Assembly: GCF_009914755.1 (NCBI RefSeq)
Contig: NC_060931.1
Origin: the human T2T-CHM13v2.0 reference genome, Homo sapiens
Direction: 5' to 3' (one strand)
DNA length: 64,000 nucleotides
Part shown: positions 1 to 64,000 of the stretch, one piece after another
Position numbering within the stretch: the stretch's first letter is position 1
Layout of the letters: every line of letters begins with the position of its first letter
Position numbers and translations under genes: made by a program
Notes under the pieces: model-generated
Databases searched by the model: none
Told to the model about the DNA's origin: nothing
Seen by the model: the letters and a program-made list of their open reading frames with translations, nothing else

Positions 1-39
1 AAGTGCTGGGATTACAGGCGTGAGCCACCGCGCCCGGCC
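1..39 (-). mobile_element. Alu, 5' end (element continues outside the window)
   Basis: aagtgctgggattacaggcgtgagccaccgcgcccggcc is the reverse complement of the Alu 5' end. Confidence 0.9.
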
Positions 40-314
40 GGGTGCTCACTCTTACACACCAGGGACTGTGTGTGGGGGCTGCACGTTCCAGGCAGAAGCA
101 CGGCAAAGATCTCAGGAAGTAAATATTCTTGTTTATCTAAATTAAGAAGACTCCCTGCAGAAAGAGCCCTGCCTGTCAGCCTCTGCAGCGGGCAGGGTGC
201 AGCCATCATCGCCCAGTCCCCGAGGGTCAGCGGGCGCAGATGCTGGGTGTTGCAGGGGCCGAGGAAGGAGGGCCCTGGTGTTTGTGTGGCAGGGAGTGCA
301 AAGACTGGGCTTAC

Positions 315-509
315 CAGGATCATGTGGCCGGTGGAGATGTCCATGTTGGACTGCACAGGCTCCTCGGACCAGGATGAGGCGCTGCTGCGTGCGGAGGGGC
401 TGGGGATCGGCCCGTCGCTGAACTGGGATGAGACGCTGCTGATGCGTGACGTGTGCGGGCCCTCAGGTCGGTCTGGTGGCCGCGTGGCCATACGCTGGCG
501 GCACAGCTC
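315..509 (-). CDS. PTPRN2: PTPRN2 internal coding exon (195 nt, phase 0/0; probably exon 14), cytoplasmic Ser-rich region leading into the PTP domain
   Basis: Translates [65 protein letters not shown], recognised as phogrin/IA-2beta. Acceptor ctcttcctccccctgtcctgcAG at 510-511; donor CTG|GTAAGC at 314. Confidence 0.97.
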
Positions 510-766
510 CTGCAGGACAGGGGGAGGAAGAGCAGGGGGTTAGTGGCATTGGGGACACCCAGCAGGACGAGGGCCACGGCACCCACGTGGCACAACCCCT
601 TCTCCTGCTAAGATCCAAGGTTCAGGCAGGCGAGAGTTTACCCCAGGGCAGGCCAGCGCAACATGACGGTCAACGCACCCCAAAGCACGCGCCCAGCACG
701 GTGACCCGAGAAGACTTCAGGCTTGTGCAGGAAAAGAGAGGCCTTGCTCTCAGAATCTGAGAATAC

Positions 767-2100
767 AAACACACATACACACACACATATACACACACAC
801 ACCACACACACACACACATCACACATATATACACACATACACCACACACACCACACACATCACACATATACACACACATACGCCACACACACACACCACA
901 CACATCACACATATACACACACATACACCACACACACCACACACATCACACATATACACACACATACGCCACACACACACCACACACATCACACATATAC
1001 ACACACATACACCACACACACCACACACGTCACACATATACACACACATACGCCACACACACACACCACACACATCACACATATACACACACATACGCCA
1101 CACACACACACCACACACATCACATATACACACACATATGCCACACACACACCACACACATCACACATATACACACACATACGCCACACACACACACCAC
1201 ACACATCACACATATACACACACATACGCCACACACACACCACACACATCACACATATACACACACACACCACACACATCACACATATACACACACATAC
1301 ACCACACACACCACACACATCACACATATACACACACAAACGCCACACACACACCACACACATCACACATATACACACACATATGCCACACACACACACC
1401 ACACACATCACACATATACACACATACACCACACACACCACACACATCACACATATACACACACATACACCACACACACCACACACATCACACATATACA
1501 CACACACCACACACACACCACACACATCACACATATACACACACATACACCACACACACACCACACACATCACACATATACACACACACCACACACATCA
1601 CACATATACACACACATACACCCCACACACACACCACACACATCACACATATACACACACATACACCCCACACACACACCACACACATCACACATATACA
1701 CACACATACACCACACACACCACACACATCACACATATACACACACAAACGCCACACACACACCACACACATCACACATATACACACACATACGCCACAC
1801 ACACACCACACACATCACACATATACACACACATACACCACACACACCACACACATCACACATATACACACACATACACCACACACACCACACACATCAC
1901 ACATATACACACACACCACACACACACACCACACACATCACAGACACACACACACCACACACATCGCAGACACACCACACACACACACCACACACATATG
2001 TAACAGACACACACACCACACACACGTCACAGACACACACACCACACACACATACACACATCACAGACACACACACACTGCACACGCCACAAACACACAC
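767..2100. repeat. CA-rich compound micro/minisatellite (about 40-45 bp degenerate unit CACACACACCACACACATCACACATATACACACACATA), UG-rich in the pre-mRNA
   Basis: Directly visible 1.3 kb low-complexity tandem array. Confidence 0.97.
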
Positions 2101-3023
2101 TCCTATAGATTCAAGAAAGCATCCACTGGATCCTCCTCTGTCATCAACGTGGAATATTCTGGGATAACGCCACAGTAGCCTTCGTTGGGTGGCTTCTCAT
2201 TCTATCAGAATATAAGCCACAGGGGAGGCCGGGGGCGGTTTGCACTGTGGACTGAGATACAGAAACTGGTACCACAATCAAAGAGTTTGCAGAAAAAAGA
2301 AGAACCTCATTCTGACGTTTCTTTCTCTTTCCAAAGCAATGTCCAAGAGCCCATGCAAGAGAAGGCAAATGGAGCCGTGCGGGAGACAGAAGGCACAGGG
2401 GAGGGAGAAAGGCCTGTGCTGCTGAGTAGACACCAAAGCAGAAGTTCCCGTATTTAAAGGAAACTCTCAACGTTACACCCCAAGACAGCTTCTGAGGGAT
2501 CACTGCAGGGTCTTCGACCCTCCTTCCCCAGGCAAAGCTCAACCACACACGCGGTGGGCATCCCGAGCACCTGCCCGGCCGTATGGGACCCGCCTGCAGG
2601 CAGGACACGGCCACGCAGCCTCAGGTGCTCAGAACACGCCGGGACCCCGCTGCTGCCGCTCACCTTCAGGGTGCAGCCTGGGTGCCCCCCTGACGTCTGA
2701 CCAACAATCTCGTTTTGAAAGTGTTCTAACCACTGTGTTAGGATAGCCCGTCCTATTGCCTGATGAAAATATACCTGTACCCTGAGTCTGCAAAATGAAA
2801 TGATACCCAGAAAAAGTTTATAAGAGAACTGGAGCTCAACAGAAGAGGTGAAAATGCATTCGTGAGAAAAAGAAAGGCTCCGGGGAACCTCGTGGGCTGC
2901 TGCTGCCTTGGTTTCATTTTGGTGGTGTCCGGGGGAGGCCAAGCCACCCACTCGCTCCCCACAGCCGTGTGCGTCAAAGGCCTTGCACTCCCCAAGGCAA
3001 TCGCCAAAGCTCAGGAAACACTC

Positions 3024-3103
3024 CATGTGTCCCTTCTCCCTTCACCCCGGGGTGCCGGCTTCCTTGTGTCCATTCTCCCTTCACCCCGGGCTGCCGGCTT
3101 CCT
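3024..3103. repeat. 40-bp tandem duplication
   Basis: tgtgtcc(c/a)ttctcccttcaccccggg(g/c)tgccggcttcct x2. Confidence 0.8.
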
Positions 3104-3304
3104 TGGCTTTAAAGATGTCTGCCAAGCCCACCGGCACCACACCATCTAGAAAACATTTCCCTCCACCTGGCTCTCTGGGATGAGCAATTCATGCTCCCGG
3201 GCTCTCTGCTTCGGACTCATAGCGAGATACAGGTGCTGTGGGAAGGGGCCCTGCGGCCCCCACTCTCCAGGAGCCTGCAGCCCCTGTGAGAGCAGCTGGG
3301 GACA

Positions 3305-3542
3305 AGGAGGATGACCGCGGGGACTGGGAGGATGACTGCGGGGACGGGGGGGGATGACCCCGGGGACTGGGGGGGGACGACTGCGGGGATGGGGGGGGAC
3401 GACTGTGGGGAAGGGGGGGACGGCCGCGGGGATGGGGGGGATGGCTGGGGGGACTGGGCGGGAGGTGGATAGCCGCAGGGACAGGGGTGGGAGGATGGTC
3501 ACAGGGATGGGGGGGGGCGGGGGGGATGACTATGGGGACCGG
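3305..3542 (+). repeat. G-rich degenerate tandem repeat with G-quadruplex potential
   Basis: Repeated GGGGA(C/T)GGGGGGGGATGAC-like units with many G4-G9 runs. Confidence 0.85.
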
Positions 3543-3774
3543 GCAGAGACGCACAGGGGAAGGTGGACTTTACCAAGGGCCTCTGGTGAGGGTAAGGGGT
3601 CTCTAAGAAAAGGGAGAGTTCCAGTTCCTTCTTTCCCATACATCTTCAGGTACTTGTTAGTTTATAGACAGTTTTAAAATAGTGAGTGTGTTTAAAAAAA
3701 TCCACCCACGTTTTCTCAGAATCTCAAAAACAAAGCAAAATAAACAAACAAAAAAAACCCCACAAAGGATAATT

Positions 3775-4032
3775 CTTTATTTTTTATTTTTATTTTTATT
3801 TTTGATATGGAGCCTCACTCTGTCTCCCAGGCTGGAGTGGAGAGGCACGATCTCGGCTCACTGCAGCCTCCACCTCCTGGGTTCAAACGATTCTCCTGCC
3901 TCACTCCCCTGATTAGCTGGGATTACAGGCGCCTGCCACCACGCCCGGCTAATTTTTCTATTTTTAGTAGAGACAGGGTTTCACCATATTGGCCAGGCTG
4001 GTCTCGAACTCCTGACCTGAGGTGATCCACCC
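3775..4032 (-). mobile_element. Alu (AluS-like, 5'-truncated)
   Basis: T-rich tail (ttttta)n, then the Alu reverse complement up to gtgatccaccc. Confidence 0.92.
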
Positions 4033-4524
4033 AATGAGGGATGATTTTAATAAGGTAGATGATACCAGTAACCAACCTGAGTATACATCTCATTTATTTC
4101 TCAATTGTGCACATGAATTTTGCTTGACGTGGGGGAAAAGCACACTGAGAAATGTTTCTGAAGTAACTTCTATCTCTTCACACAATTTCTCCAGAAAAAT
4201 AACGTCCAACCAAAGCATGAGAACAGCTACAGCTCAGGGAACCCAGAGGGTCCGAGAATGTGACCCTCTGGGGAAGAGGATTTGAAACGCTGGAGATTTA
4301 CTCACATAAAAATAAAAAATCAAGCTAGTTCCATGCCCATCCTGTGATTTGCCACCCATGGGAGAGCTACAGTGAGGTCTGAGCTCTGTTATTTCCTGAG
4401 TGCCATGGAGGGTGAAGCCACCAAGAGGCCCCACAGGACTGAGGTCCCTGCTGCACCACAAACTTCCGTTTTTATTGTATTTATTTTTCTCCCAAAGTCA
4501 CCAATAGCAAACAACCACAAACTT

Positions 4525-4690
4525 TTCATGTGAACTTGGGAAAACCTCTAAAGGTCTCTAAGCCTATTTTTTCACTTTATAAATGGAGATAATCCTATAG
4601 TTACTGTGAAGATTAAAATAGATGGTTTCCTGTATATTCAGTGCTTAGCATGGAGGCAGCTACAGAGAAAGCCTCAAGCATTCATGAGTA
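4525..4690 (+). mobile_element. MIR fragment
   Basis: Degenerate MIR core: tgtgaacttgggaaaa...taaatggagataat...gtgaagattaaa...gtgcttagca. Confidence 0.5.
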
Positions 4691-4751
4691 AGAGAGACGT
4701 ATTAGTGAATAGAAGTTAGGGCCGTTCTCTAAGCCAGAGCCAAACTCTTGA

Positions 4752-5269
<518 letters not shown>

Positions 5270-5600
5270 TGAAGGTCTTAACTTTTTCAAAGGAGGGAAA
5301 CTGCGATAAAGATCCAAGAAAAATGTCCCTGGCAGAGAGGAAGCCCCCGAAAGCTTGGCGCAGAATGCTGGAGACCCGTGGCGGCAGCTCTTCGCCTGTG
5401 CAGAGGGAGACGCTGCCGTGGGAGAAGGGTGTGCCCACAGCAAGGCAACGCGCGGCCGGGGACGCTGCTCTTGCCCGAAGGCGCTCTCCCTGCGGGCTTC
5501 CGCCTGGGAACGGGGGCGGGTGCTCTAGCCCGGCGCTGCTCCGCTCTGAACCCACCGCTACCAAGTTTCTATTCAGCAAGTGGCTCAGGCAAACATCTGA

Positions 5601-5750
5601 GCAGCGATAAGGCCGGGAATGGCCTGCAGGGAGGAATGGGATGATGGGGAAGCCGGGTCCTGGGTGGAGGAGGTTGGCAGTGATAAGGCCAGGAATGGCC
5701 TGCAGGGAGGAACGGGATGGTGGGGAAGCCGGGTCCTGGGTGGAGGAGGT
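5601..5750. repeat. About 76-bp tandem duplication
   Basis: gcag(c/t)gataaggcc(g/a)ggaatggcctgcagggagga...gggtggaggagg x2. Confidence 0.85.
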
Positions 5751-6129
5751 GTCTGGGGCTGAAGCCCCCCATGCTGCCCCTGAGCCTGGGGGCAGGTGAG
5801 AGACGCGTCCTACTTCCCTGGACACTACGATGGGCAGGACGTGGCTCCCCGGAGGCACCAGCCATGTTTCCCTCACATCACCAGCGCAGGCTTTTCTGAA
5901 GGCTCTGGGGGAACCTGCCACTTAGGAGAGTCTCTGCACCTCCACAAAGCTGCCCTGAGACAGAGGCAACGGGGCCACCATGGACGCCTCCTAGAAACCA
6001 GGACCCAGAAAACAGGTATGTCTTCAGAGGAGCAGGATGAGAACTGCAAAAACAGACCTAACTTTGGTTCTTTTCCTTGACGTCCAGGGCAGTCATTGAC
6101 TCATTCACTCATAGCACCTGCAGTCAGAG

Positions 6130-6330
6130 GGCCTGATTTTGAATCTGGGCTTCAGGTCTTACTGACTGTGTGGCCTTGGGAAAACACTAATCTCTGTGTG
6201 CCTCAGTTTCCCCATCTGTGAAGTGGTGATAATGGTACCGACTTCACCGCTGGGAGGATTAAATAAGATAACATGCTTAGAGTGAGGCTTTGGGCCTGTG
6301 CCTGACACACACCAGGTGATTATTTGCTGT
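6130..6330 (+). mobile_element. MIR
   Basis: ctgtgtggccttgggaaa...ctgtgtgcctcagtttccccatctgtgaagtgg...gaggattaaataagataa matches the MIR core. Confidence 0.8.
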
Positions 6331-8525
6331 TCCTACTACGATGATTATTAGTTTATTCAAAATCAGGTTTGCTATGGTCCCTTGCCGAGTCAGCACTGCA
6401 CAGGGTGCCAGGAACACCAGGCTGAGCCAGGCTGGGTCAGACTCGCCGGGCCCTGACCCCCGAGCACTCCCACGCCACCCAGAGCTGGGCACGAGTGACC
6501 GCAAGAAGCGATGGGAATGACAGCAACAGCACGTGTTGGGCGTTCGTGGGAAGGGGTGCCGTGGGGCCGGGAGGAGGGGACCCTCCCTGAACTTGAGGTC
6601 AAAGAAAGCTTTAGGCAGGAGAGGCTCAGGCCCCAAGGCTAGGCCGCAATGGCACCTGCAGAGATGGGGAGGTGTGAGCAGGCATGGGGCCTGGAGGTGC
6701 GTAAGAGCTTCCACGGGGCGAGGAAGGAGGAGGAGGAGAGAGAAGGGGCCGCCACTCCCTACAGCCTCCTGGGTGGGCAGTGCTGCGGGCACAGCGCTCT
6801 GCATCCATGCCGCGACTGCTTTCGGAATGTGCTTTTCCAGGGCGAGCCTTCTTTTTGGACATGGGATGTACCCGATGTCTACAAGCTTGAAGTAACATTG
6901 CCGACCGTGTGCTTCTTGTGCATGCAGGGTCTGAAGGGAAGGCCTTGCATCCACCGCCCACCTAACCTCACGGCTCAGCCACGTTCACGCAGCACGGTTC
7001 AGTCAGAAGTTCACACCTCATTCAACCCAGCTGTTGCTAAGTCAGTGTGGCTGTCATGGGACCAACTGAAGAGTGTCCTGCCTCACGCCGTATCTCAGGA
7101 CATCCACAAAGCATTGCTTTTGCCACATTCTGCTTGGCCGCGAAGCCACTTTCTGCAGCCCGAGCTCCACCCCCGGCCATAACCCAGGCTGGGAAGAAGT
7201 TCCCCGGGCATCGGCGACTCCCTGCAGGTACGGCAGGGGTGGCAAGGGGCGAACAGCGCACCAGGCCCGCGAGGAGGTCACTGAGCAAGGGCTGTGCGCG
7301 TGGAAACCGTGATGACATCACACTGACAAGTTAAACCCTGGAGTCCCAGCGGCACTGGCTGTCGGCCGTCCTGCACGTGCCCCTGGGAAGACGTGGCTGC
7401 AGGCCCAACTCCTGGTGTCTCCCTTGGCGATAAACACAAGAAAGCCACATCTATCTACTGGAGACAGAAACAGAAATTCCTCACAAGTGAGCTGGAAATG
7501 CGCCAGTCTGCTGCGCTCACGGGGAACGGGGTCGGGCCAGCTCCCTCCAAGGACGGGGGCTGGGACGTTTGGCCGCTGCCTCTCCCACTCACTGTGGCCT
7601 GCCCCTGCCAGCGTCCCTTCCCCTTGCTGTGTGGCCCCTTTCTGGGCCACCTGCCAGAGCTCCTCACAGTGGGGACCGGCCCCTCCCTCTCCACCCTTCC
7701 CTGGACACTCTTGGGAATCTCCAGACGTGGGGGAAGCCAGGAAGGAGCCTGGATTCTGCCTCATGGCTTGCTGGAGAAAGCACTGAGGGGCATCTCATGT
7801 GGTCTCATTCACTGGTCCTTTAGGCTGATTATAGTTTCCAAATTCATAATGGAAATTCTATAGTCTGTCCATTCTCAGTCCTTTACCTTAACATTTAAAA
7901 ATTTTGTAAGGAAAAACACACTTCTTACTAGAATGGAATAAGAAATGTAGAACGCTACTTGACTTAGTAATGGTTTAGCCAGTGCCAACGAGACAAACCT
8001 CACAGCATTTGAAATCGCTCTAGGTTATAATTTGGGACATTTCCACCCTGCATGAGGTGACTCTAACCCTCTAAGCAAGGCTGCCAGTGTGGGCTCACTG
8101 GAGATGCCACTGGGAGCTGTTTTTCCCCTCCCAAGACTAGAAAGTGACTGGCTACAGCGGGGGAGGGGGCCACACTCCTCACTCTTCATTGAAAAGTAGC
8201 ATCCACACCTGAAAAGGCAGTCGCATCCACGGTGCTGAACGGAGGCGTGAGCTTGCTGACCGCTGAGGCGATGACTGAATGGACAGCGTGGCACACATAC
8301 TTCTTTAAAACCTCAGTTGAAGGTTACAGCATCAGCTGCCATCACACCAGAACTGCCATCAGACGAGAGCAGCCGCTGCCCGTATCACCTGCGTTCATTA
8401 TCAGACTTCTGTGGGGGCCCAGGGCACAGAGCGGGGGCTCCTGTCAGCCAGTGACAGAAATGGCCATCGCCACTACGAATACTCTAAGTACCATTCTGTG
8501 TGGTGAGTTTAAAATACAGAACGGT

Positions 8526-8921
<396 letters not shown>

Positions 8922-9684
8922 TCATGTTTTGAAATTTCCCTGATTTATAATCCTCGGTAAACACAAAGGGTGCATCCTCACCCGGAACAAAACTCTCCTG
9001 GTCAGACGGTGAACACCCCAGAGTGAGGCCTGTGGGCCACACGAGCCTGCTGAAGGGGTTAACCGGCAGTGGTGCCAAGCAGGAAGCCCCGAGACCTGCC
9101 CCTCCACAGCGCCTGCTTGCAGGGGCCCAAGGGCCTCCCCTGCACAGCCTGGCCTGGGGGCACTGACACATTTTTGGCAAACAGATCTTGGCCGGACAGA
9201 AGGTCCAATCCTTCCAGCCACTTCACTTAAAGGAAAATCTTCTATTTAAGATCCAGACTCAGCCTAACAATCACGAAGATGGCTCTGTTTATGATCCGCG
9301 ACGATGCACCTTCAGCCACAGCGGCCCAGTGTGTGCAGCTTGGCGACCTTGAGTTTGTAAGGATGAGTAAGACCTTGTGGCATTTGCGTGACTCAATAAC
9401 CAACAGGTAATTAAATATGAATGAAGAAGAAAGGTAGATGTAACCACATAACTCTTTTGATTGTAGATTTAGCTGCGATGTCGGCGGCACTTGCGAATTC
9501 CCTCCCCACTCTGAGGAGCTGGACGGAGGCTCCATCCCACTGAGGGCTGGGCATGGGCCTGCCTGGCCCTGAAGGCACCCACGGGGCCACTCCCACCAGG
9601 GTGTGGATGAAACCTGTTTTCTTTTCTCTTCCCAATTCATACTCTTTAGCAGCGAAGAAAAAACAATATATATGTGAACTAAGA

Positions 9685-10197
9685 AAAGGACTATAAATCA
9701 TGCTACCATAAGGACACATGCACACATATGTTTATTGTGGCACTATTCACAATAGTAAAGACTTGGAACCAACCCAAATGTCCATCAATGATAGACTGGA
9801 TTAAGAAAATGTGGCACATATACACCATGGAATACTATGCAGCCATAAAAAAGGATGAGTTCATGTTCTTTGCAGGGACATGGATGAAGCTGGAAACCAT
9901 CATTCTCAGCAAAATATCACAAAGACAGAAAATCAAACACCACATGTTCTCACTCATCGGTGGGAAGTGAACAATGAGAACACTTGGACACAAGGCGGGG
10001 ACCATCACACACCACAGCCTGTCAGGGGCTGGGGGCCAGGGGGAGGGGTAGCATTAGGAGAAATACCTAATGTAAATGACGAGTTGGTGGGTGCAGCAAT
10101 CCAACATGGCACATGTATACATATGTAACAAACCTGCACGTTGTGCACATGTACCCTAGAACTTAAAGTATAATTAAAAAAAAAAAAAGAAAAAAAA
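9685..10197 (+). mobile_element. L1PA 3' fragment (ORF2 C-terminus, 3'UTR, poly-A)
   Basis: ORF MFIVALFTIVKTWNQPKCPSMIDWIKKMWHIYTMEYYAAIKKDEF matches the L1 ORF2p C-terminus; gtaccctagaacttaaagtataat plus A tail. Confidence 0.95.
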
Positions 10198-10654
10198 TTC
10201 CAGGTACAAAGGGGAAGTCATTTATTTTTGTGCCATGCTGCCTTGCATTTTTGGAATGCCTGTCCCTGGAGATGGAGCTCACATCTTTCCGGAAAGCTCT
10301 GAAGGTCCCTGCGTCTCAGTATAGCTGCTCTGTAGCTTTTTAGCTGTCTGGCCCCTCTTAGGTGTTGAGAAAGTTATTAAGAAAATTATTAAGGATAGCA
10401 TGTCAAATTCCCAGTGAGAAGGACGCATTTGCAATAATGGAAAAAGGGCACGGTTTTGCAGGTCATCTCCATAGTAAAATATCAATGATTATAATGTGCC
10501 TCTATTCTTGAGAAGAAAGTATTCCAGAGCCATTAGTGTGTTAGAAAAAAAAAAAACCCCACAGTAGAAAATGAAATCCATTATTGGCAAAAAAAGCAAG
10601 CCAAGACAGAGCTGAGATCTGCACGGTGTGGCCGTGTAAGGCAGAGGCTGAGGA

Positions 10655-10830
10655 CCAGGACTCTGGGTCCAGATCACCCGGGGCTGTGTGCCACTGGACA
10701 GGCTGCCAAAAGCTGCGTGTGTGTTTTTAATCTGTGAAATGGGGATGAAGGCAGAGCAGCTCCACAGAGTTGTTGGGAGGACTCTGAGGGTGGATGTGTG
10801 TGGAGCACAGAGTACAAGGCCTGGCTTGCA
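10655..10830 (+). mobile_element. Degenerate MIR running into the 60-bp VNTR
   Basis: atctgtgaaatggggatgaa...cagagttgttgggagga resembles the MIR core. Confidence 0.5.
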
Positions 10831-11455
10831 GACTCGGCCCGTGTGACACTGATCTCAGGTGGGTGCAACAAGTACACAGCCTGACTTGCACACTTGGCCC
10901 ATGCGGCACTGATCTCAGGTGGGTGTGATGAGTACGAGCCCTGGCTTGCACACTCAGCCTGTGGGACACTGATCTCTGGTGGGTGCAATGAGTACACAGC
11001 CTGGCTTGCACGCTCAGCCTGTGGGACACTGATCTCTGGTGTGTGCAATGAGTACACAGCCTGACTTGCACACTCGGCCCGTGGGACACTGATCTCAGGT
11101 GGGTGCAACGAGTACACAGCCTGGCTTGCACGCTCAGCCTGTGGGACACTGATCTCTGGTGGGTGCAATGAGTACACAGCCTGGCTTGCACGCTCAGCCT
11201 GTGGGACACTGATCTCTGGTGTGTGCAATGAGTACACAGCCTGGCTTGCACGCTCAGCCTGTGGGACACTGATCTCTGGTGTGTGCAATGAGTACACAGC
11301 CTGGCTTGCACACTCGGCCCGTGGGACACTGATCTCAGGTGGGTGCAACGAGTACACAGCCTGGCTTGCACACTCGGCCCGTGGGACACTGATCTCAGGT
11401 GGGTGCAACGAGTACACAGCCTGACTTGCACACTCGGCCCGTGGGACACTGATCT
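10801..11455. repeat. 60-bp minisatellite, about 11 copies
   Basis: Unit gggtgcaatgagtacacagcctggcttgcacgctcagcctgtgggacactgatctctggt lines up in the 60-column layout. Confidence 0.97.
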
Positions 11456-14400
11456 TACACGGGTGTGGGCATCCCCCTGCCAGTGCCCGCATCTACATTT
11501 GGGCACAGAGAAGCCACACAGCCTCACGGGAGCTGGGGGCCTCTGGCAGGGCCTCCTTCCAGGACACAATACCAAGGAGGCCAGACCCCCAGGGCTGTCC
11601 GCACTGGATGACCCTCTGGCCACTCTGTCCTGCTGATGAGACCCTCTCCCTGCCTCCTCCCTCTCAGTAAAACTAGAGTAACTAGGCATTTTTAAAGAAG
11701 ATGGTGGCGTCTTCCACTGTTGCCCTAAATGGAAATGCTCCACCGCAAAACTCAATGTGATGCTAGTGCCTCACGACCTAACACCCTCCCCACGGGGCAG
11801 CGTTTGTCAGGAACGGTAAACCCAGCGCGTCCGCACCCAGGCGCAGAAACTCTCCATCAGGGAAATGTGAAAAATTGATCTTTTTGCAGCTCGGTGCTGC
11901 CTCCAACACATCCAGAGCCAACTGGAACTGTGAGTGTGAGCCCAGTGGCACTGCAAGCGCCCACACCAGCACCCTGCCCTGGGCAGAGTCACGTGGGACC
12001 ATCCCCGCAGGACAGTGCTGCACCCAGAGCCCCCACCCTGAAAGCTTCCCGTGCTCTGAGCAGCTCCTCAGGTGTGAGCACACAAACAGAGGAGGCCATG
12101 GTCAGCACGGCACATTCGGACACCACAGTCCTCGCTCGCCGTAGAGCCGCCTGCTCCTCTGCTGTGCCCAGGCCGGGGCCCTGGGCGTGTCCGCAGAGTC
12201 CTCAAAGTATCTTATACTTCTCTATAACACAATGTGCAAAATAAGCTGAAGAGGATTCTGGGGGCAGAAATTCATCCATACACATCACAAGGCAAATGTC
12301 TCATCTCTTAACTCAGCATCTGATGGAGAAAATTACAGAGTGGAAATCACTCAGAGAAGAGACCTGTCATTCTTGAATTCTGCCAAAAGAAGACCAGGAC
12401 AACAAAGGTTTCAGGAAAACCTCTCTGCACGCTTCCGGGAGCCAACTGAATGAAGCCGTGTTGCCCGAGTGTGCGCACAGAGAGCCTTGGGTTTTTAGGG
12501 TTATTTCGAGAGTGTAATCACTAGTAACAGGACAACACTAAGGAATTAAACGTACAAAGCTGGGCAGGAAAAAGTGGGTTCACTGGGCTCTGCTGGGGAG
12601 GAATAAAGGCCACTCTCCAGACTGGACGTGGCACCAAGAGAACGTGGTGAACGGGAACCGGCTCTGTTTGGGGAGGGCCCTGGCCTTCAGCTCAGAGGGC
12701 AACACACAGCAGAAGCCGCGGGGCCCGGTGCAACCACAGGTGGCTCGAATGTAAAACGGTTAAGGAAAAAGCCTGCGCTCTGTCAGTTTGACACTGAGGC
12801 TGCAGGGCACGTGACGACAGGAAATCTAAACAGGAAGGTGAAATGTTGAGAAAGCGTGTGCAGGGAAAAGGCCGGGGAAAAATATTCCAGGTTGTTAAAC
12901 GGGGTCATGTGTCATAGTGGGGAAAAAAAGAAAAAAAGGTTTCTTGTATAATCACCTCTCCCCGATCATGACACAGTTTTACTTGATTTTATTTCATCAT
13001 AAAACTCAGAGGGACTCAGAAGGAACCGCCTCACATGCTAGGCCAGCAAGGCCAGCTGGGAGCAGAGGAGCAGTAACCAATGATTTCGTTGAGGAGAGCG
13101 ACTTTACACAAACACTCCACCATGCTAGGTCTCTGATCGGCACCGCTACAAGGTGCTCCGGGGTCTGGGTGCATCTGGGGCAGCCCTGTGAGACCTCAGG
13201 GAACACAGGGCCACGCTCACTTCTGGAGAGCAAATGGCCCACGGCCGCCCCTGAATGCCAGGGGAGCCTCCCTTCTTCTGCCACGGAGTCAGGGCCCCGG
13301 CAGCCGAGCCTGTCCGTGATCTAAGCCGGGGACGTCCTCGGCTCATGGCCCACGTGGCCAACGCTGCTCTGGTGACACAGTCCCACCGCCTCCAGTGGCT
13401 TCTCCTTGGTGTCCAGGTAACTTTTACACTTGGACCAAGAACAACCCACACACGTGTTTGCACGCGCACACACACACACACCCAGGGGAGGATGCCCCTG
13501 ACAGCAGCGCCCAAGCCAGGGCCACAGAGCTCTGCAGGCCCCTCCCCGCTCCTGACACACGACGACACCCAGTCAGGGGCTGTAAGCACAGCTCCTGCAG
13601 GAAGGGGTTCCACGCACGGGCAAACAAGCCGAGTCAGCCCACGATGAGCGATGTTGGCCAAGCAATATGGAGTGAGTTCTTCCCATTTCGCAAGATGTTT
13701 TCTCAAAACAAAAATTAAAGATATAGACATGTTTCATGTAAGTGAAAAATAATTTTCAACACTCTTCTAAATGTGGAACAGTCTTGGAACAGCCTAAGAT
13801 CAGTAGGAAAAAAGCGGCCTCTCCGCTCGCTCAGCCCCCATCCCTGCGGCGCCCAGAGCACCAGCCCTTTCTCGAGTCCCCACACAACCTCGAGGCCGGG
13901 CTCCGGGCATCCAGGCGTGTGCTGTTTCCTAGTTATTTTCACGTCCATACCCCTGCCTCCCACACTCAAGAGCAGAAGTCCTTCTGTCTGCTTTCTGTAC
14001 CCACAGCATCTACGTGGTGCAGAGGGGCCCTCGCTGAGCCCCTGCACACTGGTCAGCATCCCTGGCCTCCAGATCACGGCTCGCTCAGGGACCGAGTGTC
14101 CCACACCAAGGCAGCCCTGGGGGAGCAGCAAGGGGCACGGCTGGAGCAGCTGCATCGAGCCCCCGCCGGCCGACAGCTGCGGCTTCCTGCTCTGGGGAGG
14201 TGAGGGCTGTGTTTGAATCTCCTGAAGCCCCTGGTGGGTGGCTGGGAAACGCAGGTGCTCCACGTGAAGCACAGAAGGCACGTACGGGCTCACGGGACCC
14301 GCGGTCAGCTGCATCCGAGAGTGACCGACGTGCTGAAACCCGACCTCCTGCCTCCCTTTTTCTTAGGGACTGCCTCTCCCCTAAGACTAAAGACATTCAT

Positions 14401-17105
14401 TTTCTTCATTTGCTCTGCTCCTGATAACATCAGATTGAAACCAGGAAACAGTTGTGAAAATAAAGACATTGGAAGGAAACACAGAATTTTAATGAGCATC
14501 TTCTCTCTGGAACAGCCCATGTCTAAGACCGGCTTCTGTGATGGTCTTTAATGCTTCCATAAAGGTGGCATCTTAGATGTGAGAGGGAGCACCTTTAACC
14601 CACGATGCCTGCAACCCTTCCCGTTGTCATGGGAGACCCCAGTCACACCGCAGCAAAGCCCCTCCAGCCAGACTGCCGTTGGTGAGACAAATCCCTCCCT
14701 TCCCGGCTCCCACGGAGGATGACTCACCGGGCAATTAAGTTCTAAGGGCTTCCAAAAAAGTCAGTGGTGCCTTCAAAGTTCACAGATCCAACACGACCTC
14801 TGTGAGCAAAGCCAGCCTTGAGAGGCCCCACAGGCTGAACCTTGCTTTTCAGTTTCATAGTCAGACAATTTAAAATAGCCAGTCAGTAAGAAACAAGTCA
14901 TCCGCCTTCAGAGCAGCCCAGGCCTGACGTGGAAGTAGAGAACGGGCAGCTGTTTTTTTTACAAGAAACTTTTGCACCTTCCTAATTTTCTTTTTGCTCA
15001 GAATAAGGGCTGATTTTCATGTGCCATCCCTGTCATCACCCGCATCTTCAGCCTGCAGCGCGTAGGGAGGACTCCCCATGGGCGGGCAGGACTCTGGACC
15101 TGAGAATTGCACAGGATGGTTTCCAAGAGGGTTTACATGCTCCCCCGCCCCCCGTCCCCTGCCCACAGACCTGCTCTTACCACATCAAGATCTTAGTTCA
15201 ATGTATCGATTCATTCTTATCGAGCATGTAAAGGTCCCCGGTGGGTGCTGTGGGTCTATTGGACAGACCTGGCCTTTGGGAAGCCAAGGCTGTCCCCACA
15301 CGGGCTGGTCTGGTGTGGGCAACAAGGCCCGCTCTGCACCCAGGCCTGCCTCCATCCAACACAATGAGGAAGTCACCCTACACTGGAGGGATGGTGACGA
15401 GACGTCACCGCAGAGGCGGCAGAAGGGATAAAGGGGAGGTAGGGATGAATAGGGCCCTGGTGTTCGGGATGGGACGGGCCACCCCGGGCTGAGATGGAAG
15501 CTCAGGGGACGGGGGTCTGCACAGGGCTGGACAGATGGGAGGGTCTGCAGGGATAAAGTGGGAGGGGGGGCGGTGCAACGGAGGGAGCCGGGCAAACAAA
15601 GGCTCAGAAGCAGAGGAGCCCAGCCCAGGGACACAAAAGGTATTCACATCCTTCCATTCGGTGGCCACCACAGCTTAATTAAGCCAAAGGAAGGGCAGGG
15701 GCATGCGGGCTGGGGGCGGAGCGGCTACTGGAGCAGCTGCTTCTCCATTTTCGGAACTGCACGTCGTTCTGGGGCCCAATTATTCTACCTAAAACTGATC
15801 TGAGTGACACCTGAACTGCACAAGGCCTGAAGGACGCCCTGAAGAGCTTCTTCCTACCAGACCCCCGAAGGCCAGGGTCTGGGGGCCTGCTGGGAATCCC
15901 GGTCTCAGAGGTCTCAGCTCTGACCGAAGGGTGCTGAGCCCTAAGGTCTGTACGGGGAGTTTCTAAAAGTCTACGCTGTACCCCAAGAAGGGGACGGGTG
16001 GGGCAGCAGCCCTGGAGGAAAACCCGTGAGCGAGTCGTGGAGGGAGTGTGAGGGTTTTTGGGGAGTGAACTTTGCAGAGGGTGCTGGGAGCAGCCGGCCC
16101 GAGGACACCGCTGACTGGGGTACAGGGGCCACGGGTCGCACGTGGGGTGTCAGCTCTGCCGCCTCACTTGGGGTTGATTTGAAATCTCAAGATGTGTCTG
16201 AAAACCCCCCCTGGAGAAGCGAGGGGCCCACTGGGAACGGGAAGGCCTGAGCAAGACAGACGCATGCCCGGGGCGAGGAAGGGGAGCCTGGAAATCCACC
16301 CTCAGAAGAATCAGACACGTTTTCTAGACTTTCCCCTTCACATTTCAGCTTCACGTTTGGGGCTCACTTAACAATTTGTATATTTGTTCTCCTTGAATCT
16401 GGTAGAGAATAAGAAATCCCTGGGATGGGGACAGAAATAATTCTGAAACTCACACACCAGCTCCAGTTTCCATCCAATTTAGTATTTTGTTTTGCAAAAA
16501 AAATCTGCATTGTATTTCCTCCCACTCAGGAACATCCGATCTCTGGTTTCAGGGTGCGTTTTACAGGCCAGGAAAGGTGATTCCAGGTCGGGAAAGGCCA
16601 TTCCAGGAAGATTGCGTTATTGTCCACTCTCCTGCATCATCGTCTTCACCAAAAAAGCTGAAAGCGACGAAACGCCTACCCAGAGGGCAAATCCAGCTTC
16701 CGCTCTCCTCAGAGGTACTCAGTCCAGTTATACATCAATGTGAGAATAGTCCCAGCACTTATCACTTGTAAACTCTTTTAATTGATTAGCTATTAAATGG
16801 CATAAGATCAATCCAAGTTTAAACCTGTATATCAAATCCACATTCCACAAACTCTGTAGTGAATTATGTATTTTAAAACATGTAGCTTTACTGGCTAATG
16901 TAATCGTCTGCGAATCTTCCCATCTGTTCTTCAAGTCACTGTACCTGGAGGCGCACACTAGCACAGACCCAGACACTCAATTCTGGGGCTGCATTATTAT
17001 CCTGTACATTAAAAAATCTTGAAAGGGTGCTTGTTCACACCTGCCACCTTTCTAGTGAGTCTCTTGTACTTGCTAATAGAGAAATAACATACCCAGGTTC
17101 CATCC

Positions 17106-17362
17106 TTTTTTTTTGAGATGAAGTTTTGATTTCGGCTCACCGCAACGTCTGCCTCCCAGGTTCAAGCAATTTTCCTGCCTCAGCCTCCCGAGTAGCTGGG
17201 ATGACACGTGCACGCCACCACACCTGGCTAATTTTTGTATTTTTAATAGAGACGGGGTTTCGCCATGTTGGCCAGGCTGGTCTCAAATTCCTGACCTCAG
17301 GTGATCTGCCTGCCTCGGCCTCCCAAAGTGCTGGGATTACAGGTGAGCCCCTGTGCCAGTCC
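17106..17362 (-). mobile_element. Alu with an internal deletion in the right arm
   Basis: Poly-T, gagatg, then a jump to tcggctcaccgcaac; left arm runs to gtgctgggattacagg. Confidence 0.9.
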
Positions 17363-17627
17363 CAAGATTTCATTCTTAACCATCAGTAATTCTCCCAAAG
17401 CAGAAAAGCCACGGAGACGTTACATTTTGAGCAACAAAGTTTCAGAACAGCTGGCTGGATGAAGAAGGGAGCACTATTCTGCAGCCCCCATGGAACAGGA
17501 AAAGCCGCTGTTCAGACACCTGCAGAAATGCCTGACTCTGCCCACCTCACGTCCACATAAACCTGAAAAAATGGGAGAGGAGTAGCTAGCTGTCTGCCCC
17601 TGGAAGCCCCTCCATTTCCCTTGTGCA

Positions 17628-17765
17628 TCCTGGCCCCTCTCTCTCTGAGCTCAGGCCCTTCCATGCTCCTCTCCCGCCCCACAGAGGCCCCCTCTGTCCT
17701 GGCCCCTCTCTCTCTGAGCTCAGGCCCTTCCATGCTCCTCTCCCGCCCCACAGAGGCCCCCTCTG
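17628..17765. repeat. 69-bp perfect tandem duplication
   Basis: tcctggcccctctctctctgagctcaggcccttccatgctcctctcccgccccacagaggccccctctg x2. Confidence 0.9.
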
Positions 17766-20700
17766 CCGTTGCCTTTTTCTTCCTCTCCCACGTTCTGTTC
17801 TCACGTACTCTGAACCCCACGCGGCACCCAGGGCTCCCCGCGTTCTCTGAGCCCCATGCCCGCCCCACCCGGCACCCAGGGCTCCCCTAGGGTCACAGTG
17901 TTGTCTGTTTCCGGGTTCACACTGGGGAGTCCTTCACAAAGGCAGACTGGGCCGACTCTGATGTAAGATCAAGTTCTCTGCTGTCCCCGTTGTTCCAGAA
18001 TATGGGATTCTACCCTTAGAAGCGATAAGCTTTCTGAGAAAACGCCTTCTGGGTCAGCTCCAAGTTCAGCTATCCCGAGGTTCCAAGGCTGTCTGCCCAC
18101 CCAGACCCAAGGTGTCCAATCCTTAGGGGTGACCCTCGGGCCAACACCAATCACAGCTCTGGGGACCCCCACGTGTCAGCCATGGCAAAATGAACCCCCA
18201 ACACAGCAGGGGAGGGAAGGAGGAGGCGGGGCTCACAGAGCAGAGAGCCATGGAGAGCTCCGGGCCGAAGGGGACTTGGGCCTGGGAGAGAAGAGACAGC
18301 CAGGCGGCGAGGGACTTGTCCTGTGGAGGCCTCCCCAGGAGGCGAGGGTGGGGGGACTCCTGCTGGAGGCGGCCGGCAGATCAGCCTTCCTTATCCACGT
18401 CCTCGAAGTGATCCCCGTTTGACATTTGGAAATGACTTTCATCTGCTGGGTCCTCCTCGGTTTGACGTGCAATTGCTTTTCCCGAAGCTTTCTCCTCTTG
18501 TAACACCCAGCTCCTGCATGCCGTGGCGGCTCCAGCCATCATTCCTCATCCCACCACCCCGCGCAGCGTCTTGCCTCCTTTTATGCCGGTGTACGTGTTG
18601 TGTTAAGAGCTGGGCTTTGCCATTTTTGACAGGCTAATGCATTTCACCACAGATAATGCCATTCACCACAGAGGCGCATTCTCTCTCGTGCCCATCAAGG
18701 CAGAGGCTGAGAAGAAGGTCTGCTTTACAGCAACGGCCTGAGGACCCTCGGCCCCAAGGTGAGGCCCCGCGCAGGTACCTCTGTACACGCCTGTGGAGTC
18801 CCACCCTGTCGTGTGCACGAGGCTGTCACCTGGAGATTCCGGCCCTGCCGGGCGTCTCCTCCCACGCCGAGCTCCTCCTGCCGGGGGGGTCTGCACAGTT
18901 CTGGGTGGGGGAGGCTCCAGGAGCTACCCGAGGCTTCTTCTCCTTGCCAACAACGATGCCCTCCTCCCGAGGGACGGTGGCCCCAAGGGGAGCCGGGAGA
19001 GCAGAGGCTACAGGCAGGGAGTGGGGAGACCCAGCCTTCAAGCACAGCGCCCCTTGGGTGGGACTTGCCTCTTGCTCACACCCACTCCTACCTCCTGGTA
19101 CCCGCCTGCTGGAATCTCCTCCCCACCGCCTACTGTTTCTTTTGAAATCCCAGTTTAATCCACTTTTTTACACTTCCCTTTACTCCCTCAAGTGTCTCCT
19201 CCCAACACCCACTTTATTTCACAGCGGCTCGCGTCCTTCGGAGAGCCTGCCTCCCGCCATGGGCAGCAGGGTTCCCGCTGAGCTGGGCCCACCTGACCAG
19301 GGCTTCCCTCCTGCCGAGCCCTCACCTCGATGTGAGCCCTGAAGCCCCTTGGGCTGGGAGGTGAGGTGTTCAGAGCACAGATGCCCGAGGCTGCACCTGC
19401 ACCAAGACCTGACCTTACCCCCCAGGGCCCCGGACCACACAGGGGCTCACCCGGGTGTTGGCTCACCCGGGCGCCTTCTCCGAACACCTTCCATCAAGTG
19501 TCTTGAATTCTGCAGAGCAGCCCAGGTTTCAGGGCTTTGCTTCTGTTTTCTTCTCTGGAAGTGCATGCTTTGCAGACACCAATGTCCTCAGTTTTAGTTC
19601 AGAAAATGTGTCCCGCCTCTCTAATCAGGTCTAAGGGAGGGGAGCAGCTCATGCCGAGGAGGAAGTGTGCGGAAACGGGTACCCTGGAAACGGGAGGAGC
19701 AGGCAGGAATCCAACACCCATCCCAGCCCCGCGGGCACTGACAGTCGCTGCAGACCGGGCAAGTCACCCTCGGGCAGCGCTTCAGAGCTGACGTGGCACC
19801 CGCACCCACAGGGCTGCCCTCATCCGCATGGCGGCCCAAGAGGAGGCCCCAGTTCATAGATGAGGAAGGCGGCCTTCGGGAGGGAGGGGCTGGGCCTCGC
19901 ACCCCAGGGAATGGAAGGGCAATGGCACCTTTCTTCCATGAATTTCACCATTGGAGAAAAAGTTAAAAGATGAAAAGTGTGGCAAGAGGGGAATAAGATA
20001 AGAAGGAAGAAACGGAGGGGGGTGAAAGCAGGCAGAATGTGCCTCTTCTGATCCTCTTGGGGTCACTCAGCCACACCGAGCCATGGACCGTCCCTTGGAG
20101 CGCCACAGACTGCAGGGTTTGTCCTTGTCACGAACTCAAAGAGCTGACCTCTCTGGGCCGGCACACAACTTGCAGCCGAGTCCTTTCCACGACACCCCAG
20201 CTCCCTGTCTAAACTCTTGGCCTGACTGGGAGGACCTCTTCCCTCTAGCCCAGTTCCTCCTGGCAGCCCTGCAAATGCCCACCCTCTTGGGTCTGTCCCT
20301 ACCCTGCAGATGGCTCCAGCACCTGCCCCAGCCACGCCTCCATCTCCCGCCAGCCGCCAAGAGCTCCACCCACCACCTGGCCCAGCCCCTCCTCTGTCAT
20401 CTCCAAGGATTTGATTTCAGTTTCACACGAATCACCTCCTAGTGATGCGTGGACTAATGCTGTTTACCGCCGGTTCACTTTCATTGCAAACTCCTCATCT
20501 CCAAGAAATCATCAACCGAGAAAAGAAAGGATGTCACCTTTTCCCAAATCTCCCACAGTGCCTCACACTACGAGGGAAGATGGTGGAGGAGCTGTCCAGA
20601 CCCACGGGACAGAAAAGCCCGGGCCAGCCCCTCAACACCCTGCAGTGGGGACAGCGCAGCTGGGGACCGCCCAGTGCAGCTCTGCCACTGGCCCTGTGGG

Positions 20701-23700
20701 CTGGGGCGCCTCTCAGTTTATCTGCTGCTGACTTTGCCCCCTTGTAAAACAGGGTTGGGAGATAATGAGATGCCTGGGGAAGGTGTCCTGGGTCCCTTTC
20801 CACAGGGTCCCTTTCCACGGGGTGGGTGACTGATGAGGACAGGGGGTGCCTAGGAACAGGGGCTCGGAAGGACCTGCTGTGCATGCAGGGGTCACCCCAG
20901 GAGCGACCCTGGCTTTGACGAGAAGGAAGTGTTCTCTGGTTCTGGCAGAGAAATGTGTGAGGCGGACTGGTACACAACACAAGCCTAAGGGAAGCAGCAC
21001 CCGCTCCACAGACACCACGCACACCGCCCCTCCCCTGGTGCTGTGTGAGCACCCATCCTCCTCCCGGGGCCCAGCCCTCTTCCTTGGCTGCTGGAGTGCA
21101 GGGTGAGCACGTCTGGAAGAAGCCTGCAGCCCCCACCTCCTTTCCTGCGCCCCTCCTTGTGTGTAGCAGGAAGTGGCTTCCTTAGGAAGCAGTTATTCGA
21201 GTCATACCCAGGTGTGAAAAGCTACCAAGGTCAAGGCAAACATAGGAATGGCCTAGTGCCAAAATGAAGCCACAGAATTCAGCCCTCCACATTTTATGTC
21301 TCAGACTTTCCAATTTTTTTTTTATTTCCAAATATCTCACTGCGTGGTCTCTGTGATTTTAATTAAGTCTGATCTAATGACTACTGTCTGATGGGGGGAG
21401 TGGCTTGCTGTACCCCAACGAGCAGCATGCTTCTGTTTTATGTTTAGAGGTTTCTCTGGCCACCTTTCGAGACTTCATTGTTCTCTGAAGATCGAGCTCT
21501 ATCTCTCAGGAGCTGTATCTGAGGAAGCATTTTGGGCAAAACGGCAGGATGTACACTGCTTTTGGAAACTGCATCTGTGAACACTTCAGATTTATGAGAA
21601 AAATGCACTTCAAAGGGGCACTTTCCAGAAAAACGTTCAGACTCATGGTGAAAAGGTATCTAGAAGATTCCATGGAGCCTGCAGAAACCAAGCCGGCTGA
21701 CCCCACATACTGATGATCTATACTGAACACACAGGCAAACAAAAACAGGTTCTTCCCACACTGGGGACGACACGTACCCTTTACCCTCATCATCCTGGCT
21801 AAATTCTGCAGGTTTCCTTCCGATTTCCTTCACATCAGAAACCATGGGATTTGGCACCAGCGTGACAACCATTTAGCATTTGCTGATTCCTAGTTAGTCC
21901 AGGGAAGTTCTGTGCCGCCATGGAGTATGGGAGGAGGGAGGCACGGCCTTGCCCTCCCGGGGCCTGGAGTCTGTTCCCGGACAATCTGCAAAACCGAATC
22001 CACGTCTCGAAAGTTTCAAGAGAATTCTACTGTAGACATCTGTACTATCAGCTACATTTGGAAAGGATTATAAAATTAGAAAAATTTCCATTTTCAGGCT
22101 TGACTTTACAATAAAATGTTCTCTAATCATAATTATTTCATAACAAATGATCTTTAATGTTGTATTTTTATACTTGTAAACTATTTGGCACAGTTTTCAC
22201 AGGGTGCCCTTCATTTTTGAAGCAGCATAGGTTTTGCTTATTTGAGTTTTGCAAAAAATATATTATTTTGACCTGGAAATTTAAATATATAGTGAGGAAA
22301 GCCATTCTAAGATACAGAGCTGATTGAAAAGGCTTTGTTAAAAACTTCTGGTGGGGTCAAGTAAACCTCAGTAAAAGTCACTGTTTTCCAATTTAATTGT
22401 GAACATCCTACTTCTATTACTCGTGATTACACCAATGCCTGAAGATTAAACTCACCTAGAGAAAGAACGGTCTCTTAAAGCCCCAGAGAATGAACCAAGG
22501 CGTGACCTGTGCTCTTTGTCAGAACTCAGCTTTCTGCACCGGGGGTAAGAAGTCAGGGTGCATTTGGGACTTGCAGACACGCCAGCCCCAGTCAACTGAG
22601 CACCCTCAGATCGCAGCAATTGCCACCACACTGTCACTGCCTTTGTAATCACTTGCTAATGGGAGCAGCAGCAGCGACCGAGACGTGCACTTAGCCGCTG
22701 TGTTTACAGGAGGTCCCCGTGGCCCGGATGCATGCTTTCCTCTGGGTTTGGTTCCAAAGGCCTCCAAGTACACAAGGAAACCTGCTGGGTATTGTGAAAT
22801 AAACCATCAAAAGAGAACTTGCTGAAAATTCTGCAGGAGTCTCTGCCCTCATGTCGGGGAAGGGAGAGTGGGCTGGCAGAATACTAAACTTGCTGCTCAA
22901 AGATGATCAAAGCCTCAAGGAAATGGATGCAACATTCAAAGAGACTCCGAGAGAAAAGGAGGAGAATGTCTTCTAATCATCTAACAACTTATTTTTGGCA
23001 CAGTTTTTACCCAATCACCTTCCATAGAAATAGGACACCTACATGAAAAAAGAATGCATAAAGTATACTGGTACCAAAAATCACAATTCTTCCATGTCTT
23101 CACATTATCCTTAGTGTGTGTGTGTGTACATGTGTGTATAAATATATATATACACACATATATGCATATATGACAGGCTATGCCAATTTGAAAAAAAAGA
23201 ATAAAAGTCAATAAAATTGGATTTTTACATCATGAAGTACAGAATTAATCCAAATATATCATGTTTTATCTATTTAGAAGAAAAAACAACATTTACTAAA
23301 ACAATGGGGAGAAGTTTGGTGCGAGTAGTCTGTTAAACAAATGACCTTTAAGAATATATTTCAGTTATTCTGAAAGTTAATACACCCAATTTTTGCTCCA
23401 GTCTGAGCAAATTAAACTTGGCTGGATTATCTGATGGGGTTGATATCCTGGTAAGTGTCAAAAATATGAGAGTCTGTCAAAAAAGATTTGCTTTTCCAAT
23501 AGGTAAGGCAAACAAAAATATCACACTCATGTAAATGAAGAAAGCTCTAACATCCTGACCCTGTCCATGAAATAGTTCTATTTTGAGGAAAAACAGGTAA
23601 ACATGTTTGAAGGTGTTTGCATTAGAAGCTAGTAATTCAATCTCCTTACTGCTTCAAAACTATTTTAAGAAAAGCTCTCTTACTCCCCAGGAGCACAACG

Positions 23701-26700
23701 TGGGCCCCCTGTGGTCCCAAGCCCAGGCTCTGACTCACACACACAGGGGTCGGGGCTGGGGGGTTCTGTACAAGCACTAATGATGTGCGTGCATTATCAG
23801 GGCTGAGGCGGACAAATGCTTTAGCAGAGGTTGGCAACATGAGGGCCCCCCAGGTCACGCGGGAAGTGCCTTGCCAGGACACTAACCCAGCTGCTGTTTA
23901 ACAGAGGACATGAGGATTCACCTTTTGGAACCCCAGGGAGGACGCAGCTCTACACCCTGAGGCCACCAGTGCCCCCCAGGATACCACCTCCACGCACCCG
24001 TCTCCTCCACTCCATCAGAACACCTCTGCTCCTGACCTTCCTTTCCCCAGGTAAGAACACAAGTTCTTTTGTTTAAAGTGTAACTTCATATTCTGATATT
24101 AATAAAACTTATGATATTGCCACCTACCATTCTCTCTCTCCGAGGTTACCTACCTCTCACCTACCTTGCACAATAATCTTTTTATTTTTCAGAAGCTTTA
24201 AGACAATGAATTGAGTAGTTCCAGCATGTCCCCATGAAATAAAGCATAAGATCAAATTGTTCCATTTTCCTTGTAACCCAGTGATGAGAGTTATCATCCA
24301 CAACCTCACTGTGATTATAGAATCAGCAAAGTACACAGGTTCAGTGAGCCAGAAATAAATACATTAATGCGAGAAGACACCTTTCCTGAAATTTGTTTTA
24401 TGTTTGCAATATTTTAAAAAACTTTTCAAACAGATTTTTACACTTCACAGGGGACTCATGGCTGTGATAGAAAACCCAAGTGAGATATGGATACGTTAAT
24501 GAATTAATACCTGCTTCATTTACCAAAGTAAATATCCTTTCCTTGTAACCGCAATTGTCTGAGTCCTTGACACGTTACTCAGCTAACTTCAAAGTGAACA
24601 ATCATACAGTCCCATCCTCACTACTGCGTCCTGCTCCGCCAAAACACAAATCACAACAACACAATGGTTCGGCACCTAGAACTTTCTCACCGGGAAACAA
24701 TCCACCGTGATGGGGCAAACCCCCACTTTAATCAAAGTACTTCCCTAAAGGGCATTTTGTGGTGATTTCAAAGCTAAACCAACCAGAAAGTCTTTACACT
24801 CATTTCATTTCCAAATTTTCCTAGATCACATTTTTAAAGAAAAAAAGTTTTTTTTCCTTTTTATTAATCTGGATTGAAGAAAAGCACACATTTCATTTAT
24901 TGTCTGGATTACAGATTCTTATTAAACAAACCGGAGCTCATTATAAAATCAATATCAACTTAACCACCATGCCCTCAGGAGGAACAGCAAAAAGGTCACT
25001 CCAAGAAATTCAAACAATTTTCCTGCTGGAAGGGCATGATTTTAATTACAGATACTATTAATTAGAGCTGTCACTGGGAAGGCTTTTTTTTTTCTGTTAA
25101 TTATCACAAACTCAGTCCTAAGTATGCATTTTCAACCTGCAGTTTTTTTTTCAAATTAGTCATTTCTGCATGCAAGTCCAACCTTTCCATTCTATCAATA
25201 TTTTATATTTGAATTTCAAAGTATATCAAAGGGCGCCACGCTTTCTAAAAATCTCTGCCTGTATGATCTTCCGTCTCTCACGCATGGAACAGAACTGGTG
25301 TGATAATTTATTTATGTACTGACACAGACTTGGCCTGAAGACCTGGCATCCTACATTGAAGGTCTTGCTCAATGGAATTTCTGGATAAATTCTTACTAGT
25401 TTATGTGACATTTTTTTCAGGCTGCTTCTTCAAACGTGATTTTCCTTTTGCTTTGAAGCAAAGCTATGCACTGCAACTGAAATGCCAGCCTCAACACATT
25501 TGAAGTTGCCATTTCTTTGTAAGAAAAAGATCGTCCTGACCGGGCTGGTGACCCTCTCCAGAAAACTGGAGGCTTCCTCCATTCAATGGCAATACCAGGA
25601 ATTTTGAAATGGGAGGAAAAGCTGTCTTGTGGTCAATCTCTTTTAAGCATAGAGATTGTGTAAATTCCTTATGTGGGGGAGGGTCCTGAGAGCTCACAGA
25701 GTATAGAAAAGCTAGCTCCAAGGAGCTCAGGCAGCAGGAGGGTATGGTGCTGGAGGGCGCTTTGTGGAGAGAGCTTGAGAGCCCACCCATGTAACTCTGA
25801 TGATGGAATAATAATATTTACTTTACATACGACTGTAAAAATGATGAATTATTTACAAGACGTATTGCACACTGTAATCATGTGACTAGAGAAAACAAAG
25901 GATCCAGTCCAATGAGGAAATCTTACACATGTACTGACCAAACTTTTAAAACAGTGGTTAAGGAGTCATCCTACCTTCCCAGATGGGAATATCTTCTCGG
26001 AATTAAATGATATTTTATATGCAAAGGAATCAAACGCCTTGACTGGTGTAAGTATTCTGGGCTTATGCTGCTGTTAAAACCGAAGGCCTATGTTCATTAC
26101 AGGACAATACTAAATACGAAATGTGCGCCATAGAACTTCCAGAAACTCTGTGGTTTTTTAAAAATGCCCGACTTGGTCTGAACTTGCCTTCCTCGCATCC
26201 TCCCCGGTTTCCAGCTCATTTCCAGGGGTGTCTGTGGTGCCTCTAGAGAAGGTGTCCCTCATGGGGACGCGTGTGGGTCACCTTCCCCTGGTCAGCGTTA
26301 GGCTTCACTGGACCGGACAACAGCACAGGGTGGCAACTGGGCAGGTCAAAGGATCTTTTCACAGAAGACCCCGAGGAAGCCGATGATTTTTGAGACATCT
26401 TCAAACACCTACACGCCAAATGATCTCGCAACTCTGGCACTTTTCAGTAGTAGTGGCCAAACTAAGATAACAGATAATACATCATTCATGTACTGTACTT
26501 TTTCCACACTTCTAATTAACAACATTCTTCCAGAGTTAACACGAGGCTATCCAAGAAGAGCAGACGGATACAGAGCTGCACAACTGTGGCTGCAACGTAT
26601 TTGCACGAATGCTGATGAGAAGTTCCAAACTGTCCTCATAAAAGACCCCAAACTATGATACAGGAACAACTGCTGGGAATGGAGGAGGGGCCAGAGAGGA

Positions 26701-26765
26701 ACGCCATCATCTGCCTGTTCAACAGATAAATCCGATATACCACTTTTTAAAAAGTCTCCTCTTAC

Positions 26766-26978
26766 CTGGTAGGCGGCAGTGGCATCTGCACCTGGGTCGC
26801 CCCCTAGTCCCGAGAGCTTCTCCTTCAGCCTGTGCTGAGAGCTATGGCGGAGGCAGTAGATGAGGCCAGAGGCCAGGAGGACGCCCAGGATGCAGGCGAG
26901 GGAGACCAGGGTGAGCGCGATGAACTTGGTGGAGTCTTCTTGCTCCGCCTGAGGAGGCAGGAACTTGAGTTTGCTTTT
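26766..26978 (-). CDS. PTPRN2: PTPRN2 transmembrane/juxtamembrane coding exon (213 nt, phase 0/0; probably exon 13)
   Basis: Translates [71 protein letters not shown], with a TM helix. Acceptor ctctctccttgttctgcAG at 26979-26980; donor CAG|GTAAGA; joins in frame to exon 315-509 (AYQ|ELC). Confidence 0.97.
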
Positions 26979-28239
26979 CTGCAGAACAAGGAGAGAGGGG
27001 TGTGTTAGCTCCTGACAAAGCATGACCTCCTAAAAACACACGTCTCCAAATGCAACTTGAAAGTGGAAAGCTCAGCCCCACAGGACGCTGTGCTGGCCCT
27101 GGAGCCACAACGGGAGGGCCCTGCGGAACAACCCCCGTCAAAGGAGAAGCAGAAATCATTTGAAAATAGCACATCGCAGATTGCAGCGTGCTCAAGAGGA
27201 CAGTCAGAGGCATCACTTTTTCCTTCAGTGGTGGCTGTTTTTCAAATTTATGTAACGTATTTGGCAGCTAATTTGCTGCCTTAAGTAAAGTATCCATCCC
27301 TTCTTCTAACCGGGCACAGCAGTTTGTCCAGAGCTTGCACAATGATTGTCGGGGGTGCTGGGGGGAGGCCAGGCTTGGCGGTGGAGGAGGGTGGGCAGGC
27401 CCGGAGCCTTCTGCAGCTTCAAGTAGCCACCAAGTCCAGCACATCTTCAGCAACAAAGGAACGTGGGACTGGCTCTGTGCATCTTCACAGAACATTCTCC
27501 CTCCCAGGTCAGGGGATTTGGATCCACCTGTCTTGAAAGGCGAGCGCTGGTCGAATCCCACCTGACTCCAGTCACTCTCCAGGAGTGGCCTGGTGCAGAC
27601 CACAACACTTGCCACCTATGCACCTACGTATTTTTCCTTGAAAGGAGCTGCAGAGCCTTTGGAACTTCACTTCTCAGCGAGGAAAACCCTTCAGATTCTC
27701 ACTGCTTCTTGGAGGGCGGGGGTAGGGCTGGTGAAAATATGAGAAAGCCCTTTCGGTGCATTTCACTTGTCTCCACGTGCAAATAGTTGCACGGCTCTCC
27801 CCTCATTAACTTCATTAGAAGGTATATTAGCAACAATTAAGGACGCCACAGGAAAATGGGAAGGCCGCCCCGCAGACCGCGCGCCCTGCACAATGACTCG
27901 GGGAGTGAATGGGGGAGCACGCCCGGCCTTGGTCCTGGCTGCTACAAGATGAGAACAATTAGCAAACCCCTTTCCACCACCTAATTTCGCGTGGTAACAA
28001 AATGGATTTTTCCCCATGAATGCCTGGCCGGCCTATTCATTATCTCTCTTCTATTAGTAATTTTCTGCTCCGTATTCAGCCTCCCAACTCTTCATTTCCT
28101 CCCGTCTCCCAGCGTACACAGTGCCTCTTATGTCAGGCCGGGCCCGTTTTTATCTTGTAATCATAAAGGCCACCAAAGCAATTATCGCCGGTCTTGACTG
28201 GAAAAGCTGGTCATTAATTAGCCTCCTTTTGCCTTCGGT

Positions 28240-30300
28240 GCAGCGGATTAGCTGGTGCCGGGACTGAGTTAATGGAAACGCGGGTTAAATGAGAAAAGAC
28301 GCCCGGATTTTCCTGCCTGGATGCGCGGCTCGGAGGAGGACCGCGAGGTTCTCCAGCGGCGGGAGGCGGTGGAGCCGCCGCGGAGAGGGAGGGAGGCTTT
28401 GGAGAGGGAGGGAAGGAAAGGGGGAGGGAGAGGGAAAGGGGGGAGAGGGAGAGGAGGCGCGGGGTGGGGGAGGGGAGTGAGCAGGGAGCCGGGAGAGGGA
28501 GGAGGGGCGGGAACCAGGGGAGCGGCCCGAACCCCGTTTGGTCCGGACCCCGCAGCCACCGCTGGGTCTCGCCGCCGGGTCGCCCTTCGCGTGGAGATCC
28601 GGTCCGCGCCCCCTCCCCGGTCTCCTCCCCTCCCCTCCCCTCCGCCCCCCTCCCTCCGGCCCACACAGCCTCTTCCAGAAAGAAGTCACTCTAGAGCCGC
28701 GCGACCCAGCCCCAGAGTCCGCCGGGGTCCGCCCACCGGGTCTCCTGCGCGCCCCTCCCCGCCCCTCCCCGGGCACAGCCCGTTCACGAAACCTAAGGCG
28801 CCGGCCACGCGCCACCTCCCCCGGGCCGGGGTCTCCTCGGTCCCCGCGCGGGCGCTGGTTCTCCCGGGTGGGCGGCAGCCCCGCCCTGTGCCCTCCTGGG
28901 CCGGCGCGAGGGACCCTAGAGCGCGCGGGGGGCCCCAGGCGGGGAGGAGCGGCCGCGACCCCGGATGCGAGAGGCGTGTGGGTCCAAGCGGCGCCGGGAC
29001 AGGGGCCGGGTCCTCTGCCCACCCCAGGGTCCATGTTCGCCTGCGGGGCCGCGTCCCCCGGAGCCATACCTGGGCGGGAGGGCTTTTCCCGGGGGCCCGG
29101 CCTGCGCCCCTCGCCGCCCCTCGCCCCTCGCCTCTCGCCTCCCGCGGGTCCCGCCTGGCCTTGGCCGACGGAACAAGAACAACAAAGGAAGCGGCGCGAC
29201 CGGCGGAGGGGGCGCCCGCCGCCCTCCCACCCCTCATCCCGGCCGGGCCGATGGCCCCCGCGCGCCTCCATCCGCCCCAGCGCGGAGGCGACCCCGGCCC
29301 CGCTGCCCCGGCGTCGGGAGGACACCGCGCGCTCACGTGGATGACTGCGCCCGGGAACAGGGACTTCCCGAACCTTCCTGCCCCGCGCCGTGAGGCCCAC
29401 ACGCGCGCGGTGACCACCCTGGTTCTGAGGGGGCGGCGGGGCCACGGCGTGTGGCGGACCCGGCAGTGGCACCCAGGCTGTGCGCGCGGGTGTGTGGGGT
29501 TCCGAGGCGCAGGGCGACCGCCGGCTCCGGCTCCCCGAGGAAGGGGCACAGGCGCTGCCCGCGGTCACTCGGGCCAGGTGAGGGCAGGGGACGCGCGGGG
29601 GCCGGAGGAGGAGGCCTGGTCTGCGGGCGGCAGGAGGGACCCGGGGCCAGCCGAGGCTGTTCCCAGGGAGGCAGACACCTGCTGTCGCCGGGACCCTCGA
29701 CACGCTCCGCACGCGCGGGAGCGGAACCGGGCCTGCTTTGGAGGCCTCCCTTGGCGCGCTTGGATTTACTCAAAGGTCAAAGAAAAATGTCAAGGAGAGC
29801 GATTGCCTGGAGAGCTCCTGGCTCTCCTCCCGGGTCCCCGCTGGGTCCCAGGAGTCCCCGGAGGGGAAGCAAGGAGCCCCAGTGCCCTGGAGTCCTGTCT
29901 CCACCAACCTCGCCCGGCTCCCTGCTGCCTAGGCCCGCGCTGTCCCAGCAGAGGAGGGGTGGGAGCCGCCCCAGGCCCACCTCCCCGCGCCGGTCCACAA
30001 GGAGGCCCCTCCTGCAACCTGGGAGAGGCCGGGGGAGGCCCGGAGGGCGACCGCGCGGGGCCGCGGGACCTGGACAGCCGGGGAGTCGTGACCGCGGGCA
30101 GCGCCGGGGCTGAGGGCGAGGAGGGTCTTACTGCAGGGAAGGGCGGGACGCTGGACAGAGGGACCGACTGGGGTCCACCGGCCTGACACAGAAGTCGCTG
30201 GATCCCAGGGCCCGGCTGGGAAACCCGCTTCCTACCCGCCCGCGGGCGCCGCAGAAGAAACCGAAGAAAGAGGTCTTCCCTCCACGCCCAGGACGGTTTC
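28240..30300. promoter_or_regulatory. Intragenic CpG island, part 1
   Basis: Very GC-rich with dense CpG, many GC boxes and no repeats. Confidence 0.9.
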
Positions 30301-33300
30301 AAGTGTCCCACCCAGCGCTGAGCAGGAGGGTGATGCGGAGGGAAAAACTGTTGGCTGCAAGTCAGGTCTTAGGAATCCCGGAAGAAACGAAGATTTAAAG
30401 AATTTTTTTCTAAGTGATTGAGTTCCAATAACTTTACAATGACTTGACTCCCTTTTTGTGGAGTTAAAAAAAATCTTCAAACTCCTGCTAGCCATGGCCT
30501 TTAAGAGAAAGAAATGAGTTTAAAAGTGAGTTTGAGGCACAGTCTTGACCCAGGTGTGGCTTTGGTGGTCCTCAGCGCCATCTCCCCCATGGGCACCGAC
30601 CCCCCAAGGCTGCACCACGGCGGGTGGACCCCAAAGAGAGCCCAGACTAATTAGAGGCATCTTATCAGTCTTGACTTGAAATTGAAAGAAAATTATGTTT
30701 AAATATTTATGACTTTGACATTTACAGTCAGGCGTTTTTGAAAAGCGGAACACCCCCTTCTGTACAGCGGCAGCTCAATGACTGAAAGTTTGGAACAGAG
30801 AAGAAGTGAGGAGGAGGAGGAGGGAGAAGGAGGCCTGGTAACACAGCGGCAGGGGTGCGTCCCGGGTGGGGGAGATGCACAGATAGGCACACTTCAGTGC
30901 TGAGTTCTCAGAGGCAGGAATAGTATAATTTAAAAAAATAATCAGGAATGATTAAGTTAATTTTATCCCAGGTTAGATCTATCTTGAGAATAAGATGAAG
31001 TACAATATCGCATATTTCTTCCTCTCAACCGTCTGCACCTGCAACTCCTCAAATTTAGAATAGACAGTATTGCAAAAGTTGTGATTCAAAATAAGTGTAT
31101 GACCACAGAGACAATTTGTGGAGCTGTCTTAGAACTTAGCATCTGCAGACACTGTCCTGACCAATTTAAATTATTTTGACCGTGCCCCTGAGTGGAGGTG
31201 CATGAGGCTTCCACCCCATGCCCTTGTGAGCCATTTACGGGAAAATGCCTTCAGAACTTTTTTAGCTGTCCATGTGGTAAGCTTAAAAGAAAAGAAAAAA
31301 GGACATGTTATGCCCAAACTCAATTGTGAGAGCTGATACAGCCACACAAATACAAAACTTTATGGTAAATATGTGTTGACGGGTAGCCAGATTTAGTCCT
31401 TTTCCAAGGTTGTGTGATATAACCAGTTAACAGGAGCAGTTCATTCTCTGAGTCACGATGTGCAGTATTAAAATATGCTTGCATCATAAAGACGTAGGGA
31501 TACAGGTGCTCGGTGCCAGTTAATGTTAAACTTCTAACATTGTTGATGCTTTCATTTGTATCATTTCTAAGGAATCAGATTTCAGTCCCAGCCTCATCCT
31601 ATCTTTGTGTGCATTTAAATTACTAAATTATAAATACCTTTTTCTCTTAAAACTTAGAAGTCAGTTTTAGAGACCATTAATGAGTTGCTGTAACAAGTTT
31701 ATCTTTGGTTTGCTGGATGAATCCTCTTAGAATTATTAGGAAATTTCATTCTAAATTTACTAAAAGGCATTACTAAAATATAATACTCACTTTAGGGCTG
31801 ATGAACATTTTAAGTTTTCAGGCCATAGCAAGTGATCCAACTTGAAAACACGGGGGAAGGGGTGTCTTAAAATATTTTAAAAGTATTTTTTAAAGCTGTT
31901 AACGGAACTACTTTTAATTTGGAATTTGCCACAGAATTCTAATAAATGAGAGAAGTCAGGCGGAAATAATCATGTATTAATTCTCTGCATTACAAAATCT
32001 TTTCAGAAGCTATTATCAGAGCAAGAGGCACTGCGGTCTGAATTCAGGGTGGGAGAAGCCCTTTGTGCAACTGAAAGCTATTGTTCCTCCGTGCAGATGA
32101 AATTGTACTTGCAAATCTGCCATTCAAGTGGCCAAAAAACCCAAAAAAGCAAAAGAAAAGAATCTTCAAGGAAAAATTATTCTTAAATGTAAACTTTAAT
32201 GAAAATAAGTTGGGATATACTGTTTTAAAATGGGCTATTTGTTGAGTTTTTCCAGGCATACACTTAAAAGTGAATATACAAGAAAGGCAATAAATTGTCT
32301 ATTTGCCATCTTTAAGCACTCCTAAAACATCAGTTTTAAAGAAATACTGTGTTTTAAGACATCAGGGAAGATTTATGATACTGATGTCCAAAGGGGGAAG
32401 CACCCTTGTGCAAACTAATTCTAACCAGCAGATTGCCTCCGGTGGGAGAGAGGGACCCAGAGGCTGAGCAGGGGAAGGATGCCCCTGAGAAAGCCGCCCC
32501 CAGCCTCTTTCAGACTCTCCGCTGGCGTTTTCATGACACCCAAACTCAGACTCAGCGGATCACACTTAAGGCACCGGCTCCTGACCCCTATTTTTGGCCC
32601 GCCCGCCTGGTCCCCAGGCCTGCCTGGACGCACGCGCGCCTTCCACACCAGGTGCTTCTCGGGACGGGGCCTGGCCTCCCCACCCCGCAAGAACCAGACC
32701 CTCTTCAGGACTGGGGGGGTTACCGCTTCGCCTCCTCTACCCGGACTCAGAAGCCCCAACCCAAGACCCGCCTAGCGTCGCTTGTCAGAACCCCTCTGTG
32801 GCACGACTTTGAGCAGAGGGCGAGGGAAAGGAGGGTCAGCGTTCGGCCCCGTCCCCTGCCTGGGCTTTCTCCCCCGCTTCCCCGTCCCTCCCCCCTCGCC
32901 GGTTCACCGCATCCCCACAGGAGTCATAAAGATCAGGCCCCAGCGCCGGACACAAAGGCCAAGGGTTCCCGGGAGCCGCGGGTATTCAGAGCCAGGAGAG
33001 GGGTCCCGGCGCGGAGGGTGCTGCGGCCCAGCCTCCTGGCCACAGAGCGCGCCGGCCGCGAGGGAGGACCAAGGTCCCCAACCACGCCCGCGTCCACCCG
33101 TGAATCCCGGCGCTCGCAGCCCCCGGGCGGCGCAGCCGCCACCGCCGCCGTCTTCTCTGGAGCGCAGAGGGGTGTGCTTGGGAGGGGGCGGGAGGGCACT
33201 TTCCTCTGTGTCGGTGAAAGGAAGAGCTTCCAGCTCCCTCCTCCGCACAAACCTTCACTTCCTCTCTTGTTCGATCGCGTCCTAAAATCTGGGATCGGCG

Positions 33301-33769
33301 ACGCAAGGACAGCCTGGTTTGGCGAAGACCCCTCGGACACCCTGCGCTCCGGACTCCAGGCGGGTGGCTCCACGGTGCCGGCCGGGACGCGCAGCTCGGG
33401 GGGCGGGACCACGTCCGGGACCCCGGGGCCGCTGTCCGAGGACGGAGGTCGGTGACTTGAACCGCGTCGTCCTCAGGGCTGTGGCGGGGCCCCTCTCCCA
33501 GCCGTCCAGCCCGCAGCGCCCAGCTCAGCGCACTGAGGACCAAAAAGGGCGGGAGACTCTCTCCGGCCCTAAAAGGCAATTGTGCTGAGATTTTAACTCT
33601 AACTTGGGGGTTCGCCCGATTCCCTGGAGCAACGCTTCTCTAAAACCACGGAGCAGGCCAGTGTTCGGAACTGCACAGGTAGTTACGAAGGAAGGAAATG
33701 AAGTCCCTCGTTCCAACAGCTTCGGGTCCAGTCACAAGTTTCTCTCTGGCGAGCACGCGGCCGCCTCAC

Positions 33770-33975
33770 CTGGGGTGGGGGAGGCGCTGAGAAAGCGCAG
33801 TTCTCTTTGGGGGAGGAGAGATGGCCTCTCAGAGGCGTCCCCACCTGCCTCTGGAACGCCTCTCCCTGCAGGCCCCCTCGGTTCCCTGCAATTCGCCGCC
33901 CGCTGGGATACTCCCATGGCTCGGAGGCGCGCTCCCGGACCCTGGTGAGGAGGGTGAAGAGCGCCCCAAAATGGG
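33770..33975 (-). other. Candidate alternative exon B (206 nt, phase 1/0)
   Basis: Acceptor CGCATTTTCCTCTCAG at 33976-33977; donor CCCCAG|GTGAGG at 33769; frame is open and bridges exon A to the TM exon. Confidence 0.3.
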
Positions 33976-34592
33976 CTGAGAGGAAAATGCGCCCACACTG
34001 GCGCCTCTCCATCCTGGCTGCTCGCCCCTTCCCTCCTCCTTTCCCACACGCCTCCCATCTCCGTGCCTGCACCCCCCCACCCCCAGCACCCTGCAATGGT
34101 CGGAACTGCAGGGAGTGGGGAGCAACGCGAAAGGCCGAGAGAAGAGCGCTGGGGAGAAGTCCCGGAGGTCCTAGACTCCTTGGGGCGGTCTCTGCGGGGC
34201 GCTGGGCCAGGACAGCTGCCAACCCTCCAAATCTGTGCGCTCAGAAGGAGCTGCCCTTTGCCCGCTCCTCCTCACAGGCCCACCCTAGACCCACTTGGGG
34301 ATGATCCCAGGCGCAGCTCTCCCCTGCCGGCCCAAGCCTTTGACAGGAGTCCTGCGGCGAGGCAGAGACCCCCTGAACTGAGCTCTCCGACGCCCTAGTT
34401 GCCCGTTAGAGCCCCCATGCGCGCCCTCCAGCCTTCGAAAGCTCTCTTCCTCGCCCCACCACCTACGCGCCTGGTGATGCTCTCGTGGGCCCTTCCTGCT
34501 CCCTCCGCCCCCATCCCAGCCTCTCTCGCCTCTTCCAGGGCCCACCCAACCGCACTACGAGCGCCCGCGCCCCGCCCGGCACCCCTGGTTAC

Positions 34593-35008
34593 CTGCAGCT
34601 GGGCCGGCGCCCAGCGCCCGCGCGGGAGGAGGTGGGGGCGTGCGCCGGGCCGAGCGGCCTCGGGGCGCAGCAGCTGCGGGTAGCGGCAGCGCCATCATCA
34701 CAGCCAGCTGCTTCCCTGCGCTGGAGCCACAGACTAGCGGGGTCATCCGCTTCTGACCACAAACTTCTAGGGCGGCCGGAGGAGACAAAGGTGCCGCGCG
34801 TCGCTGCTCCAGCAGCAGCGGCTGCGCGGCGGCACGGGCTCGGAGCCCGCAGGCGCCGGAGCTCTGCGCGGCCGCTCGGCCCAGCTCCGCGTGCTCCGCC
34901 CCGGCCCGGCCCCCGGGCTAGGCACGCTGGGCCGGGGCGCGGCGCGGGCGGGCTCAGGGCGGGCTCCGGACGGTCCCGGTAGGGCCGCCGGCCGCGCGCG
35001 TAGCACCA
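34593..35008 (-). other. Candidate alternative first exon A from an internal promoter
   Basis: Begins about 30 nt downstream of a TATA box; donor CTGCAG|GTAACC at 34592; in-frame ATGs at 34746, 34698 and 34695. Confidence 0.5.
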
Positions 35009-35220
35009 ACCAGCGCGGCCGCCGCGCCCCGCCTTATATCCGGCCCGGCGCGCACCCGGCCGGCGGCGGCGCGGCTCGCGGCCCAGCCACCGGTTGCTAT
35101 AGCGATGTCCCCCCCCCCCCCACATGTTGCTGACAGCAATTGGCTAAGGGGCCGCGGCTCTCCAAACACCCTCTCCCGCCCGAGACTATGAATGGACATC
35201 AGCTTTGTCAGTCATTGGTA
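35000..35220 (-). promoter_or_regulatory. Internal core promoter: TATA (35032-35039), X-box-like GTTGCTATAGCGAT (35093-35106), C13 tract, X-box-like GTTGCTGACAGCAAT (35126-35140), CCAAT (35139-35143 and about 35213-35217)
   Basis: Motifs read directly, in canonical order and spacing, oriented with PTPRN2, at the densest CpG part of the island. Confidence 0.6.
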
Positions 35221-37243
35221 CAACGCCGAAGCCAGGGCCTTCGCCTTTTCTTTCTTTTCAGTGTTTCTCCCTTTCATCGTTCATACTGGGCAAGTTCAGG
35301 GTAGCACCGAGGGGAGAGAGACCTCGGCCAGAAAAGTCAAGGCGCGCGGCTCTGCTGTGACCTTTGTCCTGGGAGGGGTGGGTGGGGTGCGTCGCCACTC
35401 TTGGCAAGAGAAAATTGCACGGCATATCGTTCTTCCCAGTTACCTTTTCCAGTGTTGCCGTTCGGGCCTTTTTGCTCCCTTTCCAAATGGAAGCAGGCCA
35501 ATGATTCAGGGCGAGTAGACGAGAGCCCCTCTGCTCACTTTACCAGGGTCCTCCCGAGTGTTTAGGTCCCGATGCGCGTAGAAAGTGTCTTGCGAGACGC
35601 GGAACTGGTGAGACTTTGCCACCATTTGGTCCAGGCCAATGTCGGCCGCCAGCCCAAAACGCCGAAGGGAGACGGCGGTGAAAACCCAGGCGTGCGAGCT
35701 GCGTCCTTGCCCTTCCCCCTACCCAGGTCAATGGTCTGGCCTAGACCACCGCTCTGCGGGCGAAAGGAGTGGAGCAGAATCACAGGCCACGCTCCCAGTC
35801 GTTCGAGCCTGCCCACATAACCCCCGGCCCCTGGCGCAGTCAGGCCCGCAGCGGGCGAGAAGAGCTAGGGTCTCGGGGCGACTAGGACCACTGAGCACCT
35901 CCCCCCCGCGCCTCCCGCCCATGCTCTCTCTCCCCAGGCCCTGGACCCCGGGCCACAGCCACAGGTTGGGGCACCCCGGTGCGCGGCGCCCCCGCGGAGC
36001 TGGCGAGAGCCGGAGAGCTGAAACCCAACATCTGTGTGTACAATGCGCTCTCCGAGGCCCACAGCTGCAGGAACAAGGAGAAGAAAGGAAGAGGGGGGCG
36101 CAGATCTTGTCACACGCAGATGACAGTCTGCGGAGGGCTCTTTAGTTTCTCCTTTTCTGGAAACCCCAGCGGCCCCCTCCTAGGCCCCCCTCTCCCACCG
36201 CCTGGCCATTGTTCCCTGCGCCCGGGACAGCTGGAGACGGCGGCCCGCGCCACTCGACGCCCCTCCCGCCGCACACCCGGCTGCCCGCGGCGCCCGCTCC
36301 CGGCCCCTCCGGGGCCAACTCCTCCACACCCCCCACCTCCCCAGGCCAGGCCCAGGCGGCGCTTCCACAGTCTCCCCTCCCCTCCCTTGCACTCTGGCGC
36401 TGCCCCTAGACCTGCTCGGTGCAGAGGGCCTTGCCTGGCGCTTTTCTCTCACAAACCTAGTTCTGTAAAACCTGGGGGCGAGCCCCAGGGGGCAGGGCTC
36501 AGAGGCGGGGGTTGTCCACAGATATGAGTACGGTGCCGTCCGCTGCAGGCCCCTGTCTAAAAGTGGCCGAAGGACCCCGTTTCCTCTGACTGCAGGCCCA
36601 GGCTGAGTTCCGCATTTATTTTTGTATTTATAGGGCAAGGCCAGAGCGCTTCATAAAGCTCCAGGGCAAAGAAGTGGCCTCGCATCGGGCCATGGTTCCC
36701 GCAGGCCTGAGCGGGCTGCAGGAGGCCCGGTGCGGCTCGGCGGGGGCGCGAGAGGCGAGAAACTGCGGCGTCACTGGCGTCCTCTGCCCATGAGTGAACC
36801 CCTCCAGTAGGCGGGGACGGGGTACATCACCTTGGCCCTCTCGTCCCCCCTGCCCAGGGCAAGGCCCGCAAAAACCCCCGCACCCTGGCTCGGGGGCGGC
36901 GCGGCGGCGGGCAGGTCAGAGAGAAGCGGTACTCGGGTTCCCCCAGCGCCCGGGATGCCCTCCCAGGGACCTTCTCGGGCAAAGAGTCGAGTGGTAGCGG
37001 TTCCTGTCCCTCCCCGCCACCCTCCTCCGGTGCCTCGGCGTCCCCAGCCAGGCTCCAGGGCGACCCCAGGCCCGGCCCTGGGCAGAGACAGAGGAGGGGA
37101 GGGGAGGTGGCGCTGGGGGGCGGGGGGCCGGAGACGGCGGGAGGAGGACTCGGGAGCCGGGGCGGGAAGAGGGGAAGACAGCGGAGAGAAGGGACGGGGA
37201 GGGGAGGGGGCTCGGAGGAGGGGACCTGCTGCCCTCAGCCTGG

Positions 37244-37270
37244 CTGGTAACCGGCCTCTCCATAGCAACG
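37244..37270. promoter_or_regulatory. RFX X-box (CTCCATAGCAAC, 37258-37269) with an adjacent GGTAAC half-site
   Basis: Minus-strand GTTGCTATGGAG is close to the RFX consensus GTTGCCATGG(C/A)AAC. Confidence 0.55.
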
Positions 37271-39856
37271 GCCAGCGCGCGCGTCTGTGTGTGCGCGCGT
37301 GTCTGATGTGTGTGTGCCCGTGGTGTTCCCGGGACTCCCCGCGGGGGCTGGGAGGGGATCGCAGAACCCTAGGGTGGCGACAGAGCAAACCCCTCCAGGA
37401 CTGGAGGCCCGACCTCCGCGGTGCTGGGAGCGCCCTAGGGTCTGGCTGCGCCGCGCTGGCGACGGGGTAGGCTCGGGGAACGCGCGCAGGCCCCGGGATC
37501 GGCCGCTGGGGCATTGGGGCATCCTGCCCTCGCTGCCCCGACCCTCCCGCTGCGGTCGCAGGGCCTTGGGGCACCGGGGAGTGGGCGGGTCTTCCCAGCG
37601 ACCCGGAGCACAGGGGCGGGCGACGGCGCCCCCACCATGGCCCTGCCCGGCCCGAGCGCCCGGCGCACCTGAGGTCTGGGCCGGGGAGCAGCTGGGGAAC
37701 CGCGCGTCGCCTCGGGGAGCTCCCGGCCAGGCCGGCTCCGGGCAGAGGCCAGAGGGGCCCTGGCGCACCCTCCCCGCCCGCGGCGACCTCGCACCACCTT
37801 CCCCGCCAGCCCGCGGCTCTCCTCGCCCTGGATCGCCGGAGCCTCATCCAGGCTGGGGTCTCCAGCAGGCGGCCGGGAGCTCTCCGAGGTGGCCAGGAGT
37901 GGCCGGTAGCCGTCTCCCTCGGCCAGGCCGTGTCCAGCCCCTCAGTCTCCACGGCGGCGCAGACCGCACGCGGCCACCCTGGGCCTCGGACAGGGCTAGG
38001 GGGACGCAGACCCTGCCGTCTGGGGGTCCTGGGGCGGCCACGGGGCCGGCGACCCCAGAGCAAGGCGGAGCCTAGTACAGGCCAGAGAGCTGGTTTTGCT
38101 TTCTTCACAGACATGACCTGACAGTGAATACACAAATAAATACAATTCTTTTCGTTAGTCCCTTCTTCCGTTGTCTCAGTGTTTCACTTCCAACATCAAA
38201 GCACCGCATTCCTGATTTGATCTTAATTTAATGACCTGTCTTTCTAGTGCTTTGAGGAAAGATGGGTGGGAGGTGGCACCAATTCAGTTCAATTTGGGTC
38301 ACTTTAAAAATCGTGAGAGGGCCTGAAAGGTTCCATGCGGGTTCACCAGCAGAACAGCACACTTCCTCGTCCACGCCTTGGTGCACCTGCGGCAATATAT
38401 TCTGGGTGGCAGACGGTTATTTATGTCTGAGAGCCTCCAACTCACTCCCCTTCCTCCCACCACCCCTCCTCTAAGGTGCGGCCTGACCTCAGTGGGGCTG
38501 CAGAACTGGCCTCGCCAAAGCTGAAGGCGGACCCACACTCTAAGCCCTAGAGTCTAGGGGGGTCATGAGAAGAACGCGTTTGTATTTGAGGTGCTGGTTC
38601 TTTTAGTCTATTGCTTCAGAAACTGGTAAGTTACTCGCCAGATTTCCATTCTATTTTTCTTTATTTTAAATTCCCTTTTTATTTCCAGGGCAGGAAAATG
38701 TATCTTCTAATTCTTGAAAATACTTTAGAAAAGTGTCTCGGCAATAATGTGAGACTAGATTCAGCTAATTTGAAGAATGAATAATGATGTGAGGATTTTT
38801 TCTTTTTTCTTTTTTTTTTGGTCATGAGATCTTAGACTTCATTTAATAATAAATTTCAATTTACATGATTTCAATAACATTTTCAGAGAAAACTTTTAAA
38901 CATGACACAAAATATTTTTGAGAGACATGTTGATTGAAATCATTTATATATGACAAATGAGTACATTATTCATATAGAAGTTAGGGTTGTTTGGCTGATG
39001 AATAAAAAATATAATATATGTAAAATTCTCCAAGACCTACAAAATAGCTACACAATATAAATAGTTTAAAAATGATTTGTTGATCCTGCCAATACTTCTT
39101 TTAAAGTGCATTTCACATTTGTTATGTGTAAAACCTAATGTTCTGTGATAAGAATCTCATTTTCAATTTAAGGAACACCAAATTGTTATAGATTACACAT
39201 TTAAGTGATTAGAATAAATATCCCATGCACTAAATTATCAAAGAAAATGTATTTTTAAACAAAATAGAGAAAGACTGTTATGGGAAACATGATTATTATA
39301 AAGCAAAACACATATTTCAGGAATTTAAAATAATATGGTAAGGTAGAAAATGATTTAAAAAACACCTGAGACTCTTGATTTCAGAAGTCTAAATCAATTT
39401 TGTTTTTTAAACTAAGACAGTAATTTATAATTTTACAGTACACAAATAGTATTTAAAATACTTTTGATTTCTAAATCCATTTTTAAAAAGTATTTACTAT
39501 TATAATATAAAAATAAAAATAGATCCTTAAAAATATTGTAGGTATGTGTATAAGGCATTTCTTCATGCATATATTTAAAGAAAACAACATTTTAAAGTAA
39601 CAATGAGTGCATTTTGAAAACAAGATGTTTTGAGAGGTCAGCCTCCTAGTAAAGCATAGTAGTTGGCATTGAGATAATTTAAGAACAAAGACACTTCCAC
39701 AGACAAATATGGATGACTCTGAGTTGAAATGTATTAACCACCAGTAGTTATTTTTTCAAGGACAATATTTGGAAGAGCATCAGACACTAGTGAGAAGTCC
39801 TTATTCATCATAAAAGAAGGTAAGTCCATTGCAACAATAGGGCAGTGAAACAACTG

Positions 39857-42080
39857 CATCTTAGTAGAGCCCTCACCGTCTACCCGTGCATACTGGATCT
39901 TAGTAGAGCCCTCACCATCTACCCATGCATACTGGGTCTTGGCAGAGCCCTCACCATCTACCCATGCATACTGGATCTTAGTAGAGCCCTCACCATCTAC
40001 CCATGCATACTGGGTCTTGGCAGAGCCCTCACCATCTACCCATGCATACTGGGTCTTGGCAGAGCCCTCACCATCTACCCATGCATACTGGGTCTTGGAA
40101 GAGCCCTCACCATCTACCCATGCATACTGGGTCTTGGCAGAGCCCTCACCATCTACCCATGCATACTGGGTCTTGGCAGAGCCCTCACCATCTACCCATG
40201 CATACTGGGTCTTGGGAGAGCCCTCACCATCTACCCATGCACACTGGGTCTTGGCAGAGCCCTCACCATCTACCCATGCATACTGGATCTTAGTAGAGCC
40301 CTCACCATCTACCCATGCATACTGGATCTTAGTAGAGCCCTCACCATCTACCCATGCATACTGGGTCTTAGTAGAGCCCTCACCATCTACTCATGCATAC
40401 TGGATCTTAGTAGAGCCCTCACCATCTACCCATGCATACTGGGTCTTAGTAGAGCCCTCACCATCTACCCATGCATACTGGATCTTAGTAGAGCCCTCAC
40501 CATCTACCCATGCATACTGGATCTTGGCAGAGCCCTCACCATCTACCCATGCATACTGGGTCTTGGCAGAGCCCTCACCATCTACCCATGCATACTGGAT
40601 CTTAGTAGAGCCCTCACCATCTACCCATGCATACTGGATCTTAGTAGAGCCCTCACCATCTACCCATGCATACTGGGTCTTAGTAGAGCCCTCACCATCT
40701 ACCTATGCATACTGGATCTTGGCAGAGCCCTCACCGTCTACCCATGCATACTGGGTCTTAGCAGAGCCCTCACCGTCTACCCATGCATACTGGATCTTGG
40801 CAGAGCCCTCACCATCTACCCATGCATACTGGATCTTGGCAGAGCCCTCACCATCTACACATGCATACTGGGTCTTGGCAGAGCCCTCACCGTCTACACA
40901 TGCATACTGGGTCTTGGCAGAGCCCTCACCGTCTACCCATGCATACTGGGTCTTGGCAGAGCCCTCACCGTCTACTCATGCATACTGGGTCTTGGCAGAG
41001 CCCTCACCGTCTACCCATGCATACTGGGTCTTGGCAGAGCCCTCACCATCTACCCATGCATACTGGTTCTTGGCAGAGCCCTCACCATCTACCCATGCAT
41101 ACTGGGTCTTGGCAGAGCCCTCACCATCTACCCATGCATACTGGGTCTTGGCAGAGCCCTCACCATCTACCCATGCATACTGGGTCTTGGCAGAGCCCTC
41201 ACCATCTACCCATGCATACTGGGTCTTGGCAGAGCCCTCACCATCTACCCATGCATACTGGGTCTTGGCAGAGCCCTCACCATCTACCCATGCATACTGT
41301 GTCTTGGCAGATTCCTCACCATCTACCCATGCATACTGGGTCTTGGCAGAGCCCTCACCATCTACCCATGCATACTGGATCTTAGTAGAGCCCTCACCAT
41401 CTACCCATGCATACTGGGTCTTAGTAGAGCCCTCACCATCTACCCATGCATACTGGATCTTAGTAGAGCCCTCACCATCTACCCATGCATACTGGGTCTT
41501 AGTAGAGCCCTCACCATCTACTCATGCATACTGGATCTTAGTAGAGCCCTCACCATCTACCCATGCATACTGGATCTTGGCAGAGCCCTCACCATCTACC
41601 CATGCATACTGGGTCTTGGCAGAGCCCTCACCATCTACCCATGCATACTGGGTCTTAGTAGAGCCCTCACCGTCTACCCATGCATACTGGATCTCGGCAG
41701 AGCCCTCACCGTCTACCCATGCATACTGGGTCTTAGCAGAGCCCTCACCGTCTACCCATGCATACTGGATCTTGGCAGAGCCCTCACCGTCTACCCATGC
41801 ATACTGGATCTTGGCAGAGCCCTCACCATCTACCCATGCATACTGGGTCTTCGCAGAGCCCTCACTGTCTACCCATGCATACTGGATCTTGGCAGAGCCC
41901 TCACCATCTACTCATGCATACTGGGTCTTGGCAGAGCCCTCACCATCTACTCATGCATACTGGGTCTTGGCAGAGCCCTCACCATCTACCCATGCATACT
42001 GGATCTTAGCAGAGCCCTCACCATCTACCCATGCATACTGGGTCTTGGCAGAGCCCTCACCATCTACCCATGCATACTGG
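39857..42080. repeat. 39-bp minisatellite, about 57 copies
   Basis: Unit tcttggcagagccctcaccatctacccatgcatactggg with g/a and gc/gt variants. Confidence 0.98.
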
Positions 42081-43465
42081 AAGCAGAGTTTATCCCACAG
42101 GACAAATTCATGAACTGGGAAGATTTTTAAGATAAGATTTTGCCACATTGCTTATGTTAGATATAACATAAGCAATGCAAATGTAAGCAGTGCAAATGTA
42201 AGATATAGCTATAAAATCAATGCCCTTATTTTAAAATTGAGAAATGCTAAAATTATTTTTTCAAATTATTTCACTTTATTTCAAGAAAAATATGAATTCT
42301 TTACTTAAAGCAGAACAATGCAAGTCATTTTTTGTTTTGAAAAATAAATCACCAACACAACTCAGCTTTTATTATTAATTCTCATGCTGGCTCATATGCC
42401 GATGAATCTGAAGCTTTTGAAATCCAAAAATAGGAACTCAATGATGAGATAGACTTGATATCCCACCAATGGCTTGACATGCTTACATGAAACCACGTGC
42501 TTATAAACCAAGTATGTGTTTCAGCAAACATTTCTGCTTGAAGGATTGGCTGACAAATATGTCGGGATGTTTAGACTTTTCTTCCCCAAACTTCAAAGTT
42601 ATAATTCAAAGAATAGAAAAAGCCTCAAGGCTTCATTATTACTATTATTAGTTTTGTCCATTAAAAGTAGCATTTTGAAAAAATACTGTTCATAAGCACA
42701 GGTACTTATAAACAGTGCAGTCTCCCTAGAGGTGAATCCGGTTTTCACTGTCTAGATTCTAGTATAGAGGATCTATTACTTTTAATCAACGTATTTGTAA
42801 AGATCTAATATTTTATTATTTACAGAATAATGCCATAAGGCACGTATTTAATAGTTGATGTTCAGTATAGTATATATATTGTATTTTCATAACTAGATTA
42901 TATTCTTTTCAAAACTGAGCTAAAATTCCTTAGATTGAATGTTTGTAAGAAAGACTCATTACCACATGAACAAGAATCTAACTTTTTTGAAAATGGCTAA
43001 ATAGTGCCATTATGTTCAGATGAAAGGAAACAAGATAATTCTGTGAAGAATAACCAGGTCATCTCTATTTTTGTTTAAAATCTCTTTCACATATTTTGTC
43101 AGTTACATACTACACATCCATTACAATATTTGGAAACTTTTCCTCGGGTTGCTTTGGAATTAAAAGTAGAACAATAATTCAGGTAATTCAGGTAAATGTT
43201 TGTTTCACAATTATATAACTTAGCCATGTCCTGTTCACATATTCTTTAAGAAAAGTGCCTATGTATATTTTAATGTATGAAAATAGGCTCCAATTAAATG
43301 AAAGAACAGCAACAGCCTGACAAAGCTCACCTTTGTACCTGGATTCTACTGAGAAGGAAAATCAAATGATCACCATCAAGTGACATTTTTTGATTTTATA
43401 TTGCAAATATGTCTATACATATTTAGATCTAATGTGAACAAAAATTCAGGAAGCAGCCAGTTGCT

Positions 43466-43769
43466 TTTCTTTTCTTTTTTTTCTTTTTACTGAGACGGAG
43501 TCTTGCTCTGTCACCCAGGCTGGAGTGCAGTGGCGTGATCCTGGCTCACTGCCAACCGCCGACACCCAGGTTCAAATGATTCTGCTGCCAGTAGCTGGGA
43601 TTACAGGTGTCTGCCACCAGGCCCAGTGAATTTTTTTTTGTATTTTTAGTAAAGACAGGGTTTTGCCATCTTGGCCAGGCTGTTCTTGAGCTCCCAACCT
43701 CGGGTGGTCTGCCCACCTTGAGCCTCCCAAAGTGCTGGAATTACAGGCGGGAGCCACCGCACCCTGCCC
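43466..43769 (-). mobile_element. Alu with target-site duplication cagttgcttttc
   Basis: Reverse Alu; cagttgcttttc occurs on both flanks. Confidence 0.93.
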
Positions 43770-45164
43770 AGTTGCTTTTCATTCTGACACAGTGCGGAGC
43801 AGGTTCAGGGTAAGCTGTCACTGAGACGGAGCATTGGTGGTGCAGGATTCCATGTGACTCACCCTCAGCTGCCAAGTGGCCAACTGCATGGAGCCGCCGC
43901 ATGTCCTCGGTCAGTGCGGTGGGATGCACGCTGGCATTCTAGCAAGTCTGGCACATTAGCATATAATCTGCAACAGGGTGCTGTCAGGTACTGAGACCAC
44001 TTTTAAAACCCTCATGAATCTGCCACATGTAACTATATGTCTCCCTAATATGTTTCCATTCACACACTTTAGGAAGTGATATACCTACTTCGACCTTGCT
44101 CAGTCATTTCTGAAATTCCCATTTGGAATTGTCTTCAGAAATATGCCCAAAGAAAACCAGAAATCTAGTCTTACGTTTTCTAAGCTTTTTCACTTGTGAT
44201 TCTCCACACCTTAACCTCATCACTCCTCCAGTTGACTGTCCTTGTCTCCAAATGGCTTTAGAGTATTAAAAAAGAAACAAATCTGAAATATCACTTCCAC
44301 CATTAAGAGTGCATTTGAAAAGGCCATTTCAAAAGAGTAGTGCCCCAGACATGGTGAGCACTAAGACAGACAGCACCTCTGAGTGACACTGCGGAAAAAC
44401 CAGGCTCACTTGTCCAAGCACGTTCGCAACAGAGTCAGTTACTTTTCCTCCACTGGGTTTCCCAGTTTCCATGACGACAGCCTGTCCTGAATGTCCATCT
44501 TTGGGGTGAGGCTTGAGGCTTCCTTGTCTTTTGTCCTCCCCACAATCAGATCCCATTACTTTTTTCGGGTCATCCCTTATCTGACCTTATTCCCCATCCC
44601 CCTATGCTGATGGCGGCTGGCCTCCTGCAGTCCTGGGGTCTGGTCCCCTCCATCCACCACCCTCAGCCTCGGCCATCTCTACCTTGTCCACTGGAACAGC
44701 TTCCTGTCCCTCCCTGAAAATTCCACCAACCCTTCCTCACACCCATCAGAGGCTGGCTCCCTTTCATCTGATCAACCAAGGACACACAGGGGCGCCTCCA
44801 GACCTCCCCTGCATGCCTTCCCCACACCAGGAGCCCCTGGTCAGCGGCCGCGAGGGCACCCTCACCCTCTCCTGCACACTCTCTCCCCATCGAGGAACCC
44901 TGGCTGGCTCAGCGGTGGGCTCGGGGCCTTTCATTTGTTTGAGGTCGAATGCTGAGTCCCTCACCTTCAGAACATGTGAGTGCTACGGACTGCTCATCAT
45001 TTCACGCATGTGCACATGCACTGTCTCTCACACACGCACGCTTTCGCACACGTGGAGACAGGCGAGTACTTTCTAGTCAGCATGACAGCAGCGGCTCCAT
45101 CCTGTCAAGCTACTTTCCCATATTTTATTTCCTTTCACTCCCAGAGAAACCGTGGAATTCATGC

Positions 45165-45260
45165 ATTTTTTTTTCCAGTTTTACAGATGAGAAAACCAAA
45201 GTACTGAGAGGTAAATGAAGTATCCGAAGCTGGTCAGTGGCAGAATCTCAATCAACACAC
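45165..45260 (-). mobile_element. MIR fragment
   Basis: ttttacagatgagaaaac...agaggtaaatga...tggtcagtggcaga. Confidence 0.65.
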
Positions 45261-45754
45261 AGGCTCCTATGCGAACCCACACACTGAGGGCATGTTTCAC
45301 AGGGGAGAGCTCCGTTCTTAGCTACAGACTCAGGCAGGCTTGGAGTCACTCCTCTCTGCAGTCTGAGCTCCGCGGGTCTCCGCCAGAGCCTCCAAGCCTC
45401 CCCCCAGTAATAATATTAATAATAGTTACTATTCTTTGAATAGTAATTCAATAATAGTATCAGTCTTTCAAAAAGATGGTGGTCTTTATTCTCTATTTTC
45501 CATAGAATGTGGTCACAGGCATCGTGTGAGCACTGCCATTTCTGTGCTTCTACCACACACACTCTAAGAGGCCAGGGGGTGTCTGCTCCGGCAGCTCCAG
45601 ATGCACCTTCCAGGGGCGTCTCCTCCTGTCACTCAGCGCTGCCCCCAGACCCTTCCTACCCGAAGTTCTGTGGCCACAGCCATGCAGACTTTATCCTACA
45701 CTCTGACCCACTCACAAAGCACTGCGGTTCTAGGTATGAAAGCTTCTCACTCTT

Positions 45755-46470
45755 AACTGACGTGGGCTGTGCGTTTATAAGAGAGCCGGGTCAATGCTGG
45801 TGTAACTGACACGGGCTGTGGGTTTGTAAGAGAGCCGGGTAGGTGCTGGTGTAACTGACGCGGGCTGTGCATTTATAAGAAAGCCCGGTCGGTGCTGGTG
45901 TAACTGACACGGGCTGTGGGTTTGTAAGAGAGCCGGGTAGGTGCTGGTGTAACTGACGCGGGCTGTGCATTTATAAGAAAGCCCGGTCGGTGCTGGTGTA
46001 ACTGACGCGGGCTGTGGGTTTGTAAGAGAGCCGGGTAGGTGCTGGTGTAACTGACGCGGGCTGTGCATTTATAAGAAAGCCCGGTCGGTGCTGGTGTAAC
46101 TGACGTGGGCTGTGCATTTATAAGAAAGCCTGGTCAGTCCTGGTGTAACTGTTGCGGGCTCTGCCTTTGTGTGAAAGCCCGGTCGGTCCTGGTGTAACTG
46201 ACACGGGCTGTGGGTTTGTAAGAGAGCCGGGTAGGTGCTGGTGTAACTGACGTGGGCTGTGCATTTATGAGAAAGCCTGGTCGGTCCTGGTGTAACTGAC
46301 GTGGGCTGTGCATTTATAAGAAAGCCTGGTCGGTCCTGGTGTAACTGTTGCGGGCTCTGCCTTTGTGAGAAAGCCCGGTCGGTGCTGGTGTAACTATGAG
46401 AAAGCCTGGTAGGTGCTGGTGTAACTGACACGGGCTCTGAGTTTATGAGAAAGCCTGGTCGGTGCTGGTG
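45755..46470. repeat. 49-bp minisatellite, about 14-15 copies, partly A/B alternating
   Basis: Unit aactgacacgggctgtgggtttgtaagagagccgggtaggtgctggtgt and variant aactgacgcgggctgtgcatttataagaaagcccggtcggtgctggtgt. Confidence 0.95.
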
Positions 46471-48169
46471 AACATGGGTGTCTCCCCTCAGAGAAGTAAG
46501 CTGAGGTGTGTGCACCTCTCACAGCCCAGTGGGGAGCACAGGGCTGCCTGCCCACGCTCACTGGCTGGCTCAGTGCCCTCCATAGGCTCCTGTCCACCGG
46601 CAGGCGTGCTGCGGCGTTGGTGAGAGCCCCGGGGCGGAGGCTCACCATCAGGCTTCCAGCATATGGTGGATAATAATCTCTGGCAACACAAAAAGGCAGG
46701 CAGCAGCTCAGCTCACTGTTTCATCTGTTGATCAGTCTACAGGTCCAGGGTTTTAAAAATGGATTTTTGCTAAATGAATACCACAACATATGCCACCAGA
46801 AAAGTGCGTGTGTGCCATTTCAAACACCCGCCGTCCTGCTGCTCCGCGCTGCCGAATCTGCTCCTCTCTCCTCTGGCCCCGCGTCCCTCAGAAGGAGCTG
46901 AGGTCAGAAGGAGGTGTCTCCAGGAAACACTAGGGGACCTTCATACCTGAGGGGCCAAAATAGCTGTTTTCAAGCTGCTGCTGTTGGAGACCGGTCTTAG
47001 GAAGGGGCTGTGATAGAGCTCTTTGTGGAAAGCCTTAAATTAAGATGAAGGGGAGAAAAGGAAGTATCGAAAGTTTGGAAAAATAGAGAAATAAGAAGAG
47101 CTCCTAAACTGAGCCTGTGGCAAAGGGAGTATCCTGAAATTGAACGGGCTCATTCTTGAAATGTCAGTGTGGCCGGCAGCCTCTGAGACGGCCCAGGGCC
47201 TCCGTCCTCCTGGAATTCTCTTTCCTGAGCGCCACTGGACCTGGTGACTCCACTCCGATGCCTGGAGGACAGCAAAGGCAGCAGAGATGGCTGCTAAGGA
47301 CGCACACTGGGGTCCCCGACCGACTTTCGAGCTCCGAGGGATGTCTGCTGCCAGGTGGTGGCGGCTGATGGGGAAACCTGGTGGACAGGGCCCATGGACA
47401 GGGGCTAACAGCACAGAGGGCCTGGGGCTGCCGCTGCTGAGCTGAGAGGACACCCTCAGCACAGCCTATAGGGACGCAGCTGGAACCCCCAGCTGGTCCA
47501 CACCAGGACCCCAGGCCCACAGAAACTGTAAGATAAAACATGGTTGTGTTAAGCTAAGTTTCGGGATAACTCGCTGTGCAGTGGAGGGTAACTACTGGAG
47601 CTAGCAACGTCAAGCCGTCCAGGAGAGAACCAGATGGGAACACCCAGCGTGGGTCTTCCACAAAAGAACTTCTTCTCAGCCAGGCAGAGGCACCTGCAGG
47701 AGGTGAAAGGCAAGTTCCCGGCCAGCCTGGTGGGGTTCCTGCGGTCCAACCCCCACCTCAGCACGCTCCCCTCACTCCCCGCGGCCGCTTGTCCTCTGCC
47801 GCTGCTCTGGATTTGGGATTCCGAGACTGGCAGGTCAGGAGGCCCGGAAAACTACATTTGCCTCACTCTGGTTCTCCGGGGCTGTGGTGAGGCTGCCTCT
47901 CCCCTGCCCTCCACTTTCTCTTTCCCTGTAATATTTATGTAGCTGAGTGCAGCAAACATTTTGAATGCGTGATCACCGTGGGGCTCAGGGCCCTCTGAAG
48001 CTCTCACTCGCCCAAAGCTGACGGCCTCTGTTTTTTCCAGCTGCAGCTCCGGGTGCCATCCTCCGCGGGGTGAGGTGCCACCAGGAATCCCTTTCCTTAG
48101 ATTGTCTGATGCTGTGAGTTAGAAGATTCCTGTTTCTACTCACACGATTGGGTGCCCAGTATACACTGC

Positions 48170-48330
48170 CATGGTTTAGAGGAAGCTCTGCCACTAACTG
48201 TGTGACTGAGGCAAGTGGCTTCACTGCCCTGTGCCTCAGTTTCTCTCCCTGAAAATGGGAATAAAATGTACTTGACTCATGGGCTTAATGAACTGATCCC
48301 GGGAGCTCTTGGCTGTAAGGTGCTCAGGAC
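48170..48330 (+). mobile_element. MIR
   Basis: ctgccactaactgtgtgactgaggcaagtgg...ctgtgcctcagtttctctccctgaaaatgggaataa. Confidence 0.75.
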
Positions 48331-49065
48331 AGGGTGGCATCCACACCCTCAGGGGCCCTGCTACTTTTTATTACCATCTTGACTCTAGGAGCTCCGACCT
48401 TGGTTTTCATGGATGCCAATGGAAATTCTGTTTTCAGACAAATGTGGAAGGCATCCTTAAAGATAATAGGATTAAGTAACACAAATATAAAGAGGAAAAA
48501 TGATCACCGATGAAGAGTGCAAGAGACCACGTGTGTGTGCTTGGGAATGGAGGGCCTGAAGGTCCCACCCTCGGCTGGGCCCGCCCTGCCCCATGCTGCT
48601 CCCGCTCTCCTGGGCACCCTACCACCTCCTGGCTCCCCACATTCGCTTCTGGGCACACGTGGAGGGAGGGCAGGTGCCCCTCAGGTGTTCCCTTTCTTTC
48701 CTTCTCAGCACCTCCTGAGGAAGCCCCAGGACAGAACAGGAACCACTGGAGTCAGAAGCAGAATGAGGGGCATCTGTATTCACTGCAGTTTACGGCGGCC
48801 ATTCTATTGCTCTCGTAACTTGCAAAGCAGACTTTTAACTTAGAATTGACATATACTAAATATTTAAAGTAATCTTCATAAGCCCCAGAGTGTGTGTCTG
48901 TAACTAAGGACAATTTTTTCACAATTAAAAAACCCTCATGAAATGACAGTGACTGTTATCAAATGTCTAACTCTGTGCTCGAGCACTAACCTCCATGCTT
49001 GCAGGAAGGCTCTTTGTGAAACTGACAATAATCCTGTGAGGTGAGCACCATTAAAACCTGTACTT

Positions 49066-51088
<2,023 letters not shown>

Positions 51089-51191
51089 GACAGATGAAGG
51101 ACACAGAAAACTTAATAGTAAAACATATTTTCTGATACGCAGGTACCTGGGAATCTATAGATTCAGGTTTAGTGCTGTGGGTTGTCCTTTT

Positions 51192-51437
51192 ATACACAGC
51201 ACACATACCACAAACACACACAGATACAGCATACACGCACACACACAACCACATTCACATAGACAAGTACCTCGCACACACATACACAGAAACACACACA
51301 CCACACATACACACAGACACATACCCAGCATACTTACACACACAGCACACACACAACCACATTCACACACACATAGGCATATAGTAAACACCAACTCAAG
51401 CACACATCACACGTGCATGGACACCCCCCCCACACAC
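51192..51437. repeat. CA-rich low-complexity tract
   Basis: Degenerate (CA)n. Confidence 0.85.
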
Positions 51438-51607
51438 GTGGAGATAGAGTCGACACTATATTAGCTTCCCATGAATTGATGTCATAAGCTCAGTTAACAT
51501 ACGTGCCCGCTAAGTACCCTTCAGGGATGGCAATGCTAACCCGCTGTAGTTTAAAAGCTTCAGGGAAGACTTGATCAGTCTCGGCAGGTATTACAGGCAG
51601 AGGCAGA

Positions 51608-51928
51608 TTTCTTTTTCCTTTTTTTTTCTTTTTTTTTGAGACAGAGTCTCACTCTGTCACTAGGCTGGACTGGAGTGCAGTGACACGATCTCTGCTCACT
51701 GCAACCTCCGCCTCCTGGGTTCAAGTGATTCTCCTGCCTCAGCCTCCCATAATCCCAATTGGGATTACAGTTGGGATTACAGGCACGCACCACTACGCCC
51801 AGCTAATTTTTGTATTTTTAGTAGAGACGGGGTTTCACCATGTTAGCCAGGATGGTCTTGACCTTGTGATCCACTCGCCTTGGCCCCCAAAGTGCTGGGA
51901 TTACAGGCGTGAGCCACTGCGCCCAGCC
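51608..51928 (-). mobile_element. Alu with an internal rearrangement; TSD agagg(c/a)agatttct
   Basis: Reverse Alu with flanking direct repeats. Confidence 0.93.
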
Positions 51929-54366
51929 AGAGGAAGATTTCTTATGCTGCTTTTAAAACAAAAGTAGCCACAAGAGTTAACATTTCTAGTTTTAACTCTC
52001 AAAAATAAAGTCCTTGTGGATTTTATGATCTCATTTCAGCAAATGTCACTGCAAAGTGGAGATGCTATCATCCCTTAGCAGTGTGCATCTGCCTTGGGCC
52101 GCTGGGGCCAGCCGCTGGCTGCTCTGCAAGGAAGGGTCCCTGTAAGCAGGACAGTGGCCTTCCAGGGCTGAGGCTGGAGAAAGGTGCTTTGCCTCGGATG
52201 GGCACCCTTTCTTTTAGCTCTGATTCTGCCCCGTGCCGTGTGCCTCTGAGTGTTGCCTTCCCTTCTGAAGCTCAGGCACATCCTCTCCTCTGCTGCCAGC
52301 TCCCTGGTGCCAGTTCCCTCCTGCTTCCATTCCCTGCCTTCCAGGCGGGGTGCCACCCTGTGTCCCCTTACGATTATCTCTCTGCTTGTGCAAGCATCAC
52401 CATCTGCCCACGACCCTTCAGCCAGGACCTGCAGCACTCAGAGCTGGCCACAGAGACTCGTTCCTTCCACAGGGACTGTCCAGATCATCCTAAAGGTTGG
52501 GCAGTGGTGTGAGTGGCTCTCGGCCATTCAGGAGTACCTGCAGGTGGCAGAAGGTACTCCAGAGTTGGACGGAGGGGCCGTCCCAGGGCTCTCGGTGAGA
52601 CTGAGAAGGTTCATGAGCTCCGTGTTCCTGTCTGAGATGACCAGAACCAGGGCAGGCCTCATGTGTGCCCCAACTTCCGTAAAACCACACATGCATAGTC
52701 ACAAGCGGCTCCCTGCTTTATGCATTCTAAAGCAATTCAGCATTCCACATGAAAACGCAGCCGTGACGGCACTGTGTGATTGATAATGCTCTCCGTGAGA
52801 CTTACGGGTCCATAAACCAAAGAATGGCTATAATCACCCACAGGTCCATCATTTCTTTATCCTTTACATCAAACATGAGATGGTCATAGTCACAATTCAA
52901 TAACAAGCCACGTATGGCTCCATGAAAGCCACCAGTGAGAGCTGAACGTGCTCTCCCAGCTACTCTTCTCTACTAGAGCCTGCACCCCACCGACTTTGAA
53001 AAGAGATAACTGTCACCTGGGAACCGACACTCCTGCTGGGGAGGGGAAGCCACCTGGGGCTGGAGACTACAGTCTGGACCCTCAGGCGGCAGAGGAGCGA
53101 GCCGAGAGAGACAACTGTGGCTTCTGCCTCTCCCAGTGGGAGTGAGGCCCCTGGTCAGAGGGCCTGGGTCGGGGGCTGTGCTGCCCATGGCTGGGTGGGA
53201 TTTTAATCTAGGCTCTCACAGGTGGTCACACAGAGCGGCCCTGCTGACTCCCATCAGGGGAGATGGAGGCCATACGTGCCACAGATCAATACGATGCCCT
53301 TCCATGCACAGCTCTGGACAAAAGCTCCTCCTGGGCATAGTGTCTGAAATGAGCTGCTTACTTTTATTTCCAAGAAAATGACAAAGACGATTTTGACCCC
53401 TGACAATTCTTTCAGTCCTGGTCCTCCTGCGGGTAGCTGAGAGCCTAAGTGAGGTGTGTGGGACAGAATGAGGTGCTGGGAAATTACTGGCAGTGGACAT
53501 TTACCACTGGGTTACTCGGACATCTAGAGCACGAAGTGAGTGACACAGAGGCCGGGGACCCTCCTTCCCTCCCAAGTGGGCACCCCTCTGAGAAATTCCC
53601 TGCGAGCCCCCCAGCTCTGTCTTCTATGGGGACTTCGACCTCGCTCCACGTTGTGCAGCCACATGGCCCACAGGAATGGGCGGTCCTGCTACATGGGAAG
53701 GAGCTTAGGGTTTAACACGCCTGCTCCAGGAGCTGCGCCACACACCCGCCTTCAGATTCAGCCCGGCGTGCCTGGGCTTCTGAAGTCCCAGAGCACTCAG
53801 CCCGGCCCATCCACGGATGGCTGGGACAGAGATTTACACATACAAGTCGGATATTCTGGGGAGCTGGAATTCAAGGATGGACAATGAAAGCCCAGAGACA
53901 GAATCCTCATCAGTGAGCAGACAAGGCTCTGGCAGGGATGTTTTGGGGGAGCAGTGGTTCCTTACAACGTGAGCCTGAAGGAGTTTCCCTCACTTAGCCC
54001 TCAGCTGGGGGCAAACCGTGGATGCTGGAGAGAGGAGCGTGAGGCATACAGAGGCCCAGGTGGCTCTGTGGGGGTCGGACGCATGGGTGTGTCCCCACCA
54101 CCCACAGAAGGGTGCTCGCCTGAGACACAGGGTCGGCCGTGAGGACACAGTTTCAGGAAGCATCCACACAAGGGGAACCCACAGGGCACTTGGGTTATAC
54201 GAACCTAACAAAGAGCTAAAATCTGAGCTCTCTCCCTCCTGCGTCCATTCGATCCCCTTGGACGAGGCTTTCTGGAACGTCCAGAATAAAGAGAATCCTC
54301 ATTTCTCAGCACACGGACTTCTGATGTGAGAAGACAGTGACTGTGTGCTCATTAAAACTCACTCTT

Positions 54367-54500
54367 GGCCAGGTGTGGTGGCTCATGTCTGTAATCTCAG
54401 CACTTTGGGAGGCCGAGGCGGGAGGATTACTTGGGCCTAGAGTTTCAGACCAGGTGGCCAACACAGTGAGACCCCATCTCTACAAACAATAAAAAAATCA
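54367..54500 (+). mobile_element. Alu left monomer / FLAM
   Basis: ggccaggtgtggtggctcatg...gagaccccatctctaca plus A-rich end. Confidence 0.85.
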
Positions 54501-54810
54501 CCCAAGCTGCCTAACCGCCCCCACCCCCCCGCCCCGTGGCACAGGATGTTTCCCAGGGCAGAGAGTGACATGGCTGCGGGGTCCCGCTGCAGAAGAACCC
54601 TGTGCAGTGAGGGCCACAGGCCTGGGACCCCAAGCCGCTCAGGACCGTGCACAGCTCCCAGATGTCCCCTGGGGGGACATCTCTTCCGGAGGATCTTTAG
54701 GGTCCCTTTCAGCCCTGCCATCTGTACGCCCACCATGGACTGGTGCCTACTGCCTGCCGCCTGGGCACAGGTGCCCTTGCGCCTGGCCCTCAGCCCGCCC
54801 ATGTGCAGGA

Positions 54811-55489
54811 GGGGTTCCGGGGCAGCCGGGTTACACGCGAGAGCCCCACGCGCCGGAGGTTCCGGGGCAGCCGGGTTACACGCGAGAGCCCCACGCGCCG
54901 GAGGTTCCGGGGCAGCCGGGTTACACGCGAGAGCCCCACGCGCCGGAGGTTCCGGGGCAGCCGGGTTACACGCGAGAGCCCCACGCGCCGGAGGTTCCGG
55001 GGCAGCCGGGTTACACGCGAGAGCCCCACGCGCCGGAGGTTCCGGGGCAGCCGGGTTACACGCGAGAGCCCCACGCGCCGGAGGTTCCGGGGCAGCCGGG
55101 TTACACGCGAGAGCCCCACGCGCCGGAGGTTCCGGGGCAGCCCGGTTACACGCGAGAGCCCCACGCGCCGGAGGTTCCGGGGCAGCCGGGTTACACGCGA
55201 GAGCCCCACGCGCCGGAGGTTCCGGGGCAGCCGGGTTACACGCGAGAGCCCCACGCGCCGGAGGTTCCGGGGCAGCCGGGTTACACGCAGAGCCCCACGC
55301 GCCGGAGGTTCCGGGGCAGCCGGGTTACACGCGAGAGCCCCACGCGCCGGAGGTTCCGGGGCAGCCGGGTTACACGCGAGAGCCCCACGCGCCAGAGGTT
55401 CCGGGGCAGCCGGGTTACACGCGAGAGCCCCACGCGCCGGAGGTTCCGGGGCAGCCGGGTTACACGCGAGAGCCCCACGCGCCGGAGGT
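54811..55489. repeat. 45-bp CpG-rich minisatellite, 15 near-identical copies
   Basis: Unit gaggttccggggcagccgggttacacgcgagagccccacgcgccg; one unit has a 1-bp deletion (about 55288). Confidence 0.98.
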
Positions 55490-55965
55490 CCGGTTTGTGC
55501 ACCTGCACACGGGTCCTGTCTGTGCTCCCCTGCAGCCCGGGGGAGTCCTGGCCCTTCACCACGTGGGAGGCTGTCCTGGGACCTGAGGACTCCGCCCACA
55601 CTCCATGCCCTCCTTCCCTTCCTCAGGCCCACCTGACCCCGGCAGACCTCCTGCTCTCCTCTTTGTCTTCTGGCCTTGCAGGCAGCTGTCTAATGCAGGG
55701 CCTAGGCCTGAGGACAAGCCCCCGGGGTGGCCAAGCTGGCTGCATCCCTGGGACCCTGGTCTCCGTCACTGGGACGCAGCAGTTCTGCCGGGTTAACCTC
55801 AGGGGGCATATGTGTCTCTCCCATGGCCGTCATTTTCTACCGACTTTGTTATTTCAGCATTCATTTAGTGCATATATTCCTTTTAAGAGGTGTCTAAATC
55901 CTTCGTGGGCCACAACAGGGTAGACATCAGGGGCTGTAGCCTCCAGTGTCTGGGGGGCCATGCAG

Positions 55966-56166
55966 GCCACATGAGTGGGGGGAGGGGCTGCGTGGTGGAA
56001 GGGGGGCCGGGCAGCTGGGGGCACCATGAGTGGGGGGAGGGGCTGCGTGGTGGAAGGGGGGCCGGGCAGGCCACATGAGTGGGGGGAGGGGCTGCGTGGT
56101 GGAAGGGGGGCCGGGCAGCTGGGGGCACCATGAGTGGGGGGAGGGGCTGCGTCGTGGAAGGGGGGC
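55966..56166 (+). repeat. G-rich tandem repeat, about 4 copies (G4 potential)
   Basis: catgagtggggggaggggctgcgtggtggaaggggggc repeated. Confidence 0.9.
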
Positions 56167-56334
56167 TGGGTGGCTGGGGGCGGCCAGTCCTACCCCAAGG
56201 GGAGAGCACACAGGTACTGCTGGCTGGGAATGCGGGTCTGGGGTTGCTCAGATCTTTGATTAAGAAAATAGAAATCAGGCATTTGTATTATTTATGTAAA
56301 ATTTCTCAATTTTGAAAACCCTCATTGAGCTCTT

Positions 56335-57068
<734 letters not shown>

Positions 57069-58699
57069 GGGCCACACAGAACGTGGCTGTGGGCGGGATT
57101 GTTCTGGGTGAGCCATGCGCATCCCCTGCTATCAGCAACACAGTGGACTCACACTGGCTCTAAAACCCCTGAGGTCGTTTCCATCTGATGGTCGCACTTG
57201 GGCAGGGCTCTTCTGGTGCCAGCGGGAGACCTTACTCAGACCCTCATCTCCATCCACCCCTCCTCCTCCTAGCACTGCATGGTCCAAAAGTTTACTCAAC
57301 CCAATGACGCATCTTTAATTCTATTATTGACAACATCGTGGAATATAACAGAATTGAGGAATAGCCCCACGGCACGTTTCTAGAGAACCCCTTTGCACTT
57401 AATCTATTTTCTCCTCATTAAGTAATTATTTAATTAATAGCCTGTAAGAATAGTGTACGTAGGTAGAAATTTATCTAACGGCATGATCGTTCCAAGTCTC
57501 TATCTTTTCTTTTGGATACTTTGTAAAAAAAAAAATCATTAAAATCTATACTTGTGATGTCAACAGCCGTTCCTCCATCTCTCAGCAAGAAATGCCATCA
57601 GCAAAGAGACGGTGTGACGCCCGGCTCCCTCCCCGTCACTGATACGGCCTAGGATCTCACCAGGGACCAAGGCAAGCACACTGGTCTGCGGTTCCCACAA
57701 TCTACCTGTAACCCTTTCTGAATGTTTGTCCAACTCTCTTATTCCGGCGTCTTTCCCAACTCTGCCAATCCCTCAGACATTCCCGACAGCTGTGGCCAGA
57801 TCCAGCTTTGCTACGGACACGGAGCCACAGAACTGGTCTGGACATGGAGCCACAGAACTGGTGAGAGCCCCACGAAGCAGCTCTCGTGGGCTGTGCCCTC
57901 CAGCCCTCACATGGCACACACCTGCTGCTCTGCAGAGCACGCCTCGCTCCCCTTCACGAAGGAGCGGAAATACAATGGCAGCCGCGAAGCTCTGGCTACT
58001 AAGATGCATTATCTGCTCCAAGCTTTCAATTGAGTGATTATGTCTTAAAAGAATCACATAAATGATACAGCTCCACATTTTGAGGTGTGTAAAGCCACGA
58101 AGGCATCGTCTTCTATATCTTATTCTTGCTGACTATATGACGATGACATTCTTAGGTGAGCTCACTACCTCATGGCATCAACTCTGCAGAGACGTCTCAC
58201 AGGTCACGTTAGAAGGCTATGAAAAATTAAAACACATAAAAAACAATGTTTAAACCTGTGTGCATCACTGAGTTTGACAGACACAGTGTATGGATGCCAG
58301 ATTAGTTCGTTTTACTGTCAGTATAGTACAGTCCGTTAAACTGCGCATCTTTGATGAGTTACTACCTGTGGGGTGGCACCTGACCCAGGCCAGGACAGTC
58401 TGAGTGGTCCTTCCTTTCGCCCTGTGCAGGGCTGGGCTTGCGACCTCAGTCTTTCCCGGCAGCTCTGCTTGGCAGAATTGAGGGATGTCTCCATTTTATC
58501 CAGGGCGAGCTACTATAGGAATAACAATGGAGGCTTAAGATCTGTAGAAAAATCTATGAGTTTAGGAATTGTGATTCCTGATTTTTATTGAGTAAAATGC
58601 TCACCCTAATTTCTTCAACAGAAAATCAATATTCCAAACCCTCCAGAAATCTGGTATTTGCAGGAATCCCGACACTCACTAACAGAGGTGGCACAAAAG

Positions 58700-59135
58700 G
58701 CCCTGAAGTCAGGGATCCCTGGGGAACGATGCCCAGTCCGACGTGCTTCTCCTGAGCCGATTTTGGGTTTCCCGTTTTCTAAAGCCAGCTCCCCAGGGAA
58801 CGGCGCCCAGTCCGACATGCTTCTGAAAGGATTCTAGGTCTCCCGCTTTCTGAAGCCAACTCCCTGGGGAACGGCACTGAGCTTGAGGCGCTTCTCCTGA
58901 GCAGATTCTAGGTCTCCCGCTTTCTGAGGCCATTTCCCCAGGGAATGGCTCCAAGCCCGATCACTTCTCCTGAATGTATTCTGGGTCTCCCGCTTTCCGA
59001 GGCCAGCTCCCCAGGGAACGGCGCCCAGCCCCATGTGCTTTTCCTGAATGGATTCTCCGTCTCCTGCTTTTGGAGGCCAGCTTCCTGGGGAAGAGCTCTG
59101 AGCCCGACGCGCTTGTCCTGCTTTCTGAGCACTTG
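58700..59135. repeat. Diverged about 80-bp tandem repeat, about 5 copies
   Basis: Recurring ggtctcccgctttctgaggccagctccccagggaacggcgcccag motif. Confidence 0.85.
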
Positions 59136-60280
59136 AATCTGGTGGCTTCTGTGTCATCTTCACTCTGAATGAGTGAAATGTGTGCTTAAAATGGCCTTGA
59201 GAAAAGCACCCCCTGCAGGGTGGGAGAGAAATACCGACAGGTGGGGAGGGCTGGAGGCGGGAGTCCAGGCCGTGCGCCCAAGAGGAGGGTCGTGGTGGGA
59301 ATGAATGAGGCCCAGGGAGTGTTGGGAGACAGGCCGGCGGCCGCGGGAAACCCCTCAGCAACCTACCAGCACAGATGCAAGGACACTGGGGTGCCAGTCC
59401 CCCCGCTACCATAAAGGAAGAAGAGGAAAACAGAATGAGGCAAAGTGATAGGGGATGAAGGGCATGAGGAGGCTGCTGTGTGCTCGCAGAGGAGGGGAGG
59501 CCCCCGGTTCTGCTTGGCGCTGGCTACTCTTCTTGGTTGTTGTTTTCTAAGTGCTGTTGACTGCTGGCTGGACCTCAGTGAATGACCCTTCTGCTAAAGC
59601 TGCCAGGCACTGCGCTGGTGTAAGCTGATCATAGCTCCATCATCCCAAATCTAAACCACTCCAGAAACAGGCCGGCCCCTGCTGCAACAGCAAGTTGATC
59701 TGTGACTTTGGGCAAATCCACTCAGCGCCAGACTGCCAAGAGAAAACGGCGGTCTCCGCCGTCCAAGCAGCACATCGTGGAGGGCCTACACACCCCGATG
59801 TTCTGGGGGAGCACTTACATCTTCAGCAATGCCTGTCAAGATGGAGACAGACTCCTGTGCTGAGGTTGCAGGGTTGCACTCTGAAAAGACACCCAGGGCA
59901 GCACTCCAGGCAGGCTGCATGCTCCGGGGAGACACAGATGGCAAGGAGCAGGGCAGCGGGCGGCCTGGAGGTACAGCTACACCAGCTCTGGGGTTCCACG
60001 CTCTGATCTGACTTAGCTGTTTTCCACCCTAACCCCATGTGAGACAGCCACTGCCCCAAAACTAGGGATGGGAACCAAAACCTTTGAGAAGCCCACGTGG
60101 GACATGGGATGGCCTGTGACCCATCAGCTCCCGGGCCATCCCTTTGGGTTCAGCCACAGGCTGGGGGTGGGAGGTGGTGCCAGGACACTGTGGGCATCGC
60201 CTTGGGCTGAAAAAGGGGGCTGTGAGGAACTCATACACCTGAGTCCTCGTCCTAAGAAGTCGCAGTTGTTGGGTGGGCCA

Positions 60281-61148
60281 TGGCCACGAAGACTCTGCGG
60301 GAACACTGCCTGGTCACACAGACTCTGCAGGAACACTGCCTGGCCACGTAGACTCTGCAGGAACACTGCCTGGCCACATAGACTCTGCAGGAACACTGCC
60401 TGGTCACACAGACTCTGCAGGAACACTGCCTGGCCACACAGACTCTGCAGGAACACTGCCTGGCCACGTAGACTCTGCAGGAACACTGCCTGGCCACGTA
60501 GACTCTGCAGGAACACTGCCTGGCCACGTAGACTCTGCGGGAACACTGCCTGGTCACACAGACTCTGCAGGAACACTGCCTGGCCACGTAGACTCTGCAG
60601 GAACACTGCCTGGCCACGTAGACTCTGCGGGAACACTGCCTGGTCACACAGACTCTGCAGGAACACTGCCTGGCCACGTAGACTCTGAGGGAACACTGCC
60701 TGGCCACGTAGACTCTGCGGGAACACTGCCTGGTCACACAGACTCTGCGGGAACACTGCCTGGCCACGTAGACTCTGCGGGAACACTGCCTGGTCACACA
60801 GACTCTGCGGGAACACTGCCTGGCCACGTAGACTCTGCAGGAACACTGCCTGGCCACGTAGACTCTGCGGGAACACTGCCTGGCCACGTAGACTCTGCGG
60901 GAACACTGCCTGGCCACGTAGACTCTGCGGGAACACTGCCTGGCCACGTAGACTCTGCGGGAACACTGCCTGGCCACGTAGACTCTGCGGGAACACTGCC
61001 TGGCCACGTAGACTCTGAGGGAACACTGCCTGGCCACGTAGACTCTGCGGGAACACTGCCTGGCCACGTAGACTCTGCGGGAACACTGCCTGGCCACGTA
61101 GACTCTGCAGGAACACTGCCTGGCCACTTAGACTCTGCAGGAACACTG
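60281..61148. repeat. 30-bp minisatellite, about 29 copies
   Basis: Unit tggccacgtagactctgc(a/g)ggaacactgcc. Confidence 0.98.
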
Positions 61149-62552
61149 CTGTTACCTCTCACTGCACGGGGACTCACAGACACAAAGATGGTCATTCACA
61201 GCATCACCAAAATCGATCCACGAGGCTTTGAGAAAATGCATCTCTAAAAAAAGCACATTTGGTGGGTCCAACAAGCCTCACTTATTCACGGTCCTGAACT
61301 CAGTGCATGGAGGCAAGAGGCATGTCGGTGACCCAGTGAGGGAACAACTGCACATCTGGGGCAACAGCCTGATGGTGCCGTGGGAGCCACGGGTGGGTAT
61401 CCTGCAAACATCAGCTTGGACACTCAGCACCTGCATGGGACATGCATCGCCACAAGGTCACAGGTGGGCACCTGGGTGCTGCAGGGTCAGCTGACTTAGT
61501 CAAAGGCTAAGCCTGCAGTGAGTGTCCGAGCCTGCAATTGACCGCGGAAGCCAGTGCCCTCCCTAGTTGGCAACGTTGTTCAGCTGAGCTACAGAGAAAG
61601 AGCTCGGAGGTCTATGGACTCCTTCATGGAAATCGCTCCCTTGCGTCTCCTCATGTGGACACAGCTCCACGCCTCACCTCTCAGGCCAGGCAGCGGCCAA
61701 CCCAGCCTCTTCACCAGGTATGGGCACCGGCTGCTCCTTGCTGCAGGACCGCTGGCTGGGGTGGCCGGGGCACGCAGCAGGCACATCCCGACCTGCGGGC
61801 CAGCACCTGCGCCCCATCCCTGTTACACCTGTTCTGAAGCCTTCAAGAGCAAAGACTGATGTTCATCATGGCCAAAGCAGCTGGGCTCTTTACTACGGAA
61901 GGAGATTAATTGCTACCCCGCGTACCTTTCAGAGGTTTATATGAAGCCATTTTTCGGTATTTCTCTAAGTGACTGAAACATGCGCAGCCATTTCATGTAT
62001 TTCTACGCGTGTGGGCAGGCGGCCAGGGCCCTGGGCCACATTCCCCAGAAAGCCACGTCTCCACTCTGGGGAGGGGAATGCTTCGTTTTTCTGTGAGTGG
62101 TGAGGTCTCTCTTTTAACCTGTTATAAATTACCTTTTGTAATCTCTCCTAAACCATTATATAGAGGAGGGAGGGGAGACAAAGAATAAATACATCTGTAA
62201 TAAATGTGGGATTTGGGAAAGATGATAAGATCAGAACAATTTGAATGAACGTGGCAAATGAATTTAGAGTTTTTGAACTATCAGCTATTTCTGCAAATAA
62301 TGACTTGTAGAAGGAGAGGCTATTTTTAAAACAATTCATGTTCTCTGCTTTCATGTGAAGGAAATAAAACAAGGCACTCATGAATGAGCTCTTCAAGCAC
62401 GGACTTTCCTGGAGCTCACAGGAAGGGGCCAGCACAGGTCAGGCTGGAGGCACAGTCTGATTCTACGGTGGCTTCACAGGGCGTGTTTGGAGAGCGCCTT
62501 CCTCCTCCCAACCCTGCAGTCCCCGGCCTGGCTCCAGGTCTGCCCCGCAGCC

Positions 62553-62849
62553 CTGAGGTGAGTCTCAGCATGTCCAGGCGTCTGAGGTGACACTGCAGCC
62601 TCTCTCCGTGGCCCTGTGGTGAGTCTCAGCATGTCCAGGCATCTGAGGTGACACTGCAGCCTCTCTCGGTGGCCCCGTGGTGAGTCTCAGCATGTCCAGG
62701 CATCCGCGGTGACACTGCAGCCACTCTCCATGGCCCCAGGGTGAGTCTCAGCACGTCCAGGCGTCCGCGGTGACACTGCAGCCACTCTCCATGGCCCCGG
62801 GGTGAGTCTCAGCACGTCCAGGCGTCCGCGGTGACACTGCAGCCACTCT
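62553..62849. repeat. 61-bp minisatellite, about 5 copies
   Basis: Unit ggtgagtctcagcatgtccaggcgtctgaggtgacactgcagcctctctccgtggccctgt. Confidence 0.95.
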
Positions 62850-64000
62850 TGGTTTCTCAGCTGCCGCAATCGGTCCTTCCAGTGTCCGACCTCTGGGGCC
62901 CTCAGACCCCCAAACCCACCTTGTCGCTGTGGCCTCTCCGCCTCCTGCAGGTGGCAGCGCTACTGTAGCCTGCCATGCCCCACCCCTTGCCTCCATCCCC
63001 ACACATTGCCCTGTTTCTTGGGCAGCCATCTTCTGGACCTCTCCCTCCTGCAGGCGTCTCTGGCCCTGGGGGCTCCAGGAGGGGGTCTCCCCAGGAGCGT
63101 GTTCCCCAGTGCATGGCCCCTGTCCTCCAACACCTGCTCAGGCCTGCAGCCAAACCCACATCTCCCATTCCTGCCTCTCCTGAGCAGGAAGCCCCATGAG
63201 AGGGTCCCTTTACAATTCGTCCAGGCTGGCCCTGGGCCCTGTGTGGCCGCAGGTGGTCACGGAAGCCCCACCTGAGCTTCCAGGCCCCTCGTGCCAGGAC
63301 TTCTGAAGGTTGTGCCTGACTCACGTCTCCATTCTCGACCCATTAAAGGGGGAGCGGAGATCGTGCTTCCCAAGGGACCCTGAGGCCTTCTCTCTAGGTC
63401 TGAGAAGTGGGAAGTCCCCCATTGGGAGTGGAAGGCCAAGGCCACAGCACTGCCGTCATGCGCTCCAGAGAAAGGTCACCTGCCACCCTTCTGTGTGCTT
63501 ACATGTCTGTCAGGACAGCCCGGCTCCGGCCATGCCCTTTGCACATCCCGGCCTCCTGGGAACGCGGAGAACTTCGTGCCTGCTGTCCAGTTCTTGGCAT
63601 CCGGGAGCTCCAGCTGGCATGAAGGCAGAAAGAATAACAGCCAGTGGCAGTGGAAGGCATGAGCGCCCCCGGAGAGCAGGGCCAGACCATCAGCAGGGCC
63701 CCTCCAAGAGGAGCTCTGTATGCCGGGGGAGTGGGCTCGGCCCGCGGGACAAGGCTGAAAGAGCTCCCCAGACCCCTCTCTGAAGACAGCCTCTGCAATC
63801 TCCGGCCTTCCCGCAGTTGCCCGCGTACTTTCTTCATTCCTCAAAGGTCTCATTAATTTACAGTCTAAGTGGACCAAGAGAGATGTTACATATGTTACCA
63901 GGAAGCTAGCATGTTCATTAATTAATTTCTGTCTAGTCATCCAATATTTATTGAGTCCTTAAGTCTGAGGCATTATAATAGTTACTGCTGTGGGGTCATA

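What the first reader, a model, noticed from the sequence alone, without database searches (positions are those of the whole stretch)
26766..34746. Exon A + exon B + TM exon form one continuous ORF: a candidate signal-peptide-less phogrin isoform
Seen: ATG ATG at 34698/34695 (second in ATGATGG context; another in-frame ATG at 34746) gives MMALPLPAAAAPRGRSARRTPPPPPARALGAGPAA and ends in phase 1. Candidate exon 33975-33770 (206 nt, TTTTCCTCTCAG acceptor, CAG|GTGAGG donor) continues stop-free as AHFGALFTLLTRV...FSAPPPPQ and ends in phase 0, matching KSKLKF... of the TM exon. An internal donor CAG|GTGGGG (about 33844) is also phase 0. Inference: a roughly 104-aa new N-terminus would replace the whole luminal domain. 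Caution: frames are easily open in GC-rich DNA and a phase match has about a 1 in 3 prior. The 33770 site also resembles a recursive AG|GT site.
Basis: inference. Interest (0 to 1): 0.7.

Follow-up and report, generated by a model that had tools for sequence, protein, structure and literature searches.

The report
Internal PTPRN2 promoter, probably chance ORF
The open reading frame is really there, but it sits in the GC-rich first exon of a conserved internal promoter of the PTPRN2 (phogrin) gene, already described in mouse as a driver of miR-153, and nothing found here suggests that it encodes a real protein.

Summary
On the minus strand, 34698-34593 + 33975-33770 + 26978-26766 join into a stop-free 525-nt frame.

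The continuity is weak evidence for a coding isoform:
- Two of exon B's three frames are open.
- Exon B's frame stays open for 185 codons, well past both splice sites.
- 38% of 204-nt reading windows in this CpG-island cluster are stop-free.
- The phase match has a 1-in-3 prior.

What is really there is a promoter. A TATA box, two CCAAT boxes and a GC box lie at 35218-35038. Two blocks match ChIP primers for the published mouse Ptprn2 "cryptic promoter", which drives miR-153. MIR153-2 lies about 116 kb downstream.

ORFs from eight other mammals show conserved DNA but a drifting reading frame. Two of eight lose the ATG-to-donor frame. The one distant species that covers exon B reaches the donor in a different frame.

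A protein database that holds the human RefSeq isoforms has no protein carrying exon B, apart from one genomic read-through ORF.

The isoform is not excluded (about 8%). It needs cDNA data that I could not reach.

The parts
32500..38000 (.). CpG-island cluster inside the PTPRN2 intron upstream of the TM exon
   Evidence: Nine of eleven 500-bp bins have GC >= 0.55 and CpG o/e >= 0.6. GC is 0.62-0.79.
35030..35222 (-). Core promoter elements: CCAAT at 35218 and 35143, GC box at 35181, the only TATAWR match at 35038. I infer a TSS about 30 nt downstream, near 35010-35000.
   Evidence: Motif scan and sequence. Marmot model P0040, residues 27-69, maps to 35157-35035 (E 0.007).
35170..35193 (-). Block conserved with the mouse Ptprn2 'cryptic promoter'. 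It contains the GC box.
   Evidence: Mouse ChIP primer R1-reverse matches 21 of 24 bases. The best chance matches of the other primers are 15-17.
34701..34725 (-). Second block conserved with the mouse cryptic promoter, directly upstream of the ATGATG
   Evidence: Mouse primers R2-reverse and R3-forward, which overlap each other, each match 18 of 22 bases.
34593..34746 (-). ATGs lie at 34746 (weak context), 34698 and 34695 (ATGATGG). The donor CAG|GTAACC follows 34593.
   Evidence: No ATG lies between 35125 and 34746. The donor scores 3.1 with the recalled matrix, and it is the first GT scoring >= 2 after the TATA box.
33770..33975 (-). An internal alternative donor follows 33845.
   Evidence: Acceptor 4.6 (top 10 of 504), donor 7.3 (best of 339), internal donor 4.7.
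33769..33771 (-). Juxtaposed AG|GT (pyrimidine tract, CAG, then GTGAGG), which looks like a recursive splice site
   Evidence: One of 3 among 227 AG|GT sites on the minus strand of the window that score >= 4 both as acceptor and as donor.
34010..34012 (-). ATG in exon B's reading frame, 12 codons upstream of the acceptor, with A at -3 and G at +4. It would let an unspliced first exon ending at 33770 read in frame into the TM exon.
   Evidence: Sequence and the stop-to-stop translation.
26766..26978 (-). Annotated PTPRN2 exon that encodes the transmembrane segment (residues 597-667 in 1015-aa numbering)
   Evidence: Hub annotation. The hydrophobic peak is at residues 123-147 of the joined product.

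Best explanation
The region 35220-34590 is a conserved internal promoter of PTPRN2 together with its first exon. It is a CpG-island promoter with TATA, CCAAT and GC-box elements, and it is the human counterpart of the mouse 'cryptic/alternative' Ptprn2 promoter.

Transcripts that start near 35010-35000 (inferred) would run through the 3' third of the gene. They would supply the intronic miR-153-2 precursor, about 116 kb downstream, independently of the main promoter.

On this reading exon A is a 5' leader. The frame that can be threaded from its ATGs through 33975-33770 into the TM exon is a by-product of stop-poor, GC-rich DNA, not a selected coding sequence.

Shown here: the sequence elements, the matches to the mouse primers, the frame drift between species, and the absence of any such protein in the databases I could search.
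Inferred: the human TSS, use of the 34593 donor, and the link to miR-153.
For: Promoter:
- The only TATAWR match in 35400-34500 is at 35038, preceded by CCAAT at 35218 and 35143 and a GC box at 35181.
- CpG o/e is 0.85-0.92 at 34501-35500.
- PMC5293492 (section 8 and the primer tables read) reports a second H3K4me3 peak inside mouse Ptprn2, about 100 kb upstream of miR-153. KCl raised H3K4me3 about 100-fold there, against 3-fold at the main promoter, with CREB, CBP, C/EBPbeta and ATF4 binding.
- Of that paper's 20 tiling primers, R1-reverse matches 21/24 at 35170-35193. The overlapping R2-reverse and R3-forward match 18/22 at 34701-34725. They are colinear and in the expected orientation. The other 17 match 13-17 of 18-24 bases, which is chance level.
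- By the hub table, MIR153-2 lies 115.7 kb downstream of 34698.
- PMC3671108 (passages): knockout mice whose Ia-2beta promoter is deleted keep about 50% of brain miR-153.
- PMC8499053 (passage): a 'short unannotated transcript' in the 3' region of human PTPRN2 in neural stem cells.

ORF not selected:
- Chance figures are given in the observation check.
- Frameshift-aware alignment of 8 non-human ORFs to exon A: 6 keep the net frame from ATG 34695 to the donor. Two of those six contain compensated out-of-frame segments of 12 and 6 codons. Two (P0124, P0084) leave the frame before the donor.
- Conservation is equally strong in the leader upstream of ATG 34746. There the human frame differs from the other species' frame and carries a stop. 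Conservation also continues past the donor.
- Exon B in P0126: the first 18 codons are 14/18 identical, then the frame changes. The alignment path runs through human frames 2, 0, 2, 1 between acceptor and donor, so the donor is reached in a different frame. The downstream 'intron' is at least as conserved (46/82) as exon B (about 30/71).
- Close primate ORF P0001: 3 differences in the 68 exon B codons against 2 in 109 flanking codons, and it reads straight through both splice sites.
- GC at codon positions 1/2/3 is 0.89/0.86/0.69 in exon A. The two annotated exons have 0.63/0.44/0.77 and 0.55/0.62/0.85.
- No Pfam match at E <= 1.
- The exon B peptide finds only P0001 in a 5.8-billion-protein database. 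The same database returns the human 920-, 948- and 998-aa PTPRN2 isoforms for the TM exon.
Against: - The exon B donor is the strongest of 339 GT sites in 7.6 kb, and its acceptor is in the top 10 of 504. Only one exon candidate reaches those thresholds, so there was little multiple testing (recalled matrix).
- The first three ATGs after the predicted TSS share one frame, and the last is in a strong context.
- Six of 8 mammals keep the ATG-to-donor frame, and an M at the position of ATG 34695 is present in 7 of 8. The search was done with the human frame, however, which favours finding such ORFs.
- A rodent mRNA-like contig (P0048, 510 aa) joins a different upstream exon in frame to the TM exon at the normal acceptor. 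Transcripts running from the TM exon onward with new 5' ends therefore do exist.
- Camel model P0085 takes its first coding exon from the segment homologous to P0126's exon B region (9/12 identical).
- I saw no human TSS or RNA data. The hub table shows only 1 of the 14 RefSeq transcripts.
Confidence: 0.6

Rival explanations
1. Transcripts from the internal promoter include exon B and are translated from ATG 34746, 34698 or 34695. The product is a phogrin of about 523-539 aa whose luminal domain is replaced by a basic, probably disordered 104-120-aa N-terminus. The TM segment inserts it as a reverse signal anchor (type III), like the TM-plus-catalytic variants of other receptor phosphatases.
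For: - The frame is continuous.
- The candidate exon has the best donor and a top-10 acceptor.
- The first AUGs of the predicted leader are in this frame.
- Charges flanking the TM segment (-1 on the N side, +3 on the C side over 15 residues) favour an N-out, C-in orientation.
- There are precedents. The PTPRR 60-kDa isoform comes from an alternative promoter, lacks a signal peptide and behaves as a type III protein. STEP61 and PTPROt are similar cases (PMC9900141, passages).
- Without exon B, joining exon A directly to the TM exon shifts the frame and stops inside the TM exon. Exon B would then act as the coding switch.
Against: - The frame at the exon B donor is not kept in P0126, and P0124 and P0084 lose the exon A frame.
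- Exon B is not better conserved than its flanks.
- No protein carrying exon B turns up in a database that holds the human RefSeq isoforms. None of the 120 listed TM-exon proteins has the exon B motif.
- The composition is what translated CpG-island DNA gives: 59 of 104 residues are A/P/R/G, and the pI is 11.8.
- 122 residues with a net charge of +9 would have to cross the membrane.
- The mouse FANTOM3 survey lists Ptprn2 only under 'secreted' variants, not under TM-plus-catalytic ones (PMC1431701, Table 8 passage).
Confidence: 0.08
2. The internal promoter does yield a protein, but by another route. One option is exon A spliced directly to the TM exon, where the exon A ORF acts as an 80-codon upstream ORF. 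Translation would then restart at the first in-frame Met after the TM exon (residue 674 in 1015-aa numbering), giving a 342-aa cytosolic fragment. The other option is an unspliced first exon that uses ATG 34012 and the strong donor at 33770, giving 81 new residues joined in frame to the TM exon.
For: - The exon A to TM join stops inside the TM exon.
- The first Met after the TM exon leaves 342 aa.
- ATG 34012 lies in the open 185-codon stretch, in a good context. The span 34012-33770 is 243 nt, so it ends in phase 0.
- 33770 is the best donor.
- Rodent P0048 shows a new 5' exon joined in frame to the TM exon.
- Models in pig, tuatara and crocodile start in the intron just upstream of the TM exon.
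Against: - There is no direct evidence for any of these products.
- Restarting after an 80-codon upstream ORF is inefficient, and such an mRNA would be a target of nonsense-mediated decay (established rules, from my own knowledge).
- The N-termini of the short models differ from species to species.
- A 342-aa protein fully contained in the long isoform would be hidden by the database's clustering, so its absence there says nothing.
Confidence: 0.15
3. In human cells the island is not an active promoter. It would be an orphan or Polycomb-type intragenic CpG island, or an enhancer. The exon-like signals would serve removal of the long intron: the AG|GT at 33770 would act as a recursive splice site for canonical PTPRN2 pre-mRNA.
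For: - 33770 is one of 3 among 227 AG|GT sites that score >= 4 both as acceptor and as donor.
- The intron extends beyond the window, so it is longer than 37 kb (hub table).
- The P0126 peptide at this site is consistent with a retained donor motif.
- The cluster is unusually large (5.5 kb) and has neighbouring islands at 28000-30500 and 54500-55500.
- RefSeq lists enhancers elsewhere in the window but no gene or TSS here (hub table).
Against: - The TATA, CCAAT and GC-box arrangement and its conservation in mouse and marmot argue for a promoter.
- The mouse orthologue carries inducible H3K4me3 and Pol II-linked marks.
- The acceptor score at 33770 is only moderate, 4.4 against 7.3-7.8 for the two annotated acceptors.
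Confidence: 0.12

Closest known systems
Mouse Ptprn2 internal 'cryptic/alternative' promoter that drives miR-153 (Mathew et al. 2016, eLife, PMC5293492)
   Same: It lies inside the same gene, upstream of the TM exon and about 100 kb upstream of miR-153 (human: 116 kb). Two sampled blocks are conserved (21/24 and 18/22). It is a CpG-rich region of H3K4me3 type.
   Different: The paper treats it as a miRNA promoter and says nothing about exons, ORFs or the human locus. Human activity was not tested here. Seventeen of the 20 mouse primers do not match the human sequence above chance.
TM-plus-catalytic isoforms of receptor tyrosine phosphatases made from internal promoters: the PTPRR 60-kDa form (PTP-SL), STEP61, PTPROt, and the 'Tmcat' class of Forrest et al. 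2006
   Same: An internal promoter, loss of the extracellular domain, no signal peptide, and a TM segment used as a type III anchor.
   Different: Those isoforms have cDNA and protein evidence. Here there is only an ORF, whose frame is not conserved. Ptprn2 is not in the Tmcat list of PMC1431701.
Recursive splice sites in long vertebrate introns
   Same: A pyrimidine tract plus AG set directly against a strong GT in a long intron of a neuronal gene.
   Different: The acceptor is of moderate strength, and the site lies inside a CpG-island promoter region. There is no junction or lariat evidence.
PTP-NP-2, an isoform of the rodent orthologue (Jiang et al. 1998, Gene 215:345)
   Same: A described alternative form of the same gene, expressed in neurons.
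   Different: I saw only the reference title. The paper is not held, so I cannot say how that isoform differs or whether it starts at this promoter.

Membership tests
CpG-island RNA polymerase II promoter | CpG island (GC >= 0.55, o/e >= 0.6, longer than 200 bp) | tested here: met
   Bins 34501-35500 have GC 0.61-0.78 and o/e 0.85-0.92.
CpG-island RNA polymerase II promoter | Core and proximal elements in the canonical order (CCAAT and GC box upstream of a TATA box) | tested here: met
   CCAAT at 35218 and 35143, GC box at 35181, a single TATAWR match at 35038. These are consensus matches only.
CpG-island RNA polymerase II promoter | Mapped transcription start (CAGE or 5'-RACE) or promoter chromatin in human cells | not testable with these tools
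   There is only mouse ChIP data in PMC5293492 and a remark on a short human transcript in PMC8499053.
Orthologue of the mouse Ptprn2 cryptic promoter | Sequence conservation at a syntenic position | tested here: met
   Three of 20 primers, covering two loci, match above chance (21/24, 18/22, 18/22). They are colinear and upstream of the TM exon and of MIR153-2. No mouse genomic sequence was available for a full alignment.
Protein-coding exon (exons A and B) | Open frame bounded by usable splice sites of compatible phase | tested here: met
   The chance expectation is about 0.13-0.22.
Protein-coding exon (exons A and B) | Reading frame preserved across species, with indels in multiples of three | tested here: not met
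   Exon B: P0126 runs through human frames 2, 0, 2, 1 between acceptor and donor. Exon A: 2 of 8 species lose the frame, and 2 more have compensated shifts.
Protein-coding exon (exons A and B) | Stronger conservation than the flanking intron | tested here: not met
   P0001: 3/68 differences in the exon against 2/109 in the flanks. P0126: about 30/71 in the exon against 46/82 downstream.
Protein-coding exon (exons A and B) | Codon-position composition like that of neighbouring real exons (GC3 highest) | tested here: inconclusive
   Exon A 0.89/0.86/0.69 (opposite trend); exon B 0.68/0.59/0.75 (weakly alike); real exons 0.63/0.44/0.77 and 0.55/0.62/0.85. The sequences are short.
TM-plus-catalytic receptor phosphatase isoform made from an internal promoter | cDNA joining the alternative first exon(s) in frame to the TM exon | not testable with these tools
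   No human transcript data. Only one unnamed rodent mRNA-like contig (P0048) shows such a junction, with a different 5' sequence. Its 5' part could not be placed on the human window (score 43 against 35.4 +/- 6.0 for shuffles).
TM-plus-catalytic receptor phosphatase isoform made from an internal promoter | A recorded protein or gene model with this N-terminus | tested here: not met
   The exon B peptide finds only the genomic ORF P0001. None of the 120 listed TM-exon proteins has the exon B motif. Clustering at 90% identity could hide an isoform inside a larger cluster.
Recursive splice site | A strong acceptor directly abutting a strong donor in a long intron | tested here: inconclusive
   Acceptor 4.4 and donor 7.3; one of 3 among 227 AG|GT sites passing 4/4. 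The matrices were recalled, not curated.

The most novel reading that the evidence does not exclude
The internal, activity-inducible promoter of PTPRN2 produces more than a miR-153 host transcript. When the 206-nt exon 33975-33770 is included, it also produces a signal-peptide-less, TM-anchored phogrin of about 523-539 aa. This protein would lack the whole luminal domain and carry a young, primate-restricted basic N-terminus. Exon B inclusion would then switch the transcript between non-coding and coding.
Probability: 0.08. Interest if true: 0.55.

Novelty: already known. Interest (0 to 1): 0.3.

Why it matters
Phogrin (IA-2beta) is a major type 1 diabetes autoantigen and a dense-core-vesicle protein. 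Its gene also hosts miR-153.

Placing the published mouse internal promoter on the human sequence gives a concrete human target for CAGE, methylation and eQTL work on miR-153 and on 3'-only PTPRN2 transcripts. The target includes its TATA, CCAAT and GC-box core and the first candidate donor.

If the ORF were translated, cells could make the cytoplasmic, autoantigenic part of phogrin without the luminal sorting domain, under neuronal-activity control. That would be a new member of a known class of receptor-phosphatase isoforms.

On present evidence the ORF is ordinary: it is the kind of open frame any CpG island offers.

Tried and rejected
- Pfam found no family at E <= 1 for the exon A peptide, the exon B peptide or the two stop-to-stop translations.
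- Rfam found no family in 26000-38500 at gathering thresholds.
- I tested whether exon A is a duplicate of the canonical signal-peptide exon, because of a shared LPAA..PRGR stretch. BLASTP gave E = 0.85, so I rejected the idea.
- By eye, the 5' part of rodent P0048 seemed to align with the exon A leader and with the mouse primer site. Frameshift-aware alignment scored 43 against shuffles of 35.4 +/- 6.0 (max 56), which is not significant, so I dropped it.
- The N-terminus of camel P0085 against human 35300-27000 scored 30 against shuffles of 34.5 +/- 4.8, which is not significant. It does match P0126 at 9/12 residues.
- Mouse primers R4-R10 and four others (17 of 20 in all) gave only chance-level matches, so they say nothing about mouse conservation of exon B.
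- The N-termini of horse P0098, mole-rat P0042 and P0074, vole P0112 and squirrel P0050 could not be placed in 26900-36500 at E < 0.01.
- The miRStart TSS in PMC3671108 lies 38,909 bp upstream of the precursor. By the hub coordinates that is outside the window, so it is a different site.
- The PTPRN2 DMR of PMC12409953 is given in hg19 coordinates, and I did not place it.
- I ran seven literature searches. The only papers I found and read that describe an internal PTPRN2 start site or short transcript were PMC5293492, PMC8499053 and PMC3671108. None describes a human isoform that starts here. The Gene 1998 PTP-NP-2 paper is not held.

Full report
**Observation.** On the minus strand, ATGs start at 34698 and 34695, the second in an ATGATGG context. 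A third in-frame ATG starts at 34746. CAG|GTAACC follows 34593, so the frame from 34698 ends in phase 1. A pyrimidine tract plus CAG precedes 33975, and CAG|GTGAGG follows 33770. The annotated TM exon starts at 26978. A script that joined 34698-34593, 33975-33770 and 26978-26766 gave 525 nt without a stop and a new N-terminus of 104 aa. Starting at 34746 adds 16 residues. The internal donor after 33845 is also phase-compatible and open.

**Is it more than chance?**
- Two of exon B's three frames are open.
- Exon B's frame is open stop-to-stop over 34240-33686, 185 codons. That is 89 codons before the acceptor and 28 after the donor. Exon A's frame is open over 34917-34558.
- On the minus strand of the CpG-island cluster 32500-38000, 60% of 105-nt, 38% of 204-nt and 21.5% of 312-nt reading windows are stop-free.
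- The cluster holds 34 open stretches of at least 100 codons and 10 of at least 185 codons on its two strands.
- With a 1/3 prior for phase, the continuity through exon B has a chance probability of about 0.13-0.22.
I used position weight matrices that I recalled from memory and that are approximate; the two annotated acceptors score 7.8 and 7.3 and the donors 7.1 and 5.2. The exon B donor (7.3) is the best of 339 GT sites between 34592 and 26979. Its acceptor (4.6) is among the 10 best of 504 AG sites, and only one phase-compatible pair exists at those thresholds. The exon A donor is weaker, at 3.1.

**What the surroundings are.**
- The finding lies in a 5.5-kb cluster of CpG islands, with more islands at 28000-30500 and 54500-55500.
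- Upstream of exon A the sequence reads like a classical promoter. CCAAT lies at 35218 and 35143, a GC box at 35181, and the only TATAWR match of 35400-34500 at 35038.
- No ATG lies between 35125 and 34746. A transcript starting about 30 nt after the TATA box would therefore meet 34746 (weak context), then 34698, then 34695 (strong context), all in one frame. An ATG-free stretch of this length is not surprising at this GC content; that is my own estimate, not a tool result.

**Literature.**
- PMC5293492 (section 8 and the methods tables read) describes a second H3K4me3 peak inside mouse Ptprn2, about 100 kb upstream of miR-153. It calls this a cryptic or alternative promoter. After depolarisation, H3K4me3 rose about 100-fold there, against 3-fold at the main promoter. 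CREB, CBP/p300, C/EBPbeta and ATF4 were recruited.
- I placed the paper's 20 tiling primers on the window without gaps. R1-reverse matches 21/24 at 35170-35193, over the GC box. The overlapping R2-reverse and R3-forward match 18/22 at 34701-34725, just before the ATGATG. The other 17 reach only 13-17 of 18-24 bases, which is what chance gives.
- The two hits are colinear, correctly oriented, upstream of the TM exon, and 116 kb upstream of MIR153-2 (hub table). I take the human region to be the orthologue of the mouse promoter.
- PMC3671108 (passages) found that mice lacking the Ia-2beta promoter keep about half of their brain miR-153, and it predicted an independent start site.
- PMC8499053 (passage) noted a short unannotated transcript in the 3' part of human PTPRN2 in neural stem cells and linked it to the mouse promoter.

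**Comparative test of coding, exon A.** A full HMMER scan of 1.84 billion representative proteins with the 120-aa stop-to-stop translation gave 7 hits at E <= 0.001. All are nameless ORFs that read through the orthologous DNA of other mammals. The narwhal gene model P0084, from the TM-exon search, makes eight species. I aligned each to the human DNA with a frameshift-aware alignment of my own.
- P0122, P0123 and P0125 stay in the human ATG frame from 34746 to beyond the donor.
- P0126 does so only from 34731, and it lacks the 34746 ATG.
- P0127 and P0128 return to the frame after out-of-frame segments of 12 and 6 codons.
- P0124 and P0084 leave the frame before the donor.
- So 6 of 8 keep the net frame. 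The search was made with the human frame, which favours such ORFs.
- Conservation is just as high in the leader upstream of 34746 (16-22 identities per 18-30 positions). There the human sequence is in another frame and carries a stop.
- Conservation also continues beyond the donor. This is the pattern of a conserved promoter-proximal DNA element, not of a peptide.

**Comparative test of coding, exon B.** Two searches of the 5.8-billion-protein database found a single relative, P0001. The first used the 68-aa exon peptide against longer proteins; the second used the 185-aa stretch against proteins of similar length.
- P0001 is a 179-aa ORF from an unnamed contig and is 96-97% identical. It runs straight through both splice sites. 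It has 3 differences in the 68 exon codons against 2 in 109 flanking codons.
- The only more distant sequence covering exon B is P0126. Its first 18 codons are 14/18 identical to the human exon. After that the best path changes frame three times (human frames 2, 0, 2, 1) and reaches the donor motif in a different frame from human.
- If the same splice sites were used in that species, exons A and B would not read into the TM exon in frame.
- Identity is about 30/71 in exon B and 46/82 in the 240 nt after the donor.
- The middle block of that alignment is poor (12/40), so the exact positions of the indels are uncertain. The two ends are firm.

**Database control.** The TM-exon peptide, searched the same way, returned 304 proteins, of which 120 were listed. 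They include human PTPRN2 forms of 920, 948 (isoform X3, on this very assembly) and 998 aa. A motif search over all stored proteins found the exon B motif only in P0126. The exon A motif occurred only in P0084 and four of the nameless ORFs. I read 26 of the 120: 13 short predicted models or mRNA-like contigs of 199-604 aa and 13 short ORFs of 126-288 aa, mostly genomic read-throughs. Their N-termini differ from species to species.

Two of them are worth noting:
- P0048, a 510-aa ORF on a 2.9-kb mRNA-like rodent contig, joins an unrelated 91-residue upstream sequence to the TM exon at the normal acceptor.
- Camel model P0085 takes its first coding exon from the segment homologous to P0126's exon B region (9/12 identical).

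These show that transcripts running from the TM exon onward with new 5' ends exist or are predicted in other mammals. They do not show that they share a protein sequence. Clustering at 90% identity could hide a human isoform inside a larger cluster. The hub table shows only 1 of the 14 RefSeq transcripts.

**Protein plausibility.**
- Of the 104 new residues, 59 are Ala, Pro, Arg or Gly. The pI is 11.8 and the net charge +9. The best 19-residue hydropathy window scores 1.27, against 2.54 for the real TM segment, so there is no signal peptide and no second TM segment.
- There is no Pfam match.
- The charges flanking the TM segment (-1 and +3) would allow the native orientation. However, 122 residues with a net positive charge would have to be translocated. 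By the positive-inside rule (my own knowledge) that is unfavourable though not impossible.
- GC by codon position in exon A (0.89/0.86/0.69) runs opposite to the two annotated exons. Exon B (0.68/0.59/0.75) is only weakly exon-like.

**Other products and readings.**
- Splicing exon A directly to the TM exon shifts the frame and stops inside the TM exon after 80 codons. The next in-frame Met of phogrin would leave 342 aa of cytoplasmic domain.
- ATG 34012 lies in exon B's frame, 12 codons before the acceptor. Together with the strong donor at 33770 it would give an 81-residue extension in frame with the TM exon.
- The 33770 site is also one of 3 among 227 AG|GT sites that pass both matrices at 4 or above.

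**Comparison with what is known.** As a promoter, this is the human counterpart of a published mouse element. As a proposed protein, it would belong to the known class of receptor-phosphatase isoforms made from internal promoters that keep only the TM and catalytic parts.
- Examples are the PTPRR 60-kDa type III form, STEP61 and PTPROt (PMC9900141, passages).
- The same class appears as 'Tmcat' in PMC1431701. That paper does not list Ptprn2 in the class.
- Membership of the class requires a cDNA and a protein. Neither could be tested here.
- The one defining feature of a coding exon that I could test across species, frame preservation, is not met.

**Verdict.**

| Reading | Confidence |
|---|---|
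| Conserved internal promoter and 5' exon, with a fortuitous ORF | 0.6 |
| Another protein product from the same promoter | 0.15 |
| Inactive island, or a recursive-splicing role | 0.12 |

Interest is 0.3. The real feature is already described in mouse. The ORF is statistically ordinary, but the isoform hypothesis is cheap to test with existing human CAGE and long-read data.

Noticed in passing
window 27742-28017 (- strand): A strongly conserved element lies about 0.8-1 kb upstream of the TM exon, at the edge of the CpG island 28000-30500. The N-terminus of pig model P0075 maps here (E 2e-19; the first 32 positions are nearly identical). The human DNA is rich in TAAT-type motifs. It looks like a conserved non-coding enhancer or a second internal start region rather than coding sequence, since the human frame carries a stop.
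   Followed up: partly
window 27021-27023 (- strand): An ATG lies 15 codons upstream of the TM-exon acceptor and in frame with it. Unnamed genomic ORFs P0003 and P0012 start there. Models from pig, tuatara and crocodile (P0075, P0059, P0086) also read through this acceptor from the intron, which hints at transcripts that start just upstream of the TM exon.
   Followed up: partly
window 39859-42080: A minisatellite of 57 copies of a 39-bp unit, 95% matching and free of CpG. It produces a 768-codon open stretch on the + strand.
   Followed up: partly
window 28000-30500 and 54500-55500: Two further intragenic CpG islands, with o/e up to 0.88 and 1.07. Their role was not examined.
   Followed up: no
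window 34746-34770 (- strand): In 7 of the 8 other mammals the ORF runs unbroken from the upstream leader into the ATG at 34746. In human this stretch is in a different frame and carries a stop, so human and the others differ by an indel that is not a multiple of three bases, just before the ATG.
   Followed up: partly

What the first reader, a model, noticed from the sequence alone, without database searches (positions are those of the whole stretch)
34990..35220. Complete internal promoter in the PTPRN2 sense orientation: CCAAT, twin RFX boxes, TATA, first-exon donor
Seen, reading the minus strand: CCAAT (about 35215 and 35141), two X-box-like palindromes GTTGCT-GAC-AGCAAT and GTTGCT-AT-AGCGAT flanking a G13 run, GATATAAGG about 30 nt before the predicted TSS (about 35005), and a strong donor CAG|GTAACC about 410 nt later. 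Established: RFX factors (RFX3/RFX6 in islets, RFX in neurons and ciliated cells) bind X-boxes. Inference: this is an alternative PTPRN2 promoter that bypasses the long 5' part of the gene, allowing rapid, separately regulated transcription of the 3' half.
Basis: partly seen in the sequence, partly recalled or inferred. Interest (0 to 1): 0.8.

Follow-up and report, generated by a model that had tools for sequence, protein, structure and literature searches.

The report
Internal PTPRN2 promoter upstream of miR-153
This stretch is very probably the human counterpart of an internal promoter already described inside mouse Ptprn2, which lets neurons transcribe the gene's 3' part and its embedded microRNA miR-153 on their own, so it looks real but is mostly not new.

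Summary
They lie at the GC peak of a 5.5-kb intronic CpG island, 32500-38000.

The element matches the mouse "Ptprn2 cryptic/alternative promoter" of Mathew et al. 2016 (eLife, PMC5293492). Three of the six mouse ChIP primers I tested have their best window-wide match here, colinear and in the sense orientation. The element lies 116 kb upstream of MIR153-2; the mouse figure is about 100 kb. In mouse neurons that site gains H3K4me3 on depolarisation and is proposed to drive pri-miR-153.

So a sense-oriented internal promoter is supported, and it is already in print.

- **RFX binding.** Neither palindrome meets the strict X-box consensus.
- **The exact start site.** No initiator motif was found.
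- **Use of the donor at 34593.** It matches the consensus at 7 of 9 positions, so it is moderate rather than strong.

All three AUGs of the putative first exon are out of frame with the transmembrane exon. The likely product is therefore a pri-miRNA or uORF-laden transcript, not a simple truncated protein.

Interest is low to moderate.

The parts
32500..38000 (.). Intronic CpG island that holds the element
   Evidence: All eleven 500-nt bins have GC 0.61-0.78 and CpG o/e 0.54-0.91. Flanking bins drop to GC 0.23-0.4. The peak, GC about 0.85, is at 34800-35099.
35214..35218 (-). Distal CCAAT pentamer
   Evidence: It starts 213 nt upstream of the predicted start at 35005.
35170..35193 (+). Anchor 1 to the mouse cryptic promoter (primer R1 reverse)
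   Evidence: 21 of 24 bases match, the best match in the whole window. 0 of 200 shuffled primers reach this.
35126..35143 (-). Proximal CCAAT (35139-35143) overlapping X-box-like palindrome 1 (35126-35140)
   Evidence: One perfect half-site GTTGCT; the other half has 1 mismatch at spacer 3. It is the best X-box-like site in the window.
35109..35121 (-). G13 run (C13 on the plus strand)
35093..35106 (+). X-box-like palindrome 2, GTTGCTATAGCGAT
   Evidence: Perfect half-site, spacer 2, and 2 mismatches in the second half.
35032..35040 (-). TATA box GATATAAGG (TATAAG at 35033-35038)
   Evidence: The only TATAWR in 34300-35400 on either strand, and one of two in the whole CpG island, both on the minus strand. 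The flanks are 88-92% GC.
34593..35008 (-). Putative first exon. The start is inferred from the TATA spacing and has not been mapped.
   Evidence: Inference. No YYANWYY initiator on the minus strand in 34960-35020.
34695..34748 (-). Three upstream AUGs (A at 34746, 34698, 34695), all in the frame that leaves 1 base at the donor
   Evidence: The AUG at 34695 has A at -3 and G at +4.
34701..34725 (-). Anchor 2 to the mouse cryptic promoter (primers R2 reverse and R3 forward)
   Evidence: 18 of 22 bases match for each primer, both window-wide best matches. 3 of 200 and 0 of 200 shuffled primers reach this.
34587..34595 (-). Candidate 5' splice site CAG|GTAACC
   Evidence: 7 of 9 matches to CAG|GTRAGT, with 7 consecutive positions matching the consensus. 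It is the first site at 7/9 or better after the TATA.
33900..34600 (-). G-rich sense strand downstream of the donor (GC skew)
   Evidence: Plus-strand GC skew runs from -0.21 to -0.42 in several 200-nt bins of this stretch; two bins, 34000-34199 (-0.13) and 34100-34299 (+0.04), do not share it.
26766..26978 (-). Next annotated PTPRN2 exon (transmembrane segment), the expected acceptor
   Evidence: Frame 1 reads ...[25 protein letters not shown]..., so the exon starts in phase 0. Its acceptor is a pyrimidine tract followed by CAG.

Best explanation
This is the human counterpart of the internal ('cryptic' or 'alternative') CpG-island promoter of mouse Ptprn2.

Inferred mechanism:
- RNA polymerase II starts on the minus strand, in the PTPRN2 sense direction, near the TATA box at 35033-35038.
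- It transcribes the last ~151 kb of the gene.
- That stretch includes the intron holding MIR153-2, 116 kb downstream.

Shown in rodents: the promoter is induced by neuronal activity largely independently of the main PTPRN2 promoter 918 kb upstream. Its proposed product there is the miR-153 primary transcript.

Inferred for human: a first exon of about 410 nt probably ends at donor 34593 and joins the transmembrane exon at 26978. All three of its AUGs are out of frame with PTPRN2, so the RNA is best read as a pri-miRNA or uORF-laden transcript rather than an mRNA for a tidy truncated protein.

The CCAAT pentamers, the X-box-like palindromes and the G run are candidate upstream elements. Which factors bind them is not known.
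For: Sequence:
- All motifs are present, at the GC peak of a 5.5-kb CpG island.
- It holds the only TATAWR in 1.1 kb, on the sense strand.
- The sense strand is G-rich over most of the stretch downstream of the donor, as at transcribed CpG-island promoters (that interpretation is recalled knowledge).
- The stretch is single copy in the genome.

Orthology:
- 3 of the 6 tested mouse 'Ptprn2 cryptic promoter' primers have their window-wide best match at 35170-35193 and 34701-34725. They are colinear and sense-oriented, and 0, 3 and 0 of 200 shuffled primers reach those scores (primers).
- Spacing to miR-153: about 97 kb from the paper's coordinates ('100 kilobases' in its text) against 116 kb in human (and the hub annotation).

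Function in rodents (sections 8 and 44-48 of PMC5293492 read):
- ENCODE H3K4me3 shows a second peak inside Ptprn2.
- KCl raises H3K4me3 about 100-fold there against 3-fold at the main promoter.
- Pol II and H3K36me3 rise over miR-153.
- CREB, CBP/p300, C/EBP-beta and ATF4 ChIP signals increase.

Other support:
- Mice lacking the Ia-2beta promoter keep about 50% of brain miR-153 but almost none in islets (PMC3671108, passages).
- A short unannotated 3' PTPRN2 transcript was reported in human neural stem cells (PMC8499053, passage).
- The main PTPRN2 promoter and the CpG island at window -42 kb both lack a TATA and an X-box-like pair, which fits separate regulation.
Against: - No human start-site, histone-mark or junction data could be consulted here.
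- 3 of the 6 tested primers (R1F, R2F, R3R) show no match above chance, so conservation is patchy. I cannot say whether the TATA or the palindromes are conserved.
- No CRE half-site (TGACG), AP-1, C/EBP-like or ATF4-like motif lies in 34300-35400, although CREB and ATF4 were found by ChIP on the mouse region.
- No initiator consensus at the predicted start.
- RefSeq lists no functional element or separate gene at this place (hub annotation). I could not see the other 13 RefSeq transcripts.
- A different putative human miR-153-2 start, 38.9 kb upstream of the precursor, was predicted by miRStart.
Confidence: 0.7

Rival explanations
1. The promoter exists to make an N-terminally truncated PTPRN2 (IA-2beta) protein. 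The first exon would splice to the transmembrane exon, and translation would give either a membrane-anchored cytoplasmic half or a soluble phosphatase-like domain.
For: - The next exon has a strong acceptor.
- The AUG at 34695 has a good Kozak context.
- The first in-frame Met downstream lies in exon 315-509 (…[12 protein letters not shown]…), so leaky scanning or re-initiation could in principle yield a cytoplasmic fragment.
Against: - All 3 AUGs of the putative exon leave 1 base at the donor, while exon 26978 starts in phase 0.
- The phase-0 frame is open for only 34 codons and has no AUG.
- The fused ORF from AUG 34746 stops after 96 codons inside the transmembrane exon, out of frame. That would predict nonsense-mediated decay (established rule, inferred here).
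- The transmembrane exon has no in-frame Met, so any product would lack the membrane anchor.
Confidence: 0.12
2. In human the stretch is a poised (polycomb/bivalent) or enhancer-like orphan CpG island with no productive sense transcript. On this reading the TATA, CCAAT and palindromes are chance features of a long island.
For: - The island is unusually long at 5.5 kb.
- The motif composite occurs somewhere in 27 of 200 shuffled windows.
- The motif tests were defined after seeing the motifs.
- No RefSeq feature is listed here (hub annotation).
- PTPRN2 intragenic CpGs are among the most often reported differentially methylated sites.
Against: - Within the island the composite arises in only 1 of 2000 shuffles, and a TATAWR in 45 of 5000 shuffles of the GC core.
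- Both TATAWR of the island are on the sense strand.
- The mouse orthologue carries H3K4me3 and gains it on stimulation.
- A 3' short transcript is seen in human neural stem cells.
Confidence: 0.15
3. RFX factors bound to the two X-box-like palindromes are the main activators of this promoter.
For: - Two perfect GTTGCT half-sites lie 33 bp apart in the same orientation, each with a degenerate second half.
- The window has no better X-box-like site.
- PTPRN2 mRNA falls in RFX6- and RFX3-knockout human pancreatic progenitors and is restored by re-expression (passages).
Against: - The strict X-box consensus is not met: 0 matches, and 1 and 2 mismatches for the two sites.
- The knockout effects are part of a general loss of the endocrine programme and say nothing about this promoter.
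- In islets, miR-153 depends on the main Ia-2beta promoter.
- The first palindrome also contains TGACAG and TGCTGAC, which I recall as MEIS/TGIF and MAF half-site cores. That recollection was not tested.
- No paper listed in the searches links RFX to this element (listings and two passages only).
Confidence: 0.3

Closest known systems
Mouse Ptprn2 'alternative/cryptic promoter' for miR-153 (Mathew et al., eLife 2016, PMC5293492)
   Same: - Same gene and same sense orientation.
- Same relative place: about 100 kb upstream of miR-153 in mouse against 116 kb in human, and hundreds of kb below the main promoter.
- Direct sequence matches to 3 of the 6 tested mouse tiling primers flank the TATA and palindrome core.
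   Different: - The human element has no published chromatin or start-site data that I could find.
- The CRE, C/EBP and ATF4 motifs reported for the mouse R3/R5 segments are not seen in human 34300-35400.
- The paper does not describe a TATA box, CCAAT pentamers or X-box-like palindromes in the sections I read.
Intragenic ('orphan') CpG-island promoters used as tissue-specific alternative promoters (recalled general class; Maunakea et al. 2010 seen only as a reference)
   Same: A CpG island inside a gene body, far from the annotated start, with promoter-type chromatin in brain and variable methylation.
   Different: It carries a TATA box, which is uncommon in CpG-island promoters (recalled). 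It also sits upstream of an intronic miRNA, which gives it a defined non-coding output.
X-box/Y-box (RFX plus NF-Y) promoter modules such as MHC class II SXY and ciliary-gene X-box promoters (recalled)
   Same: GTTGCT-type half-sites lie next to a CCAAT pentamer close to a start region.
   Different: - Neither palindrome meets the X-box consensus.
- The CCAAT overlaps the palindrome instead of lying at the spacing recalled for those modules.
- No RFX or NF-Y occupancy data were available.
Independent intronic promoters of host-gene-embedded miRNAs (PROmiRNA and pri-miRNA CAGE studies, seen only as listings)
   Same: An intronic miRNA can be transcribed from its own upstream promoter, uncoupled from the host gene promoter.
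   Different: The promoter is very far from the miRNA (116 kb). It would also re-use the host's downstream exons rather than produce a compact miRNA gene.

Membership tests
Orthologue of the mouse Ptprn2 internal (cryptic) promoter | Sequence correspondence with the mouse region chr12:118,392,000-118,395,000 (coordinates as printed in the paper) | tested here: met
   3 of the 6 tested primers (R1R 21/24, R2R 18/22, R3F 18/22) have their best window-wide match here, colinear and sense-oriented. 0, 3 and 0 of 200 shuffled primers reach those scores. The other 3 show no match above chance. Only 6 of the 20 listed primers were tested.
Orthologue of the mouse Ptprn2 internal (cryptic) promoter | Position about 100 kb upstream of miR-153, inside the gene body, in the sense direction | tested here: met
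   35005 to the MIR153-2 precursor at window -80919 is 116 kb (hub annotation). The mouse coordinates give about 97 kb and the paper's text says 100 kb.
Orthologue of the mouse Ptprn2 internal (cryptic) promoter | Activity-induced H3K4me3 and CREB, CBP, C/EBP-beta and ATF4 occupancy | not testable with these tools
   Shown only for mouse neurons. At motif level, human 34300-35400 has no TGACG, C/EBP-like or ATF4-like site.
CpG-island promoter | CpG island criteria: length, GC content and CpG observed/expected | tested here: met
   32500-38000 has GC 0.61-0.78 and o/e 0.54-0.91. The core 34500-34999 has GC 0.78 and o/e 0.91.
CpG-island promoter | Mapped transcription start and H3K4me3 in human cells | not testable with these tools
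   No CAGE or ChIP data are reachable. The only human hint is a short 3' transcript in neural stem cells, given without coordinates.
TATA-containing focused core promoter | TATA box on the transcribed-sense strand | tested here: met
   TATAAG at 35033-35038 on the minus strand. It is the only TATAWR in 34300-35400, and one appears in 45 of 5000 shuffles of 34900-35200.
TATA-containing focused core promoter | Initiator (YYANWYY) about 30 nt downstream of the TATA | tested here: not met
   0 matches on the minus strand in 34960-35020.
RFX X-box site | Consensus GTNRCC N0-3 RGYAAC (recalled; tested with Y allowed at position 6) | tested here: not met
   0 matches in 34400-35500 on either strand. 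The two sites have 1 and 2 mismatches in the second half.
RFX X-box site | RFX occupancy | not testable with these tools
   No ChIP data. The RFX3 and RFX6 knockout effects on PTPRN2 mRNA are indirect evidence at gene level only.
NF-Y CCAAT box | CCAAT pentamer at the usual -60 to -100 distance from the start (distance recalled) | tested here: inconclusive
   The pentamers start 138 and 213 nt upstream of the assumed start at 35005. The start itself has not been mapped.
Alternative first exon encoding an in-frame N-terminus | An AUG in the first exon in frame with the downstream coding exons | tested here: not met
   All 3 AUGs end in phase 1 at donor 34593, while exon 26978 starts in phase 0. 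The fused ORF stops after 96 codons.

The most novel reading that the evidence does not exclude
The human internal promoter is a TATA-plus-X-box module bound by RFX factors. That would tie RFX3, RFX6 or the neuronal RFXs directly to miR-153-2 output, and to a cytoplasmic-only IA-2beta fragment initiated at the Met of exon 315-509. It would form a second, RFX-controlled secretory-vesicle regulatory unit nested inside PTPRN2.
Probability: 0.1. Interest if true: 0.55.

Novelty: already known. Interest (0 to 1): 0.3.

Why it matters
miR-153 restrains vesicle exocytosis and fear memory in rodents, and it targets alpha-synuclein and SNARE-pathway genes. Knowing exactly where its host-independent promoter lies in human helps in three ways.
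- **Methylation studies.** Many PTPRN2 intragenic methylation associations could be read as possible changes in miR-153 control rather than in the phosphatase-like protein.
- **Experiments.** It defines a compact target for CRISPRi.
- **Annotation.** RefSeq lists no functional element here.

The sequence-level anatomy (TATA, CCAAT, paired half-sites, donor, out-of-frame AUGs) is a modest addition to what is in print.

Tried and rejected
- **Rfam, 30000-40000 at E up to 1.** Only a sub-threshold mir-373 match at 33181-33241 (24 bits against a gathering score of 69, E 0.65). Rejected.
- **Repeats.**
  - Tandem repeats: only very short arrays, none explaining the motifs.
  - Local direct and inverted repeats: GC-rich chance-like pairs only.
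  - Own-genome search with 34550-35250: a single match, so it is not a dispersed repeat or a duplication.
- **Motifs.** CRE, AP-1, C/EBP-like, ATF4-like, NRF1 and EGR patterns in 34300-35400: none.
- **Coding.** ORFs in the island are Arg/Pro/Gly-rich, as expected for GC-rich DNA. I did not search them further.
- **Literature that led nowhere:**
  - 'PTPRN2' with 'intragenic CpG island': 4 papers, none about this element.
  - 'PTPRN2' with 'internal promoter': only the eLife paper.
  - 'PTPRN2' with 'RFX' and 'miR-153' with 'RFX': no listed paper ties RFX to this site (listings plus two passages).
  - The XBP1/hypoxia paper concerns PTPRN, not PTPRN2.
  - No location information in the IgA-nephropathy H3K4me3 paper, the pancreatic methylation atlas, the PTP review, the 2006 mouse kinase/phosphatase review, the 2008 pri-miRNA annotation, the SCLC super-enhancer paper or the neural transcriptome paper.
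  - The one supplement of the eLife paper does not mention Ptprn2 or a promoter.
- **Supplements not seen.** The ESM figures of PMC3671108 (miRStart map) and the figure supplements of PMC5293492 could bear on the exact placement.

Full report
**1. The observation.**

Reading the minus strand of 34400-35500 and locating motifs by script confirms every item.
- CCAAT at 35214-35218 and 35139-35143.
- Two palindrome-like sites, GTTGCTGACAGCAAT (35126-35140) and GTTGCTATAGCGAT (35093-35106), written as the plus strand.
- A G13 run at 35109-35121 between them.
- GATATAAGG at 35032-35040.
- CAG|GTAACC with its last exon base at 34593.

The first T of TATAAG is 33 nt before 35005, and the donor lies 412 nt after it.

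**2. Context.**

The motifs sit at the GC maximum (about 0.85 at 34800-35099) of a long CpG island.
- The island spans 32500-38000, with GC 0.61-0.78 and CpG o/e 0.54-0.91 in all eleven 500-nt bins.
- It lies in the PTPRN2 intron upstream of the exon at 26766-26978. That exon encodes the transmembrane segment (…[25 protein letters not shown]…).
- The 701-nt core is single copy in the genome.
- It is not a tandem array and matches no Rfam family.
- Over most of the stretch downstream of the donor the sense strand is G-rich. Plus-strand GC skew is -0.21 to -0.42 in several bins of 33900-34600. From recalled knowledge, this is the usual polarity of a transcribed CpG-island promoter.

**3. Is it more than chance?**

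- The palindrome pattern gives 2 hits against 0.11 expected; 1 of 100 shuffles reached 2. That pattern was written from the hits themselves.
- A composite of at least 1 TATAWR, 2 CCAAT and 2 RFX half-sites in 230 nt on one strand occurs once in the real window, at 34989-35267 minus. It also arises somewhere in 27 of 200 block-shuffled windows.
- Restricted to the CpG island, it arises in 1 of 2000 shuffles. A TATAWR arises in 45 of 5000 shuffles of 34900-35200.
- Only two TATAWR exist in the whole island, both on the sense strand.

The cluster is unusual for its GC-rich setting. All of these tests are post hoc.

**4. Two overstatements.**

*The X-boxes.* The strict X-box consensus (recalled: GTNRCC N0-3 RGYAAC, tested with Y allowed at position 6) has no match in 34400-35500.
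- Each site is one perfect GTTGCT half plus a degenerate half, with 1 and 2 mismatches.
- The site at 35126 is still the best X-box-like site in the window.

*The donor.* It matches 7 of 9 consensus positions and lacks +5G.
- It is the first of 10 sites at 7/9 or better between the TATA and the next exon.
- A better one, CAG|GTGAGG at 8/9, lies at 33770.

No initiator consensus lies at the predicted start.

**5. What it is.**

A full-text search for 'PTPRN2' with 'alternative promoter' led to Mathew et al., eLife 2016 (PMC5293492). I read sections 8 and 44-48 of it. Its findings:
- KCl depolarisation of hippocampal neurons raises H3K4me3 about 100-fold at the internal site and 3-fold at the main promoter.
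- Pol II and H3K36me3 rise over miR-153.
- CREB, CBP/p300, C/EBP-beta and ATF4 ChIP signals rise.
- The authors conclude that miR-153 is induced from an alternative (cryptic) promoter within Ptprn2.

The paper prints 20 tiling primers for that region. I tested the six of sets R1-R3 against the whole window on both strands, ungapped.
- R1-reverse matches 21/24 at 35170-35193.
- R2-reverse matches 18/22 at 34701-34722.
- R3-forward matches 18/22 at 34704-34725.
- Each is the window-wide best match, in the orientation expected for PTPRN2 sense. Shuffled primers reached these scores in 0, 3 and 0 of 200 trials.
- R1-forward, R2-forward and R3-reverse had no match above chance.

The mouse R2 amplicon therefore corresponds to the stretch holding the palindromes, the TATA and the putative first exon.

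Spacing agrees too. MIR153-2 lies 116 kb downstream in human (hub annotation), against about 97 kb from the mouse coordinates.

**6. Further literature.**

- Mice whose Ia-2beta promoter is deleted keep about half of brain miR-153 but almost none in islets. The authors took this as evidence for an independent brain-specific start, and they cite a miRStart prediction 38,909 bp upstream of the human precursor (PMC3671108, passages).
- A single-cell RNA-seq method paper noted 'a short unannotated transcript' in the 3' part of human PTPRN2 in neural stem cells and linked it to the mouse alternative promoter. It gave no coordinates (PMC8499053, passage).
- I found no paper describing the TATA, CCAAT or palindromes, or RFX binding here.

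**7. Coding capacity.**

- The putative first exon has three AUGs, with the A at 34746, 34698 and 34695. All lie in the frame that leaves one base at donor 34593.
- The transmembrane exon begins in phase 0.
- The phase-0 frame of the first exon is open for only 34 codons and has no AUG.
- After a 34593-to-26978 splice, the ORF from 34746 ends after 96 codons inside the transmembrane exon, out of frame.
- The transmembrane exon has no in-frame Met. The first one is in exon 315-509.

A neat truncated receptor is therefore not encoded. The RNA looks like a pri-miRNA or uORF-bearing transcript, and a cytoplasmic fragment made by re-initiation remains only a possibility.

**8. Separate regulation.**

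I fetched two other candidate promoters of the locus and scanned them.
- The main PTPRN2 promoter, at window about 953 kb, is a TATA-less CpG island with no X-box-like pair.
- The CpG island at window about -42 kb, near the miRStart site and between two annotated lncRNAs, is the same.

The motif set at 35 kb is therefore particular to this element. That fits independent control but does not prove it.

On RFX, PTPRN2 mRNA falls in RFX6- and RFX3-knockout human pancreatic progenitors and is rescued by re-expression. This happens within a general loss of endocrine genes, and in islets miR-153 follows the main promoter. I put RFX occupancy of this site at about 0.3.

**9. Verdict.**

A sense-oriented, separately regulated internal promoter is very likely (0.7), because this is the orthologue of a published mouse element.
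- The RFX mechanism, the exact start and the donor are unproven.
- The likely product is pri-miR-153-2 rather than a protein isoform.
- The element is already known in kind and, in mouse, in identity. The human sequence anatomy is a small addition.
- Interest is 0.3.

Noticed in passing
window 36615-36773, minus strand: A second sense-strand TATA box lies in the same CpG island: CTATAAATA, with its first T at 36632. An AATAAA follows at 36620-36615. A CRE half-site TGACG lies at 36773-36769, about 140 nt upstream; no TGACG was found in the 34300-35400 stretch scanned. Plus-strand GC skew changes from negative (36100-36500) to positive (37000-37300). This may be a second or divergent start zone.
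   Followed up: partly
L002 (window about 951700-954700) and L003 (window about -43700 to -40700): The canonical PTPRN2 promoter and the CpG island between LOC105375614 and LOC105375615 are both TATA-less CpG islands without any X-box-like pair. The second lies close to the miRStart-predicted miR-153-2 start of Mandemakers et al. 2013.
   Followed up: partly
window about 36.9 kb and about 30.0 kb (conversion unverified): A human striatum methylation study lists PTPRN2 DMRs at chr7:157484891-157484931 and chr7:157478003-157478040 (PMC8517202 Table 2). Using my recalled hg19 position of MIR153-2, these fall inside this CpG island and in the small CpG-rich patch at 30000-30499. The assembly and the conversion were not checked.
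   Followed up: no
window 35109-35121: The 13-nt mononucleotide run (G13 on the sense strand, C13 on the plus strand) lies between the two half-site pairs. By general knowledge, a run like this tends to vary in length between people, which would change the spacing of the flanking sites. This was not testable here.
   Followed up: no
window 33181-33241, plus strand: A weak, sub-threshold Rfam match to the mir-373 family (24 bits against a gathering score of 69, E 0.65). I regard it as chance.
   Followed up: no
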